Shown here in pieces: positions 1-64,000 of a stretch of 64,000 nt of DNA (its first letter is position 1; the number at the start of each line of letters is the position of its first letter). The DNA comes from Bacillota bacterium (GTDB lineage: Bacteria > Bacillota > SHA-98 > Ch115). Made by a program: the position numbers and the translations under genes. The stretch covers positions 69,747-133,746 of the forward strand of contig JABLXA010000017.1 of assembly GCA_013178415.1 (NCBI GenBank), read 5' to 3'. The notes under the pieces are model-generated. The model did not search any database and was not told the origin of the DNA. It saw only the letters and a program-made list of their open reading frames with translations.

Positions 1-33
1 TTTGGCATGTCGAGTTGTTTTACGTATATACAT
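1..33 (-). CDS. Transposase N-terminus (partial, runs off the window)
   Basis: ATG TAT ATA CGT AAA ACA ACT CGA CAT GCC AAA on the minus strand, inside the repeated end and just downstream of a SigA-type promoter. Confidence 0.65.
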   Translation of the reverse strand, partial: MYIRKTTRHAK

Positions 34-39
34 GCCACT

Positions 40-67
40 ATCATATCATGTATCTAAGAATTGTCAA
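40..67 (-). promoter_or_regulatory. SigA/sigma70-type promoter of the IS transposase, probably leaderless
   Basis: TTGACA-N16-TATGAT with an extended -10 TG; the ATG lies 6 nt after the -10 and there is no SD. Confidence 0.6.
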
Positions 68-124
68 GCGAAAATCGTATCACTTGTCGTCACTATTTTG
101 AGCTTATGCAGATGGACAATGTGT

Positions 125-1279
125 CTAGCTGGGCTTTTGCCTTACTCGACACCCCAAAATGATCGAAAAATAGGCCTGGGTTGCGGAAGTTGGGCTAGGC
201 ATCAACTGAACAGATCGCATGAGCTCCTCATGGGCGGGGTTGAGGGCCTTCCCAACCAAAAAGGTGACTTTGTCTGCTTTCAAAAGCTCTCCTGCGAGGA
301 GGGTAGCCCCGTCCCGAGATTCCCTCAGCGGCCCGCCGGCCATTGTGTTTTCTAGCTTCTCAATACACTTGTTAAGGGTCAGAATTCCTTCTGTTACCAT
401 ATCTACCCCTTCGATGCTGGCAATCGGAGGAACACTTGGATCCTCATATTCCAAACTGGTCCTCAATGGCCGATTCATCTCCCTGGCCACCATATTGGCT
501 GTAGCTCCCCCGCAGATGATCCTCTTGGCATCTCGAGCTCCCAATAACTTGGAGACGACAGCATGATCCAATCTTGCGTCTTCGGGCGGTCCCGTTAACA
601 AGATAATGACCCTTGGAGTCCTCGCCTTTGCTATCACAACAGTTGAATCATCCCCCAGCGTGGACAGGTAGCACGCGTCCACCAGGTCCATAACCTTTTC
701 AGCTATTTTTGCAGCATCTTCCTGAATCAGGTCCCTACTGATGATGTTATCCGCCAATCCCTCGTCGCCAATGCCGAGTTTGAATAGGCCTCCCCCAACG
801 CCTGCATTTGTTATCCCATCGCTGGCAAGGATCAGGAGATCTCCTGGCTTCACCTGGAAGAAGGCTTCAGCGACGTCTTTCCCAGCTATTTGCCTGGTCC
901 TTCCTTCTACCGGCGCAACCCTGTTGTTGCTCAGCAGGATCAACGGAGGGTTATCATACTCTATCAAATGGGCACTGCCATCCTCCGACACCCGCAATAC
1001 AGATAGGGTTGAATATGCAATGCCCCTGACTTTGCAGACCGGCAAGGTATCAGCTATCGTCTCAAACACCTGATCTAGTCCGATCTTCCTCTGCAATAAG
1101 CGGGAGGCGATTCTAGTCGTGAGAATTGATAGGATACTGGCTTTGATACCACTACCCATGCCATCGGATAAAATCACTGTCGTGGCGTCAGCCGTCTTTA
1201 TCACTTCGGTTGAATCACCGCACACCTCTTCCCCCTGCTTAGACAGGCTGGCTACACTTACGTCAAGTTTTATGCTCAT
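125..1279 (-). pseudogene. hfsC: SpoIIE/PP2C-type Ser/Thr phosphatase (HfsC-like), C-terminus replaced by IS sequence
   Basis: PP2C motifs ILSDGMGSG, LASDGI and DDSTV; directly downstream of the sensory hydrogenase; the last about 23 codons come from the IS end (125..194). Confidence 0.8.
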
Positions 1280-2994
1280 CCTGTCTTCCCCTCGCTTCTT
1301 TCCATTATCTCTATAAGCTCTAAAAGTGTCGCCTTTGTGTCTGCAGTGCTTTCACCTAGCAGCCCAGCGATCTCCTGGGCGATCCTCATCTGCTCTCTGA
1401 TGACCTTTGACGCGCGGGTAAGAGCTTCACGGCGCATATTGGCCAGCTCTTGCTCTTGCGCCTCCTCGGAGGAGATGTCGGTAATCACCCCTATCACCAC
1501 CCCATATTTGGGCAAGGGATATAACATCTGACGCGTTACCAGGCCATACTGCTCGTACTGTTTGCGCAGATTGACCATGATCTTCTGCTCATCCCAGACT
1601 TTCTTGAAATCTGTGGGGTCGATAAAGGCGCTGAGATGCTTGCCCTTTGGCGGTATCTTTTTCCGGTTGAACATCCTGTTTGCCGCCTGATTGAATTCTT
1701 GTATCACCATATCTTTATCAACCACAATAATGGCGTTTAGACTTGTATCTACGACGATGTTAGACAGAGATTCGGCCTTTTCTCGCATATGGGTGACGCA
1801 CATCTCCGGTTCCGCCAACCCCCGATATACAGCTATCGCCTTTTCCCTGCATGTCGAATAGCCACAGCCGCCGCAGTTCTTTTCGTCTTCGGGAGAAAAC
1901 TTGCCTGTTAGCGCCAGTATTTTGCGTATTTCTTCCTCTGTAGGCATAGCCTCATCGAGGGGTGTCGCAGAATGCTCTCTTGACAGGCTGACCTGCGGGA
2001 TCATATGCACCTCTTGGGCTTTCGCCGCTGAATCAATCTCTCTGGAGAACTTGAGAAGCCGTTTTTGTCTAGCGGATATCCCGAGATTATTAGCCATCGC
2101 GGGGCCACCGATACATCCACCAGCACATCCAAAAGCCTCAACAAATCGAGGGGACAGATGCCCCTCCTCCATGTCCTTAAATGTCTCCATACACTCCTCG
2201 ACTCCGCTGATGACTGGCATGTCATCATAAGGTATCCCCTCTAGACCCGAAGCTTTCAAAATCCCGTATCTGAGCGGGTAGGTCCTGGCATGCGTTGAAA
2301 TCCTATCGGGATATACATCTTCCAGCGTCTCCGGGGCGATTCCGTTCAGTGAGAAATATCCCAGTAACTCCTCAAACGTAATTACCGCATCGAGCGCATC
2401 CTCAGCGTCACCCAACCCGGGCTCCGCTTTTTTGGCGAAACATGGCCCCACGAAGACTACCCTTACGTCTTCTCCTCTTTCTTTCTTTATCATCCGGGCA
2501 TGGGCCGCCATCGGAGACATAAGACGCGCCAGGGAACCCACAAGACGTGGGAAATACTTTTCTATGAGGTTGACTACTACCGGACAGCAGCTCGTTATGA
2601 TGGTGGAATTTCCTTGAGAGTTGAAAAGCCTGGCGTATTGCTCTGCGATAGCCTCGGCAGCTACGGCGGTCTCTTCTATGCGATCGACTCCCAACTGGCG
2701 TAAGGCGGCGGTGAACTTCCATGGAGTGGAATACTCTGTAGCCGCTAGATAGGAAGGGGCCAGGCTCACAATGACCTTTTCGCCCGCCTTCAGGAAGTCG
2801 TCGAGCTTCGATATCTGGGAAACAGTGCTTTTTGCCTTCTGTGGGCAGACATTCACACACCGCCCGCAGAAAAGACAGTTTTCCTCCACCACATGCGCCT
2901 GTGAATCTTTGATGGCAATAGCCTTGACTGGGCAATGACGCACGCACTTATAGCAATCCCGGCATTTTGCCTCACTCGTTACAATCGTGCTCAT
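1276..2994 (-). CDS. hfsB: Group C sensory [FeFe]-hydrogenase (HydS/HfsB): 2x[4Fe-4S], H-cluster-like domain, FeS domain, PAS
   Basis: CRDCYKCVRHCP and CLFCGRCVNVCP; TSCCP, GPCFAKKAE and EAFGCAGGCIGG; CGGCGYSTC; C-terminal PAS. Start reassigned to ATG 2994 (MSTIV). Confidence 0.9.
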   Translation of the reverse strand: MSTIVTSEAKCRDCYKCVRHCPVKAIAIKDSQAHVVEENCLFCGRCVNVCPQKAKSTVSQISKLDDFLKAGEKVIVSLAPSYLAATEYSTPWKFTAALRQLGVDRIEETAVAAEAIAEQYARLFNSQGNSTIITSCCPVVVNLIEKYFPRLVGSLARLMSPMAAHARMIKKERGEDVRVVFVGPCFAKKAEPGLGDAEDALDAVITFEELLGYFSLNGIAPETLEDVYPDRISTHARTYPLRYGILKASGLEGIPYDDMPVISGVEECMETFKDMEEGHLSPRFVEAFGCAGGCIGGPAMANNLGISARQKRLLKFSREIDSAAKAQEVHMIPQVSLSREHSATPLDEAMPTEEEIRKILALTGKFSPEDEKNCGGCGYSTCREKAIAVYRGLAEPEMCVTHMREKAESLSNIVVDTSLNAIIVVDKDMVIQEFNQAANRMFNRKKIPPKGKHLSAFIDPTDFKKVWDEQKIMVNLRKQYEQYGLVTRQMLYPLPKYGVVIGVITDISSEEAQEQELANMRREALTRASKVIREQMRIAQEIAGLLGESTADTKATLLELIEIMERSEGKTG

Positions 2995-3238
2995 GCTTTT
3001 CGGCCTCCAACATCTTATCGTGGAACAATTCCGCGATATTATCTTTGTTGACGCCTGTAACGATCTCATCACCAAACTTGACTACGACGCCCTCAGTGCA
3101 CCGCCCTTGACAAAAGCAGGCCTCCAGCTCTATCTCCGCATCTTTTCCGCTTTCATGGATGAGGTCTTGCAGGATCTTTATTATCCCTCTCGACCCTTTA
3201 ACATGGCAGCCGCTCCCTATACAAACGGTGATTATCAT
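2972..3238 (-). CDS. hfsA: Thioredoxin-like [2Fe-2S] ferredoxin (HfsA-like)
   Basis: VCIGSGCHVKG...CFCQGRC pattern; first gene of the hfs-like operon; start at MIITVC. Confidence 0.85.
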   Translation of the reverse strand: MIITVCIGSGCHVKGSRGIIKILQDLIHESGKDAEIELEACFCQGRCTEGVVVKFGDEIVTGVNKDNIAELFHDKMLEAEKHEHDCNE

Positions 3239-3317
3239 GGTTTGCGCCTCCTGTCTCCCCATTTATGTCCCATTTTCCGCGGCCCTGAGAGGATATAACC
3301 GGTTGGGCAAGTTATTA

Positions 3318-3356
3318 TCGTTAGTTGAGTAACAATGTTTGTTAAAAATATAACGA
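3318..3356. promoter_or_regulatory. Two adjacent Rex-like operators upstream of hfsA
   Basis: TCGTTAGTTGAGTAACAA (3318-3335) and TTGTTAAAAATATAACGA (3339-3356), compared with the consensus TTGTTAA-N4-TTAACAA. Confidence 0.55.
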
Positions 3357-3568
3357 TCTTCGGCAACAGTATATATCTTTGATATCGTTCTTGTAAAGAG
3401 GGGAAAATGTGTTTTTGCCTGCGTCGAGATATGCCAGCGCGGGAACGTCTCTGAGCTCGATGGGCGACGTTGTTTTCACATTTAAGTGCACAGGTGAGAA
3501 CGGTATCTCTAAAGCCGGCATTGGTTCTGTGTGTGGAGCTTTAGCCATGGGAGGATGTCAGATGGGAT

Positions 3569-3636
3569 TGGACGGGGAAGAGGGCCTAAGCCCTCCTCCC
3601 CGCCGCCTTGCGTTTGTTAGCCGCATCGCTTACCAT
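3569..3636 (+). repeat. Degenerate about 68-bp direct repeat, copy A (copy B at 7714..7779)
   Basis: Shares blocks gaag.gggcct, aagcc, tcctcccc and cgcatcgctta.cat with 7714..7779. Confidence 0.6.
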
Positions 3637-3794
3637 TAGATCACCGATCAAGCTCGAACTCGGCTATCTGTCGGGTATGGATATCTAGCTTCGAAGTCAT
3701 AGCAATGTCCAGGTATATTGAGGTCACGCTCTCTGTGTACACCCTTCATATCGCGCGCATCTTCTAAAATCGAGCTTGTGTATCCATGGAAGGA

Positions 3795-4751
3795 TCAGTC
3801 GTACAATAAGGGCTTGATCTGGAGGGAATCGATGTTGGTCTTATCATACCAGTAGAATCCAGTATCGATGACTTTTGGCAGCTTCTGTCCCTTTATGGCC
3901 ATAACAGCAGCCTTAACAGCCTCATAGCCAATGCCAATAGGGTTCTGAGTTATCGCGCCGGCCATTAATCCTGAACGAATGGCAGCCATTTGCTGCTTAC
4001 CCGAGTCATAGCCTATGACGACAATCTTGCCTTTCATGTTCATTTCGGCCACAGCGTTGATCACACCGATGGCGGAACCCTCATTGGCTCCAAAAAAGCC
4101 CTTGAGGTTTGGATGGGCCATGATAATTGCCTTCGCGAGGTCAGTAGATTTAAGATGGTCGCCGCCGCCATATTGTACATCAACGATCTTGATCCTAGGA
4201 TATTTCTGTTTGATGCGGTTAACAAAGCCATCACGGCGGTCAATTCCGGTACGGCTGGTCTGGTCGTGCACGATGACAGCAACCTCGCCCTCATAACCGA
4301 TAAGCTCCGCCATTTTATCAGCGGCAAGAGCGGCAGCAGCAACATTGTTTGTAGCGGCAGTCGTGACTGGGATATCGCTGTCTACGCCGGAGTCAAAGCC
4401 AATAACAGGGATGCCGGCAGCCTTAGCCTGCTCAAGCAACGGAATAACCGCCTTGCTGTCCAGCGCGGCCAAGGCGATAGCCTTGGGGTGTTTGCTGAGA
4501 GCAGCCTGAAGCATATCAATCTGCTTATCAACCTGAGATTCACTTTCAGGGCCTTCGAATGTGATCTCAACATCAAATTCTTTAGCAGCCTTTTCAGCGC
4601 CCAATTTGACTGCCTGCCAGAATTGATGCTGAAACCCCTTGGAGATAAGAGGGATATAGATCTTCTCTTTAGCCTGGCCAAGACCGCTGAAAAGTCCTAT
4701 GAAAAATAGCAAACTCAGCATTACAGCAAGAACTACCCTTGCCTTACGCAC
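3795..4751 (-). CDS. Monosaccharide/polyol ABC transporter substrate-binding protein (RbsB-like)
   Basis: Signal peptide without a lipobox; KGFQHQFWQAVK and GFDSG motifs; in an operon with a permease and an ATPase. Confidence 0.9.
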   Translation of the reverse strand: MRKARVVLAVMLSLLFFIGLFSGLGQAKEKIYIPLISKGFQHQFWQAVKLGAEKAAKEFDVEITFEGPESESQVDKQIDMLQAALSKHPKAIALAALDSKAVIPLLEQAKAAGIPVIGFDSGVDSDIPVTTAATNNVAAAALAADKMAELIGYEGEVAVIVHDQTSRTGIDRRDGFVNRIKQKYPRIKIVDVQYGGGDHLKSTDLAKAIIMAHPNLKGFFGANEGSAIGVINAVAEMNMKGKIVVIGYDSGKQQMAAIRSGLMAGAITQNPIGIGYEAVKAAVMAIKGQKLPKVIDTGFYWYDKTNIDSLQIKPLLYD

Positions 4752-4961
4752 ACAAGATCCCTCCTTGATAATCTTACCTTACTCGCATTTTGGGGCAAGT
4801 CTGACGGTCTGGTGCATCCCTACGAGGAAGCCCATAGATCTTCCCTCTTCTCGCTCGAAATTCGCTATTCCCTTCACCTCCTGCATTATATTCCCCTTTC
4901 CTTATGCCTCTCGCATAATATGAGAGCCAGCCCAAGTGATACAGAGGGTCTCAGATGATGT

Positions 4962-5951
4962 CTACCTCTGGCGCCGGCGAATGATGTCTGCATATACTGC
5001 CGCTATAACGATAACGCCGATAACGACCGTTTGCCACTCCTGGGGGATCGAGAGGATACGGAGGCCATTTGTTAACACGCTCATGATGAATGCGCCGATT
5101 ACCGTCCCCAATATGGTACCCTCCCCCCCGCTAAGGGATGTGCCACCGATAACAACTGCTGCAATGGCTTCCAATTCGTAGCCTTGACCTAGAGCCGGCT
5201 GTGCCGAATTTAGACGAGAGGCCATCATGACACCAGCTAGGCCACTGAACATTCCACCGATCGTGTAGACAATGATCTTCCAGGCATCGACATTGATACC
5301 TGAAAGGCGGGCCGCTTCTTCGTTGCTACCGAGGGCGAAAGTATATCTTCCTATCACTGTCTTAGTTAGCATGAAACCCGCGATCAGGGCCGCCCCGAAG
5401 AAGATCAGCACAGCATTAGGGATACTCAGGAATGAGCCCATGGAAATCTTGCGGAAGACAGGTGTGTCTATAAAATAGATGGGTTTTGTGCCGGAAATCA
5501 CGAGGGAAAGCCCCTTCGCGATCATCATCATACCCAGCGTAGCTATAAACGGCGGGATCTTCACCTTGGCTGTCAGCGAACCACTGATAAATCCACATAG
5601 GGCTCCTGAGGCAATTCCACCTATTACCCCTATGATAACAGGTAATCTCCAGAACGTGATAAAAACGCCAGTCATAACTGCCGCGAAGGTCATAACAGTG
5701 CCCACAGACAAATCGATGCCACCGGTGATTATCACAAATGTAACCCCTACCGCTAATACGCCATTTACGGCGGTGGCAAGCAAGATACCGATTATGTTGT
5801 TGAACTTCGCGAAGTTTGGTGAAGCAAGCGAAAAGACGAGGAACATCACGATCAGGCTTGCGAAGGCAAGGAGTTTTTGCGTGGCATCGGAACGGAATAA
5901 AGACTTTCTGGGCACGCGCTTATCCCTTATGACCGCAAGTCTGCCTTCCAT
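4962..5951 (-). CDS. Monosaccharide ABC transporter permease (RbsC-like)
   Basis: GGIDLSVG, PPFIATLG and GYELEAIAAVVIGGTSLSGG motifs. Confidence 0.92.
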   Translation of the reverse strand: MEGRLAVIRDKRVPRKSLFRSDATQKLLAFASLIVMFLVFSLASPNFAKFNNIIGILLATAVNGVLAVGVTFVIITGGIDLSVGTVMTFAAVMTGVFITFWRLPVIIGVIGGIASGALCGFISGSLTAKVKIPPFIATLGMMMIAKGLSLVISGTKPIYFIDTPVFRKISMGSFLSIPNAVLIFFGAALIAGFMLTKTVIGRYTFALGSNEEAARLSGINVDAWKIIVYTIGGMFSGLAGVMMASRLNSAQPALGQGYELEAIAAVVIGGTSLSGGEGTILGTVIGAFIMSVLTNGLRILSIPQEWQTVVIGVIVIAAVYADIIRRRQR

Positions 5952-5954
5952 ATC

Positions 5955-7502
5955 TTAGACCCCCAATATTGGCCCTTCCGGGATCAGCGGATATCGAGCG
6001 CCATTTTCGCGCATTGTAGCATACTGCATGATACGTTCCTCTGTAGCCTCTGAAGCGCCAAATTCACCAGTTATTCGGCCTTCACACATTACGATGATAC
6101 GATGGCTCATGCGCAAGATCTCGGGCAACTCCGAGGAAATCATGATGATGGATTTCCCGCTTGCCGCCAGGTCATTAAGGAGCTTATAGATCTCGTTCTT
6201 CGCGCCCACGTCAAGACCGCGGGTAGGCTCATCGAATATCAAAATATCGCAATTTCGAATCAGCCACTTAGCAATAACTACTTTTTGCTGGTTGCCTCCG
6301 GAAAGATATTTGACCTTCTGTTGCAGACTTGGTGTCTTGATATTGAGTTCATCTACATGCGCTTGCGCCTCGGTCCGGATCTTGGCCCTATTCACGTACC
6401 CAAGGAAACCCAGAAACCTCTCGAGTGTGGCTATCACGATATTGGTTTCTACATCTATACCTAGCATCAGTCCATAGCGTTTACGGTCTTCGGATAGATA
6501 ACCTATGCCATGCCTAACAGCATCCCTGGGGCTCTTGATATCGATCTTCCGACCTCTCACGTAGACTTCGCCAGAATCGATAGGATCTGCGCCGAAAACC
6601 GCACGAGCCACCTCTGTGCGCCCAGCACCCATAAGTCCAGCGAAACCGAGGATCTCGCCTTTCCTGAGTCTAAAGCTTACGTCCTTGATCACACGGCCCC
6701 GATTCAGGTTCCTTACCTCAAGTACAACTTCCTGGCCGCCGCTTTCCAAGTCTGCGCGGGACGTCGCATAGATCTCACGCCCCACCATCATGCTGATGAT
6801 CTTATCAATGGTGGCATCTTGAGTATTGACCGTACCTATATACCGACCATCGCGCATTACAGTGACGCGATCAGAGATCTGTTTCAGTTCCTCCAATCGA
6901 TGGGAGATATAGATAATTCCTACGCCTTGGTCACGGAGCCGGCGGATGATCCGAAAGAGCTCTTGCGTTTCCGCTTCACTTAGAGCTGATGTAGGCTCAT
7001 CCATGATGAGCACTTCTGAATTATACGATAAGGCCTTGGCAATCTCGACCATCTGCTGTTTGGCGACTGTAAGATCCGAAACCCTGGTTCGCGGGTCTAG
7101 TTCAAGGTGCATCATATCAAGCAGCTGTCTGGCCTTTTGATTGAGCTTCTTTTCATCTAAGAGAAACCCGATGCCCCTACGCGGCTCTCGGCCAATGAAG
7201 ATATTCTGCGCTACAGTCAAGTGCGGCATAAGGTTCAATTCCTGATGGATCATGCTGATGCCTAATTCTTGTGCCGCCCTCGGGTTTGGGATCTCAACCT
7301 CCCTCCCTTTGAAAAGAATACGCCCTCCGTCTTTCTGATAAGCGCCGGTGAGCACCTTCATGAGCGTAGTTTTACCGGCGCCATTTTCGCCGACCAATGC
7401 ATGCACCTCGCCAGCGCGGAGCTCAAACTGACATTGGTTGAGAGCATGCACACCCGGGAAGGTTTTTTCTATTCCCTCCATCAAGATTAGAACTTCGCCC
7501 AT
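5955..7502 (-). CDS. Monosaccharide ABC transporter ATP-binding protein (RbsA-like, two ABC domains)
   Basis: [21 protein letters not shown] and FDEPTRG motifs. Confidence 0.93.
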
Positions 7503-7713
7503 CTGTTATCTCCCCAAACTCGTCATATGCCATTTCAGACAGGTCCGCAACGCTCTATTCTCATCTATGCATACAGGGCATACAGGCTGGTACCCTCTGC
7601 TTTTTTAATCCGCAGCGCATAGGGGAGTCAAAGGTAATATTCAAAATTGACTATACTTTAGATAATCTGAATCTCTATTTAGACTAATACACCATCTAAC
7701 CGGGAATTCCTCC

Positions 7714-7779
7714 TTAGACGAAGGGGGCCTCAAGCCTCCTCCCCACTGCCCTGCGGCTACCAGACGCATCGCTTATCAT
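7714..7779 (+). repeat. Degenerate direct repeat, copy B (copy A at 3569..3636)
   Basis: Manual alignment to copy A. Confidence 0.6.
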
Positions 7780-7811
7780 CATATTGACCTGCTGCTACAT
7801 TTTCATATCTT

Positions 7812-8321
7812 TTGGCCGCTCTGGGAGTCAGCCAAACTACGAGATTCGGCATGAGCTTCTTCGTTGGTCTTGGCAACAAGGCTGATGTGGACTTCTCCGA
7901 ATTCATGGCGTATGCAGGCAAGAAAGAGGCTGGAGCAATAAGAGCAAGGACATGGGAAGACTTCCTTGACAGCGCCTTAGCCCTAGGTCATATGCCGCCG
8001 CTTCGCAGCGAAAATATCGTGATGGTCACAAATGGTGGAGGCTCAGGACTCCTTGCATCAGATGAATTTGAGAGAAGGGGTATTCCGCTTCGTGAACTCA
8101 AGGACATTTCACCTGAACTCTCCTCAGGGATTAAGGCATATTATAAGTCCCTGAATAAAGCCGTAGTATCGGAATTTCAGGGTGGAGCTGAATGCGACGA
8201 TGCCATCAAGAAATTGCGGGATGCAGGTATACCAGCGTATCCAACACCTGAGAGGGCTGTTACGGCTCTGGTAGCGCTGAGAGAATATGCGAAAATAAAG
8301 GAAGAATTCCGCGCTAAATAA
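7812..8321 (+). pseudogene. Internally deleted remnant of an ADP-forming acyl-CoA synthetase alpha subunit (AcdA-like)
   Basis: Collinear but discontinuous motifs GLGNKADVD, AGAIRA, TNGGGSGLLASD and GIPAYPTPERAV; no N-terminal CoA-binding domain; 169 aa against about 460 aa typical. Confidence 0.65.
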
Positions 8322-8459
8322 TGACTGCGCTTATGTCAATTTCATCCTAAAGGTGTCAATGCGCGGCATTCAAAAAGCACCCTCATGCTGCTGCGACAGC
8401 GTCGCCAAAGGGATGAAAATGGTAGTGGTTCGTTTTTGGGGCACTATGGGGCGGTCTGC

Positions 8460-9155
8460 TCAATCGCGAGCAGGCTGCTCCTGGCTGCCCCTGCAGTCGA
8501 TCTCGCCCTCATTGTCTACTTGCCTCTGTTTTCTCTGTGATGCGGGATGATGCTCACCCCAAGAACGGCCGAATGCCTCCGCTGTTTCCATAAGTACGCT
8601 CCCGAATAACTGCTTAAGAGTAAGCACAGGGGTAAATCCGGCGCATGCGGCAGCAAGTTGGCGATCCTCAGTGATCAAAGGAACGCCATATTTCATGCTG
8701 AGCATCACATAGACGGCATCATACACGGTAAGGCCTATCTTGCGAGATAATGCTCCAAGAATAGGGATGCTACCGGGAGGCAGGTCAATACATTGTATCG
8801 GGCACGCATCTAATGCCTCAAGATCGCGAAAGAAATCAGCATCCTGTTCAGGAGACCATCGAAGGACATTCGTCACCTCATACCAGAACAGAGAGGGCGC
8901 GATAAGTCGCCTGTAACCTTTATACGCCTCGATGAGAAGTCGCGTCGCGAGCTCCGATCCATCTTCATCTAGAAACCATTTTACCCCTATACAGGCGTCA
9001 ATGACATAGACCGGCGCAATTGATGATCTCACCGGGAAAGCGCCGATTTCATCAGGAATGCTTTCCTTTGGGTCCATAGACGGAAGTCCGATATCCGCAT
9101 CCGAATCACCTGCCGGCCCCGCCAAATAGCCTTTGCTCACTGCCTTTCCCGCCAC
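8460..9155 (-). CDS. vapC: PIN-domain (VapC-like) toxin
   Basis: VIDAC, YEV, YDAVY and TEDRQ supply the four acidic PIN residues; overlaps the upstream RHH gene; start uncertain. Confidence 0.8.
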   Translation of the reverse strand: MAGKAVSKGYLAGPAGDSDADIGLPSMDPKESIPDEIGAFPVRSSIAPVYVIDACIGVKWFLDEDGSELATRLLIEAYKGYRRLIAPSLFWYEVTNVLRWSPEQDADFFRDLEALDACPIQCIDLPPGSIPILGALSRKIGLTVYDAVYVMLSMKYGVPLITEDRQLAAACAGFTPVLTLKQLFGSVLMETAEAFGRSWGEHHPASQRKQRQVDNEGEIDCRGSQEQPARD

Positions 9156-9433
9156 CTTCGTATCTCCGCAATTCCGTCGAACCCTTTAAGCCTTTTCGCG
9201 GCCCCTCGAGCCACTTCAAGAGCTTCCTCAAAGGTAATGGACACAGGAATCGATTCAACTACAGGGAATCCTATTCCCCGGTGCCCAGGCTCATCATTCA
9301 TGGCTCGCGAGATGATGCGACGCAACATGGCGCTGCGGGAAAGGCCTTCTGCCTGAGCCATATCATCGAGAGCGGCCAGGTCTTCTCTAGAAAGCATCAC
9401 GTTTACCCGGACCAAATCCTTCTCTTGCGACAT
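9137..9433 (-). CDS. CopG/ribbon-helix-helix antitoxin
   Basis: VRVNVMLSREDLAALDDMAQAEGLSRSAMLR RHH pattern; VapB-like EIRRWRER tail; start uncertain. Confidence 0.75.
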   Translation of the reverse strand: MSQEKDLVRVNVMLSREDLAALDDMAQAEGLSRSAMLRRIISRAMNDEPGHRGIGFPVVESIPVSITFEEALEVARGAAKRLKGFDGIAEIRRWRERQ

Positions 9434-9547
9434 GGGAATTGCGGTAGGAACGCCAGGCCTTGACCTGACGAAATATACCGCCCACCTCCTTTTATGTATG
9501 GAATTGGTTCGCGCTTCTCCTGGCATCATATTTCCAAGTATGCATTT

Positions 9548-9577
9548 ATTATACAATACCCCATTGAAGTGTGTCAA
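9548..9577 (-). promoter_or_regulatory. SigA-type promoter of the TA operon
   Basis: TTGACA-N18-TATAAT, both hexamers perfect. Confidence 0.7.
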
Positions 9578-9758
9578 TAAGAACACACTCTAATGTGTAA
9601 TAGAATGTACCGGCGAATTCGGCACGACTCTGCCGCGGCGACAATGAAGCAAAATATGAATCCGAATCTGCAGGAGATTCTATGTATCATATCGTATATT
9701 GTAATTCATCACAGGAGTGAGGCCGGATTCCGACATATCGAGATATCGAGGTGTAATT

Positions 9759-10271
9759 ATGGATCGCAAATCAGTTCCCATCCATGACTTCGTCACTCGT
9801 CCCTACCATTTATTCGATCAGCAGTGGCTGCTGCTAACCAGCGGCGATTTCCACAAGGGCCATTTCAACGCCATGACCATATCATGGGGCGCTATCGGGT
9901 TCATGTGGGACAGGCCACTCATTGTTACTGTCGTGCGTCCTACCCGTTACACCTACGAATTTATCAACCGTTATGATACATTCACCGTGTGCGCTTTTCC
10001 AGAATCTTGCCGTGACGCGCTTGCTCTGCTCGGCAGTAAATCAGGCCGGGACGGCGATAAAATAACCGAATCAGGATTGACACCTGTCGCCTCGCAGATA
10101 GTGGCCGCGCCTAGCTTCGCGGAGGCGGAACTTGTGGTGGAATGCCGCAAAATATACTGGCAAGATATAGATCCAGGCAATTTTCTAGACCCGTCAATAG
10201 AAAAGTCTTACCCTCAGCAGGATTATCACCGCGCCTATTTTGGCGAGGTAGTGGGGATTTTCAAAGCCTAG
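9759..10271 (+). CDS. Flavin reductase-like FMN-binding protein
   Basis: FNAMTISWG, VRPTRYT and GSKSGRDGDK motifs; SD GAGGTG. Confidence 0.85.
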   Translation: MDRKSVPIHDFVTRPYHLFDQQWLLLTSGDFHKGHFNAMTISWGAIGFMWDRPLIVTVVRPTRYTYEFINRYDTFTVCAFPESCRDALALLGSKSGRDGDKITESGLTPVASQIVAAPSFAEAELVVECRKIYWQDIDPGNFLDPSIEKSYPQQDYHRAYFGEVVGIFKA

Positions 10272-10304
10272 GGCGCAGCCGCGTCGCCGCGCCCTTTATG
10301 GAGG

Positions 10305-10341
10305 GGCGGCGAAAATACCATCAAGGGGTATTCTCGCCGCC
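10305..10341. terminator. Hairpin between convergent genes, possibly a bidirectional terminator
   Basis: GGCGGCGAAAATACC / GGTATTCTCGCCGCC arms with one mismatch. Confidence 0.55.
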
Positions 10342-10350
10342 CGTTATCAC

Positions 10351-11028
10351 CTATGCCGCCGGGAAATCCCGCTGGCCATACTGGTTTAGGTAATAGCTTC
10401 TCATAAAATCGATGTCTTCCTGAGATAGGGATTTTAACCCCCCCACCAATCCGCCGAGCACTGTCATCTGGGCTGCCTTCTCTACTATAAGGCAGATCTT
10501 AAGTGCTTCCGCCAGCGAGGAGGCGAACCCCACGACGCCATGATTGGCGAGGAGAACCGCGTTGCGTCCCTCCGCCGCTTCCAGGGCATACCTGCCGAGT
10601 TCGGGCGTCCCCGGGAGGGCGTATGATGCGACCTTCACCCCTCCCCCGACTATCTGAACCAATTCTTCAACGACGGGCGGAATTCCCCGATGCGCACACG
10701 CCAGGATGGTTGCCCAGGTACTATGTGTATGGACTACCGCCCTCGCCTCCGGCCTGCCCTTATAGACAGCTAAGTGGAGAGGAACTTCTGTAGAGGGCTT
10801 CCTTTTGCCATCAACCACATTCCCTTCCAGGTCTATTATCACGATATCTTCCTGCATTATCTCGTCGTAAGGTATTCCGCTCGGAGTGATTGCTACATAA
10901 CCCGAATCTGCTACCCTGGCACTCAGGTTGCCCCATGTGCCTATCACAAGATTGGACCCGAGCATTACCTTGCCTGCTTTTACTACTTGATTACGTACCT
11001 CCTGGATATCTGCTGAAACACCTGACAA
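10351..11028 (-). CDS. Class II aldolase/adducin family protein (FucA/Ald2/DrdA-like)
   Basis: GNLSAR, ITPSG, KPSTEVPLH, HTHS and ANHG Zn motifs; probable TTG start at 11028. Confidence 0.88.
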   Translation of the reverse strand: MSGVSADIQEVRNQVVKAGKVMLGSNLVIGTWGNLSARVADSGYVAITPSGIPYDEIMQEDIVIIDLEGNVVDGKRKPSTEVPLHLAVYKGRPEARAVVHTHSTWATILACAHRGIPPVVEELVQIVGGGVKVASYALPGTPELGRYALEAAEGRNAVLLANHGVVGFASSLAEALKICLIVEKAAQMTVLGGLVGGLKSLSQEDIDFMRSYYLNQYGQRDFPAA

Positions 11029-11047
11029 ATCAATTCCCCCTCGCAAG

Positions 11048-12370
11048 TCAGCGGGTTATCCCCTCAGCTGTCACCATTCCGTGAATCAATGGGGTCGGCG
11101 AAACCGGTTCCTTACTGATGCTAAATGAGCTCTTGATTTGATCCACTGCCCTTTCTGCCTTTCCCCTGTCATTGGCGTGAACTACTGCTATAGGTTCGCC
11201 GCTTGCCACCCGGTCGCCCATCTTTTTCAATAGAACGACTCCTACCGAATAGTCGATGGCATCCTCTTTCTTCTCGCGACCCGCCCCCAACATCATAGAA
11301 GCCCTACCGATCTCTTCAGCATCGATAGCCTTCACAAAGCCAGATCTATCGCTGGTGACGGGTACCTTGAGCGCGGCATCTGGAAGCATCTCTGGATTGT
11401 CAGCCACGGTCGGATTCGCTCCCTGGGCCTCGAGAAGCTCTCTGAGTTTATCAAGCGCCCTGCCGCTTGTTACCGCTTCTTTGATCTTTGCTCTCCCATC
11501 CTCGAAATCCGCTGTCTTGCCCGCCAGGGTAAGCATATGGCCTCCCAGCGTTACGCATAACTCGTAGAAATCACCCGGCCCCTCACCTTTCAGCGTTGCG
11601 ATTGCTTCTTTGACTTCTAGCGCATTGCCAACGGCATATCCAAGCGGTTGCGACATATCAGTGATCACAGCTACAACCTTACGGCCCACCTCGGTTCCTA
11701 TGGCCACCATGGTGGATGCCAGGTTGAATGCGTCATCAAGCGATTTCATGAACGAACCTTTCCCTGTCTTGACGTCAAGGACAATGGCATCAGCCCCAGA
11801 GGCGATCTTCTTTGACATGATGCTAGCTGCGATCAAGGGGACGCTGTCGATAGTCGCCGTCACATCCCGCAAAGCATAGATCTTCTTATCCGCGGGAGCC
11901 AGATTACCAGTCTGGCCGGATAGTGCGATGCCAATCCTGTTGACATTAGCAACGAATTGTTCCATGCTCAATGCAACATTGAACCCGGGTATTGACTCTA
12001 GTTTATCTATGGTCCCACCAGCAAAGCCCAGAGCCCGCCCTGACATCTTGGCGACTGGGGCTCCGCATGCCGCCACCATGGGCCCAAGCGCAATAGTCGT
12101 CTTGTCTCCCACGCCGCCTGTGCTGTGCTTATCCACCTTGATACCCTTGATGGCGCTGAGATCGATCTGATCGCCGGATTTTGCCATGCACAATGTGAGT
12201 TCAGATGTCTCCTTTGGAGACATGCCGCGGATGAAAACTGCCATAAGAAAAGCCGCCATCTGATAATCAGGAATATCGCCTGCTACAAATCCATTGACGA
12301 TGAACTTGATCTCATCACCGGACAACTCATGCCCATCCCGTTTCTTAGCGATGATATCATATGCCCTCAT
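11048..12370 (-). CDS. pdp: Pyrimidine-nucleoside phosphorylase (thymidine phosphorylase family)
   Basis: DKHSTGGVGDK, GGTIDKLESIPG, ALRDVTAT and SIMSKK motifs; 440 aa. Confidence 0.9.
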   Translation of the reverse strand: MRAYDIIAKKRDGHELSGDEIKFIVNGFVAGDIPDYQMAAFLMAVFIRGMSPKETSELTLCMAKSGDQIDLSAIKGIKVDKHSTGGVGDKTTIALGPMVAACGAPVAKMSGRALGFAGGTIDKLESIPGFNVALSMEQFVANVNRIGIALSGQTGNLAPADKKIYALRDVTATIDSVPLIAASIMSKKIASGADAIVLDVKTGKGSFMKSLDDAFNLASTMVAIGTEVGRKVVAVITDMSQPLGYAVGNALEVKEAIATLKGEGPGDFYELCVTLGGHMLTLAGKTADFEDGRAKIKEAVTSGRALDKLRELLEAQGANPTVADNPEMLPDAALKVPVTSDRSGFVKAIDAEEIGRASMMLGAGREKKEDAIDYSVGVVLLKKMGDRVASGEPIAVVHANDRGKAERAVDQIKSSFSISKEPVSPTPLIHGMVTAEGITR

Positions 12371-12418
12371 TCATCTCAGCCCCTTCTCGCCCCTGTGCCC
12401 TGGGGCGTCTCTTATATT

Positions 12419-13468
12419 TTACTTGTCCTTGGACTGCCTTTCGAAAGCCGCCTTGATGGAGATCTCAAATGGGGGGCGGAGGATTCCAACCTCAGTTATG
12501 ATCCCATCAAGATATCTATGCGGGGTCACGTCGAAAGCAGGATTGAATACCTTGATCCCATCAGGTGCCACCTGTACCCCTCCGAAATGCGTCACTTCCT
12601 CTGGATTTCTTTCCTCAATGGGAATTTCCTCTCCTGTCTTTATGGACGGATCAATTGTTGAAAGCGGGGCAGCCGTAAAGACTGGAATGCCATTTTCTTT
12701 CGCCAGGACTGCCACGCTATAAGACCCGATTTTGTTGGCTGTATCTCCGTTGGCTGCGATCCTATCAGCCCCGAATATGACGAGATCCACGTATCCCTTG
12801 TGCAAGACATAGCCAGCCATATTATCCGTTATCAAAGTGACCGGGATACCATCTTGCATGAGTTCCCAGGCAGTAAGCCGTGCCCCCTGCAGTAGCGGTC
12901 TGGTCTCATCTGCAAACACCTGAATATCTTTCCCTGCCTCATGCGCTGCGCGCACCACGCCCAGGACCGTGCCATAACCTGCTGTGGCAAGTGCCCCGGC
13001 ATTGCAATGTGTCAGGATACGCGCGCCCTGAGGCACAATTTCATTTCCATTGCGGCCTATTTTCCTGTTAGTCTCCAGATCTTCCTCGTGAATCTTCTGA
13101 GCTTCCTCTAGAAGACTCTTTCTTATTATTCCAATATCAGAGGTGCTGCAGTTCTCTAGCTTATTCTTCATGCGCCGCAGCGCCCAGAAAAGGTTCACAG
13201 CCGTGGGTCTGGTCGCGCCCAGGGTCTCAGATACTTCTTCCATGTGGCTCAGGAAACCCGCCCTGTCTGTGCCCCTATATTCGTTTGCCCCCAGCACGAT
13301 CCCGTATGCAGCCGCGACTCCGATGGCCGGCGCGCCGCGCACCACCAATTTCTTTATAGCGCTTGCCAGCGTCTGATGATCTTTACAATGAACATATTCA
13401 ACAGATAATGGCAATTTAGTTTGATCAAGAAGAATGAGCGTATCATTCTCCCATCTTATAGCCTCCAT
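12419..13468 (-). CDS. mtnA: Methylthioribose-1-phosphate isomerase family (eIF2B-like)
   Basis: VRGAPAIG, RPTAVNL, THCNAGALAT, ETRPLLQGARLTAWEL and NPAFDVTP motifs. Confidence 0.93.
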   Translation of the reverse strand: MEAIRWENDTLILLDQTKLPLSVEYVHCKDHQTLASAIKKLVVRGAPAIGVAAAYGIVLGANEYRGTDRAGFLSHMEEVSETLGATRPTAVNLFWALRRMKNKLENCSTSDIGIIRKSLLEEAQKIHEEDLETNRKIGRNGNEIVPQGARILTHCNAGALATAGYGTVLGVVRAAHEAGKDIQVFADETRPLLQGARLTAWELMQDGIPVTLITDNMAGYVLHKGYVDLVIFGADRIAANGDTANKIGSYSVAVLAKENGIPVFTAAPLSTIDPSIKTGEEIPIEERNPEEVTHFGGVQVAPDGIKVFNPAFDVTPHRYLDGIITEVGILRPPFEISIKAAFERQSKDK

Positions 13469-13581
13469 CTAGCTCTAACCTCCCAAAATCTATACGGAAA
13501 ACAATCCGCTGTCGATTTCTATCTTTCTCCGGCGCCATCCAGGAGCCGGTATGGTAGATTGCGGGCAAATTCAACGTCAAT

Positions 13582-14505
13582 CTAATCCTCTTCATATGGC
13601 TTGTTTATGGCGGAAGGCGCCCTGGACTTTCCCACAACTCCGGCCAGCGCGATTATGGTAACCAGATAGGGGACCATCTGGATAAACTGCACGGGCAAGG
13701 AAGCCATCTGCAGTCGCATCTGTAAGGCATCGGCAAAACCGAAGAAGATGGCGGCAGCCAGAACGCCCAGCGGTTTCCATTTGCCGAGGATAAGCGCGGC
13801 CAGGGCGATGTAACCGCGACCCGCAGTCATGTCCCTCCTGAATGTGTCGACCAACCCGATTGAGAGGTAAGCTCCGGCAAGCCCCGCCAGCAAGCCGCTT
13901 ATTATCACCCCTATATATCTCAACCTGTTTACCCGAATACCAGCCGTCGCAACCGCTTCTGGCAATTCCCCTGCAGCCCTTATCCGCAGGCCAAATGCCG
14001 TATGGTAGACCACCCACCGGGCCATGAACGGAAGAACAAGCGCCAGGTAGACTACCCAAAGCTGCCCATTCAGCACCGGGCCGATTACTGGTATTTTGGA
14101 AAGAAGGGGTACATTCACGGCGGAAATCCTGACACTGACCGCCTTTGAGTTTCCTACTGAGCCGAATACAAGGGCCAGCAGATATTGCGTAATGCCGGAC
14201 GCAAAGATATTGATGGCGATGCCGGTCACAATTTGATCCGCCTTGTATCGAACGCTAAATAGAGCATGAACGCCAGCCATAAGTCCACCGGCGACAATTG
14301 CGGCGAGAATCCCTAGCGACACGTTTTGAGTCAAGTAGGTTATCACCGAACCGGCGAATGCCCCACACAACATCATGCCCTCGATCCCCAGGTTGGTAAC
14401 CCCAGATAATTCGGAAAACATCGCCCCAGTAGAAGCAAGGATGAGGGGGGTTGCCATCCGCAGGGTCGCGGCAAAAAGGTAGACACTTTGGACCCCTTCA
14501 AACAT
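13582..14505 (-). CDS. Nucleoside ABC transporter permease (NupC/YufQ-like)
   Basis: SELSGVTNLGIEGMML and GRGYIALAALILGKW motifs. Confidence 0.88.
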   Translation of the reverse strand: MFEGVQSVYLFAATLRMATPLILASTGAMFSELSGVTNLGIEGMMLCGAFAGSVITYLTQNVSLGILAAIVAGGLMAGVHALFSVRYKADQIVTGIAINIFASGITQYLLALVFGSVGNSKAVSVRISAVNVPLLSKIPVIGPVLNGQLWVVYLALVLPFMARWVVYHTAFGLRIRAAGELPEAVATAGIRVNRLRYIGVIISGLLAGLAGAYLSIGLVDTFRRDMTAGRGYIALAALILGKWKPLGVLAAAIFFGFADALQMRLQMASLPVQFIQMVPYLVTIIALAGVVGKSRAPSAINKPYEED

Positions 14506-15559
14506 GTTCTGGTTCTCCTCTTTTCGTCAATGATTTATGCTCCATGAGCTTGTGGAGGCCAAAGTCAGCCGTCACCATAAAGATAATGGTAGCCTGCAAT
14601 ATGGTGATCAGGTCCACCGGGATATTGGTAGCCAGATTCATCTGGAAACCGCCACTATTTAGAGCGCCAAAGAGGAGTGCGGCTGCAACGACTCCCAAAG
14701 GATGGGTGCGGCCCAATAGAGCTACCGCGATACCCTCAAAACCATAGCCAGGTGAAAATGCATTGTAGAAAGAGCCGTAAACGCCCAGAACCCTTTCAAT
14801 GCCTGCGAGGGCCGCCAGGGCTCCACTCAACCCCATTGCCGCCACTATAATACGGTCTATTCTAATTCCGCCATATCGAGCAGCGTTGGGATTCTTGCCA
14901 ACCGCCCTTATCCTATAGCCCAAAATAGTATGCCATAGCAGAACATAAACAGCCAGAGTTGTAAGTAGCGCTAGGATTAGACCGTAGTTCAGGCGCGAAT
15001 ATGGAACCAGGGTTCCCAGCCTGGCTGTAGTTAACACGTCAGGGGTCTTGGGCGTACCTCCGGGCGCTTTCCAGGGTCCAACGACCAGGTAATTGGTCAA
15101 TGAATAGGAAATGTAATTCATCATGATAGTAGTCACGACTTCATGTGCCCCGAATTTCGCCTTGAGCAACCCCGGGATTAATCCCCACACACCTCCGCCA
15201 AGCATTCCGGCCAGAATTGCGAGGGGCAAGTGCAGAAAACCCGGCAGTCCATGAATAGAGAATCCAACCCAGGCCGCCATGATCCCGCCCACATAAAGCT
15301 GGCCCTCTGCCCCGATATTGAAGACTCCGGCCCGCATCGCTAGACTGACAGCTAACCCTGTAAAGATCAAGGGAGATGAATACATCAGTGTGTCCGCGAT
15401 TTTTCTAGAATTTCCGAAGGCTCCTTTCAGGAGCGCTCCATATCCTGTGAGGGGACTTACCCCGGCCACCATCATAAGTAGCGATCCCAGCAATGCTGCC
15501 AGCAATACGGCTATCAAGGTGGGGGCAATCGCCAACACCTTTTCTTCTTTTTCCGACAT
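14498..15559 (-). CDS. Nucleoside ABC transporter permease (NupB/YufP-like)
   Basis: FNIGAEGQ, HEVVTTIMMNY and GYGFEGIAVALLG motifs; start reassigned to MSEKE. Confidence 0.88.
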   Translation of the reverse strand: MSEKEEKVLAIAPTLIAVLLAALLGSLLMMVAGVSPLTGYGALLKGAFGNSRKIADTLMYSSPLIFTGLAVSLAMRAGVFNIGAEGQLYVGGIMAAWVGFSIHGLPGFLHLPLAILAGMLGGGVWGLIPGLLKAKFGAHEVVTTIMMNYISYSLTNYLVVGPWKAPGGTPKTPDVLTTARLGTLVPYSRLNYGLILALLTTLAVYVLLWHTILGYRIRAVGKNPNAARYGGIRIDRIIVAAMGLSGALAALAGIERVLGVYGSFYNAFSPGYGFEGIAVALLGRTHPLGVVAAALLFGALNSGGFQMNLATNIPVDLITILQATIIFMVTADFGLHKLMEHKSLTKRGEPEHV

Positions 15560-15575
15560 CCAGGACACTCCTTCA

Positions 15576-17120
15576 TCAAGCCCCTGCTTCCGCGTCAGCT
15601 CGAATTTCTGGATCAACCCTTGCGCCTGTCATATAGAGCCCGAGGATATTCTGATCCACCTGATCTGAGCCGAACTCGGCCACTATTTTCCCTTCATACA
15701 TTACCTCAATACAATCTGCCAGACTTGTTATTTCATCTAGATCAGCTGAGACAAGCAGGATAGCCTTGCCGCTATCCCTCATCTTCAGGATCTGCCGATG
15801 AATGAACTCTATTGCGCCGACATCAACGCCTCGTGTTGGCTGGGAGATGATCAAAAGACACGGATCGCAGCTCAACTCTCGCGAGAGCACGATCTTTTGC
15901 TGATTCCCGCCAGATAACGTGCTGACCGGTATTGAAATCGATGATGCGCGCACATCAAATGTTGATGTGAGTCTTTTTGCCATTTCATCGATGGACGCCA
16001 GGTCAAGGAACGGCCCGCGGTGATATTTGCGATCCCCTTCAAAGCCTAAGAGCACATTCTCTGATATGCTAAAATCAAGTATCAGCCCGTGCTTGTGCCG
16101 GTCCTCTGGAACGAATGCAACCCCGGCTTTTCGAATCTGGTCCGGTCCTAACCGCGTTGTTTCACGGCCATTCAGTCTGATATTTCCTCTAACCGGGCGC
16201 CGCATCCCGGCGATGGCTTCAAACAATTCGGTCTGCCCGTTTCCTTCTACGCCCGCAATGCCGACAATCTCCCCGGCTCGGACCTTCAAAGAGATCCCTT
16301 TCACCGCCGGCAGGCCGCGGTCATTTTGCACATATAGATTATTTATGTCTAGCACCACCGGACCCGGTGACGCAGGTTTCTTTTCGAGAGTGAGTATGAC
16401 CCTGCGTCCCACCATCATTTCCGCCAGCTCTTCCGTGCCTGTCTCATCCTTCTTGACGGTGGCGATCACTCGACCTTTTCTCATGACAGTGATGCGATCA
16501 CACAAGGCCATCACTTCCTTAAGCTTATGGGTAATGAAGATGATGGTCTTGCCTGCTTCCTTTAGGGTGCGTACGATCTCGAAAAAGCCCTCTGTCTCCT
16601 GCGGAGTCAGCACAGCAGTAGGTTCATCAAAGATAAGTATGTCGCCCCCTCTGTAGAGGACCTTGATGATCTCTACCCTCTGCTGCATCCCGGCGCTTAT
16701 GTCCTCGACCTTTGCGTCTAGGTCGACAGAAAGGGAATATTCTTCTGAGATGCGACGGATCTCACCGCTCGCAGATCCCAAATCCAGTTTCAAGCCCTTC
16801 ACAGGCTCCTTCCCCAGGACGATATTCTCCAAAACCGTGAGGGTGGGCACCAGCATGAAATGCTGGTGTACCATCCCAATACCAGCGTGCATGGCCTGAA
16901 TTGGACTATGAAACCTCACCGGCTTCCCCCTCAGGAAGATCTCACCATCATCAGGTGAGAGCAGGCCGTACAGGATCTTCATGAGAGTCGTCTTGCCAGC
17001 GCCATTTTCACCTATAAGGGCATGGATCTCGCCTTGCTCCACAGAGAAGGTCACATGATCATTTGCCACAACCGGACCAAACCGTTTCGTTATATCCTGA
17101 ACTTCTAATATCGGCGTCAA
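15576..17120 (-). CDS. Nucleoside ABC transporter ATP-binding protein (NupA/YufO-like)
   Basis: [28 protein letters not shown] and QPTRGVD motifs. Confidence 0.9.
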   Translation of the reverse strand: MTPILEVQDITKRFGPVVANDHVTFSVEQGEIHALIGENGAGKTTLMKILYGLLSPDDGEIFLRGKPVRFHSPIQAMHAGIGMVHQHFMLVPTLTVLENIVLGKEPVKGLKLDLGSASGEIRRISEEYSLSVDLDAKVEDISAGMQQRVEIIKVLYRGGDILIFDEPTAVLTPQETEGFFEIVRTLKEAGKTIIFITHKLKEVMALCDRITVMRKGRVIATVKKDETGTEELAEMMVGRRVILTLEKKPASPGPVVLDINNLYVQNDRGLPAVKGISLKVRAGEIVGIAGVEGNGQTELFEAIAGMRRPVRGNIRLNGRETTRLGPDQIRKAGVAFVPEDRHKHGLILDFSISENVLLGFEGDRKYHRGPFLDLASIDEMAKRLTSTFDVRASSISIPVSTLSGGNQQKIVLSRELSCDPCLLIISQPTRGVDVGAIEFIHRQILKMRDSGKAILLVSADLDEITSLADCIEVMYEGKIVAEFGSDQVDQNILGLYMTGARVDPEIRADAEAGA

Positions 17121-17138
17121 AGCCCTCGCTCCCCTGCT

Positions 17139-18170
17139 CTATTGTTCCATGGGATCTGTGACCTTGATATCTCCATCAATGATCTTCTGGCGTATTTCTG
17201 CCAGTTTGTCTTTCACTTCCTGGGGAACCTTGTCGGCTGTGTATTCGAAGTCCGCCAGCCCGACTCCGTTCTCAGCGAGGCCATATATATTGATGCCTGC
17301 TTTGAAATTGCCCTCTGAGTATGCCTTGATGGTATCATACACTGCCACATCCACCTTTTTCATCATGCTGGTCAAGACGATTCCCGGGGCGACGCTGTTC
17401 TGATTTACATCCTCGCCTATCATCCATGTTTTAGTCTCCTTGGCTCCCTCTATCACGCCCAGGCCAGTAGGTCCAGCGGCATGGAACAGCACATCCGCGC
17501 CATGCTGGACCTGAGCCAGCGCCAATTCCTTACCGGCCGCAGGATTGTTAAATGCAGATGGATCGGTGCCAGCGTAATTTGTAATTACCGTCACGTTAGG
17601 ATTTACATACTGAGCCCCTTCTTTATATCCCACTTCAAAGCGCTCGATCAAAGGCATCTTGAGAGCTCCAACAAAGCCTATCTTATTGCTCTTAGTCATC
17701 ATGCCAGCCAGGGCGCCAGCCAGGAATGAACCTTCATGTTCCTTGAATGCAATAGAAGCTACATTAGGTAGATCCACAGGAACATCCACCATCACAAACT
17801 TGCTGTTAGGAAACTCTTTGGCTACTTTTTCCAATGATTCTTTCATCATAAAGCCAATTCCTATGGTTAGATCATAGTTATTCTCGGCTAGATACCGCAG
17901 GCTTTCCTCATCTGAAGCCATTTGTTTGGGCTCGATGATCTTTATTTCGGCCCCGAGTTCTTTCTCCGCCCGCTCAACAGCGGCTATTGCCATATCATTG
18001 AATCCGTTGTCGCCCCTGCCTCCCACAGACAGAACCAATCCGATCCTTAGCTTATGATCTTGCTCACCGGCTACCGGACCGCCAGGTTTCCTATTCCCCT
18101 GATAGACGACGGCCGAAATAGCTGCAAGCACTACGACAATTAAAGCAACCACTATCCAACGCTTACCCAT
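17139..18170 (-). CDS. BMP-family (PnrA/NupN-like) nucleoside-binding protein
   Basis: GGRGDNGFN, FKEHEGSFLAG and SMMKKVD motifs; N-terminal hydrophobic anchor with no Cys. Confidence 0.88.
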   Translation of the reverse strand: MGKRWIVVALIVVVLAAISAVVYQGNRKPGGPVAGEQDHKLRIGLVLSVGGRGDNGFNDMAIAAVERAEKELGAEIKIIEPKQMASDEESLRYLAENNYDLTIGIGFMMKESLEKVAKEFPNSKFVMVDVPVDLPNVASIAFKEHEGSFLAGALAGMMTKSNKIGFVGALKMPLIERFEVGYKEGAQYVNPNVTVITNYAGTDPSAFNNPAAGKELALAQVQHGADVLFHAAGPTGLGVIEGAKETKTWMIGEDVNQNSVAPGIVLTSMMKKVDVAVYDTIKAYSEGNFKAGINIYGLAENGVGLADFEYTADKVPQEVKDKLAEIRQKIIDGDIKVTDPMEQ

Positions 18171-18270
18171 TTTGTCTCCTCCCCTTCAAAAGTCCCTTGA
18201 TCGGATTTGCCAGATCAAGACGCAAAATCCAGATGAACACTTGAGCTGAGCAGTTGATGACGTCTCATTT

Positions 18271-19035
18271 CTATGGTGCAATGATTACCTTGACTCCAAC
18301 TTCCTGTAACCTCTCTACCTCCTCCTCTGGCGCGCCCGCTGTGGTGATCAAAACATCGATTCTTTCGATAGGGCAGACCTGCATGAAGGCTACCCGACCA
18401 AATTTGCTTGGGTCTACCAGCGCGATCACCTGCTGCGCTATATCCATCATGGCCTTCTTCATCTCTGTTTCTTCCGGAGAAGCATCAGTAAGGCCGTTTT
18501 CACAAGAGAACGCATTTGCAGAGATAAATGCCTTGTTCACCCGATAAGCGAGAAGTGATTTGACAGCTGCAGGCCCCACCAGGGACATGGCCCTCGACCT
18601 GATATTACCGCCGGTCAAATGGGTAGACACTCCGGTCCGCCTCCCTAGCTCCAGGGCAATCATGAGATTGTTAGTTACAACGGTAAGACCGGAAAATCCC
18701 TTTAATCTTTTGGCAAGTTCCAGGGCGCTGGTGCTAGCATCCAGGGCAATAGCTTCATGGTTCTGAATCAACTCCGTCGCCGCAGCTGCCATTTTGATCT
18801 TTTCGCTCAGGTTTTCTATTTTGCGTATCTCCAATGGCAGGTCAATTATCGTGCCATCACACGCCACGGCTCCGCCATGGACACGTGTAAGCTGTCCTGA
18901 TTCCTCCAGGGCCTTCAGGTCTCGTCGTATGGTCATTTCGGACAAGCCAAGGGTTTTGCTGAGGGAACTGACCTCCACCCTTCCTGTGGTCCTCAGGATT
19001 TCTATGATGCGCTCATGGCGCTCCACCGTACGCAT
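18271..19035 (-). CDS. DeoR/GlpR-family transcriptional regulator
   Basis: SEMTIRRDL HTH, RVHGGA, LDASTS and VVTNN motifs; start reassigned to MRTVER. Confidence 0.9.
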   Translation of the reverse strand: MRTVERHERIIEILRTTGRVEVSSLSKTLGLSEMTIRRDLKALEESGQLTRVHGGAVACDGTIIDLPLEIRKIENLSEKIKMAAAATELIQNHEAIALDASTSALELAKRLKGFSGLTVVTNNLMIALELGRRTGVSTHLTGGNIRSRAMSLVGPAAVKSLLAYRVNKAFISANAFSCENGLTDASPEETEMKKAMMDIAQQVIALVDPSKFGRVAFMQVCPIERIDVLITTAGAPEEEVERLQEVGVKVIIAP

Positions 19036-19393
19036 GAAACCTCCCCCGCTGTTCTGTGACATTTCAGTTTCTGTCTTATTCAAACAGTTTTTCGAGGAAA
19101 CGCTGTTCTGTTTATGTTCTAATATATTCTTTTTGAACATTTATCTGCTTCGACGTATCCTTCCGAAATCCTGCTAGTATAGGCCCGTTGGTGAGGAAGA
19201 ATTTCAACCTGAGATAGGAAACTCTGGAGCAGGCGGGCGGACATAGAAGAAATGGTCGATTATAGAAGGGAATCTTGAAAGGAATATCCCGACTCCTGGC
19301 GAAATATTTTTGGGTATTATCGTGAGGGACAGGCCTATATGGCGCTACTGGCCCTACAGATGCCTGTGCACCGAGAAAGAGGAGTGACGAGAG

Positions 19394-19639
19394 ATGTTGA
19401 AGCTTTTTTCCCGCGATCCCCTCAAGAAGTATGATGATATGTTCAAGACATCGCTCAAGATTGGACAGAGTGTCGAGACTGCGCTCCGCCAGGCCGTAGA
19501 CGCGGCTCACGCGGACGGCAAATTCGGAAGTAAGAAAGAGGCGTTAGACGCGATCGTCGAGCGAGCGAAAGGACTAGTTGACCCTGACCGCCTCCCAGAG
19601 CTTCAGAAGCAGCATAAGCGGCTCAGGGAGTTGATGTAA
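19394..19639 (+). CDS. Hypothetical 81-aa helical protein
   Basis: SD GAGGAG, natural charged and helical composition; no family recognised. Confidence 0.65.
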   Translation: MLKLFSRDPLKKYDDMFKTSLKIGQSVETALRQAVDAAHADGKFGSKKEALDAIVERAKGLVDPDRLPELQKQHKRLRELM

Positions 19640-19722
19640 CCCGCGCGGCATGGCCCGGAGATCCAGTGCGACCTGCGCGACAATGTCGGAAGATCTAGCG
19701 TGGCCCGCGCGACATGAATGGC
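19640..19722 (+). repeat. Degenerate tandem repeat with a 32-bp period (about 2.5 units)
   Basis: GCGCG(G/A)CA at 19643, 19675 and 19707; AGATC at 19659 and 19691. Confidence 0.55.
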
Positions 19723-19736
19723 CGACAAAATACCTT

Positions 19737-19791
19737 GAATGGTGAGATTGCGGAATGGACTATGCCATACCCTTGGTCAATCTCACCATTC
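19737..19791. repeat. Perfect 14-bp inverted repeat with a 27-nt loop
   Basis: GAATGGTGAGATTG ... CAATCTCACCATTC, between convergent genes. Confidence 0.7.
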
Positions 19792-20025
19792 CCGCCTGTG
19801 CAATCCATACCTCAGCATCTCCACATATTCCACCATCTCATTCAGAGCTTCTGAAAGGCCGGTCAATCCCTTACATGAGTTGGTTAGCCAATCTAGCATA
19901 ACGGGCCTCTATCTCAGCTTTTATGTCTTCCGGGACATCCTCAGTTGAAGACGGCCGGGCCCACAGATCGGGACTGCTTAACAGCGCCATCTACTCCATT
20001 CACTCAGCGCCAATTGAGAGCATCT

Positions 20026-20748
20026 CTAGGTTAGCTTTACATAATAACGGCATTTGTCACCTCTGACAATGCCTTTGCATACCTCTACGGGGCGTCCTGA
20101 TTCGCTGTAAGCAATCCTATGAAGAAGCAGCGCCGGTGATCCTTCCTTGACTCCTAACATCTCAGACTCATAATCGTCAACGCACACTGGCTCAAAATAT
20201 TCCTCGGCCCTGACAGGCCGGATCCCATATATCTTTTCCATCAGGTCATAGAGCGAGTTTTTTTCCAACGCCTCAAGCGTCAGACCCGGGAACAGGTCCG
20301 CTGGCAACCATGAAGTCTCAAGAATCACTGGCTCGCTTTTGACCAATCTCAGCCTCTGAATCTCAAACACATTAGCGCCTTCACTCAATTGGAGCTGAGT
20401 TCTTATTTTGGCATTGGGCGCCACTTCCTTGAGGTGCAGCACTTCAGTCCCGGGATTCAGCCCTTTCGTCTCCATGTCCTTGCTGAAGCTATAAAACCGC
20501 TCCAGACCTTGCTCTATTTTAGGAGAATTTACAAATGTTCCCTTACCTTGCTTCCGATAGAATAGCCCTTCTCTCGTCAGATCCTCGATGGCGCGCCGGG
20601 CGGTGGCCCTGCTTACACCATACTCCATGGCAAGGCGCGGCTCTGAAGGGATCAACTGATGAGGCCTCCATTCCCCGGATTCAACCTTTTCTCTGAGAAT
20701 TTCTTTCAGCTGATGGTATAATGGTATGATGCTGCTGGGGTCAATCAT
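20026..20748 (-). CDS. GntR-family regulator (HutC/UTRA subfamily)
   Basis: PLYHQLKE, PSEPRLA, VSRATARRA, RKQGKGTFV and RGDKCRY motifs. Confidence 0.92.
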   Translation of the reverse strand: MIDPSSIIPLYHQLKEILREKVESGEWRPHQLIPSEPRLAMEYGVSRATARRAIEDLTREGLFYRKQGKGTFVNSPKIEQGLERFYSFSKDMETKGLNPGTEVLHLKEVAPNAKIRTQLQLSEGANVFEIQRLRLVKSEPVILETSWLPADLFPGLTLEALEKNSLYDLMEKIYGIRPVRAEEYFEPVCVDDYESEMLGVKEGSPALLLHRIAYSESGRPVEVCKGIVRGDKCRYYVKLT

Positions 20749-20804
20749 AATAACACCTTCAGTTACTAAATATGGTGAAATCCATTCGTAAACCAGGCAA
20801 CTCG

Positions 20805-22019
20805 TCAGTCGGTCTCATATATCTTCACACCTTGAACTACTCTGCTGATAACGCCATCCTCACTCGGGTTATCCGGCCTAAGTCCCAGGTTGATAGAGGC
20901 AAACAATCCCAGAAGCTGACCGAAGACCACATATCCCAGACCTTGGACACTGTCCGTGATATCTGGGGTCTGCAAATCTATCACTATATCACAGACCTGA
21001 GATAACCGCTCGGACCAGTTCTCGCCGCACAGCGCCACCCTCCTGCCACCCAAACCCTTCATCTTGATCTCTGACATAAGATCCAGTTGATAATTCCTCA
21101 GATACGAACTGTTTGAAGTCAAATAGACCACGAGGGTCTCGTCGTCTATCACCGCCATTGGCCCATGTCGCAATCCAAGCGTAGTTTCGGCTTTGCATAT
21201 GGTCTTCCCACTGCTCATCTCCTGCAGTTTGAGACTGCACTCAAGCGCAATCCCGTATAGATCTCCATCCCCAATGAATACCGCCCTTCTTAAGCCCCTT
21301 TGAGCCAAATCAGAAGCATACCCGGCCAGAATCTCAATATCCCTCTCAATTGACCTTGAGATAGTATCCAGCATGCCCGGGTACCCCTCCGGGTTGCCCG
21401 TAGCCAGATATGCAAATTGCTGAGCCGCGACCACCATACTGGAGAAAGAACTGGTCATCGCCAGCCCCTGGTCATTAGTCAGCTCAGGCAATGTCAACAC
21501 CATATGCCCGCTGTCACCCTCGGCGAGCCTGGCCAGACGTCCCTTCGGATTGCAGGTAATCGTCATGGCACGCATGCCCTGCCTTGCCTTCTTACATGCC
21601 TTGTATGCCGCAACACTCTCAGGACTATCACCTGACCTTGCAAAAGACACCAAGATGATGTCCCCTAAAGGGAGAGACCAGCTTGGATCCGTGACAATAT
21701 CAGTGCTGGGAACGGATCTTGTATCCACACCGAATGGGGAAAATGCCATCTTGAAAAATCGCTCGACCGCCCGTCCTGCAAATTCCGAGCTTCCTGCTCC
21801 GGAGAGGACAAAAGTTACCTTTGGACCATCTATAGCTCGGCTAACTGAGATGATATCACTCAGAAAGGCTCGTATCTCCTCCGATTTATCTTTCAGGAGC
21901 CTTGATGTCTCCATCCAAAGACCGGGCTGTTGGGCAATCTCCTTCGGAGTAAAGAGCAAACCTCTCTGGGCTTTCTCTTGAGGGGACATCGTCAATAGTG
22001 CTTGAAGCTGGCCAGTCAT
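20805..22019 (-). CDS. agaS: AgaS-like SIS-domain sugar-phosphate isomerase/deaminase
   Basis: TPKEIAQQP, GAGSSEF, SFARSGDSPES, NDQGLAMTSSFS, LGLRHGP and ISRVVQGVKIY motifs; start from SD GGAGGTG. Confidence 0.82.
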   Translation of the reverse strand: MTGQLQALLTMSPQEKAQRGLLFTPKEIAQQPGLWMETSRLLKDKSEEIRAFLSDIISVSRAIDGPKVTFVLSGAGSSEFAGRAVERFFKMAFSPFGVDTRSVPSTDIVTDPSWSLPLGDIILVSFARSGDSPESVAAYKACKKARQGMRAMTITCNPKGRLARLAEGDSGHMVLTLPELTNDQGLAMTSSFSSMVVAAQQFAYLATGNPEGYPGMLDTISRSIERDIEILAGYASDLAQRGLRRAVFIGDGDLYGIALECSLKLQEMSSGKTICKAETTLGLRHGPMAVIDDETLVVYLTSNSSYLRNYQLDLMSEIKMKGLGGRRVALCGENWSERLSQVCDIVIDLQTPDITDSVQGLGYVVFGQLLGLFASINLGLRPDNPSEDGVISRVVQGVKIYETD

Positions 22020-22207
22020 GTAACGCACCTCCGCCATACGCAACCCTATTCTCCCGCTATCGCATCGCATGGGCATATATACTAGTGAATATGAGGATGG
22101 AAAACACAAACTGATCATAACACTGTTGTCCGTACAACCGTTCATTAGATATGATTCTACATTTCCTGAAAAACTCCTTCTTTTACTGCAAGAGTCATAA
22201 ATCTCAT

Positions 22208-23440
22208 TCAGAATCGTATGGATACTGATTTTGGCCTTCGCTGCCTTACCATTCTTCGGGAAAATGCTACAACGAGCAAGAAACCAGCAATGGCCATCGA
22301 TATCGCGTTCATGAGCATGCCAGATCTGAGGCCGAAATTATCTGCCACTATTCCCATAAGCCATGGCAGCGCCACAGCTCCAGCTGAAGCTGACCCATAG
22401 ATGAAGCCGGTGACCATTCCACTTCTGGCAGGGAAGAGACCTGTGGCATAGGATGTGATAACGGGGAATATCCCGGCGCTGGCCAGGCCAAAGCCTGCTA
22501 TTGCGATAAACCCCATGAACTGAGAGCGGATCCAGGCTATAGGCGTTAGCGCCGCTGCAGCACCCGTCATATATACAGTAAGGAGCAGGAGATTATCTTT
22601 CGAATCGCTCATCTTGGCGGAGATCAATCGTCCTATCACAATAGCGCCAAAAAGCGTAAATAAGGCTAGAGATCCAATCACCTGGGTGGCTCCCAGTATA
22701 TCTTTGAAATACATTACCATCCAAACAGCCAGGTTGCGGTATACACCGGAATAAAAGAACATCGCTATAGTAGGTATCAGGAGATCAAATGTCCACGTCG
22801 TTGGATGATCGCTGTGAGAAGAAAGAGAATTCCCCTGAGCGGCACCACCTATTCCCTGGCCGGGTTTCTCTTGCACCCGGCATCGAAAGAAGACGACGGT
22901 AACGCCAAACACCAGGGAAGCTAAGGCAAGAAGCGAGAACCGCCAACTCATTCCCTTCGCGAGGGCAAAAGCTATGAGCACAGGGAAGATGGCAGCCCCA
23001 AGACCATAGGCTGCATGGAGCAGGCTCAAATATTTCCCCTTTTCCCGGCCTCCGCCTTCGACTAAAACTGCATTTGTCATGGGATCGATGAATCCAAAAG
23101 CAATGCCCAAGACAGCTATACTGACCACAAGGAGGATGTATGAAGAGGCCGCCGCCATAAATAAAGGGCAGGCGATCAGCAGTATAAGGCCTATCAGTAA
23201 GACCCTGACGGGTCCCAGATGATCCGACATAAACCCCGCCAGAAAGATTATAGGCGGACCTGTGAGGCTTTGAACGGCGCTGATCACCCCTACCTGGCTA
23301 AGGGTGAGGTTGAACCCATCGACAAGATTAGGCAATATGGTACCTATGACATTCGAAGCCGCCGCGAAAACCATCTGGATTGCATAAACCGCCCAAACAG
23401 AAGGGGGAATAGAGCCAAATCCCATCTTGATCTTCATCAT
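22208..23440 (-). CDS. MFS transporter
   Basis: About 12 hydrophobic segments; AGFMSDHLG and GRLISAKMSD motif-A-like loops. Confidence 0.85.
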   Translation of the reverse strand: MMKIKMGFGSIPPSVWAVYAIQMVFAAASNVIGTILPNLVDGFNLTLSQVGVISAVQSLTGPPIIFLAGFMSDHLGPVRVLLIGLILLIACPLFMAAASSYILLVVSIAVLGIAFGFIDPMTNAVLVEGGGREKGKYLSLLHAAYGLGAAIFPVLIAFALAKGMSWRFSLLALASLVFGVTVVFFRCRVQEKPGQGIGGAAQGNSLSSHSDHPTTWTFDLLIPTIAMFFYSGVYRNLAVWMVMYFKDILGATQVIGSLALFTLFGAIVIGRLISAKMSDSKDNLLLLTVYMTGAAAALTPIAWIRSQFMGFIAIAGFGLASAGIFPVITSYATGLFPARSGMVTGFIYGSASAGAVALPWLMGIVADNFGLRSGMLMNAISMAIAGFLLVVAFSRRMVRQRRPKSVSIRF

Positions 23441-23457
23441 CTTATCTCCCAAATACT

Positions 23458-24582
23458 TCATTCCGGCGGATGACACCTCACTATAGCCAGTTCCTCGCCT
23501 GGCGTGGCTTGAATGCGGAAACTGCGAAGGCTGGCAGGGAGGAAGATCAACCCTGCTTTTCTTAGCTCAGTCTCCTGGCCATCTACTATGATTCTCCCGG
23601 AACCAGAGAGCACTATGAGGGTTGAAAAGCATCCATCGGCTTGAAGTTCAAGAGAATCGCTGATCTCCAGCTTTGTGAGACGGAATTTGTCTGTGTCGGC
23701 ATACCCTATCAACTCGTATTCCGACCCGCCTGTCTCCTCGCGGATCGTCCTGGGCTGAAGCCGCCATCGTTTCAAGGTCTCCTCATAAGAATAGGAATCA
23801 TAATGGAAGCAGTCAAACATCTTTTCAAAGCCGACACCTTGATGATAATAGGATTCAGCGATAGGACGGCCATTTAACATCTTCCGTTCGACCCTGATGG
23901 TGTAGTCTGTCGGCTCCTGGATCTCGATGAGGAAACACCCCGGACCGATGGCATGCGGCATCCCTCCCTCGATAAGCAGCACCTGGCCGGGTACTACTGG
24001 GAAACGATGCAGGCTGTTAATCATACCATGGATATCTTGTTTCTCAAATAGCTCTTTCCACTTTTCTCGGGTCATTCCAGGCTTGAACCCGAACAGGAGA
24101 TATGGGTCTTCTCCATCTACCTGCCTTCCGCCCAGCACATACCAGGCCTCGGTCTTTCCAAACTGGGAGGCGAGCACGTTGCGCGCGAACTCCCTGTCTG
24201 GATGTACCTGAATCGGCAACCGGCTCTTGGAATCCAGCACCTTGGCGAGCACTGCCGTGTTGGCCCCATACTTCTTCACATGTTCTTCTCCAAGAAAAGC
24301 CACAGGATCTGATTCGATCATCTCTTTCAATGTAGCGGACCGGCGGCCCAAATCAACCATGCTAAGCCCTTCTACGATATGTTCCCGACCTGGGTTACGC
24401 GCCGTTACAATTGACGCCACCCATACCTCCGGGAACTCGCCGTCCCGTGGGTCCGGAAGTCCCTGCCACTCCTCGATTTTCATCCCGCCAGTATATGAGC
24501 GCCAGACTCTGGGGCTGCTGAGCACCATGGGGCGCCTGCTAAAAAGAATAAGATCATTTCCTGTCACATACTTCTCCTCCAT
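23458..24582 (-). CDS. Type I phosphomannose-isomerase-like cupin
   Basis: LPIQVHPD, GKTEAWY, GMPHAIG and EIQEPTD motifs. Confidence 0.8.
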   Translation of the reverse strand: MEEKYVTGNDLILFSRRPMVLSSPRVWRSYTGGMKIEEWQGLPDPRDGEFPEVWVASIVTARNPGREHIVEGLSMVDLGRRSATLKEMIESDPVAFLGEEHVKKYGANTAVLAKVLDSKSRLPIQVHPDREFARNVLASQFGKTEAWYVLGGRQVDGEDPYLLFGFKPGMTREKWKELFEKQDIHGMINSLHRFPVVPGQVLLIEGGMPHAIGPGCFLIEIQEPTDYTIRVERKMLNGRPIAESYYHQGVGFEKMFDCFHYDSYSYEETLKRWRLQPRTIREETGGSEYELIGYADTDKFRLTKLEISDSLELQADGCFSTLIVLSGSGRIIVDGQETELRKAGLIFLPASLRSFRIQATPGEELAIVRCHPPE

Positions 24583-24614
24583 CTGATAAGCGTCTGTTAA
24601 GATAATTCCGCCAT

Positions 24615-26234
24615 CTACAGTTCCGGAAATATATCCCTTAACCGCGGATAGAGACTCCTATATACCTCGAAAAGCGCTCGATATCGAGCGCACGCATTGG
24701 CAGACAGCGCCCAAGGATCCTCTACATGGGGCTGCTCTACAGGAGACGGCTCCCTTTGAGATTGTACCATCTGAACTTGATTTGCCTGAGTCCATTCATC
24801 CTGAGGCCGGACGGTGTCTGTGTATTGCACCCTCCCATCGCATGCCTCTTCGATGTCGCGGTATATACCCGCGCCCACACCTGCAAGAAGGGCGCATCCA
24901 TAGACAGAATGTTCCTCATTACCTACGATGGTAACTGGCATGTCATAGATATCCGCTTGTATCTGCCGCCATAATCGGCTCCTGGCTCCGCCACCCGAGC
25001 ATAGGATTTTGTCAACCGACACGCCAAGCTCCCTAAATATCTCCAGCGATTCCTTCATGGCAAAGCTCACACCTTCCATGATGGCGCGGATCATGTGTCC
25101 CCTGCCATGCCGGAGTGTAAGCCCAACGAATGCGCCACGAGCCTGGGGGTCCATATGGGGCGTGCGCTCGCCGGACAGGTACGGCAGGAATATCAGGCCA
25201 TCAGAACCCGCCGGGACCTTTGCCGCTTCCCTGGAGAGAATCTCATACGGGTCAATGCCGGTAAGCTCGCCTGCTAGTTTTTCCGCATAGCCAAACTTAT
25301 CTCTGAACCACCTCAGAGAGAGTCCCGCCGCCAATATGGCGCCCATCAGGAGCCATTTCCCGGGAACCGCGTGGCATAAGGTATGCAGCCGCCGCTTCGG
25401 GTCGAGAACCGGCCTGGATACGCAGGTAATCAATTGGCCTCCAGTTCCAATTGTTGAAGCTGCGATCCCATCCTTTATGACTCCGCTCCCGATGGCGCCC
25501 ATGGCCTGATCTCCGCCTCCAGCTATGACTGGAGTCCCCATGGCAAGCCCTGTCTCCTTCGCCGCTTGCGAAGTTATCTCACCTGCTATAGCAGAGGACT
25601 CCAGGAGATTTGGCAGGATATCTGGCGGAATCCCAACCGCCTTTACGACCTCCCCAGACCATGCTCTTTTCGTAATGTCTAAGAGAAGCGTGCCTGTGGC
25701 ATCTGTCAGGTCTGTGGCTACCTTCCCTGTAAGTCTGAGTCGAACATAATCCTTGGGGAGAAGGAGTTTTGAGGTTTTCCTGAGGATATCTGGCTCATTA
25801 TGCTTGACCCATAGGAGCGATGTCGCCATAAATCCCGTCGCGACGGGAAGCCCGGAGATCTCATACAATCGCTTCGGGCCCACCGCATCGGCAAGCTCCT
25901 GGCATTCACGAGCACTTCTTTTATCAGGCCATATAATGGCTGGCCGGAGGCAATTCCCCTCCCGATCGACAAACACCGTGCCATGCATCTGGCCAGAGAG
26001 CCCGATACCCTTTATACTTCGGGAATCAACGCCTGACTTGGACAGCACCTGCCTTATAGTATCCTTTGCTGCATCCCACCAGGTTTCAGGATCCTGCTCG
26101 GCCCAGTCCGGCATTGGGATCGATATGGGATATTCCTTGCTTGCCAGGCCAAGGATATTCCCATCTGTATCTATCAAAATAGTCCGCGCGCTTGAAGTTC
26201 CTATGTCAATGCCGAGCAAGTATTGCATTTGCAT
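24615..26234 (-). CDS. xylB: FGGY-family sugar kinase (xylulokinase-like)
   Basis: GIDIGTSS, SGQMHG, PKDY, GGGDQ, PYLSGERTP and SGGGARS motifs. Confidence 0.85.
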   Translation of the reverse strand: MQMQYLLGIDIGTSSARTILIDTDGNILGLASKEYPISIPMPDWAEQDPETWWDAAKDTIRQVLSKSGVDSRSIKGIGLSGQMHGTVFVDREGNCLRPAIIWPDKRSARECQELADAVGPKRLYEISGLPVATGFMATSLLWVKHNEPDILRKTSKLLLPKDYVRLRLTGKVATDLTDATGTLLLDITKRAWSGEVVKAVGIPPDILPNLLESSAIAGEITSQAAKETGLAMGTPVIAGGGDQAMGAIGSGVIKDGIAASTIGTGGQLITCVSRPVLDPKRRLHTLCHAVPGKWLLMGAILAAGLSLRWFRDKFGYAEKLAGELTGIDPYEILSREAAKVPAGSDGLIFLPYLSGERTPHMDPQARGAFVGLTLRHGRGHMIRAIMEGVSFAMKESLEIFRELGVSVDKILCSGGGARSRLWRQIQADIYDMPVTIVGNEEHSVYGCALLAGVGAGIYRDIEEACDGRVQYTDTVRPQDEWTQANQVQMVQSQREPSPVEQPHVEDPWALSANACARYRALFEVYRSLYPRLRDIFPEL

Positions 26235-26382
26235 TTTCCCTCATACACACCTCCAGAGAATTAAATTTGCCATACTTAGCCCTATACCTGCCAATCTGAG
26301 GATATATGCATACAAGCCAAACCGAAAAGTTGCGCCTAATACGCAAGGCGTCCAACATCCACGGCCAATAAGCCGTCATCGC

Positions 26383-26589
26383 ATGACGGTTAGCATAGCA
26401 CATAGATGGTCATCCCATGACAATCACCCGTGGCGAATAGACTATCACCATATGACGGTCATCATCGCAGATAGATCGTCATCCCGTGACAATCATCCCC
26501 TGCGAACAAACTGTCACCATATGATGGTTGGAATGGCAAATAGATCGTCATCCCGTGACAATAACCAGTGGTGAAGAGACTGTATGATA
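26383..26589 (+). repeat. Three degenerate 69-bp tandem units upstream of the kinase gene
   Basis: Units start at 26383, 26452 and 26521; shared core ATAGAT(G/C)GTCATCCC(A/G)TGACAAT. Confidence 0.85.
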
Positions 26590-26791
26590 TCCATTGCGAA
26601 CAAATTGCCGCCGCGTTATAAACCAATTATCCCAAATAAATAGCCTGCACCTGGAAGGCCCCAAATGAAGGAATCCCAGATGCAGGCTAAGCATATTGAT
26701 ACCGATGTCACTCAGATAACAAATCTAAAAACGTTCGGTTAACGAAATTCGGTCTGCCAGCGCCAGGTTGCAATTCGCGACTTCCATAGCA

Positions 26792-28519
26792 TTATTGAGC
26801 CGGCTTGAGCCTACCATCACGAATCATCAGCACCACGAAGGAGTCTGCATAGGCACTGTTCCGGTAAATAGGATCCTCATCGCCGGGCCAGCCTGTAACT
26901 CTGACTTTATCGAGGGCCGGGTTGTTGCCATAGCGCTCCCAGAGTGGCACGATCGGCAAGAGTTCGTTGAAGACCTTCGCGATCTTTGTCACCATGGCCT
27001 TCTGCTTAGCCTCGTCAAGGCCCTTGGCGCACTCAATAGTCAGCTCCTCGAGATCGACCTTGCCAAGCGAGGTTTCCTGCACCATTGGGAAGTTCATCCC
27101 GGGTCCCGGAGCCTGAACATAGTTATAGGCGAATAGGTCGGCTACATATGAGAAGTGCGGATGCGGGTTGGCGGCACCCCAGCCCATTATGGCAATCTGG
27201 AATCTCTGATTGTATACATCGATTGAATGCTGGCTGTATGTTATTCCGCGGACAGTTGTCTTGATGCCAAATCGCGTCATCTGTTGGGCCGCATTCTCCG
27301 CCGCGGCGGCCCAGTCTGCATATTCGGCAGGAACCCGGAGCTCAAACTCCATCCGCTCGCCCTTATCGGTGACCCAGACCCCATCCTTGCCTTTCTTGAA
27401 ACCTATGCTCGTGAGGAGCTTTTCAGCCTTCGCGGGGTCATACGGATATTCATTCAATTTGGCCAGATCTTCTTTGGAGATCCAGAGCGGCGCCAGATTG
27501 TCACTGAATCCTGTCATATACTTCTGCCTGCGAGCCGAGTTCCCAAGGGAAACCATGGCATTCTCGTCGCGGTTGATGACATAAGCGATAGCCTGCCGGA
27601 CTTCTTTCCGATTCAGCGGGTAGATATCATTATTGAATACTAGCGCCGGGCCGGAATAAAGCGGTGGCCTCAAGATCCTTATGCCGGCGGAGATAAATGC
27701 CTTTTCAGTGGCCGGCGGGAAACCATGTGTCGCATAATCAACCTGCTTTGCAAGGCAAAGAGGCGTGACGACAGGTGTCTCACCATTATACAGGAGAATC
27801 TTATCGAATTTGACCTTAGATGCAGCCCATGAAGTATTAACCTTCTTGAGAGTCAATTGAGCCTCAGTAATGCTGTTCCTATCAATCTCATATGGCCCTG
27901 TGCCCACCATACGCTCAGGCCGGAACTGCTCAAACTCCATGCGTAGGGCCTTAACTTCTTCCGAATCTTGATCCTTGCCAGCCGCTTTGAGCTTCATGGC
28001 CTTCTCCGCATATTGGCCATAGACTGAATGCGCGCGGATCTGGGTGCGCAGAACATATCTTACAATTGTGCTGGTTGGGGTCTTCATATGAAAAACAACC
28101 GTATATTTGTCGGGAGTTTCAATTCTATCAAGATATTTCCACACAACCCAGTTCATGAGGTAACCAACATTAAAGGTCGTTGCAACATCCTTAGAAGTGA
28201 ACTCGCTCCCATCATTGAATTTTACCCCTTGGCGCAGTTTCACCTCAAATTTGTCTGGAGGAATCAGTTTCCATGATGTGGCCAATATGGGCACCCACGT
28301 CCCATCAGCCCATTTGTACATCGCCAGGGGTTCTTCCATCAAGTCATAATAGATCCCGAGGGAAAGGTTGTTAATCACATATGTGTTGTAATGACCTACC
28401 GGGGGAAGAAGGTATGGCATGGCTCCGTTGAACTGCCCGCTGGCAAATGCCACAGAAACCAGGCTCATAGCGAACAGGCTCACCAAAATGAGGGTCACGA
28501 ACAAATACTTGCACCTCAT
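26792..28519 (-). CDS. Family-5 (OppA/DppA-like) ABC substrate-binding protein, probably for oligosaccharides
   Basis: SPI-type signal peptide; LRQGVKFNDG, VGTGPY and VRQAIAYVINR motifs; last gene of an oppBCDF-type operon. Confidence 0.88.
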   Translation of the reverse strand: MRCKYLFVTLILVSLFAMSLVSVAFASGQFNGAMPYLLPPVGHYNTYVINNLSLGIYYDLMEEPLAMYKWADGTWVPILATSWKLIPPDKFEVKLRQGVKFNDGSEFTSKDVATTFNVGYLMNWVVWKYLDRIETPDKYTVVFHMKTPTSTIVRYVLRTQIRAHSVYGQYAEKAMKLKAAGKDQDSEEVKALRMEFEQFRPERMVGTGPYEIDRNSITEAQLTLKKVNTSWAASKVKFDKILLYNGETPVVTPLCLAKQVDYATHGFPPATEKAFISAGIRILRPPLYSGPALVFNNDIYPLNRKEVRQAIAYVINRDENAMVSLGNSARRQKYMTGFSDNLAPLWISKEDLAKLNEYPYDPAKAEKLLTSIGFKKGKDGVWVTDKGERMEFELRVPAEYADWAAAAENAAQQMTRFGIKTTVRGITYSQHSIDVYNQRFQIAIMGWGAANPHPHFSYVADLFAYNYVQAPGPGMNFPMVQETSLGKVDLEELTIECAKGLDEAKQKAMVTKIAKVFNELLPIVPLWERYGNNPALDKVRVTGWPGDEDPIYRNSAYADSFVVLMIRDGRLKPAQ

Positions 28520-28629
28520 ATTTCACTGCCTCCTCATTCAAAATTCTAAAATTCCGCTCCTGACTCTGATCTCCCTTACCCCTCTCCAATTTCCCCACTC
28601 TCGCGCACATCTACCGGTCAATTATCAAC

Positions 28630-28824
28630 TTATCTCACGCCACCACCTCCACTGCGCCTTACCATGATCACTACAACAGTGAGAAACAAGGCACCGATTA
28701 TCACCGTGAGCAGCGTCACCCCAAACTCGGGAGTGCTTCTCCTCTGGAACGGCAGAAGCAAGAGTGAGACAAATGTGACATAAAAAGCTATTCTAAATGC
28801 GAGTCTCCCCATTTCGGGGCTCAT
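28630..28824 (-). CDS. Small two-TM membrane protein (64 aa) within the opp-like operon
   Basis: ATGA overlap with the OppF stop at 28821-28824; two hydrophobic helices flanking QRRSTPEF. Confidence 0.7.
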   Translation of the reverse strand: MSPEMGRLAFRIAFYVTFVSLLLLPFQRRSTPEFGVTLLTVIIGALFLTVVVIMVRRSGGGGVR

Positions 28825-29810
28825 GAGACCCGCCCCCTGATTGCCATGTGACATGATACCTGGTGTCCGTCCTCAATTTCGACCAACTCTGGTTCTTTGG
28901 TATTGCACAAGCCTTCCTCATAATAAGGGCACCTTGGGTGGAATGTACAACCCGGTGGAAGATTCAAGAGACTTGGGATATCTAAACTTCGAAGCTCTAC
29001 CCGCTGTTTGCTGCGAGTCATTTCCGGATCTGCTTCAGGAATCGCAGAGATGAGAGCGGAGGTATAGGGATGCAGCGGCTTTTCAATTAAATCGGGCGTA
29101 GTGGCTATTTCGACCAGCTGGCCCAGGTACATCACGCCAATCCTGCCCTCCCAGGCAAAATACTTGGCCAGGGCCAGATCATGTGTAATGAAAAGGAAGG
29201 TGACTCCCATCTCACGCTTTAACTGCGTGAGCAGGTTGAGCAAACTTACTCTTATGGAGACATCTACCATTGAAACAGCCTCATCAGCGACTATAAATCG
29301 CGGCTGGACGGTGAGCGCCCTCGCCACCGACACTCGCTGTCGTTGCCCCCCACTGAGCTGATGGGGATATTTGTTGAGAAATTCCTCAGGGGGAGTAAGC
29401 CCTACGGTTTCGAGAAGTCTCTGGACCTCTGCGAGGGCTTCTTTATGGTTCTTGACGATCCGGTGGCGAAGAAGCGGCGCGCTCAATATTCTATAAATCG
29501 TATGAACGGGATTTAGGGAAGCATAAGGGTCCTGGTGGATGATCTGTACCGACTTACGATATCTCCTGAATTCATCTTTTTTCATCGACCAGACTTCCTT
29601 GCCTTCAAAAAGCAACCTCCCTGCACTGGGCGGCAGAAGGCCAGCGGTCATCTTACCAGTCGTAGTCTTGCCGCACCCACTCTCTCCTACGAGACAGACG
29701 ATCTCTCCCTCGGAAATCGAAAAAGAGACGTTATTGACGGCGCGTACCTCCCGGCCCCGCCACCTGAAATATTTGCTTACGTGCTCTACTTCTATCAAAG
29801 GTGTATTCAT
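28821..29810 (-). CDS. OppF/AppF-like ABC ATP-binding protein
   Basis: GESGCGKT, QLSGGQRQR, HPYT and CTFHPRC motifs; ATGA overlap with the upstream gene. Confidence 0.92.
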   Translation of the reverse strand: MNTPLIEVEHVSKYFRWRGREVRAVNNVSFSISEGEIVCLVGESGCGKTTTGKMTAGLLPPSAGRLLFEGKEVWSMKKDEFRRYRKSVQIIHQDPYASLNPVHTIYRILSAPLLRHRIVKNHKEALAEVQRLLETVGLTPPEEFLNKYPHQLSGGQRQRVSVARALTVQPRFIVADEAVSMVDVSIRVSLLNLLTQLKREMGVTFLFITHDLALAKYFAWEGRIGVMYLGQLVEIATTPDLIEKPLHPYTSALISAIPEADPEMTRSKQRVELRSLDIPSLLNLPPGCTFHPRCPYYEEGLCNTKEPELVEIEDGHQVSCHMAIRGRVS

Positions 29811-30820
29811 GCGTGCGACGCCTCCCTGGCACTTACAGCTTGCTCCCATTCAAAGCAGGTGACGTAATGCCTGCCGTCGATCATTATAGGATCAGGCTCT
29901 TTTTCCTGACATCTCTCTGTCGCAATGGAACAGCGCTCCCTAAACTTGCATCCCTGAGGCAGGTTTACCAGGTCCGGAGGAAAACCAGGGATCGAGGAGA
30001 TGTCTTTGAACCCGCCCGACACTGTAGGGACGGCTCTTATCAGGCCAATGGTGTAAGGATGATGCGGATGATAAAAGATGTCGCCCACATTGCCTACCTC
30101 TACGATCTTCCCGGCATACATGGTCGCTACTCTATCCGCCAGTTCTGCCGCGAGGGAGAGATCATGAGATATAAAAATCATGGAAAACCCAAGCTCGCTC
30201 TTCAGCCGCCTGAGCAGGTCGATGATGGCCCTTTGGGTAAGAATGTCCAGGGCGGTTGTTGGCTCATCAAGCAGGAGGATCTGCGGGTCAAGCAAAAGGC
30301 TCATGGCGATCAGTACCCGTTGCCTCATCCCACCGCTCAATTCATGAGGATACGCATTGAACACCCTCTGGGGGTCGAGCTGCACCATTTTAAGAAGCTC
30401 GATGGCGCGGCCCCTCACAGCTCTCATGTCGGAAAGCCCGTGCGCCTTTGAAGTATCATAGAAGTGTTCTGATATGCGAAGTACCGGGTTGAAAGCATTG
30501 AGCGCCGACTGAAATACCATGGCGCACTCTTTCCAGCGGAATCTTCTGAGTTCTTCTGGATCAAGAGAAAGCACATCAATGCTCTTAGAATCTCGCCGGT
30601 AGAGGACCCGGCCGCCTTTAATGTGAGCGGCTTTAGGAAGCAACCTTATAAGAGCTGTCCCGAGGGTCGTCTTGCCTGAACCGCTCTCTCCGATAATAGC
30701 GAGGGTTTCGCCCTTCTTGAGTTCGAAACTCACTCCTCTTACGGCTTTCACGGCTCCGCGTCTCGAGGTGTACTCTACCTGCAAATCTTGGATTTCAAAT
30801 ATGGTCTCTTCCGGCATCAT
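29807..30820 (-). CDS. OppD/DppD-like ABC ATP-binding protein
   Basis: GESGSGKT, YPHELSGGMRQR and DEPTTALD motifs. Confidence 0.92.
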   Translation of the reverse strand: MMPEETIFEIQDLQVEYTSRRGAVKAVRGVSFELKKGETLAIIGESGSGKTTLGTALIRLLPKAAHIKGGRVLYRRDSKSIDVLSLDPEELRRFRWKECAMVFQSALNAFNPVLRISEHFYDTSKAHGLSDMRAVRGRAIELLKMVQLDPQRVFNAYPHELSGGMRQRVLIAMSLLLDPQILLLDEPTTALDILTQRAIIDLLRRLKSELGFSMIFISHDLSLAAELADRVATMYAGKIVEVGNVGDIFYHPHHPYTIGLIRAVPTVSGGFKDISSIPGFPPDLVNLPQGCKFRERCSIATERCQEKEPDPIMIDGRHYVTCFEWEQAVSAREASHA

Positions 30821-30848
30821 CCCGAACTCCTCTCCATGAGCAGAAAAC

Positions 30849-31817
30849 TCAATGGCTGCCTCTGAGCCTTGGATTGAATACCTCCTCCAGGGACCTGGTG
30901 AGGGAAACTAGCGACAACTGAAATAGCGCGATCATGGCAACCGGTGACAAGATATACCACAGACTATCCTTAAAGAAGATAGCTCCGCGCACCCAGGCCA
31001 GATTGATCATCACGCCCCAGTTGTTTGTGGCGAGGGGCACCAGGCCCAGGAGCACAAGGCCGACTTGGTCATAAATGGCATATGTTACAGCCAGGGTAAA
31101 ACTGATAATGATATAGGTCATCATATTGGGAAGGACTTCAGCAAATAGTATATGTGCGGTCCCGAGATCTAGAGCCCTTGCAGCTTCTACATAATCGCGC
31201 TGTTTCAGGGACAGAACCTGGGCGCGAACCGCTCTGAGGAGCGTTGGCCAGGCTAGAAGCCCCAAGAGAAGCGAAAGGAATATTGGGTTATTCAGCTTTA
31301 TAAAGCCAGCCAGCACCAAGAGTAGCGGAAATCGAGGTATGGTAAGAAATAGGTCTGTCACACTCATAATGAGCGAATCAAATAGACCCCCTGCAAATGC
31401 TGTAAGCGAGCCAAATGTGATGGCGATGAAGGTAGATATGGCAGCTGCTATGAAAGCTACGGTGAGCAACTCCCTCCCGCCATGAACGATCTGAGAAAAG
31501 ATGTCCCTGCCCTGGTGGTCGGTCCCGAGCGGGTGAGCAAGGGAAGGCGGATGATATATCATCCCGATATCGGCCGATGTGTCCAGTGGGATGAAATAAG
31601 GGCCTATATAACTGAAAAGGATGAAGAAAACGACCATTAGAAATCCCAGGAATCCCACCCGGTTTCTCGAAAGCAGCTTCAATATTTGAAATATGCCGCC
31701 AAACAGGTCCTTTATCCAAGAGATGATGGTGACATAGATTACGCTACCATTAGCGTTTGTGGCTTCGGCTGACTTCAAAGTTTCATTCACCTCCACCGAG
31801 CTGAATACGCGGGTCAA
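30849..31817 (-). CDS. OppC/DppC-like permease
   Basis: HPLGTDHQGRD and YVEAARALD (EAA) motifs; start uncertain. Confidence 0.88.
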   Translation of the reverse strand: MTRVFSSVEVNETLKSAEATNANGSVIYVTIISWIKDLFGGIFQILKLLSRNRVGFLGFLMVVFFILFSYIGPYFIPLDTSADIGMIYHPPSLAHPLGTDHQGRDIFSQIVHGGRELLTVAFIAAAISTFIAITFGSLTAFAGGLFDSLIMSVTDLFLTIPRFPLLLVLAGFIKLNNPIFLSLLLGLLAWPTLLRAVRAQVLSLKQRDYVEAARALDLGTAHILFAEVLPNMMTYIIISFTLAVTYAIYDQVGLVLLGLVPLATNNWGVMINLAWVRGAIFFKDSLWYILSPVAMIALFQLSLVSLTRSLEEVFNPRLRGSH

Positions 31818-32874
31818 GCTTGCTGTAAAGGAAATCTGCCAGGAGGTTCGCGACTACAACTGACATTGTGATGATCATAAATACCCCCTGCATTACCGGA
31901 TAATCTCTCTGGGCAATACTGTTGGCCAGCACCGCGCCAATTCCTTGATAGACGAAGATGCTCTCGATCAGCGCAGAACCGCCAACGATAAACCCGATGG
32001 AAACCGCTAGCTGGGTGAATAGGGGCAAGGAAGCGTTCCGGCCCACATATGCTGTAGTTATCCTGCCGGTCTTGAGACCCCGTGCATGGGCGACTGTCAC
32101 ATAATCTTCCTCCATGGTAGATAAAGTGCTTCCCTTCATGGCCAACATCCATCCCCCTGTGGTAGTCAGCACATAGGTCAAAATCGGCAGGAAAGCATGG
32201 AAGAGCACATCTTTAATAAACGCCAGGCTGAAACTGGGTTTCATCCCGGGAGAAAGCGAGCCCCTCATTGAATGAATAGGCAAGATTCCCCATTGAACTC
32301 CAAGAAAGACCACGATCAAAATGGCTATAAGATAATTGGGAATCGAGCTAAAGGCAGATGCAATCCCTGTCAGGACATGATCCATCATACTTTCCCTTCG
32401 GTAGGCTATCATCATCCCCAAGAATACACCCAGCATAAAGCTTATGCAGAGGGATATTCCTACACTGAAAAGGGTCCATGGGAGGAACTTCTTTATGATA
32501 GAAACCACGGGAGTGCCCTTTGAGAGGAAGGATTCGCCAAGGTCCCCTCTTATGAGGGCTCCGAGGAAATCAAAATACTGCAAGTATAGAGGAGCGTCAA
32601 GGTCGATGGAAAAAAGCGCCGCAGCCTGGTTTTTCGCGTCCTCATATGGAATGCCATATTGAGCTACAAGCTGGTTGATATAGATTTGAACAGGATTCCC
32701 GGGCATGAGTCGAATCAGAAAGAATGTCAGAGAGATTATGACAAAGATCGTGATGATCGCCTTGCCGAGCCGCCTGAGGAGATATGTGGAATACCTCCTC
32801 CTGGCTGGTCTCAATTTGACAACAAAATTACTAGCTCCGCCTGTTGCCGTTCCAGAAACTCCGGTCCTGCTCAT
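31783..32874 (-). CDS. OppB/DppB-like permease
   Basis: FFLIRLMPG, GDLGES, EDYVTVAHARG, RDYPVMQG and LDPRI motifs. Confidence 0.9.
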   Translation of the reverse strand: MSRTGVSGTATGGASNFVVKLRPARRRYSTYLLRRLGKAIITIFVIISLTFFLIRLMPGNPVQIYINQLVAQYGIPYEDAKNQAAALFSIDLDAPLYLQYFDFLGALIRGDLGESFLSKGTPVVSIIKKFLPWTLFSVGISLCISFMLGVFLGMMIAYRRESMMDHVLTGIASAFSSIPNYLIAILIVVFLGVQWGILPIHSMRGSLSPGMKPSFSLAFIKDVLFHAFLPILTYVLTTTGGWMLAMKGSTLSTMEEDYVTVAHARGLKTGRITTAYVGRNASLPLFTQLAVSIGFIVGGSALIESIFVYQGIGAVLANSIAQRDYPVMQGVFMIITMSVVVANLLADFLYSKLDPRIQLGGGE

Positions 32875-33115
32875 CGCGCACCCGATCCTTTCAATATGTT
32901 TCCTATAATTTACTTTTGACTATGTATCCATATGCCACAAAGATGCCAATTTCACGTCAGGGGAATTTCCCTCCAGGCTCTCTAGGGAAAAATTGTTCTC
33001 CGAGTGTAGACTGAAGAAGGAGTTTCCTTACACTATTAAAGAGATTCCTCATATGTTTAAGAATTCCTGCTAAGAATCAAACTTTTTTCCCAAGACAATT
33101 GTGGCATGAAACAAT

Positions 33116-33496
33116 GTGCAGACTTGCAGAGTACGATCAGAAAATCTGCAATTTAGATCCGCACATCATCTGGGCGAAAACCTGCTCATTCTTTATCGCG
33201 GGAGAGTTGTAGAACGAGGTGAGACAGCCGATATCTTGAAGTCTCCTGCTCATCCTTACAAGAAATTGCTCATAAAAGCGCTTTTGCCCCCTTACCCAGA
33301 CAGGAAAGTCCTGATTTCAGGAGAATTAAATCTTCGTGTGCCAAGTGAAGCCCTGGGTGGCGCAGACCATTCCTGTCCCTTTGCGGCTAGATGCCCGGAG
33401 GCTATGGATATACGCAAAACCAGGGCGCCGGGCACGATCACATTGCGGGGCGAGCATGAGGTAAGCTGTTTCTTGTGCGAAGAGAAAGTCTCATAG
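33116..33496 (+). pseudogene. 5'-truncated remnant of an Opp/Dpp ATP-binding subunit (C-terminal part only)
   Basis: ILYRGRVVE, PAHPY, CPFAARC and HEVSCFL present; no Walker A or signature motif. Confidence 0.75.
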
Positions 33497-33568
33497 CATA
33501 ACGAGAGAATCAGTTCCAAAAGGCGTATGCCGCCCGGCAGAGACACCAATAGAAAGGAGTCTTCGTCT

Positions 33569-34573
33569 ATGGTGGGTATCGCAATGTTGAGTTTCGCTCA
33601 TGTGCATGCTCCTGGATATGCCAAGCAGGTGCTCGAACAACCTGACGCAAAGTTGGTGGCCATATGGGATGAGGAGGAAGAACGCGGCCGGCAAGCAGCG
33701 GAGAGGTATGATGTGCCCTTCGAGCCAGATCTCGACAAGGTGCTCAGCAGGCCGGAGGTAGATGCTGTGGTCGTCGACACCCCAACATCGATGCACCCTG
33801 ATGTGATCATCGCTGCGGCAGAGGCAAAAAAGCATATCTTCACAGAGAAAGCGCTGGCCATTACAGTCAGGGAAGCTGACAGAATCGTAGAGGCTGTCAA
33901 AAGATCGGGAGTCAAATTCATGATATCCCTGCCCAACCGGTGCCGGCCAGATCGTATCTTCGCCAAGAGGGTCGTAGATGAGAAATTGATCGGAGATATC
34001 ACCATGGCTCGCCTTCGTGTAGCGCATTCAGCAGCTCTTGACTACTGGTGGAAGCCTGGTAACTGGTTCCGCGACCCCGCAAGGGCAGGAGGAGGAGCAT
34101 TCATCGACCTTGGCTGCCATACCTTGGATCTTGCGCTGTGGCTTCTTGGGCGGCCTAAGTCTGCCATGGCAAGACTCTCTAACTTCCTGGGGAACTATGA
34201 AGTAGATGACAATTCGGTGGCGATGATCGAATTCGAAAACAAGGCCATTGCCATGCTGGATGTCTCATGGGTGCACCGGGCCGGGACCAACACTATCGAG
34301 CTCTTTGGAACAGAAGGCTCCCTCGTTATTGGGTCTCCGGGAAACGAAGTCCAGATCATCAGCACAAAGCTGGCTCCTCAGGGGATCCAGGGATGGATAA
34401 ATCCCACAAAACTGCCTGATCCAACGCCGCTTCCCATGCGACAGTGGCTCGATGCCATAACCAAGGATACGCCAACCCTTATCACTATAGAAGATGGCCG
34501 AAATCTTACGGAAATCATCGAGGCATGCGCTATCTCATCTAGGGAGGGGCGCGCGGTAACGCTGCCACTTTAG
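33569..34573 (+). CDS. Gfo/Idh/MocA-family oxidoreductase
   Basis: HIFTEKALA, AGGGAFIDLGCH and ELFGTEG motifs; SD AAAGGAG. Confidence 0.9.
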   Translation: MVGIAMLSFAHVHAPGYAKQVLEQPDAKLVAIWDEEEERGRQAAERYDVPFEPDLDKVLSRPEVDAVVVDTPTSMHPDVIIAAAEAKKHIFTEKALAITVREADRIVEAVKRSGVKFMISLPNRCRPDRIFAKRVVDEKLIGDITMARLRVAHSAALDYWWKPGNWFRDPARAGGGAFIDLGCHTLDLALWLLGRPKSAMARLSNFLGNYEVDDNSVAMIEFENKAIAMLDVSWVHRAGTNTIELFGTEGSLVIGSPGNEVQIISTKLAPQGIQGWINPTKLPDPTPLPMRQWLDAITKDTPTLITIEDGRNLTEIIEACAISSREGRAVTLPL

Positions 34574-34624
34574 CGGAGCAGTGACGCTACCTCTGGCTAT
34601 AGTCCGGGATGCGACGGCCCCTGG

Positions 34625-35446
34625 TCAGCACCCTGTCTTCTTGGGAACCAGATCTGCAACGCTATCCAGAACGAAATCCGGCCGGATATTGGAATGCTCG
34701 AGATCAGCCCTGGTGGTAACGCCAGTAAGCACCAGGGCTGTTTTCATTCCTGCATTTATGCCCATGACCATATCCGTTTCCAGGCGATCGCCCACCATGA
34801 GACAATCAGAGGCAGCGAGGCCCAGGCGTTTCAGGGCGATTTCCACCGTGATCTTTGATGGTTTCCCTATCACAACCTCAACCTTCCTCCCGGTGGTCCC
34901 CTCAATCGCCCCGATCATGCCGGCCGCGTCCGGTATCTCGCCGCCCTCAACGGGACAGCTCCGATCGGCGTTGGTGGCAACGAAGTGCGCCCCTCGTTTG
35001 ATCGCCTGAAAAGCGCAATTGAGTTTGGTATAGTCAAAAGTCCGGTCGAAGGCCGCAACCACATAATCTACCGCGTATCCTACAGCGGCTGGGTCATCAA
35101 CCACAATAAGGCCGGCCTTCTTGAGTTCCCTAATAAGGGGCGGTTCTCCGATGGCGTATACCCTGCACCCCGGGGAAATTCCGGAAAGGTAGGAAGCCAT
35201 GACATAGGACGAATTTATGACATCCGCCGGGTCCGTCGGGATGCCCAGCCGGGTGAGTTTCGCCGCGTAGTCCTCCCTGTTTTCGAGAGGTTTATTTGAT
35301 AGGAAGACGAGCCGCCGACCAAGGCCACGCAAAAACGCAATTGTATCTGAAGCGCCTGGAATGAGCTTGTCCCCGCGATAGATGGTCCCGTCTAGGTCAA
35401 ATATGTATCCATCGAACAGGCAAATTTCAGTTTCAGAATCACGCAT
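34625..35446 (-). CDS. HAD-IIA hydrolase (NagD-like phosphatase)
   Basis: FDLDGT, LSN, GKPS and VGDRLETD motifs. Confidence 0.9.
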   Translation of the reverse strand: MRDSETEICLFDGYIFDLDGTIYRGDKLIPGASDTIAFLRGLGRRLVFLSNKPLENREDYAAKLTRLGIPTDPADVINSSYVMASYLSGISPGCRVYAIGEPPLIRELKKAGLIVVDDPAAVGYAVDYVVAAFDRTFDYTKLNCAFQAIKRGAHFVATNADRSCPVEGGEIPDAAGMIGAIEGTTGRKVEVVIGKPSKITVEIALKRLGLAASDCLMVGDRLETDMVMGINAGMKTALVLTGVTTRADLEHSNIRPDFVLDSVADLVPKKTGC

Positions 35447-35514
35447 GAAATGATCCCCTCTCTGTGCTTAGAAAGATGCCGCGAGGCTGCCGATAAGAAT
35501 ATGGAAATCTGATC

Positions 35515-37680
35515 CTATCTAGATTCGGCGTCAAATATCAAATCCCCGAAAAATGATGGAGCATGGAAGGTTCCGGGGGTGAAGGACCAGCCGCTGAATT
35601 CTCCAGATCGGATGGCGCTCCTGTTGAAATTGACCCCCCAGATATCCCCGGGCTTGGGAAACCTGCGCGAGATCTCCCGAATTGGCACGGCAATCTCAAC
35701 ACTCCAACCTTCGGCAGTTTTTGCGGCCGCCGCTCTCCAGTCGCCATTCCATGCCGGGCCAAGCCTTGAATAGCTGTCGTATTGCGTGCCAAGGGAGTTG
35801 ACGGCGAAATGATAGTAGAAGCTATGATCATGCCCGGGATCCAAAAATAGCTCAACAGAATCATCATAGAATACAGGACCATCTCTTTTGATAACAGAAG
35901 CGATAGTGGATCCTGGCGCCGATTCCCTGACATCATAGGCTACATAGAGATTATCATCATCATAGGATACGGCTATCCGGGTCTCCTCCTCAGCCCTCCC
36001 CTCTCCTGTAATGACTTCAAATCCACCCTGCCAATCGGCGCCGTTCCAGGCCAAATCATCGAGGTCCCCATCGATAATAGGCGGCATTTGGGTATATACC
36101 GCCCTGATAATCCGTGGGGTCCCGCATTTGCGAAACGATGAAGATGTGGCGAGAGTCATGACCGATCCCTCCCCGCAGGGCTCCGACCCAGCAAATCCAG
36201 CCTCAGCAGATTCCGCCCTGGCAGGCTCAGCCTGGCCGGACCGAACCCCGGCAATCCCGGCTCTGGCTATCCTGTCTTCACTCCCGCGAGCAGGGGCGCG
36301 CGTGGCAAAAGGCCCTGTTTTGAGGGCTTGGAGATATAAATCTGTCAAATATGGATACGCGAAAATAACTACCCCGGAGATATTAGAATTGGATCCGCGA
36401 CCCAACTGAGAGGCGCTGGAGCCGGTTTGTTGCTCTATCTTCGAGACGTGGGCGCCGATCCTCCGGATCTCCTCAATCTGCTGGACTAGCGCATCAGCCC
36501 CCGGCAGATTGAACCCTTGAAGCCCTATATACATCGGGATACCGCCTTGCGCGAAGTATCTCGTCCAAACCAGCAAACCTTTCATCTCGCTTACCCGCGA
36601 GCTGTATGCCATGGGGATCAAGGCGTCTATATAACCCGCCCGCACCCATTCCGGCCAATCCTGCAAAAATCCCGGGTTCAACTCCAGCGGCATTCCTCGA
36701 GGCATCACAGCGCAAGTAAGCTCAACATCTGGCCTTATATTGCGCACTCGTTCTGAAATAGCCCTGACAACGCCGGTTACAGAATCAGCGCGCAGCTTAT
36801 TCCAGGCCCTGAACTCTTCTGGGTTAAAAAGTGGATCCAGATCCAGCGGATCGATCCCATATTCCTTTTGAAATTCCTCCCGATGCGCCAGGCTGTAGCA
36901 GGTATCAGCGGCGGCAGGGTCAGGGAAACGAATGTAATCAAGGTGAATCCCATCAACGTCGTATTTCTCCACGGCCTCTCCTATGAGGTCAGCGTAAAAC
37001 TCGGGGACTCCAGGATGCATCGGGCAGACCCAGAAGAACCGGTTCGCGCCCTGCTTGTACCCCTGCTCTCCGCTCCTGCTGATGGCCGTCCATTCGGGAT
37101 ATCTGGTCAGTACAGGTCCTGGAGAGTTCAGACCCACATAGAACATGCTGAACCAAGCATGAATCTCCATGGAGCGGCTATGGGCCAGCCGCAGGAATTC
37201 TTTTAGAGGATCGAAGCCTTTAAAGGTAGGCATCTGCGCCGGCATTCCACGCGAACGCAGGATGGCTGATGGATAAATAGTCTGCCCCTGGTAAAACGCC
37301 TCCACAAAGATGGCGTTAAAACCTGCATCGTGAAGCCGTTCAACGAGGGTCTGAATTCCAGCGGAGTCACCGGGAATGCTTTTTGCGTTGACCCACACGC
37401 CCCGAAGCTCTGGAAGGACGCTGGCGCCGCAGGAATCCGGGAGGCTATGGCTATCATGCCGCGCGGGAAAGCTACCATTCAGCCCTTGATTGACACCCCT
37501 CGAATCGGGATGGTGTTTGGGAACAGAAGTATCAGAAAGCTCGGAATGATCAGGAGGATCCGCAAATCCATGAGCGAAGAACCGGGCAGACGTGCTAATA
37601 GGTGGAAATAAGATCAGCAAGGCTGAAATCATAGTATATACCAAGAATTTACCACGGGACCAATGGGAAATCTGCTTCAA
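35515..37680 (-). CDS. Secreted GHL10 (DUF187/YddW-like) glycoside hydrolase with a C-terminal CBM9-like domain
   Basis: Signal peptide; LRGVWV, IHAWF and DGIHLDYIRFP; C-terminal IDGDLDD...YDDDNLYV...DSVELFLDP...EIAVP...WGVNFNR. Confidence 0.78.
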   Translation of the reverse strand: MKQISHWSRGKFLVYTMISALLILFPPISTSARFFAHGFADPPDHSELSDTSVPKHHPDSRGVNQGLNGSFPARHDSHSLPDSCGASVLPELRGVWVNAKSIPGDSAGIQTLVERLHDAGFNAIFVEAFYQGQTIYPSAILRSRGMPAQMPTFKGFDPLKEFLRLAHSRSMEIHAWFSMFYVGLNSPGPVLTRYPEWTAISRSGEQGYKQGANRFFWVCPMHPGVPEFYADLIGEAVEKYDVDGIHLDYIRFPDPAAADTCYSLAHREEFQKEYGIDPLDLDPLFNPEEFRAWNKLRADSVTGVVRAISERVRNIRPDVELTCAVMPRGMPLELNPGFLQDWPEWVRAGYIDALIPMAYSSRVSEMKGLLVWTRYFAQGGIPMYIGLQGFNLPGADALVQQIEEIRRIGAHVSKIEQQTGSSASQLGRGSNSNISGVVIFAYPYLTDLYLQALKTGPFATRAPARGSEDRIARAGIAGVRSGQAEPARAESAEAGFAGSEPCGEGSVMTLATSSSFRKCGTPRIIRAVYTQMPPIIDGDLDDLAWNGADWQGGFEVITGEGRAEEETRIAVSYDDDNLYVAYDVRESAPGSTIASVIKRDGPVFYDDSVELFLDPGHDHSFYYHFAVNSLGTQYDSYSRLGPAWNGDWRAAAAKTAEGWSVEIAVPIREISRRFPKPGDIWGVNFNRSAIRSGEFSGWSFTPGTFHAPSFFGDLIFDAESR

Positions 37681-37715
37681 ATCGCTACCCCCTCCCCGGT
37701 CATGGCTCTTTCTGT

Positions 37716-38318
37716 TCAGGCCGCCGACGGCACGGATGAATAATCTATTCCCAGGGCTCTTGCAAGGGGCACGAAGTGATCAGCAAACGCCGAATATGGC
37801 ACATATGAGGGCGAACTGGAAAGAGTAGCCATAGTCGGGGTAATGTTAAAGATAGGCAACTCTGCGAATGGTCTCATCTCCAGAGGAAGCCCCCGGTACA
37901 TTCCGCCCGCGACAGACCTAAAAGCATCTTCGGCTGTCGGATGATGAGGATTATCATAGAACCACGATGGCACTACCCAGATTACTCTCCCTACAAGTCC
38001 CTGCTTGATAGCTTTCAAAAGGAAATTCCCGCAATGAACGATCTCAGGCAGGCTATGGTAACAATCAGAATGCGCATCGAAATGTAACACTGTGGCTCTT
38101 CGAAGGCCTGCCTTCTTCCAGCAAAAGTATGCCTCCCTATGGTCGGCCATCCCCACCGCTGCAAGCGGAGGCAGCTCGATTTTGGCTGCGGAAAGCCTTG
38201 ACAAGAAATCCTGAGGCGATATCCATGCCTTAAACTGCCCGGGGTTGAGTACCCCACGATGGTAGATAGGCGGCCCGTAAAAGAAATCTACGTCAACGTC
38301 TACGAGAAGATCAAACAT
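37716..38318 (-). CDS. UPF0489/ureohydrolase-like metal-binding protein
   Basis: VDVDVDFF, DHREAY, HFDAHSD and CGNF motifs. Confidence 0.6.
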   Translation of the reverse strand: MFDLLVDVDVDFFYGPPIYHRGVLNPGQFKAWISPQDFLSRLSAAKIELPPLAAVGMADHREAYFCWKKAGLRRATVLHFDAHSDCYHSLPEIVHCGNFLLKAIKQGLVGRVIWVVPSWFYDNPHHPTAEDAFRSVAGGMYRGLPLEMRPFAELPIFNITPTMATLSSSPSYVPYSAFADHFVPLARALGIDYSSVPSAA

Positions 38319-38469
38319 ATCTTGATCACTCGCTTAGCATTGCAAGCCACTGCCTCTAGGTGTGGCATGGCTGACCGTAAGACTTCTAGCGGCTATCTCC
38401 TTCGTCCGGCACGACTTCTTGCTTCCCAACAAAATACCGGTATCTCAGATGATTACAAAAATTAGTATA

Positions 38470-40413
38470 TCATATCTCCCATGGGAATTTACACCCTATC
38501 AAATCAGACAGTCCATGGTGAAATCTGTCTCCGGTGGATATCACAAAGTGAGCTTCCACTGGCTTTTGAGTCCTCGCTATCTTTACAAAGAACTGATTCC
38601 AGCCTTCCCTCAGGGTCGCGTCTGCATAACTCCTCCCGTCGCCGCCATAGTTGGGCCTCAGAATCCCCTCACCCCTTGCCTCGCAAATCAGGTTCCCGTT
38701 TAGCCACAGCTTGAAGGGGCATGTGGAAGGCAGACCTACCCAGACCGGCCTAGAAGATGGACTATGAACATAATGTCTCAAGTATATTACGCCAGGTTCA
38801 TTCTTGAAGAGACCTTCAATCTTGAGCTCATTTTCAGGGAAATTAACCTCGATCCACCCTTCCCCGACCCCGGAAGGTTCGGCATTCTCTTCTGCAGGGA
38901 GAATCGTATCTATATCCCCGTCAAACCTTTCGGAAACCAGCCACTTGTTAGCTCCCACGAAAACTATGGGCACATCTTCCACTTGTGGTCGCTGCGCCGG
39001 CCTTATTCTAACGCTTCCACGGTTGGATATATCGAGTGCTCTCGCAGTGCAGACCCTTATAGCAAAACTGCGCCTGGCCTCCTGGTTTGGCTCTAAAAGA
39101 ACTCGCTGCACAAGTGGGGAAACCTCCCACCCCTCTGGGAATAGGAGCGATACCTCGGCTTCAAACATAGTGAGCGTGGCATTCCTCAAGATTATATCAA
39201 CCTTCCTGACTTCTTTTGTCGAAATGGCCGGTCCTTCCACGTAATCTATCGAAACGGTCAGCGTCCCAAGGTCGAAATCCACGCGAGTGGGAGGAGCAGA
39301 CCAAAGCATCCTCGTCCGTTCCCCGGGCTCTAGAGTTAAGGCCATATCTCCATGCAGGACTATCGAATTCCCATTCAGACGCGTCAACTCCGCCTGGCAG
39401 GCTTGGCCGGCTATTGAATTCCCATGGAGAGCCATTATCTGTTTTCCGATACGACATACCCTTTTTGTAAGCTCATCCAGGTCTCGAGGTTCCCTTACAT
39501 TCTTGATTCCCTCCCAGGAGGAATTGGTGGCAATCCTATCACTCAAAGGTTCGACCCACTTCTTGGGGATGCCGTCCTTACCTAGGATGATTCCGAGCAG
39601 GGCCCCAACCGTCGCCCCCGTGCAATCAGTGTCATAGCCGCAATTCACTGCCTTGCAGATTGCGTCCCCGAAATCCTCTCCATAGAGCAGACCTATTGTC
39701 TGGAACCCCAGATTCACAGGTGAATACTGAGCAATAGGGCTATAAGACTCTTTTAAGACGAAGTTCCTTGCGTCTTTCCAATTCAGCCCATCTTTATATG
39801 CCTTGATAGCATTTCTGATTGCTTTTGCAGTCTCGCAATTCTCTGGAATAAAGGACAGGCCTATCTCCAGGAGCTTCTCCTTGTCACTTGTCACAAACGC
39901 CGCAGACTGCATCGCCGCATTGAACATCTCGCCATAGACTGATTCTCCGCCGGCATGATCAACTATAGCATCCTCGTAGGCATAAGAGGCTGCCACATCC
40001 GGCAATCCCGGCGCTATGCACGCCCATATCTCAGAGCGTATTGGGCTCCCCATGCAATGCTTGAACCAATTGTTGAAATATCCTGAGATCGGCGGCAAAA
40101 GGCCTTTCCTGAGGTTGGTCTTGTGAAGGCCGTATTCATCGAAGTTATACTGGATGCAGTCCAGCCAGTAACGGGCGAGATCCCGCGCCTTGATATCGAG
40201 CCCTCTATCTTCTAGCGCCTGGAGCCAGATGAGCTGAAGCTCCAGGTCGTCATTGGGGATCCCACCTTCTACTATCCTCGGATACCACCATACATCGAAA
40301 AGCTCTTCTTTCCCCCACATACCCTCAAGCGGAGTTCCAAGCGTACCCCCGCAATTCTTGCCTAGCCAGCAGCCATAGACTTTGTCGTAGTATTCGTCTT
40401 CGTTCAGGAACAT
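38470..40413 (-). CDS. ADP-ribosylglycohydrolase-family protein with C-terminal beta-sandwich domains
   Basis: YGCWLGKNCGGTLG, PNDDLEL, IRSEIWA and GYDTDCTGATVG motifs; about 300-aa C-terminal extension. Confidence 0.8.
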   Translation of the reverse strand: MFLNEDEYYDKVYGCWLGKNCGGTLGTPLEGMWGKEELFDVWWYPRIVEGGIPNDDLELQLIWLQALEDRGLDIKARDLARYWLDCIQYNFDEYGLHKTNLRKGLLPPISGYFNNWFKHCMGSPIRSEIWACIAPGLPDVAASYAYEDAIVDHAGGESVYGEMFNAAMQSAAFVTSDKEKLLEIGLSFIPENCETAKAIRNAIKAYKDGLNWKDARNFVLKESYSPIAQYSPVNLGFQTIGLLYGEDFGDAICKAVNCGYDTDCTGATVGALLGIILGKDGIPKKWVEPLSDRIATNSSWEGIKNVREPRDLDELTKRVCRIGKQIMALHGNSIAGQACQAELTRLNGNSIVLHGDMALTLEPGERTRMLWSAPPTRVDFDLGTLTVSIDYVEGPAISTKEVRKVDIILRNATLTMFEAEVSLLFPEGWEVSPLVQRVLLEPNQEARRSFAIRVCTARALDISNRGSVRIRPAQRPQVEDVPIVFVGANKWLVSERFDGDIDTILPAEENAEPSGVGEGWIEVNFPENELKIEGLFKNEPGVIYLRHYVHSPSSRPVWVGLPSTCPFKLWLNGNLICEARGEGILRPNYGGDGRSYADATLREGWNQFFVKIARTQKPVEAHFVISTGDRFHHGLSDLIGCKFPWEI

Positions 40414-40759
40414 CTCCCTCACTCCCCTCACTCAGTTTCATTCGCTATGAGCATGCGACTTCCTGCATTGCACAAAGGATGATGTTGTAGCTCAAAATAG
40501 CCGCCCGGCATAGACTGTATAGGCGACCTAGATTCTGAAGTCATGGGGCAAGGACTTCAGCTTTCTTGGTTCATATTGCTGTAGATGACCAAGCTCGAAT
40601 TTAAAAATATGAGCTGATTGTGCGCGGCTAACCCGGCAACCGCGTGGTACATAGCTTGGTTATCTTCCAACTCTAGACTCAACTCTAGACTTGGCAGTCT
40701 ATAACCGCCTGTAGAGATGATTTGGGTATCATGAACTCCAGATTAAGAGAGGTGATCCC

Positions 40760-41050
40760 ATGCTCGAAATCTTGAAAAAATGGGGAATTTGGCCTCTGGT
40801 CCTCTTGACGGTTTTTGGCATCATATTCGCGGTTGTCAGAGGATACCAATATGAACGCGCCCTTCGCGAAGCCCTGGAGGCAAAACAAAGGGCTGACGAA
40901 GCCTTATCGGCCATATCTAATCTAGAAAAACAGCTTCAGCACATCATCGAGGAGACAAAAAGGCTTGATGAAGAACAGGCAAAGCTGGACGCAAGGGTGC
41001 GTGAGCGCGATAAAAGATTACAGGAACTTGAAAGGATGATTGTGAAATGA
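40760..41050 (+). CDS. Hypothetical membrane-anchored coiled-coil protein (96 aa)
   Basis: SD GAGAGGTG; N-terminal TM followed by a heptad-rich charged helix; ATGA overlap with the next gene. Confidence 0.75.
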   Translation: MLEILKKWGIWPLVLLTVFGIIFAVVRGYQYERALREALEAKQRADEALSAISNLEKQLQHIIEETKRLDEEQAKLDARVRERDKRLQELERMIVK

Positions 41051-41586
41051 GACGACTGCGCCTGATTCGAGGTCTGATCTTGATCTTGATAATAGTAGCA
41101 ATATCGGTGGCACTATTTGATATGCCGACCTGCGCCCAAGAAACAGGATCGATCCCTGGTGCGGATTCGGCCATTGCGGCGACCAGCGCATCAAATGGGG
41201 AACCCACCGGAATTCCTGAATCTTACGCAGATTTGAAGGCGCTATATGTGGCAACCCTCCAACGCCTTGTAGAACTCGAAAAGGCCTATCAGGAGGCTCT
41301 CGATCTCGCCAGGGGTTACCGATCAGATTGGGAAGACCAGCGAGCAATTGCTGAGGCCAGGAAATCGCAGGTGGAGGAGATGACCCGCATCAATGAAACC
41401 TTGATGGGAATCATCAAGGAACTAAGGGATACCATAAATAAACAGCATGAGGTTATCATGAAGCTCACCGAGAAGAGATCGCCGATCGGTTTTAGCGCAG
41501 GGCTCTCCCTTCAGCCGCGGATGACAGATGATGGAGGGATCTCGTTCCACCCGGGCTTTACCTTTGGTGTACTATTAGTGCCATAG
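41047..41586 (+). CDS. Hypothetical exported coiled-coil protein with an amphipathic C-terminal beta-hairpin (179 aa)
   Basis: N-terminal basic plus hydrophobic segment, central coiled coil, C-terminus IGFSAGLSLQP...FHPGFTFGVLLVP. Confidence 0.7.
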   Translation: MRRLRLIRGLILILIIVAISVALFDMPTCAQETGSIPGADSAIAATSASNGEPTGIPESYADLKALYVATLQRLVELEKAYQEALDLARGYRSDWEDQRAIAEARKSQVEEMTRINETLMGIIKELRDTINKQHEVIMKLTEKRSPIGFSAGLSLQPRMTDDGGISFHPGFTFGVLLVP

Positions 41587-41699
41587 AGTTTGCGCGTTTG
41601 AAAATAGGATTCTGTCGCCCGTCTGTCCAACACGAGGCAGGCGGCATAGTTCCCGGCTCCCAGGAGAAAATAGTCCTAAAGGCGTAGAAAGGAGGACAT

Positions 41700-41981
41700 G
41701 TGGCGCGCACTCCAATTGCGAATATGTCGCGCCGCGAGAATATGCTTTCAGCAGAAGTGTCCCTCTACCCGATGGAGACTATGGACTCAGATGATATAAT
41801 CAACTCATCACTCAAAGCACTATCTGATCATGACCTCAATTACGAGGTAGGACCACTTAGCACTCGACTCTCGGGACCGGATGAATCTGTATGGAGGGGA
41901 TTGCGGACCCTCTATGATCGTGCAAAGAATCACGGAATAGAGGTCGCCATGGTGGTGACTGTGGCAAACTCAAAGAGATAG
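41700..41981 (+). CDS. YkoF/MTH1187-like thiamine-binding-fold protein
   Basis: AEVSLYP and YEVGPLSTRLSG pattern; SD AAAGGAGG before a GTG start. Confidence 0.72.
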   Translation: MARTPIANMSRRENMLSAEVSLYPMETMDSDDIINSSLKALSDHDLNYEVGPLSTRLSGPDESVWRGLRTLYDRAKNHGIEVAMVVTVANSKR

Positions 41982-42071
41982 ATCCTCGAGCCGTCATTGG
42001 AGAGCGAGGTCACCATGGTGGTGACTGTAGCAAACTCGAAGAGATAGGTTCCTAGGCCATCATCGGAGAGC
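41940..42071 (+). repeat. 66-bp tandem duplication of the 3' end of the YkoF-like gene
   Basis: 41940-42005 and 42006-42071 both start GAGGTC(G/A)CCATGGTGGTGACTGT and end GGAGAGC. Confidence 0.85.
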
Positions 42072-42120
42072 AAGGATACATTTCCTTGGCTGGCTGGAGC
42101 ATTGTCACCCCGAACCAGTA

Positions 42121-42620
42121 TATACCATAAAATTCCTTATTATGAGTGACCAGAGCCTATGCTTTTCCAGTCCAAAGGCGAGGTGGCAGGATTTTCGGCA
42201 CTTGAGAGCAGAAGCTGACGAAATCTCAGCCACCTCTGCGTCCAAGCCGGCCTAAATCTCGCCACCCCTTGCCACTATATCCCATAAGATTCCTTATTAT
42301 GGATAATTATAACCTATAATCTTCCAATTGAAGGGGAAGGTAGCGAGAAATCTGCCACCCTAGCCCCGGGGCTGGCGAAATCTTGGCCACATTTGAGCAA
42401 AACCTGCCTAAATTCCGGCCACCTCAAGGTGAGATCGGCCCAGAATCTACCAAAATGTTCCCGACCTGACGAGAATATTGCCAACCTGGCGAGGAGGCTG
42501 ACGGATTCTTAGCCACTTTTACGTGGGACCTGCCTGCAATCTCGTCACCCTCGGTCTAAGCTGACGAATTCTCAGTCACCTCCGCGCGTAACCTGCCTAG
42601 AAATTCGCCACCCTCAGTAA
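42121..42620. repeat. Degenerate 31-32-bp (about 63-bp dimer) repeat array, family 1, plus two AT-rich 20-mers 157 bp apart
   Basis: GCCACC/GTCACC-like cores at 42229, 42261, 42354, 42386, 42418, 42480, 42512, 42544, 42575 and 42607; CCATAA(A/G)ATTCCTTATTATG at 42125 and 42282. Confidence 0.75.
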
Positions 42621-42648
42621 CTACTAATATCGCCTCCGCGTATAATTT

Positions 42649-42904
42649 CTGACATTATTTTCACCCAACAGTGTTAATGGTTAGCACTATCCCCACCAGA
42701 TAGTACTAACTATTAGCACCGTTCCCTCCGGATAGTTCAAACCATTAGCACTATCCCCACCGGATAGTTTAAACCTCTAGCACTATTCCCACCCAACAGT
42801 GTTAATGGTCAGCACCATTTCCACCAGATAGTGCTAACCATTAGCATTGTTCCCGGCGGATAGTTTAAACCATTTACACTATCCCCACCGGATGGTATCA
42901 ACTA
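42649..42904. repeat. Eight contiguous 32-bp palindromic units, family 2
   Basis: Idealised unit TTAGCACTATCC-CCACC-GGATAGTGCTAA-CCA; units at 42649+32n; higher-order 128-bp duplication. Confidence 0.9.
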
Positions 42905-43284
42905 TTTATTGATTAGGGTGCATGTGATATCGGCCAGAAGGCCTTGATCCGAGGTCGACAGGCCTGGGATTGGGGTACTCCTCTTCCCGGTGGCATCTCC
43001 CCAGGAAGCCATTACTTGGGTATGGAGACACTGTCCTGGCGGCGTTGGTCCGGGGACTTACTACGACCAATGGGGCGGCTATCTGGGCATGCATGATACC
43101 GTCCCAGCGGCTCTGATCCGAGGTCGGCAGATCCGGGCGAAACGTATTTGTCACACAAGCTCCTAGGTCGATATCACCCACACCCGGACAATCGGTCCCT
43201 CGATTGTAGTATTGCCCTCGGACCAACCGGTGAAACCTGGTCCCCGGGCCAAGTGCTTTCCTCTAAAGCTTAGGGCACTTTTCT

Positions 43285-46200
43285 CTAAAACTTAACGAGG
43301 AAAGTCTTTATCTCATAGGGTTTGATAAAGAAGTCCAGGTTTCGTCCGTCGAATCTGGCCGGGCTCTCATTGCGCTCAACAAGGTTGCATTCCTTGGCAT
43401 CCTTGATAGGAAATCCGAACGTGAGAGTCACCGGACCTCGCCTGTTTCCGTACTCATAGACTCTGACCACGATGGCGTCGCTATCTTCGGCCTTCTTCAC
43501 TGTCTCCACTATTACATTCTGGGCGTTTGAACTGGCAAAGGAGAAGGTGTCAGGAAGCGTGCCCTGCTTTCTTCCAGAACCAAGCGCGCTGCTGGCTCCA
43601 TACCCCACACAGGCGCCCACATAGACTGCGGCCAGAGGGTAATTGAGACTATAGGCTTCATTCACTGTGCGCCCCCTATACCAATCCTCAGCGTGCGGAT
43701 AGAGACTGTAAGTAAAGACATGGTGACATTTATCCGCCTTCGGATCCGGACTTATAGCCGACTTGAGCAATGTGAGGCGAATGACATTATCCTTGACATC
43801 ATGACCATACTTACAATCATTCAGAAGGGAAACGCCATAGCCACCCTCTGACATATCAACCCATTTATGGCCACAAGTCTCAAACTTGGCGAAATCCCAA
43901 GATGTATTCCAATGAGTCGGACGTTCCACATTCCCGAATTGAATCTCGAATGTCGCCTTTGTAGCCCGTATATCAACGGGGAAAGCAGCCTTCAGGAGCA
44001 TCTGGCTTTCCCGCCAATCTACCTCAGTCCTGAAATCAACCCTCGCAATGGAGCGATAGATGGTCATCCGCTGAGTGATCACGGAATCCATGAATCTCCA
44101 TACCAGCCTCAATACCCCGCGCTCAGGCCCTTCCTCTTCTACAGTCACTTCCGCGAGATCAGTGACCTCCCACATTTTCTCCTTGTAGAATATGTCAATG
44201 TCCCAGGCATCAAATCTGAGGGGTTTGTCCTCGAACACCTGGAGGACATTCGCGCGTTCGCCTGGCGCCAGGACTTCCCTATCGCGGATCTTATCCCATA
44301 CAGATTTTATCTGCCCTGAGCTATTCAGCGTGATAGTGAAAAAACTATTCTCCAGTTTCGCCGGCGTCACGCTGATCTCACATTCTCCGCAGCTGCATTC
44401 TGAGGAGCTAGAAGCCGGGCTCTGGCAATCTGGCACAACGGAATCTGCATCCCGGCGGCACGAAGGCGAGCCATCATCTGCATCCTGGCGGCACGAAGGC
44501 GAGTCATCCTCAAGATATATAGCCTTATAGCCTAGAGCAGGAACGCCCTCGACGAATAGAAGTAGTTCCTTGCAGGTATCTGATGAAGCGCCTGCGCCAC
44601 AAGCAGATTCCACTACCTGGCTCCGGACCTTCCTGCCTTCAGAGTCTACGAAGACTTTACCTTCAAAGGCAGGATTCCATGGGACGACTACCACATCAGA
44701 ACGTTCCCATGATAATGAATTGAACACAACAATTGCTTCCTTCTTCAATTCCATGTCCTTGACGATGTGATCAAGAGCCGCCCTGAGGGTCCCATGTCCA
44801 ATATTCATGATCTCCTCATACTGCTTCTCACTGTCCTCATAAACCTCGCGAATAGAGGATCCTGGGATGATATCATGGAACTGATTCAGCAGGATAAGCT
44901 CCCACCCGTGATTTAGATCTTTCTGCGGGTAAGAAAACCTTCGCCCCATTACATGAGCAAGGGAAGAAAATGCCTCGGCATCATGGTAGAGAATCTCTGA
45001 CCGCCTGTTGGCCCGTTTATTCTGGCCTTGGGATGTATATGTTCCGCGATGATACTCTAGGTAGAGTTCACCATCCCATACAGGTAAGTGGGGCTCTCCC
45101 TTCACCCTTTCAGCCAGTCGATCAAAGAAAGGCTCAGCCTTGCCCAATTCCACCTCTGGCATTCCAGGTATCTCCTTGAAGGCCTTAGCCGTCTCTATCA
45201 TCGAACGTGTCGGGCCTCCGCCACCATCACCATGGCCGAATGATAGAAGAAGCTCGTCGTTCAGCCGCTTTTCGCGATAGCTATCCCAGATCCCCTTTAT
45301 CGTCTTTGGTGATATGTCCCCATTATATGTATAAAACCATACATCATCGTTTGCAGGGGTGGTGATGAAATGGGTCAATACCTCGGTGCCATCTATCCCA
45401 CGCCAGCTGAAGGTGTCATATTGTGGCCTGTTATACTGGCTCCAGCTGATCTTCGTGGTCATGAAATACTCAAGTCCACTTTTCTTGATTATCTGAGGCA
45501 GCGCCCAACTATAGCCGAATACATCTGGAAGCCATAATACTTTGCATTCTTTGCCAAATTCTTCCCGGAAAAAGCGCGTGCCGAACAGGAATTGCCGCAC
45601 AAGGGATTCACCGGATATGAGGTTGCAGTCAGCCTCGACCCACATGCCACCTGTAGGCTCCCATTGTCCAGAAGCCACCTTTTCCTTTATACGCGCGTAG
45701 ATCTCTGGATGGTCCTCTTTGATAAATTTATAGAGTTGAGGCTGTGACTGAATGAAGTAGTAATCCGGATAGAGATCCATCAGATTGGTTACGGTGGAAA
45801 AAGTGCGCGCGCACTTTTCACGGGTGTGTCTAAGCGGCCAAAGCCAGGCCACATCGATATGTGAATGGCCCACACATACAACTTTGGGCCTTATGCCTTC
45901 CCTGGATAGTCCCGCCAGAGCGGACCTAAGATAGTTCGCAGCGTTCTTTGCGGAATCATAAAACATATTTGAGCCAGGTTTCCGCCAGTCTATGAGCCTC
46001 GTGGCTTCATCCAGAACATTGAGCAACGCGCTTCCCTGAGGCGAATTGTCTCCCAGGACATTGACTGTTCCGATGCCGGTGTTGAGAAGGTAATACAGAT
46101 CCTGAACGTCTTTATCGATCAAGACCAATTCCGCAGTTTCAAATGTGTAATATGAACCATGCATCCCGCTCGTCGCCTTGATGGCTAGGATCTTTTCGTT

Positions 46201-46629
46201 TCCATCCCCGGAATTCACGACACTGGCAGGCAAAATCGCCTCTGTATGGTTCACATCGATTCCCTGAATGGGTGCACCGTCCACATACAAGAGCCCTTCC
46301 GGACCGCCTCCGCGTCCCTGTCTTTCTGAGAGGTGTATATGAAGTGCCACATTTCCATAAGACCGGCGCCAGTCTTCAGGGATCCCGAATCTCCCCCTAA
46401 CCCAGATAGTGACATCGCGCCCGCCCCATCGGGCGCCTGGGGTGAGTTCCAGCCATTCTGAATCATCATATTCGGGCTTGCTGACGTCTTCAGCGGCATA
46501 TTTAGCCGAAGCCATCGCCCCCTGCCCCGCAACTATATAGCGCAGGCCCCGGACAGGCATGCGATGCCGGTAAATATAGCCCTGTAGTTCTCGGACCCGA
46601 CTTGCGATCTTCTCTACAGTGAAATACAT
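43285..46629 (-). CDS. GH38 alpha-mannosidase
   Basis: GHSHIDVAWLW, GGMWVEAD, WLPDVFG, GHGDGGGGP, ELYLEYHRG, QFHDIIPGS and LLNDCKYG motifs; start reassigned to MYFTV. Confidence 0.93.
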   Translation of the reverse strand: MYFTVEKIASRVRELQGYIYRHRMPVRGLRYIVAGQGAMASAKYAAEDVSKPEYDDSEWLELTPGARWGGRDVTIWVRGRFGIPEDWRRSYGNVALHIHLSERQGRGGGPEGLLYVDGAPIQGIDVNHTEAILPASVVNSGDGNEKILAIKATSGMHGSYYTFETAELVLIDKDVQDLYYLLNTGIGTVNVLGDNSPQGSALLNVLDEATRLIDWRKPGSNMFYDSAKNAANYLRSALAGLSREGIRPKVVCVGHSHIDVAWLWPLRHTREKCARTFSTVTNLMDLYPDYYFIQSQPQLYKFIKEDHPEIYARIKEKVASGQWEPTGGMWVEADCNLISGESLVRQFLFGTRFFREEFGKECKVLWLPDVFGYSWALPQIIKKSGLEYFMTTKISWSQYNRPQYDTFSWRGIDGTEVLTHFITTPANDDVWFYTYNGDISPKTIKGIWDSYREKRLNDELLLSFGHGDGGGGPTRSMIETAKAFKEIPGMPEVELGKAEPFFDRLAERVKGEPHLPVWDGELYLEYHRGTYTSQGQNKRANRRSEILYHDAEAFSSLAHVMGRRFSYPQKDLNHGWELILLNQFHDIIPGSSIREVYEDSEKQYEEIMNIGHGTLRAALDHIVKDMELKKEAIVVFNSLSWERSDVVVVPWNPAFEGKVFVDSEGRKVRSQVVESACGAGASSDTCKELLLFVEGVPALGYKAIYLEDDSPSCRQDADDGSPSCRRDADSVVPDCQSPASSSSECSCGECEISVTPAKLENSFFTITLNSSGQIKSVWDKIRDREVLAPGERANVLQVFEDKPLRFDAWDIDIFYKEKMWEVTDLAEVTVEEEGPERGVLRLVWRFMDSVITQRMTIYRSIARVDFRTEVDWRESQMLLKAAFPVDIRATKATFEIQFGNVERPTHWNTSWDFAKFETCGHKWVDMSEGGYGVSLLNDCKYGHDVKDNVIRLTLLKSAISPDPKADKCHHVFTYSLYPHAEDWYRGRTVNEAYSLNYPLAAVYVGACVGYGASSALGSGRKQGTLPDTFSFASSNAQNVIVETVKKAEDSDAIVVRVYEYGNRRGPVTLTFGFPIKDAKECNLVERNESPARFDGRNLDFFIKPYEIKTFLVKF
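44444..44509 (+). repeat. In-frame 33-bp tandem duplication inside the GH38 gene
   Basis: TCTGCATCC(C/T)GGCGGCACGAAGGCGAG(C/T)CATC twice, giving DDSPSCRQDA/DDGSPSCRRDA. Confidence 0.85.
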
Positions 46630-47037
46630 ATCCATAGCCTTACCGCAAATAGGCCCAACCCACATCATGTGGGAAGAGCCGCGGCTTCCCTCCTTGATAC
46701 ATAATGAAAGTCGTGCTGGTCTTTCTGGTCTTCGCTTTACCAAAATCTACAAGTCGTCTACATCTTTGCTTCCCCGATACTGATACATATACACCGGCGC
46801 AGCAAAAGGCCTACAGTATTCGACCTATGTTCTGGGATCTGCACGACTTATCTTAGTGAGATTCTACAGTGCGGTATTTTCTCCTGCTGCGCGGAGACTA
46901 GATCGACCATGAGATTGGCTGCATCGAAAATGATCTGTTGTTGGTGCCGCCCCCGCGGCATGAACGAATACCCTGAAAATAAACGGCTACTATTTTCATC
47001 CTTCTGATAATGTAGCGCTGGCATGGAGGTCTACTTA

Positions 47038-47064
47038 TAATCTAGCGGACAAAAATGCCGATAT
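47038..47064 (+). promoter_or_regulatory. Sigma28 (SigD/FliA)-type promoter of the MCP gene
   Basis: TAAT-N15-GCCGATAT against the consensus TAAA-N15-GCCGATAT, about 80 nt upstream of the MCP. Confidence 0.7.
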
Positions 47065-47146
47065 ATAAAGAATAGGAGATATGTAGCCATGGCATAAATT
47101 CCGACATCCTGCACACCACGGCAGGCGCGAGAATGGGGGTTTTGGG

Positions 47147-48646
47147 GTGGATCTGCAAAGAAGCTTGAAGCTTTGGGGCGGAGTCATTGTCTTTGCTATC
47201 ATAACTGGTATCCTTGGCTTTCTCGTCGTAAATAACCTAAATGGAGCTATAGGTGCCCTCTCTGAGGCACCAACCGCCACAGGCGCCGCAGCAACAGGGC
47301 TCACAAAAATTCTTCATGCGCGTCTATTTACCTGCATTCTGATACCGACAATTCTCCTGTTCTTAATCGGATCGGTGCTGCTTTCGAGAAGAGAAATAGC
47401 GAGAGCTACACGCTATATGCTGCAGCTGACCCATGAGCTCACCTCGGGAGAAATCAGCGCCGCCGCAGAGAGGCAGCAATCGTTGAAGGGGGGAATCACA
47501 AGCGAACTCACAGAAGCGTTCAACGATATTACGCAAAAACTCTATGGTCTTCTCAGCAACACTAAGACTCTAACTGAGAAAGTCATCTCCGGCGCCAGTG
47601 CCCTGAGAGATTCGGCGGAACAGGCTTCTCAGGCAGCCTCGCAGATTGCAGAGGCCATCGAGGGTGTGGCCAAGGGGAATATAGATCAGGCAAAAAATGC
47701 AACAGACACAGTCAGACTGATGGACGAATTGAAGTCCACCATAGACAAGATCGCCTCTACTGCAAATGAGCAGTCCGAAAGCACTCATGAAGTTTCGGAG
47801 ACCATAAAAGAAATGTCAGAGATGATAGAAAACGTTACTACTCGGGCCGAGCGTGTCGCGCGCGCCGCCGATGAGACATTCAAGGTGGCAGGCGCCGGGC
47901 AAGAGACGGTCAAGGCTACAATCAATGGCATGAATCAAATCCGCTCAACTGTTTTGGAAACGGCGCGAAAGGTCCAGGAACTCGGTGAGCATTCAAAACA
48001 GGTTGGAGAAATCTTGCAGGTCATCAGCGTCATCGCTGACCAGACAAACCTCCTGGCATTGAATGCCGCCATTGAAGCCGCCAGGGCGGGTGAACATGGC
48101 CGTGGTTTCGCTGTGGTTGCAGACGAAGTCAGAAAGCTTGCACAAAGATCAAGCAGTTCTGCCAAGGAAATCGGGGCAATCATAAGCAACATCCGCGAAG
48201 GAACTGATTCTGTCATAGCGGCCATGGCTTCCGGCACAGAGGAAGTCAACAGGGGAAGCGATCTAGCGGCTCGCGCGGGGGAGGCGCTGGAAAGCATCGT
48301 CAAGGCGATGCAGGTAACGAATGATGAAATCACCGGCATATTAGATGCTGCGAAGAATCTCTCTCTCAACAGTAAGAAAGTTGTGGAATCCGTAAGCAAT
48401 GTAGAAGATACCGCCGAGGAGAACGCGGTCTTTGCGCAAGAAATGGCTGTGAATAGCGGGCAAGTTCGCGACGCGATAAAGCAAGTATCTGCAATATCGG
48501 AACAGACGGCAAGCGCAGCCGAGGAGATAGCCGCTTCCGCCGAAGAAGTGAGTGCCTCGGTGGAAAGCGTCACCAGCTCGGCAAATGCATTGATCTCTGC
48601 CGCCAGGGAGCTTGAAACCGTATTGGCGAATTTCAGGACCAACTGA
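47147..48646 (+). CDS. Methyl-accepting chemotaxis protein
   Basis: [37 protein letters not shown]; two N-terminal TMs. Confidence 0.95.
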
Positions 48647-48798
48647 ATGGATAAGACAGGGACATATTCAGGCGACTGAACTTCAGGCAGTGCCGCCGCC
48701 ATGTATGAGAATTGGACGCTATCATAATCCACTTTTCTGAGAAGTCATGGGGATTGTCGCGCTCTTGCTCAAATCCAGCGCTTGAGGGGGTAGGAGAG

Positions 48799-48975
48799 AT
48801 GTCAGAGGGACTTGATAAAATGAAGGAACTTGAAGCCCAGGGATATGGCATTACTAAAGCTCGAGAGACTCCAGAAGGAATGGTCAGATGCATACTGACC
48901 CAGAGCAGCACGGGAATGAAAAAAGTGGTGGACTTGACGCCGGAAGAATATAATCGCGTGATGAATAGGAGATAA
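48799..48975 (+). CDS. Hypothetical 58-aa protein
   Basis: SD TAGGAG before ATG 48799; natural composition. Confidence 0.55.
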   Translation: MSEGLDKMKELEAQGYGITKARETPEGMVRCILTQSSTGMKKVVDLTPEEYNRVMNRR

Positions 48976-49208
48976 CGGGGATAAAACTCCTCAGCACGAA
49001 TAGAGTGCGGGATGGGTGGAGCAGATCTGCTCCCAACGCTTAGTGGGGGCTTAGCTGACAGACCTATCCCTGGGGTTATGCGTGGCAGGGAGGATTTGAC
49101 GAAAAGAGCCCGGAGAGAAAACCTGTAGGGAGGGCTTATAACCAAGGTTTCTCCGGGCCTCTGGCGGGCTATGCGATATTGCCTGACATGCCAGTTGGAA
49201 TAGAGCAT

Positions 49209-50924
49209 TTATGATTCCGCGGTCCCAATGGCCCCAGTAGCCCCAACAGCTCCGGTAGCTCCAGCGACCCCGGCAGCTCCAGGAGATGGCTTCCATGCAG
49301 GCTCAGTACTGGCCGCGCCTGTTTTGCCTCCACCCCCTCCGGATAACTCGCCGATGACAGGAGGCATGAGGAAGTCGGGATAGGCGGGAACGCCCATCTC
49401 TGGAATGTCAAGCCCAGCTAGCTCATCTTCCTCACTCGTGCGTATACCCATTATTGCGTCAAGAACCTTGAAGAAAATGTATGAGAATCCAAGCCCCCAG
49501 ATTATGGCTACTCCGGCGCCTACGACCTGAGCGATGAACTGGCCAGGGTCACCATAAAGGAGCCCGGCGACTCCGCGGCCGGCTATGCCCTGATACACGC
49601 TGGAGCCTACGCCATTCCAACCGGCGCCATAAGTGCCGTCCGCGAAGATTCCCAGGCTGATGATCCCCCATAGCCCATTGAGACCATGAACAGCGATCGC
49701 GCCTACAGGGTCATCTATCTTGAGTTTCCGTTCGATAAAGAATGCTCCTGCGCAGACCAGCACGCCTGCCACCGCTCCGATGATGACTGCAGATGCTGCA
49801 TTTATGAAAGCACAGGGCGCTGTGATAGCCACCAGGCCCGCAAGGGCGCCGTTGCATGTCATTGCAGGATCTGGCTTTCCGAATTTGAGCCACATATACA
49901 CCATAGCCACGAGTCCGCTTACGGCACCGGCCATCATGGTGTTCACGGCCACTATGGATATCCTGAGGTCACCACCGGCCAGAGTGCTGCCCGGGTTGAA
50001 TCCAAACCAGCCGAAGAACAGAATTATCGTCCCAAGTATAGCCAGGGGTATGTTGTGTCCGGGCATCGCAACAGGAGTGCCATCCGCGCGGTATTTTCCT
50101 GTGCGCGGCCCCAGGACTATGGCCCCTGCCAGGGCGGCCATCCCACCTATCATATGAACTACTCCCGACCCGGCGAAATCAACCACACCGTGGCCAAGTC
50201 CAAATTTGGCGCCAAGCTGCGAAAGCCAGCCGCCGCCCCATACCCAGTTGCCGAAAATGGGATACAGGACCATTGAAATAGACAAAGTAGATATGACAAC
50301 CGCCAGGAATTTCACTCGCTCGGCCATTGCGCCGGTGGGTATGGTCGCGGCAGTATCCATGAACACCATCTGGAAAAGAAACAGCGCGAATATGCCAACA
50401 TCATATGTATCTCCCGTCAGGCCAAATCCCTTGAGCCCTATGAGACCAAACCCTCCGGGACTAAACTCACGATCTAAGGCCCCTGCGCCGCCCAAATTTG
50501 CGACAGACATGACTCCACCGAACTGGAAAGCGAATCCTACCAGATAATATCCAACGGCACCAACCAAGAACACCATCAAGTTCATCGCCATTGTATGAGC
50601 TGCATTCTTTGCCCTTGTAAAACCCGTCTCAACAAGGGCAAATCCAGCCTGCATGAAGAAGACAAGAAAGCCGGCAATTAGCGTCCAAACGAAATTGAGA
50701 CCGATTTTATCATGGCCGACCTGGTTGGCTAGTTCTATGAAGGTTGGGGCGCCTGGCGTGACTGCTGCCACATCATTGATATTCCCAGTCGCTCCCCCTG
50801 CTGGGTCTCCAGCGGACGTCAATGATATCCAGCCTAATAGAAAGGCCAGAGACACCAGAGAAGCAATGAGTATGGCACGAAGACGTGAATGCGAGATTTC
50901 CTGACAGCAATTCATACCTAACAC
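49209..50924 (-). CDS. amt: Ammonium transporter (Amt family) with N- and C-terminal extensions
   Basis: FMQAGFALVETG, DFAGSGVVH, GWFGFNPGS and DDPVGAIAVHG (twin-His) motifs. Confidence 0.95.
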   Translation of the reverse strand: MLGMNCCQEISHSRLRAILIASLVSLAFLLGWISLTSAGDPAGGATGNINDVAAVTPGAPTFIELANQVGHDKIGLNFVWTLIAGFLVFFMQAGFALVETGFTRAKNAAHTMAMNLMVFLVGAVGYYLVGFAFQFGGVMSVANLGGAGALDREFSPGGFGLIGLKGFGLTGDTYDVGIFALFLFQMVFMDTAATIPTGAMAERVKFLAVVISTLSISMVLYPIFGNWVWGGGWLSQLGAKFGLGHGVVDFAGSGVVHMIGGMAALAGAIVLGPRTGKYRADGTPVAMPGHNIPLAILGTIILFFGWFGFNPGSTLAGGDLRISIVAVNTMMAGAVSGLVAMVYMWLKFGKPDPAMTCNGALAGLVAITAPCAFINAASAVIIGAVAGVLVCAGAFFIERKLKIDDPVGAIAVHGLNGLWGIISLGIFADGTYGAGWNGVGSSVYQGIAGRGVAGLLYGDPGQFIAQVVGAGVAIIWGLGFSYIFFKVLDAIMGIRTSEEDELAGLDIPEMGVPAYPDFLMPPVIGELSGGGGGKTGAASTEPAWKPSPGAAGVAGATGAVGATGAIGTAES

Positions 50925-51010
50925 CTCCCATAGGGTTTGAGCCTTCGCGAAAGCCTATGGCTAAAGTATATGTATGGAGAAAATGGCAGTCAAAGATACT
51001 GTCAGAGACC

Positions 51011-51027
51011 TGTTAGATAGATTCACA
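51011..51027. promoter_or_regulatory. GlnR/TnrA box between the divergent amt and MerR-family genes
   Basis: TGTTA-GATAGAT-TCACA matches TGTNA-N7-TNACA exactly; extra half-sites TGTCA (51000) and TGACA (51034). Confidence 0.75.
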
Positions 51028-51071
51028 TTAATCTGACATGATCATTGATCCAGTGTGAAGGAGGTATTATC

Positions 51072-51413
51072 ATGATTGCAAGAGAACTTATCAATAGCCG
51101 GGAGATGAGTGTTATGGCAGATGCTGAACATATTTACCCAATAGGAGTAGTACAAAAACTCACCGCTCTCTCATGCAGGCAAATCCGCTACTACGAAGAA
51201 CGTGGCATGGTTTCCCCTGCGCGCTCGAAAGGCAACCGCAGGATGTTTTCCCAAAAGGATATTGAGCGCCTAATGGAGATTCGCGACAAACTCAACGAGG
51301 GTTGGCTGTTGCAGGCCATAAAAGATGTGATCTGCTCAAATAGGCGAGATACATCGAACAGGGCATATCGGTTGAATGAGGAGCATCGGGAATTTGAGAG
51401 ATCTGGGGCCTGA
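51072..51413 (+). CDS. GlnR/TnrA-like MerR-family nitrogen regulator
   Basis: YPIGVVQKLT..SCRQIRYYEE..V.PARSKGNRRMFS; SD AAGGAGG. Confidence 0.8.
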   Translation: MIARELINSREMSVMADAEHIYPIGVVQKLTALSCRQIRYYEERGMVSPARSKGNRRMFSQKDIERLMEIRDKLNEGWLLQAIKDVICSNRRDTSNRAYRLNEEHREFERSGA

Positions 51414-51645
51414 AAAACCAGAAACCCGGAATGATATATATTTCCGCCTTTGACGGGCGGTCGTCATGCAGCCTGTCCCCCTTCTCTCTGAACAGAAGGG
51501 ACCGCGCAACTTAGAGCGGCCCTCCAATTCTAACTCTTTATGACATCGACGTCTGTCTATAGATTGCCGGCTCCAGGGTTGAAAAACAATCCAGCTATAT
51601 CACCGCTCGGTTACCAGGCGCGCGGCGCACAATCAGCTTATATTT

Positions 51646-52152
51646 TCAAATTCGCGCCCGGCCGTCTATGCCATCACCCTTCATTTTAAGATGCGACACC
51701 ACTTTCTTCGCCCCCCGCGCCTTTGATGCCGCCCGCATGGCTGCATCCCTTTCCTCATCGCTCTCTGCTTCCCCTTTCAGGATGACAGTGCCGCCCTTCA
51801 CTACCGGTCCGATGCGCTGAATATCCACCCCGGGCTCAAGAGCCAATTCCTCTCTCGCCTCAAAGGCCACGTCAGAATCTACTATTTCACCATCTGTTGA
51901 AATCGTGATATCATTTACGACATCAACAACCCCGGGAACACCCCGTGCTATTTCCTCGGCCCTATTCCTCTCGGCCAACACATCTACAATCCCCCAGAGG
52001 CGAATTTTGCCACCGATCTCCTCCACCTTAATTCCATATGCCCGCATACCCTCATCAGCCTCAAGAGATTGCCGGACCTGATGAGCCAGATCGCGCCGAT
52101 TTCTACCCGGGCGCTCGCCCCCAATGGCATCTTTACCTTTTTCATAGAACAT
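51646..52152 (-). CDS. BON-domain protein (two BON domains, OsmY-like)
   Basis: Twice repeated V.L.G.....R..A...A....G...V.....; start uncertain. Confidence 0.75.
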   Translation of the reverse strand: MFYEKGKDAIGGERPGRNRRDLAHQVRQSLEADEGMRAYGIKVEEIGGKIRLWGIVDVLAERNRAEEIARGVPGVVDVVNDITISTDGEIVDSDVAFEAREELALEPGVDIQRIGPVVKGGTVILKGEAESDEERDAAMRAASKARGAKKVVSHLKMKGDGIDGRARI

Positions 52153-52272
52153 ATGAGCTACTCCACCCCTATGAAGTCTTGAATGCTACCCGCCGGTTTA
52201 GTTTACCCGGCTTTGGCCCCATAGACTCTCATAGGGAGAGCAGCTGTCGTAATTCGGTGACATCTTGAGATA

Positions 52273-53616
52273 TTAATTACGCCCCTGAGCGAGTCTAGCT
52301 GCCCTGCTGGCAAGTTCCGAGATCTTCACGAGATTGTATCCCTGAACTCCAGTTTCAAGAGTATCTTGCAAAGGACGAACCCACTTCTCCGGCAAGGCCT
52401 TTGCACCGAGTATAAGGCCAACGATAGAGCCTACAGTCGCGCCATTACAGTCGGTGTCCCATGCTCCCATGACCGCAATACCTATAGATTTCCCGAAGTC
52501 CAGCCCACCATATAAGAGGCCGGTGCATACAAGAAGCGCATTGTTGATGGTGTGCACCGGATGGTAATGCCCGTACTTGCCATATACCTTATCCAGGGCC
52601 TTCTCCCAGTCAGCATTGTCCTCTTTCCACCAGCCAAGAATATCATTTACAGCCTCCGCCAAACGGCTGCGCGCTGGAATCTCTGATAACCCTGCACGTA
52701 TGATCTCTTCCACATCAGAGGTTGCGAACGCCGCGGAGAGCATCGCTGCCACAAACATCTCACCGTAGATCCCATTCTTTGTATGGGAGATACATGCGTC
52801 CCTCCAGGCAAGTTCCGCGCCTAATTCGGGATTGCCAGGGGTGACATAGCCCCACATGTCGGCCCTTATCTGGGCACCGATCCACTCCCTGTATGGATTA
52901 CGATGTACGGCTGACATCGGAGGCATTATAAGGTTAGCCAGGTTTCTATAGGCGACTCTTTCCGCTGTACATGTGTGCAATAGTGGGAGGTGTGATAGCC
53001 AGGCCTCTGACACATCCTCTGGCGTGAAATCTATTCCGTACTGTTCTAGAATATGAAGTCCCAAGACGGTGTAGTTGGTATCATCGTCCTCTGGCATTCT
53101 TCCCAAAGTAGAGGGGTCAAAGGATTTTTGTTGAGGACTGAATCCGTATTTCGTCAGAAAATCGTCTGGATATTGGAAGTCGAAATAGTCCTCGAGAGGA
53201 TATGCATTAGTGGCCTTCAGGAATTCTCTGATACCTTCCCGGCCATTGGGTCTCATGGCGTAGCCTTCGACCGGTTTCCCAAGGAGGCAGCCCGCGCAGC
53301 GTCCCAACCATGCACCATAAACCTTGTCGTATAATTGCTCATCAGAAAGGCGCGCCTCCAACCTTCTTGGTCCCTCTGGCCTTTCCGCGCGAATCCCCTC
53401 GAGATCTGATGGTTCGCTATAAGGGAAATCTGTCCCCACCGGAAAATGGGCAATTTCATCCACCAGCTTTGCAGCCATGACTTCCCGATCCAGCTGGTGA
53501 AGAGATTTGACTGCTTCAATACGTTCCATGAAAGGAGTCACATCTTTGCCCTCTTCTCGGGCCTGCCTGACCTCGACGTCAAGGTACTCGGTATTCGTCA
53601 ACCAGGTAGTGTTCAA
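52273..53616 (-). CDS. ADP-ribosylglycohydrolase-family protein
   Basis: GAWLGRCAGCLLG, PEDDDTNYT, GAQIRAD and WDTDCNGATVG motifs; overlaps the ribokinase stop. Confidence 0.82.
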   Translation of the reverse strand: MNTTWLTNTEYLDVEVRQAREEGKDVTPFMERIEAVKSLHQLDREVMAAKLVDEIAHFPVGTDFPYSEPSDLEGIRAERPEGPRRLEARLSDEQLYDKVYGAWLGRCAGCLLGKPVEGYAMRPNGREGIREFLKATNAYPLEDYFDFQYPDDFLTKYGFSPQQKSFDPSTLGRMPEDDDTNYTVLGLHILEQYGIDFTPEDVSEAWLSHLPLLHTCTAERVAYRNLANLIMPPMSAVHRNPYREWIGAQIRADMWGYVTPGNPELGAELAWRDACISHTKNGIYGEMFVAAMLSAAFATSDVEEIIRAGLSEIPARSRLAEAVNDILGWWKEDNADWEKALDKVYGKYGHYHPVHTINNALLVCTGLLYGGLDFGKSIGIAVMGAWDTDCNGATVGSIVGLILGAKALPEKWVRPLQDTLETGVQGYNLVKISELASRAARLAQGRN

Positions 53617-54572
53617 GCTAATCCCTCCAAATCATAGGACTGAAAACGCCGGAGCTTTGAGAAACCAAGTAGTTCTTTAATCTCATCCCGCGTTGGCAAG
53701 GATGTCTGCGCGCCCATTCGAGTTGTAGCAATAGCCCCCGAAGCGCAGCCATATCTAAGGCCTTCCTCTACGCCCATTCCCTCCACTAAGGCCACGGTAA
53801 ACGCCCCTATGAAGGCATCCCCTGCCGCAGTGGAATCTATCGCCTTCACCCGAAAGGCCGGCACGTGAAATCCTCCTTCCGGTCCAGCAAAGACCGCTCC
53901 TTTCTCCCCCAAAGTCAGTACCACCCTGCCCGGCCCCATGTCCAGGATTCTTTTCCCGGCTTCAATGGCCGTGTGCGGTTGGTCAACAGGACATCCGCAT
54001 AGGGCTGACGCTTCCACTTCATTGAGAATGAGATAATCCACAATGGAAAGAAGGTCTTCGGGGAGCCTGCGAAAAGGAGCGGGGTTAAACACGGTCATTA
54101 TGGCATTCTCCCTTGCGATCCGGAGCGCTGTTTGGACTGTCTCCAACGGTATCTCAAGCTGAACTATAAGGGCTTTGGCCTTCGAGATAAAAGATCCTGC
54201 CGCTTTTACGTCATCGGGGAGACACCTTCCATTTGCCCCCGGAAATACAGTAATGGTGTTCTCTCCATTATCACCAACGGTGATCAATGCTGTACCGGTC
54301 GGCAGATCGGAATCCTTCGCGACATAAGAGACATTAACCCCGCTAGTTGTCAGACTAGAAAGCAATATCTCGCCATATGAGTCCATCCCTACCCGTCCTA
54401 CCATGCCAGCGGTCGCCCCCAATCGCCTGACGGCTACCGCCTGGTTTGCGCCTTTGCCCCCTGGGGCCATCTGGAAATGATGCGCGATGACAGTCTCACC
54501 ATAAGACGGAAGTCTCTTGACTTTCGCCACAAGATCCATATTCAAACTACCCACAACTACGATATCTGCCAT
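53613..54572 (-). CDS. rbsK: Ribokinase (PfkB family)
   Basis: VGSLNMD, PGGKGANQA, QLEIP, NEVEA and DSTAAGDAF motifs. Confidence 0.92.
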   Translation of the reverse strand: MADIVVVGSLNMDLVAKVKRLPSYGETVIAHHFQMAPGGKGANQAVAVRRLGATAGMVGRVGMDSYGEILLSSLTTSGVNVSYVAKDSDLPTGTALITVGDNGENTITVFPGANGRCLPDDVKAAGSFISKAKALIVQLEIPLETVQTALRIARENAIMTVFNPAPFRRLPEDLLSIVDYLILNEVEASALCGCPVDQPHTAIEAGKRILDMGPGRVVLTLGEKGAVFAGPEGGFHVPAFRVKAIDSTAAGDAFIGAFTVALVEGMGVEEGLRYGCASGAIATTRMGAQTSLPTRDEIKELLGFSKLRRFQSYDLEGLA

Positions 54573-54730
54573 TACAAAGCACCTTTCTTAGAGGCTCTTG
54601 AACTTCCCTGGTTAATAACAACATCGGCGAATTAGGATACCGTGAGATATGACCTGGGGCGCAAGATTTACCAGATCATAGGCAAAATCAACAGTCCCTT
54701 CATAGTTTCCTTAGTTCCCTTATAAGGCGC

Positions 54731-55747
54731 CTATTGCTGAACAGTACTTGATTGTCTTACAATGCTAGATTCCCTTATTATGAGCTGCGGCTTAAGAACA
54801 ATCTGCTGAACCGGCCTGCCTTTCTCCCTGATACGATCAAGGAGCAGTTCACAAGCAATAGCCCCCATTTCATACTTAGGCTGAGCAACTGTGGTCAATC
54901 GTGGGCGGACTACAGACGCAAGGAGCGTATCGTCATAACCAACCACAGCCACATCTTCGGGGACGCGAATTCCCTCCTGCTCCATCGCGTTTAGCACCCC
55001 GATCGCCATAAGGTCATTACATGCGAAGATAGCCGTAGGGGGGTTCTTCAATCTCATGAGACTCTTCGCGCCTTGATACCCGCTGTGTTGCCTGTAATCG
55101 CCTTCAAGGATCAATTCATTTCGCAATTTGATGCCGTGTTCCAGGAACGCCCTCTTGTAACCCTCGATGCGTTCCATTCCTGTTGTAACGTTCTGAGGAC
55201 CGGTTATGAGACCGATTGCAGAATGCCCAATATTAATCAGGTGATGAGTAGCTATATAGGCTCCTTCCACATTATCTACCGTCACCAAATCGGTTTTCAT
55301 CTTCATCCGCCGGTCTGCAAATACCACGGGGATGCCGCCGGCAAGCAGATGCTCGACATGCTTCGTGCTGACCTGGGACGTAGTGAATATCACCCCATCC
55401 ACCTGCTTACTTCGCAGGACTCTCAAATACTCGGCTTCCTTCCTCGGGTCTCCGTCAGTATTGCAAAGGACCACATTGTACCCATTTCTATGAGCAACAT
55501 CCTCCACCCCGCGGGCAACAGCAGGAAAGAATGGATTCGTGATGTCAGGAAGCACAAGACCGATAGTATAGCTTTGTTTTGTTATCAAACCCCGCGCAAG
55601 GGAGTTGGGCTGGTAATCCATTTCCTCTGCGGTTTGAAGGATCTTCTCACACAACTCTCTCCTTACGGAGCCCCTGCCAGATAGGGCCCTTGAGACTGTG
55701 GCTGGAGAGACTCCAAGCTGTTTAGCTATTTCATATATCGTTGTGAT
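54731..55747 (-). CDS. LacI-family regulator; the HTH is in frame but the apparent start codon is ATC
   Basis: In-frame TTIYEIAKQLGVSPATVSRAL upstream of the track's TTG start; in-frame TAG just upstream; PDITNPFF, FACNDLMAIG and LTTVAQP motifs. Confidence 0.85.
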   Translation of the reverse strand: MTTIYEIAKQLGVSPATVSRALSGRGSVRRELCEKILQTAEEMDYQPNSLARGLITKQSYTIGLVLPDITNPFFPAVARGVEDVAHRNGYNVVLCNTDGDPRKEAEYLRVLRSKQVDGVIFTTSQVSTKHVEHLLAGGIPVVFADRRMKMKTDLVTVDNVEGAYIATHHLINIGHSAIGLITGPQNVTTGMERIEGYKRAFLEHGIKLRNELILEGDYRQHSGYQGAKSLMRLKNPPTAIFACNDLMAIGVLNAMEQEGIRVPEDVAVVGYDDTLLASVVRPRLTTVAQPKYEMGAIACELLLDRIREKGRPVQQIVLKPQLIIRESSIVRQSSTVQQ

Positions 55748-56279
55748 AGATGATGCACCTTCCTATTCACAAGACAATGATCATGGTAGGATAACATCCA
55801 TTTATGCAATGGGTTTCAATCATTATGATAATATCTCTTCGCTATGCGACGAGAAATTCCTTCTTTATCAAGAGAGATTCTATCAATTGTATTTTGTGAT
55901 GTCAGAAAACGATTTCCTTCGCTAATCGCGATCCCACGCCACGATGCCTAATTCATCCGGGCCCATCAAGGTTTATGTCGATCATTTATTCCAGGATGCT
56001 GACCGCGCCCCTAATCGGCCCCCCATCCTGGGCCATCCAGATTACCACAAAGGTAATATCAGACCGGGGCGCCTTAGATCAGCACACTCCATCACATGGG
56101 GGATCAGAATAGGGGATCGGTAGTTGGGAGAGAAAATTGGTGCAGACATGTGCCGCATTTCTATAGAGGTTGTATTGTTAACCCCTTTATGTCACAGTGG
56201 CACAGCCTTGTTTGCTTCCTTTTTCTTACTTACATTGGTTTCCATTTTTCTGGTTCAATTTTTGCACAAATCAAGTTAG

Positions 56280-57083
56280 TTAAGTAATAGCGCGAGTATT
56301 GTTGATTAGATAGGCTGCATCCGCCCGCACATTACCGAACTTATCCGGTTCCTTTATGAACTCAATGGATATGAACCCTCGGTACCCAACATCGCGAAGC
56401 TCTCTTATCATGTCTTTGTAGTTGACCGCCCCTTCGGAGAGCAAACTGCGTTCTATCTGGTCGTCAGGTGTCGTGGCGAACCTGTTGAAATTCTGGGCGT
56501 GCACATTTGCGATAAACTCCTTTACCATCCTGAATCCTTCCATGATATCATCGTGGTCGGGCCTAAAAGATGGCTGGTAATTGGCTCTCAGGTTTGGAGC
56601 GCAAACATCTTGAATCAGCTTTAATGTTGTGGCCGCAGTATCAGTAAAATAGCCATCGTGCATCTCCATCGCCAAGGTAATCCCATACTCTTTCGCCTCT
56701 TTGCAGGCTCTTGCTAGACTCTTCTGAGCCAAATCCCAGTCGTCATCTCTCATCTCCCTTGAGGGCTTATCTCCTACCCATACCCGCATAATAGGTGCTC
56801 CTAGCGACTTTGTAATCATTAATGAGTTCCGAAAATCCTCTTCGGAATTTATCGGCCTTCCCTGCGCTGCAAAACGAATGTAAGAACCATACACAGAGAC
56901 CCGAAGACCGGCAAGAACTATCATATGCCTCACAGCCTCAAGGTCTTTTTCACCTATATTGGGGCCTACATGGGGTGCCTGCCCCCAGATCTCAATGCCG
57001 TCAACGCCTATGGACCTGGCTATCTCGATAATATCCCCCAGGGGGAACTCACGAAATGCGATTGTGCACAATCCCACTTTCAT
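56280..57083 (-). CDS. Sugar-phosphate isomerase/epimerase (AP endonuclease 2 TIM barrel)
   Basis: GVDGIEIW, LAMEMH, NVHAQ and GFISIEF metal motifs. Confidence 0.8.
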   Translation of the reverse strand: MKVGLCTIAFREFPLGDIIEIARSIGVDGIEIWGQAPHVGPNIGEKDLEAVRHMIVLAGLRVSVYGSYIRFAAQGRPINSEEDFRNSLMITKSLGAPIMRVWVGDKPSREMRDDDWDLAQKSLARACKEAKEYGITLAMEMHDGYFTDTAATTLKLIQDVCAPNLRANYQPSFRPDHDDIMEGFRMVKEFIANVHAQNFNRFATTPDDQIERSLLSEGAVNYKDMIRELRDVGYRGFISIEFIKEPDKFGNVRADAAYLINNTRAIT

Positions 57084-57126
57084 GCATTAACCACCACTTT
57101 CCCAAAGATTAGGTACCCGCCTTGAC

Positions 57127-58257
57127 TTAAGAACTTATGGTCAAAATGGCTTCTTTCGCCTGGCTAGCAAGAGGCGGACACCCAGAAATGAAAAGACCAT
57201 GCTCTTTGAAGCGGCGTGTACAAGATCCATAAAGTAACACCCGTTCCTTCGGAAATGAGGGTGGCTTTTCAATGGGCCCCAAGACTACCCGTATCCCCTT
57301 AACCCGCTCTTCCCCCACCTCCTCAACAGCAGCTACGAGACCGCTTGCGAAGGCCTGACGGCAGTTTTTGCAAACGGCAGGGTCCACAAAACTTAAGAGC
57401 TTTCTATATTTTTCATAGCCGTGCTCGGCCCGACTAAACGTAAATTTGAACTCATCGAGATTTGGCCCCAAGAGCCGGATTTCGTCTCGACTAATAGGCC
57501 CAAGCCCCCTTGCAGAAGCCTCCCTTAAATGCTCCACATCAGAAGGCTCAAAACCGAGGAATCTTGCGGCCGTGGCATCGATGGCCACTATATTGTCGGA
57601 AGCCAGGAGGAGGTTTGTTTTCAAGGCTTTGCCTCCTACCGGAAAATTACCATGGAGTGTGTAAATTGCATCCGAAATAGTAAGATCACTAGGCCTTCCA
57701 ACATTGAGGTCCACGATGCAGTCAGACAGCCCCAAATGATGCACAAAACGAGTAGTATCCCCTGGAAGAATACCCATGAGGTTTTTGAGTCCATTTGATA
57801 TGTCTGATAAGGCATGAGTCCTAAGCCCCGGTACGTTTATGAAGACATCACACTCGTCAACTATCCTGGGGATGACAATAGACATATAAAAGGCCTTTGC
57901 CCCGGGGATCTGTTTGAGTTTAAGCGGGGTATCGTCAAAGCTTATCACATCAGCATAATCCCAGATATCCGGGTAATTACGGAGGTTTAAAAATACATTT
58001 CTTGTCCGTTCCCCGATGACGACCCTAGCTCCCAAGCCATGACAGAGCTTTGCGATTGCCAGAATTACCTCGGGATGAGTGATCCTCCCCGTTTCCGGAG
58101 GGGCAGAAACAAAGAGGTTAGGTTTGACGACCACCAGGTCGCCCCTCCTCACGAATCTCCCAAGGCCCCCGATTAGATCTATCGCTCGGATCACACCCGC
58201 CAAGATATCGCCATCCTTGACATCAACAAGTGCTACTTCTGTCACGATATTCCACAT
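57127..58257 (-). CDS. DUF362-domain Fe-S protein
   Basis: VVVKPNL, THPEV, INVPGLRTH and KNLMG; C-terminal CKNC...GSC...GCPP. Confidence 0.8.
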   Translation of the reverse strand: MWNIVTEVALVDVKDGDILAGVIRAIDLIGGLGRFVRRGDLVVVKPNLFVSAPPETGRITHPEVILAIAKLCHGLGARVVIGERTRNVFLNLRNYPDIWDYADVISFDDTPLKLKQIPGAKAFYMSIVIPRIVDECDVFINVPGLRTHALSDISNGLKNLMGILPGDTTRFVHHLGLSDCIVDLNVGRPSDLTISDAIYTLHGNFPVGGKALKTNLLLASDNIVAIDATAARFLGFEPSDVEHLREASARGLGPISRDEIRLLGPNLDEFKFTFSRAEHGYEKYRKLLSFVDPAVCKNCRQAFASGLVAAVEEVGEERVKGIRVVLGPIEKPPSFPKERVLLYGSCTRRFKEHGLFISGCPPLASQAKEAILTISS

Positions 58258-58610
58258 CCTTTCTGACGAATCTTATTCCTCCCCTCAGATATAGCCGCCT
58301 GTATACATAGCCCGTAGCCACTGCACCCTAATTCGGTAGACTACTATGATCTACATCCCCCTCTTCAGAGCATAGGAAACCCGGCTATCCGGGGTATAAC
58401 AATTTATGGAGGCCATAGTCTGAATCGAAAGCTTCGCCCTACACCATAGGAATAATGGATAGAGCTATTCTCAAATCTATGGCCTCTTTTAATAAGTGAA
58501 GTGAGACTCTGGGGGCCGGGCGGTTCTATAAACCTCCCATCCTGGCGCTGCATAAAGGGCACCCCAATGTTTACTGGATAGATGAAGGCGACAGGCCTCT
58601 TTCGTCAGGG

Positions 58611-60386
58611 TCAGGCCTCCAAAACCTGAACACAGAACCTTACATTTTGAGACTCTTTCGCTATTATCCTCATGAAATAGGAATCCTTCGCCCCTCCGCT
58701 CGTTTCAAGTCTATCGAAGCTTCTACACTCTAGAGAGACACGTTCGGGTTCCAATACTCTAAGAACCATGTCCCCTAGATAGCCTGTCAGGAGGAATTCC
58801 CTCTCCCCAGCTCTCCTAGGTTTGGTCCCAAGCTGGAGCCTCAATTCTATCTCCGCTTTTTCAGGAACACATACCTCATCGGTCAGGAGTAGCTCGCCGT
58901 AGGCGGGCTTCTTCCCTAGTTCAAGGCGTCGATTCAATGATGTGACAAGTCCTCCCGGATATGCCCCGGTCAGGTCAAGCATCACCGTATCTTTATCTGC
59001 GCCAGGTCTAAACTCTTCTATCTTGCCCTGAAACTCCTTCCCAATCCCCTGGGATTTCCCATCAATGAAAACCAGGCTATGACCCTCCGCATTGCAGAAA
59101 GGGTTCTTATAACGCTCCTGGCTGAAGTAGGCCCGGGTGTAAAGGCCTGCTCCAAGGTCGGTCAGGAAATCCTGGCCCATTGTATGGAAGATAAACTGCC
59201 CCACATCTACATGATTATGTGGTTCACCATTGTTGCCAGCTTTTACGGCAAGCACCGGGCCAAGCTTATCCTTCCAGCTCCTTCTAGTTACAAGCCAATC
59301 TATCCCCTTGAAATGCCTGTAAGTTTCAGAGGGGAGCAAAGGAGCTGGTAAAACACGATTTCTGAGTCCGCGTATGCTTTCAAACCTGTTTACTCGATGT
59401 TTCGGGAGGATTTCGAGAAGCCATGCTAGCTCTGGGCCCAAAAGGGTATGTTCCATCAATGAGTAGACTAGATCTTCACCTAATTTGACCCCAGGGTGAC
59501 AATCCCCAAAACTTACAAAGCCATCAGGAGGCAGGAAACAATGGAGAGGGAAGCTTCCGGTCAAGTTGAGTTTTGGGTGTTCAAACATATTCAACCTTCC
59601 CTCACTCACCCTGAATAGGCTATCTGCAAACCTAGCCAGGTGTGTGAGCCCGTAATTCCAGTATCCCACACCCTCTACCCATCCGCCTTCTTCATCGAAA
59701 AATTCAAGGTAATGGTTGAGACGGATGGTAATATCGGATATCATCTTTGAAAGCTGGGGCTCCGGCAGCCTCGATGTAATAGCTGCCGTGCCGATGGCAG
59801 CACAACACACTGCACACCAGTTAGACCAGTATCCCTCTGACCACCAGTAATCATCAGGACATTCAAGAAATGGAGCGAAGATGCGACGATTTAGCTCAAA
59901 GATAACTCTCTTTTTAAGGTTCAAATCAAAGCGATCTCCCAGAATATCCAGGATCTCCCCAAGGAGTTCCGCTGTCATGCTAGCTCCAAGATCAATGTAG
60001 GCTTTGCTGAAATCAAGCTCTTCTGGAAGATGGGCAGGCCAGCACCACGTAGCCTCCTCACATATCGCCCAAATATAATCCTGAAGTCTAGCAAGGAAGC
60101 TTGCGTCTCCAGTAAGGAAGCTTCCAAGCGCCAAGGTAAGCATATTCTGGCGTCTAGTCCTGGCAGGGACTTCGTAATGCGAGCGGTTCCCTGTCTTATA
60201 GAATTCCGCAAAAAAGGTGTAGGGAGTCTCCGGTATGGGAGAAGATACTATCTCCCTGCACCGCTCCAGGATCTCTTCTCGGGGTAGATCGTCCCGGATC
60301 TCTCCAGGGGCTAGAACAATGACCTTCCTTAGCCTTTCGGGGGTTAATATATCCCTTATCCCTTCTGTGTTTAAAAGCTGGTACAT
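58611..60386 (-). CDS. Heparinase II/III-like polysaccharide lyase
   Basis: NWCAVC, EGVGYWNYG, HNHVD and GHSLVFIDG motifs. Confidence 0.75.
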   Translation of the reverse strand: MYQLLNTEGIRDILTPERLRKVIVLAPGEIRDDLPREEILERCREIVSSPIPETPYTFFAEFYKTGNRSHYEVPARTRRQNMLTLALGSFLTGDASFLARLQDYIWAICEEATWCWPAHLPEELDFSKAYIDLGASMTAELLGEILDILGDRFDLNLKKRVIFELNRRIFAPFLECPDDYWWSEGYWSNWCAVCCAAIGTAAITSRLPEPQLSKMISDITIRLNHYLEFFDEEGGWVEGVGYWNYGLTHLARFADSLFRVSEGRLNMFEHPKLNLTGSFPLHCFLPPDGFVSFGDCHPGVKLGEDLVYSLMEHTLLGPELAWLLEILPKHRVNRFESIRGLRNRVLPAPLLPSETYRHFKGIDWLVTRRSWKDKLGPVLAVKAGNNGEPHNHVDVGQFIFHTMGQDFLTDLGAGLYTRAYFSQERYKNPFCNAEGHSLVFIDGKSQGIGKEFQGKIEEFRPGADKDTVMLDLTGAYPGGLVTSLNRRLELGKKPAYGELLLTDEVCVPEKAEIELRLQLGTKPRRAGEREFLLTGYLGDMVLRVLEPERVSLECRSFDRLETSGGAKDSYFMRIIAKESQNVRFCVQVLEA

Positions 60387-60391
60387 CCTAG

Positions 60392-62539
60392 TTACTCCCT
60401 CCTAACGGACAAATTAATGGCAACCGGCTCTGGAGGAGCTATAGAGAGATCACCGGACTTAAAACTATATAGCCCCACTGCCCCATAGCGAACCTCCTCC
60501 CCCTGGATCCTCCCTATGAGGAGTTCCGCACGGAAGCTGATCTCCCCTCCCACCCACTCAAGACGGCGAGGGCGGCTTCCAGCAGGACCATATTCAACAA
60601 GAATGAGGTCGCGTGCGTCTATCACACACCCGCATGCACCCTCCATCTCAATCTCGCGAATGTGGATGGGTTTCGCTTCACGAGGGAAAGGATATAAGAT
60701 TACAGGCAGGGTGACCGGAAGCTGGGTTTCGAGCGAAAATACAACCGTGGGGATGGGCCGCCTTACGAAGCCCTCCCCGCCATCTTCTTTTCTCCACTGG
60801 GGAATCCATCCCAGCACGGGGTCCTCCTGCCCCTTGATGACCTCTACACTGACAGGGGAAGAGCCGACCGGCATTATTAAAAGATTAGGGCCATCCGGCC
60901 TCTTACTGCATGCCCCCATCCCCTGCCACACTTCTGCATTATCGGCATTTAGATGGTAATGCACCTGAACTCTATGGCTTCCCTCACCCTCGAAGCGGTC
61001 AGCAACTACCCAATAATCCGGCCTCATGAAAATCACGGAACGTGAATGGGTTACACTCATATCATTATGAGGTCCATAACCATCTTCGTAGCGGCCGCAA
61101 GCGTAATCGAAAACCGGAGTTACAACCCAGGGGTTCCGATTCGGAGCATCGACCACATAAGTCTCCCTACGAGCTCTCCGGTTTTGACCCATGCCGTCCA
61201 CCAATGCGGTGTTATGAGCAGAGGTGGAAAGTACATATTGTCTCCATTTTGATTGGTCATATACATAGTTGCCAGGCTCAGTAAGGACTGTGTCACCGTA
61301 GGCATAGACCACTATATTAAGCTTATCCTCGTGCTGATGGCCATACCCGAAAGGACCTGCATCAAGAAGTAGATATCGGTCATCCTTATCCCAACCGCTC
61401 CGCATGATGTAATAACCCGCGTACCTGAAGGCATGGGAGTCATGCGCAGGTTTCCTGCCCTCTTTCCCCCGGGTAGCCCCGAAGAGATATTCCCCCTTCC
61501 CGTAAAGCCGGTAAGCCTCTTTAAGGGATTCGTTAACCCTAGTAGGAAAGGCGTCATTTAGTCCGGGAAGCTCTCCGTTAGGCATCATCATATAAAGATT
61601 GAATTCATACATCTTCTCCAATCTAGCAATATAGTCCGGGGGAAGCTCAACGTGGTTCAATCTAGCGAGATGAGCTACTGCCATAAAGTTCTGAAGGGCT
61701 ACCTGGTGATAGGAGGTGGTGAGTTCAATCTGAGCCCCATCAGGATAAACCTGCCTTGTAAGCTCTTCGTAAAGGCGGTTTAAAGCAATCTCAAGCCACC
61801 TCGGCGAATCCTTAAACTCAGGAAACATAATGGCTACAGTCGCAAGCCCATTACACTCCATGGTAACCCAGTTACCGCTTCGCTGGGGCTGCTCTACTGT
61901 GATTCTCTCAAGGTGATGTGCATGGTCCATAAAGGACTTCACCATGACCGCATGCGTTTCAGGCGTAAAGGAAGGGGAGTTCAGGAAATAATGGTAGGCA
62001 TCCATCCAGGTTGTGGAACTCCTTATGCCGGCTTCTATGGTTCGCCATCTCAGGGAACGATTTCCATAATTAGGGTCATCGAGCGGCACCGGGGAAGTTG
62101 TGACCCAATGCTTCATTTGCCTTACCCATTCCAGCGCATAATCCTCGTTCCCCGTCTCCCAATATGCCCTTCCGAGAACGACCCAGAAGTGAAACCTATT
62201 TAGATTGCACCATGTCCACTCGTTAGTGAAATCTGGTCTCGAAGGATCAACGGGGTTGAAGTCCCAGTTTATTGGATCGCCTACGTATGCTGGTTCCCCT
62301 ACGTAACCGCCAATGATGTGGTCCATCACATCCCTGGCGTAGTCTACCTCTCCGTGACCTTTTCCCTTTGGAGACTCCTTCCAGTCAAAATGCCATTTCG
62401 GGTAATCCCTGAACCGTCTAAACCTGAGGTAGGCCTCCTGAGCACCAGGGATATCATCCCTATTTAGTGCCAGCTTCACAGTTTCGAGCCCCGGATAGTC
62501 GAGATTGAGGTTCTCAAAGAGCTGCCGACTACTCTCCAT
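60392..62539 (-). CDS. Heparinase II/III-like polysaccharide lyase with an N-terminal alpha/alpha domain
   Basis: LNRFHFW, WRTIEAGIR, DGAQIELTTSYH, YIMRSGW, HQHEDKL and STSAHNT motifs; start reassigned to MESSR. Confidence 0.8.
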   Translation of the reverse strand: MESSRQLFENLNLDYPGLETVKLALNRDDIPGAQEAYLRFRRFRDYPKWHFDWKESPKGKGHGEVDYARDVMDHIIGGYVGEPAYVGDPINWDFNPVDPSRPDFTNEWTWCNLNRFHFWVVLGRAYWETGNEDYALEWVRQMKHWVTTSPVPLDDPNYGNRSLRWRTIEAGIRSSTTWMDAYHYFLNSPSFTPETHAVMVKSFMDHAHHLERITVEQPQRSGNWVTMECNGLATVAIMFPEFKDSPRWLEIALNRLYEELTRQVYPDGAQIELTTSYHQVALQNFMAVAHLARLNHVELPPDYIARLEKMYEFNLYMMMPNGELPGLNDAFPTRVNESLKEAYRLYGKGEYLFGATRGKEGRKPAHDSHAFRYAGYYIMRSGWDKDDRYLLLDAGPFGYGHQHEDKLNIVVYAYGDTVLTEPGNYVYDQSKWRQYVLSTSAHNTALVDGMGQNRRARRETYVVDAPNRNPWVVTPVFDYACGRYEDGYGPHNDMSVTHSRSVIFMRPDYWVVADRFEGEGSHRVQVHYHLNADNAEVWQGMGACSKRPDGPNLLIMPVGSSPVSVEVIKGQEDPVLGWIPQWRKEDGGEGFVRRPIPTVVFSLETQLPVTLPVILYPFPREAKPIHIREIEMEGACGCVIDARDLILVEYGPAGSRPRRLEWVGGEISFRAELLIGRIQGEEVRYGAVGLYSFKSGDLSIAPPEPVAINLSVRRE

Positions 62540-62633
62540 GAAAGAACTTCCTCCTCGAAAGGCTCCTGCCTGGAATATTTGCCACAGTCTTCCACGCAGG
62601 AGCCCCACAATTTACCTACCGTTCCCGGTCCTG

Positions 62634-63918
62634 CTACTTTCCTTTCTTGAAGAAGAACTGGCATGGGTTAAAGGGAGCAGGGTTTGGATAGAGCCACGAC
62701 CCGAAATAGGTCTCAGGGACGTTCCGGAAGTTGTTTTTCGCGATATAGTATCCCAACGGCGGCCTGCTGATGCCTATTATATAGAGGTTTTCCGCGTCGA
62801 TCTTCAGTATCTCCTTCATCAATTCTATCTGCTTATTTTCATCCGGCGTTGTAAGGATCTGGTCGTAAAGCTGCATCTGCTTCTTGACCTCTGGAGGCGG
62901 CTCCTCCCCTGACTTTCCGCCAGTATTGTACCATAGCTGCCAGAGCGGAGCATGGTTGGATTCTACGCTAAACGGAAAGTACCATCGGGGTTCGAGCAGG
63001 ACTTCCATTCCTCCGTCTCCGCCCCAGATTGCAACGTCATGTTCAGCAGCCTCTTTACGAGTATAGAAGAGCGAGCGGTCCTCTACCTTAATCGCAGTCT
63101 TAACACCTACGGCCTCCCAGAACTGCTTAACCATTGCACAGGCGTCTTCCCAGTTAGGATTGCCGGCAGCTATCTCTATCGTCAGAGCCAGCGGCTTCCC
63201 GTCGGGCCTGAGCCTGAAGCCGCTCTTATCGCGCTTCGTAAGGCCCATTTCATCGAGGAGCTTATTAGCCCTCTGCGGGTCATATTCTATGTAAGCCTTG
63301 GAGAGCGGTTCGTAATAGAATGGGGACTCCGGAAGTGGGGAGGGCTGGTATGGTTCACCCTGACCGTAGTAAACCGTGTCTATAATGTCCTGACGGTTTA
63401 TCGCCAGGGACATGGCAAAGCGAAACCTGCGGTCGTTGAAGATCTTCCGGAGAACTGGGTCCTTGTGGTTCAGGTTGAAGGCGATTACCATAGTATTCAT
63501 GCCGCTGCCCACGACCTTACCGATTCTGTAATCCCCCTTGGTCCGGTTCTCGGCGAAAACCGAATAATTCTGCACCTGGGCGATGTGCCTATCCTGATAG
63601 TCTATTTCCCCGGCAAGCGCCTTCATGGTTGCAACCTCAACGTTATCCACTATTTCAAAGACTACCCGGTCGATATAGGGTAGCTGATTCCCCGCTGTGT
63701 CGACCTTCCAGTAGTAGGGATTCCTATCGAAGGTAACCACGGGGCCCGTACCAAGAGCCGTGGTAAGTCTCCACGCATGTAACGTAGGACGTTCGGGGTT
63801 CATCCAGGCATCGTTTTTATTGGCATAGAGTTGATACCAGTGATCAAGTTTAGCTTCCTTCACCATCCCTTCCAGCTTTTCTTTAGGGGCATATTTGATA
63901 TGAAACTGCTTCATGTAG
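62634..63918 (-). pseudogene. Family-5 ABC substrate-binding protein, N-terminal part cut off by the IS
   Basis: YMKQFH, RNPYYWKVD.AGNQLPYID and RRFRFAMSLAINR present; the track's MRKLG start comes from the IS end; no signal peptide. Confidence 0.85.
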
Positions 63919-64000
63919 CCCAACTTCCGCAACCCAGGCCTATTTTTCGATCATTTTGGGGTGTCGAGTAAGGCAAAAGCCCAGCTAGACACATTGTCCA
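63919..64000 (+). mobile_element. Second copy of the IS1634-like left end, inverted relative to 1..194
   Basis: 63916..64000 is the exact reverse complement of 113..197. Confidence 0.8.

Follow-up and report, generated by a model that had tools for sequence, protein, structure and literature searches.

One of the closest known counterparts of the locus analysed here is the DHAP shunt for 5-deoxyribose disposal, in which MtnP, or MtnN together with MtnK/DrdK, acts as the feeder, followed by the isomerase MtnA/DrdI and the aldolase Ald2/DrdA (Beaudoin et al. 2018, PMC6079011; PMC10986504, PMC12632272). In the haloarchaeal non-carboxylating pentose bisphosphate pathway, nucleosides are turned into ribose-1-phosphate (R1P) and, via R15P and RuBP, eventually into ribulose-1-phosphate, from which a class II aldolase produces DHAP and glycolaldehyde (Sato et al. 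2022, PMC9700705). Canonical Bacillota nucleoside operons combine DeoR, nupC or a BMP-ABC importer, pdp, deoB, deoC and cdd, and a further related enzyme is the L-fucose/D-arabinose aldolase FucA.

In a 64 kb stretch of DNA (the window) from an uncultured bacterium of a biogas fermenter/reactor, the ORF listing shows eight close-packed ORFs between positions 10351 and 19035, all on the minus strand, for a DeoR regulator, a BMP substrate-binding protein, an ABC ATPase, two permeases, MtnA, Pdp and a class II aldolase. A sequence-only reading had described a co-directional cluster of a nucleoside-type ABC importer, a thymidine-phosphorylase-family enzyme, MtnA, a FucA-like aldolase and DeoR, lacking MtnP and MtnK, and all family assignments hold. 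Homologues of MtnP, MtnK, MtnN and DeoB are absent among the annotated ORFs of at least 200 aa and four shorter flanking ORFs of the window, and its annotated ORFs include neither a phosphorylase of the purine or MTA type nor a nucleosidase or kinase. The cluster resembles the canonical nucleoside operons in its DeoR-type regulator, nucleoside importer and Pdp, but carries MtnA and the class II aldolase instead of phosphopentomutase, deoxyriboaldolase and cytidine deaminase. With the DHAP shunt it shares the isomerase and aldolase families, DeoR-type regulation (compare E. coli MtnR) and an importer, as in some drd clusters, whereas its feeder is a pyrimidine enzyme of the thymidine-phosphorylase family rather than a PNP/MTAP-family enzyme or a nucleosidase plus kinase, and a BMP nucleoside ABC system serves as its importer, so that neither 5'-deoxyadenosine nor MTA is the expected substrate.

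The DeoR-family regulator (18271..19035, minus strand, approximately 254 aa) combines HTH_DeoR with a DeoRC sugar-phosphate sensor domain (PF08220 and PF00455), with NCBIfam AgaR/GlpR-like matches below cut-off. Its start is most likely the ATG at 19035, preceded by the ribosome-binding site GGGGGAGG, in agreement with the cluster end given previously. The BMP/PnrA-family substrate-binding protein (17139..18170, minus strand; PF02608, E = 5e-67) has an N-terminal membrane anchor, and its nearest solved structure is 7x0r (E = 3.5e-67), the Clostridium thermocellum Lbp, whose crystals contained a nucleoside that was modelled as guanosine (PMC9601137). It is followed on the same strand by a CUT2-type ABC ATPase with two fused nucleotide-binding domains (15576..17120; PF00005 twice, NCBIfam sugar-/BMP-type ATPase models) and, according to family searches, two BPD_transp_2 permeases (14498..15616 and 13582..14505) overlapping by 8 nt. 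The first permease ORF also overlaps the 3' end of the ATPase gene, and translation may in fact begin at an ATG within it.

Upstream of mtnA, a 113-nt spacer (13469..13581, minus strand) contains the promoter-like hexamers TTGACG and TACCAT separated by 18 nt, which by consensus match alone form a possible internal promoter for mtnA-pdp-aldolase. The gap between mtnA and pdp measures 48 nt and that between pdp and the aldolase gene about 20 nt. Within the former lies a GC-rich hairpin, CGCCCC...GGGGCG (12388..12407, minus strand), which lacks a U-tract on the mRNA strand and is no intrinsic terminator of the operon. Neither an S-box nor any other riboswitch, including SAM riboswitches, was found at the cluster; control is by DeoR only, which suits carbon catabolism better than methionine salvage.

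Pdp (11048..12370, minus strand, 440 aa) is a divergent pyrimidine-nucleoside phosphorylase of the Pdp/PyNP type, scoring 611.6 bits on NF004747 (cut-off 559), with 1brw as the best solved match (E = 3e-158). It retains K81, H82, S83, K108, S110, L114, T120, R168, I180, S183, K187, G205 and F207, so that its active site reads as that of an intact PyNP with all catalytic and pyrimidine-binding residues, including Lys108. Unusual residues are G113A, H116F, T117A, V174I, A206S and G318A, the V174I position corresponding to Val208 of hTP, a residue lining the pyrimidine pocket (PMC2719695); in total, of 183 conserved columns Pdp deviates at 11, which places it at about the 98th percentile. Three of these changes lie in the glycine-rich phosphate loop (12011..12043, minus strand), which indeed reads SGRALGFAGGT instead of the usual SGRGLGHTGGT. 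The sequence-only reading had taken this loop as a sign of altered nucleoside specificity, which is not supported by its role in phosphate binding and domain closure, with no contact to the 5' position, nor by His116 of BsPyNP, which forms an inter-domain hydrogen bond and touches neither the base nor the sugar (PMC2719695). Of the 119 closest Pdp homologues, a single one has His to Phe and none has Thr to Ala; beyond this set, His to Phe is present in at least 120 species representatives and widespread in Chloroflexota and Clostridia, where the commonest recognisable co-directional neighbours of such Pdps are phosphopentomutase, PNP and cytidine deaminase, and it is therefore no marker of a new pathway.

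These observations bear on one of the two options proposed previously, a DHAP shunt acting on pyrimidine nucleosides that are 5'-deoxy or 5'-modified, in which Pdp would cleave, e.g., 5'-deoxyuridine to uracil and 5-deoxyribose-1-phosphate, and MtnA and the aldolase would then yield DHAP and acetaldehyde. Such a shunt would be consistent with the less polar loop (H116F, T117A), with the reported cleavage of 5'-deoxy-5-fluorouridine by thymidine phosphorylase (e.g., PMC2377090) and with the action of MtnA/aldolase relatives on 5-deoxy substrates (PMC6079011). We nevertheless consider it unlikely, as the altered loop makes no 5' contact and His to Phe is found elsewhere in ordinary deoB, cdd and PNP contexts. 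Moreover, we know of no 5'-deoxy pyrimidine nucleoside abundant in nature that could serve as its substrate. This is because the SAM-derived 5'-deoxynucleoside by-products are adenosines (PMC6302742). The other option, ribose-1-phosphate to ribulose-1-phosphate, is thus the more plausible of the two, and the suggested release of 5-FU from 5'-deoxy-5-fluorouridine, while true of any PyNP or TP, is not specific to this locus of a biogas-fermenter organism.

Of the three loop changes, two (G113A and T117A) also match SSRAITSAAGT of the Thermococcus kodakarensis AMP phosphorylase 4GA4, as does the loss of the His, and the two superfamilies of Pdp and MtnA also contain AMP phosphorylase and R15P isomerase. 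A bacterial pentose-bisphosphate-like route, with Pdp phosphorolysing nucleotides (NMPs) and the MtnA homologue isomerising ribose-1,5-bisphosphate, is nonetheless hardly credible, because Pdp reaches only 253 vs 535 bits on the AMP-phosphorylase model and is missing the AMP-phosphorylase N-terminal domain, MtnA stays below the R15P-isomerase cut-off (227 vs 314), the importer is of the nucleoside type, and neither Rubisco nor RuBP phosphatase is found in the window. The ribose-1-phosphate route proposed for the locus follows the haloarchaeal pathway in its overall logic and likewise has an isomerase of the eIF2B/MtnA superfamily, but R1P kinase, R15P isomerase and RuBP phosphatase are all absent here, R1P would be isomerised without these intermediate steps, and the aldolase falls below the haloarchaeal equivalog cut-off (155 vs 300 bits).

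The MtnA-type aldose-1-phosphate isomerase (eIF2B-related family; 12419..13468, minus strand, 349 aa) scores 455 bits on TIGR00512 (cut-off 279) and has 1t9k as its best solved match. Judged by its two deviations, both conservative, at 142 conserved columns, it is an entirely typical clade member, and none of these columns carries a substitution hinting at adaptation to a 5-hydroxyl substrate. The class II (FucA/DrdA/Ald2-like) metal-dependent aldolase (10351..11028, minus strand, approximately 225 aa; PF00596, E = 2e-55) most likely starts at the TTG at 11028 behind GAGGGGG and not at 11046, to which the ORF extends. It shares fold and metal site with FucA, the Glu and three-His motif being readable in PSTEVP, HTHS and ANHG, and matches the solved structures 4c24 (FucA) and 6btd (DrdA). 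Its best named matches are FucA-type models, full-length at 158-189 bits and all under the equivalog cut-offs, and unlike in FucA systems no fucose isomerase or kinase lies nearby. At conserved columns it is an outlier (about the 97th-98th percentile). MtnB belongs to the same Pfam family, MtnB models match with E = 6e-23, and a methionine-gamma-lyase-like gene is present in the related clusters L204 and L209, all of which would suit methionine salvage with the aldolase-fold protein as an MtnB-type methylthioribulose-1-phosphate dehydratase recycling MTA sulphur. We regard this as very improbable, considering that TIGR03328 stays at 81 bits, below its cut-off of 137, and spans residues 24-116 only, that MtnC, MtnD, MtnW, MtnX and the PLP enzyme are absent among the annotated ORFs of the window, and that the feeder is a pyrimidine enzyme and a SAM riboswitch is absent.

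Aldolase orthologues (60-78% identity) are clustered with MtnA and a phosphorylase of the purine or MTA type, which supports the earlier assignment of MtnA and the FucA-like aldolase as DHAP-shunt parts. The L207 cluster reads mtnA-mtnP-aldolase (aldolase 62% identical) and the window mtnA-pdp-aldolase; by gene order, Pdp fills exactly the MtnP slot. L207 and L209 have MtnP as the feeder, whereas L204 (aldolase 78% identical) has a Plasmodium-PNP-like phosphorylase, which indicates that the feeder is an exchangeable part. Importers recur beside the module, as ECF/QueT systems in L204 and L209 and as BMP plus ABC genes in L124, whose cluster contains MtnA, the aldolase and a Zn-ADH and no phosphorylase. 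The mtnA-pdp-aldolase arrangement itself was recovered from one lineage only, namely the window and the near-identical biogas-fermenter contig L213; for Pdp, MtnA and the aldolase alike, all nearest relatives are without it, and we found no published bacterial precedent in the literature.

Because L124 combines importer, MtnA and aldolase with an unlinked phosphorylase, Pdp could be a co-regulated passenger. The main competing reading, a serious possibility albeit clearly short of an even chance, is that the operon is a composite for nucleoside scavenging without flux from Pdp to MtnA: after broad BMP uptake, Pdp would act on uridine and thymidine and pass pentose-1-phosphates to an unlinked phosphopentomutase, while MtnA and the aldolase would run an ordinary DHAP shunt on 5-deoxyribose-1-phosphate and methylthioribose-1-phosphate, made by unlinked MtnP/PNP from imported or endogenous 5'-deoxyadenosine and MTA. 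The typical MtnA, the MtnP- or PfPNP-like partners of the aldolase orthologues, the L124 cluster, the many nucleosides bound by PnrA-type BMP proteins (PMC9601137) and the growth of E. coli on exogenous 5'-deoxynucleosides via the DHAP shunt under the DeoR-type repressor MtnR (PMC12632272, PMC10986504) are consistent with this. However, Pdp lies between mtnA and the aldolase gene and not at the operon edge, the alternative feeder genes are missing among the annotated ORFs of the window, and the unusual conserved sites of Pdp and the aldolase are unexpected for a plain passenger.

We therefore tentatively favour, at somewhat less than even confidence, a DeoR-repressed catabolic operon for imported nucleosides, in which the purine/MTA-type phosphorylase of an MtnA-aldolase DHAP-shunt module would have been swapped in situ for a pyrimidine-nucleoside phosphorylase. 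The BMP-type ABC system, with its nucleoside-bound nearest structure, would take up uridine, which Pdp, given its intact PyNP site, would convert to uracil together with alpha-D-ribose-1-phosphate. MtnA would then isomerise ribose-1-phosphate to ribulose-1-phosphate, in line with its gene position and with the ribose metabolism reported for B. subtilis methionine-salvage enzymes (Nakano 2013, as cited in PMC6302742 and PMC10986504). Finally, the aldolase would cleave ribulose-1-phosphate to DHAP and glycolaldehyde, the products of the haloarchaeal Ru1P aldolase (PMC9700705); E. coli FucA is cited there as accepting glycolaldehyde, the pair with DHAP corresponding to D-ribulose-1-phosphate, and DrdA takes a variety of aldehydes (PMC6079011). 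A phosphorylated intermediate would be the signal for the DeoR sensor domain, and MtnA and the aldolase probably keep activity on 5-deoxy- and 5-methylthio-pentose-1-phosphates. Evidence against this uridine route comprises the single lineage, an MtnA without adaptive substitution, the absence of a glycolaldehyde-handling gene from the operon and the 5'-deoxy or 5'-methylthio purine contexts of all close aldolase orthologues. In its favour, Pdp, a complete PyNP with V174I, and the aldolase both deviate unusually often at conserved columns, and MtnA and the aldolase stand where phosphopentomutase most often partners Pdp in other genomes (12 of 131 neighbours). If this holds true, the route would circumvent both phosphopentomutase and the pentose-phosphate pathway.

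The eight co-directional genes at 10351-19035 lie on the minus strand with short or overlapping junctions. NCBIfam and Pfam scans assign them to a DeoR-family regulator (HTH_DeoR and DeoRC domains), a BMP/PnrA-like substrate-binding protein, the rest of an ABC importer (a double-domain ATPase and two BPD_transp_2 permeases), an MtnA-type isomerase (12419-13468; TIGR00512, 455.5 bits against a cut-off of 279), a pyrimidine-nucleoside phosphorylase termed Pdp (11048-12370) and a class II aldolase (10351-11028; PF00596), for which FucA-type models score highest, yet under their own equivalog cut-offs. Reading of the DNA placed the deoR start at an ATG (19035), and the aldolase probably begins with the TTG at 11028, downstream of a GAGGGGG site. 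The family scans and the DNA reading therefore confirm what the sequence-only reading had observed of this cluster, namely its eight genes, their families and the variant loop of Pdp. The genes for MtnA, Pdp and the aldolase form a compact block with intergenic gaps of 48 nt and approximately 20 nt, and upstream of this three-enzyme block lies a 113-nt spacer with promoter-like hexamers. Additionally, the mtnA-pdp spacer contains a perfect 6-bp GC hairpin (12388-12407), lacking a U-tract on the mRNA strand, with a possible role in RNA processing, in RNA stability or in translation.

The substrate-binding protein carries a PF02608 domain and is encoded alongside a CUT2-type ATPase and two permeases, a family and an architecture that fit a PnrA-type receptor. 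Its closest solved structure is 7x0r, "Lbp" of C. thermocellum (E = 3.5e-67), the crystal of which contained a nucleoside modelled as guanosine in a fold resembling PnrA (PMC9601137). Given a nucleoside in this PnrA-like protein, it is reasonable to regard the ABC system of the window as a putative nucleoside importer. As to control, DeoR-family repressors usually respond to a phosphorylated intermediate of the pathway, and the DHAP shunt of E. coli is controlled by the DeoR-type repressor MtnR (PMC12632272). A shared operator was sought upstream of deoR, bmp and mtnA, where neither a common word of at least 9 bases nor a clean palindrome was found. Just 5' of the likely deoR start, CAGAACAGCG is present twice, about 55 nt apart (approximately 19045-19110, minus strand), and is a candidate regulatory element; no word upstream of bmp and mtnA matches it. 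No Rfam element, including the SAM riboswitch (S-box), was detected in the window cluster, nor was an S-box near mtnA in five related loci.

Pdp is matched over its full length by the curated PyNP models NF004747 (611.6 bits against 559) and TIGR02644 (572.9 against 409), and matches the solved structure 1brw with E = 3e-158; residue numbers here follow BsPyNP. It retains the phosphate- and pyrimidine-binding residues K81, H82, S83, K108, S110, L114, T120, R168, I180, S183, K187, G205 and F207. Among these, Lys108 takes the place of the Met found in thymidine-specific TPs, a distinction reportedly made by Pugmire and Ealick 1998. Since all of these residues are kept, Pdp should be active as a pyrimidine-nucleoside phosphorylase and belong to the uridine-accepting type. 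Its loop reads SGRALGFAGGT (12011-12043, minus strand) instead of the consensus SGRGLGHTGGT, the glycine-rich loop of the TP fold and the presumed binding site of the catalytic phosphate (PMC2719695). The loop His (His116 in BsPyNP, His150 in human thymidine phosphorylase, hTP) has been proposed to form a "key hydrogen bond" to the Gly205/Ala239 backbone on domain closure, and the base-contacting His belongs not to this loop but to the DKHSTGG motif (PMC2719695), which is intact in the window Pdp. Among its 119 nearest homologues, the His to Phe exchange occurs once and Thr117 to Ala never. Overall, Pdp departs from the consensus at 11 of 183 columns with at least 90% conservation across its 120 best relatives (median 4; about the 98th percentile), including V174I, A206S (adjacent to Gly205) and G318A; V174 corresponds to hTP Val208, listed among the active-site residues around the pyrimidine (PMC2719695). 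The AMP phosphorylase of T. kodakarensis (PDB 4GA4), with the loop SSRAITSAAGT, has Ala at both positions altered here (G113A and T117A) and is likewise without the His.

The sequence-only reading had cited this variant loop in support of a candidate new catabolic route. Pdp genes with Phe at the loop His position were sought by a degenerate-codon scan with one genome for each species, and the matches listed cover at least 120 species (loci L004-L123), mostly Chloroflexota (Anaerolineae among them) and Clostridia, with the loop SGRGLGF[TS]GGT. Within 8 kb of these genes, again among the matches listed, no aldolase relative was detected and an mtnA relative occurred in only five loci, including L029, L038, L041 and L079; in the two inspected, L038 and L079, unrelated and divergently oriented genes separate mtnA from pdp, which share no operon. 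A Pfam scan of 131 co-directional neighbours of Phe-loop pdp genes returned phosphopentomutase (PF01676) most often (12), followed by PNP and cytidine deaminase (five each). With the Phe form present in at least 120 species and DeoB, PNP and Cdd as its commonest recognisable neighbours, the loop was rejected as a pathway signature. The His to Phe exchange recurs in nature and is in keeping with ordinary nucleoside catabolism, and this phosphate loop therefore cannot bear the weight first placed on it. It also follows that the SGRGLGHTGGT consensus is not strictly defining for PyNP, and that the proposed His116-Gly205 bond, given the replacement of the domain-closure His by Phe across these species, is dispensable in nature.

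MtnA is typical of its family, with two conservative deviations (A168V, M222L) at 142 conserved columns; the invariant positions of the family are kept, the catalytic Cys and Asp among them, and the motifs THCNAG and GADRIAANGD are readable. This supports its assignment as an MtnA-type isomerase at the family level, within which MTR-1-P, 5-deoxyribose-1-P or ribose-1-P may be the substrate. The aldolase (PF00596, 187.7 bits) retains the metal site of Glu and three His as PSTEVP, HTHS and ANHG, and is atypical in deviating at 9 of 95 conserved columns, e.g., Y111W and A114I just past the HTH metal motif. It falls short of two narrower equivalog models, haloarchaeal Ru1P aldolase (NF053831, 155 bits against a cut-off of 300) and MtnB dehydratase (TIGR03328, 81.4 bits against 137, with a partial alignment only); a dehydratase is a minor reading.

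Orthologues of the aldolase sit in DHAP-shunt-type clusters. In L207 (62% aldolase identity) the order is mtnA, MTA phosphorylase and aldolase, and the phosphorylase scores 273 bits with TIGR01694, marginally below the cut-off of 274.85. Just upstream of this cluster, a pyrrolysine insertion element (PYLIS) in mttB (7258-7357) indicates a Pyl-decoding, methylamine-using member of the Bacillota. L204 (3382-11984; 78%) comprises an ECF ATPase/CbiQ, MtnA, QueT, a phosphorylase, a Zn-ADH, the aldolase and a methionine-gamma-lyase-like enzyme, and L209 (3552-11863; 60%) a GntR regulator, an ECF ATPase/CbiQ, an unknown gene, MtnP, a QueT-like S component, the aldolase and again a methionine-gamma-lyase-like enzyme, the MtnA position being filled by a 419-aa protein without an NCBIfam match. 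The best solved relatives of the L204 phosphorylase are Plasmodium PNPs, enzymes that use inosine and methylthioinosine, and its identification as a uridine phosphorylase, and thereby as a second pyrimidine feeder, was rejected. L204 and L209 are related Bacillota in which ECF ATPase, CbiQ and a QueT-like S component are paired with phosphorylase, aldolase and methionine-gamma-lyase-like enzyme, and their gene content appears to represent a DHAP/methanethiol shunt coupled to import through an ECF system, which is not known to have been described as such. L124 (8874-16107; 50%), from an AT-rich, unrelated organism, again links a BMP importer to MtnA and the aldolase: here MtnA, aldolase, Zn-ADH, BMP protein, ABC ATPase and two permeases follow each other without a phosphorylase. 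Across these layouts, importer, phosphorylase, MtnA and aldolase form a recurrent module, sometimes with an ADH, in this branch of the Bacillota and also outside it; the part that varies is the phosphorylase, and the window Pdp fills the slot between mtnA and aldolase held by MtnP in L207.

The closest MtnA (L003, 75-76% identity) adjoins a more distant aldolase and the next-closest are encoded by stand-alone genes, while the nearest Pdp relatives are found in housekeeping contexts, one in PNP-PNP-pdp-dacB-spoIIA-sigF and another beside PRPP synthetase. None of the contexts of the nearest MtnA, aldolase and Pdp relatives has a Pdp in the mtnA-aldolase slot, and among 80 metagenome loci around aldolase relatives no second pdp-mtnA-aldolase cluster was present, only L124, without Pdp, coming up. 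The single further occurrence found is L213, a near-identical metagenome contig that places the organism ecologically in a biogas fermenter. L200 was rejected as a second cluster, as it encodes an AraD-like epimerase, with an unrelated pdp in the vicinity. Next after mtnA in the comparison loci L001 and L216, and after the aldolase in the window, comes a convergent Flavin_Reduct gene; since these genes are just 36-38% identical, they give at most a weak hint that pdp and aldolase may have been inserted beside a resident mtnA.

By PyNP family chemistry, the products of Pdp would be confined to uracil or thymine and (deoxy)ribose-1-P. Of the two sugar phosphates, deoxyribose-1-P is without the 2-hydroxyl group on which aldose-ketose isomerisation should depend. 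5'-Deoxy pyrimidine nucleosides, the feed in a further minor reading, are good TP substrates in pharmacology, and we know of no natural pool of them. The reason is that the by-products of radical-SAM enzymes and polyamine synthesis are adenosines (PMC6302742). A Pdp that feeds MtnA would therefore most likely supply ribose-1-P derived from uridine, and ribulose-1-P and then DHAP and glycolaldehyde would follow. For every one of these steps there is precedent. The eIF2B/MtnA superfamily takes 5-methylthio, 5-deoxy, 5-fluoro and 5-phospho substituents. Nakano 2013 (cited in PMC6302742 and PMC10986504) reported ribose metabolism via the methionine-salvage enzymes of B. subtilis, haloarchaeal class II aldolases cleave ribulose-1-P, E. 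coli FucA accepts glycolaldehyde (both PMC9700705), and DrdA takes diverse aldehydes (PMC6079011).

We tentatively propose, at somewhat less than even confidence, a bacterial route by which three enzymes would process, without ATP, the ribose of pyrimidine nucleosides. In it, Pdp would convert uridine to ribose-1-P, the MtnA-type isomerase would convert ribose-1-P to ribulose-1-P, and the class II aldolase would cleave the latter to DHAP and glycolaldehyde. Such a route would bypass phosphopentomutase and the pentose-phosphate pathway, and would have been assembled by exchanging the phosphorylase of the DHAP shunt. Alternatively, the operon may be composite, with MtnA and aldolase still serving 5-deoxy- and methylthio-ribose-1-P from an unlinked purine phosphorylase and the Pdp products passing to an unlinked phosphopentomutase. 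This main rival, which we consider only slightly less likely, is in line with L124, where importer, MtnA and aldolase occur without a phosphorylase, and with the unremarkable MtnA, but the location of Pdp within the mtnA-aldolase block and the joint divergence of Pdp and aldolase speak against it and favour the direct route.

Compared with the DHAP shunt (Beaudoin 2018; North and colleagues), the window shares an MtnA/DrdI-type isomerase adjacent to an Ald2/DrdA-type aldolase, and differs in its feeder, which is non-homologous, and in its importer, a putative nucleoside ABC system; the canonical substrates of the shunt are 5'-deoxyadenosine or MTA, and its products DHAP and acetaldehyde or methylthioacetaldehyde. 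The cluster encodes neither MtnP, a nucleosidase nor MtnK/DrdK, and none of them turned up among the annotated ORFs of the 64 kb window. [quoted passage not shown] Passage through bisphosphates is a minor reading: MtnA scores 227 bits with the R15P-isomerase model (cut-off 314) and is thus distinct from that enzyme, as it also is from eIF2B subunits, and none of R1P kinase, R15P isomerase and RuBP phosphatase of the haloarchaeal pathway is encoded in the cluster. A full-text literature search retrieved neither a bacterial conversion of ribose-1-P via ribulose-1-P to DHAP and glycolaldehyde nor a Pdp-fed DHAP shunt. The case for a new arrangement is one of gene context in a single lineage.

The window as a whole is a succession of substrate-utilisation operons, which include a sugar ABC system (3795-7502), an Opp-type ABC system (26792-32874), a GH38 mannosidase (43285-46743) and heparinase-like lyases (58611-62608). 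Directly upstream of the DeoR operon, 20026-26234 (minus strand) encodes a GntR/UTRA regulator, a SIS-domain protein, an MFS transporter, a phosphomannose-isomerase-like cupin and an FGGY kinase. A LacI-type regulator, a PfkB sugar kinase and an ADP-ribosylglycohydrolase form a cluster, accompanied by a second ADP-ribosylglycohydrolase-domain protein of 653 aa (52273-55654 and 38470-40431, both minus strand), and may constitute a further putative ribosyl or nucleoside-like catabolic system. At 125-3075 (minus strand), a [FeFe]-hydrogenase-like protein (599 aa; 4Fe-4S and PAS domains) is encoded immediately upstream of a SpoIIE/PP2C phosphatase, and the two resemble a signalling pair with a sensory hydrogenase. 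Between two catabolic operons, an RHH antitoxin and a PIN-domain toxin lie beside a 169-aa ORF that bears CoA-ligase domain fragments only and is probably a gene remnant; the group spans 8460-9586 (minus strand) and 7812-8321 (plus strand), and its arrangement is also present in L213.

Without a flow from Pdp to MtnA, the locus would simply be a nucleoside-scavenging operon with an ordinary DHAP shunt. If Pdp does feed MtnA, this would be the first bacterial route from nucleoside ribose to DHAP and glycolaldehyde without phosphopentomutase, the pentose-phosphate pathway or ATP, and a clean case of pathway evolution in which the feeder enzyme alone was exchanged in an existing module. It would also widen the substrate range of MtnA/DrdI and Ald2/DrdA, now annotated as methionine-salvage or fucose enzymes, and anaerobic digesters would have a further source of glycolaldehyde or ethylene glycol.
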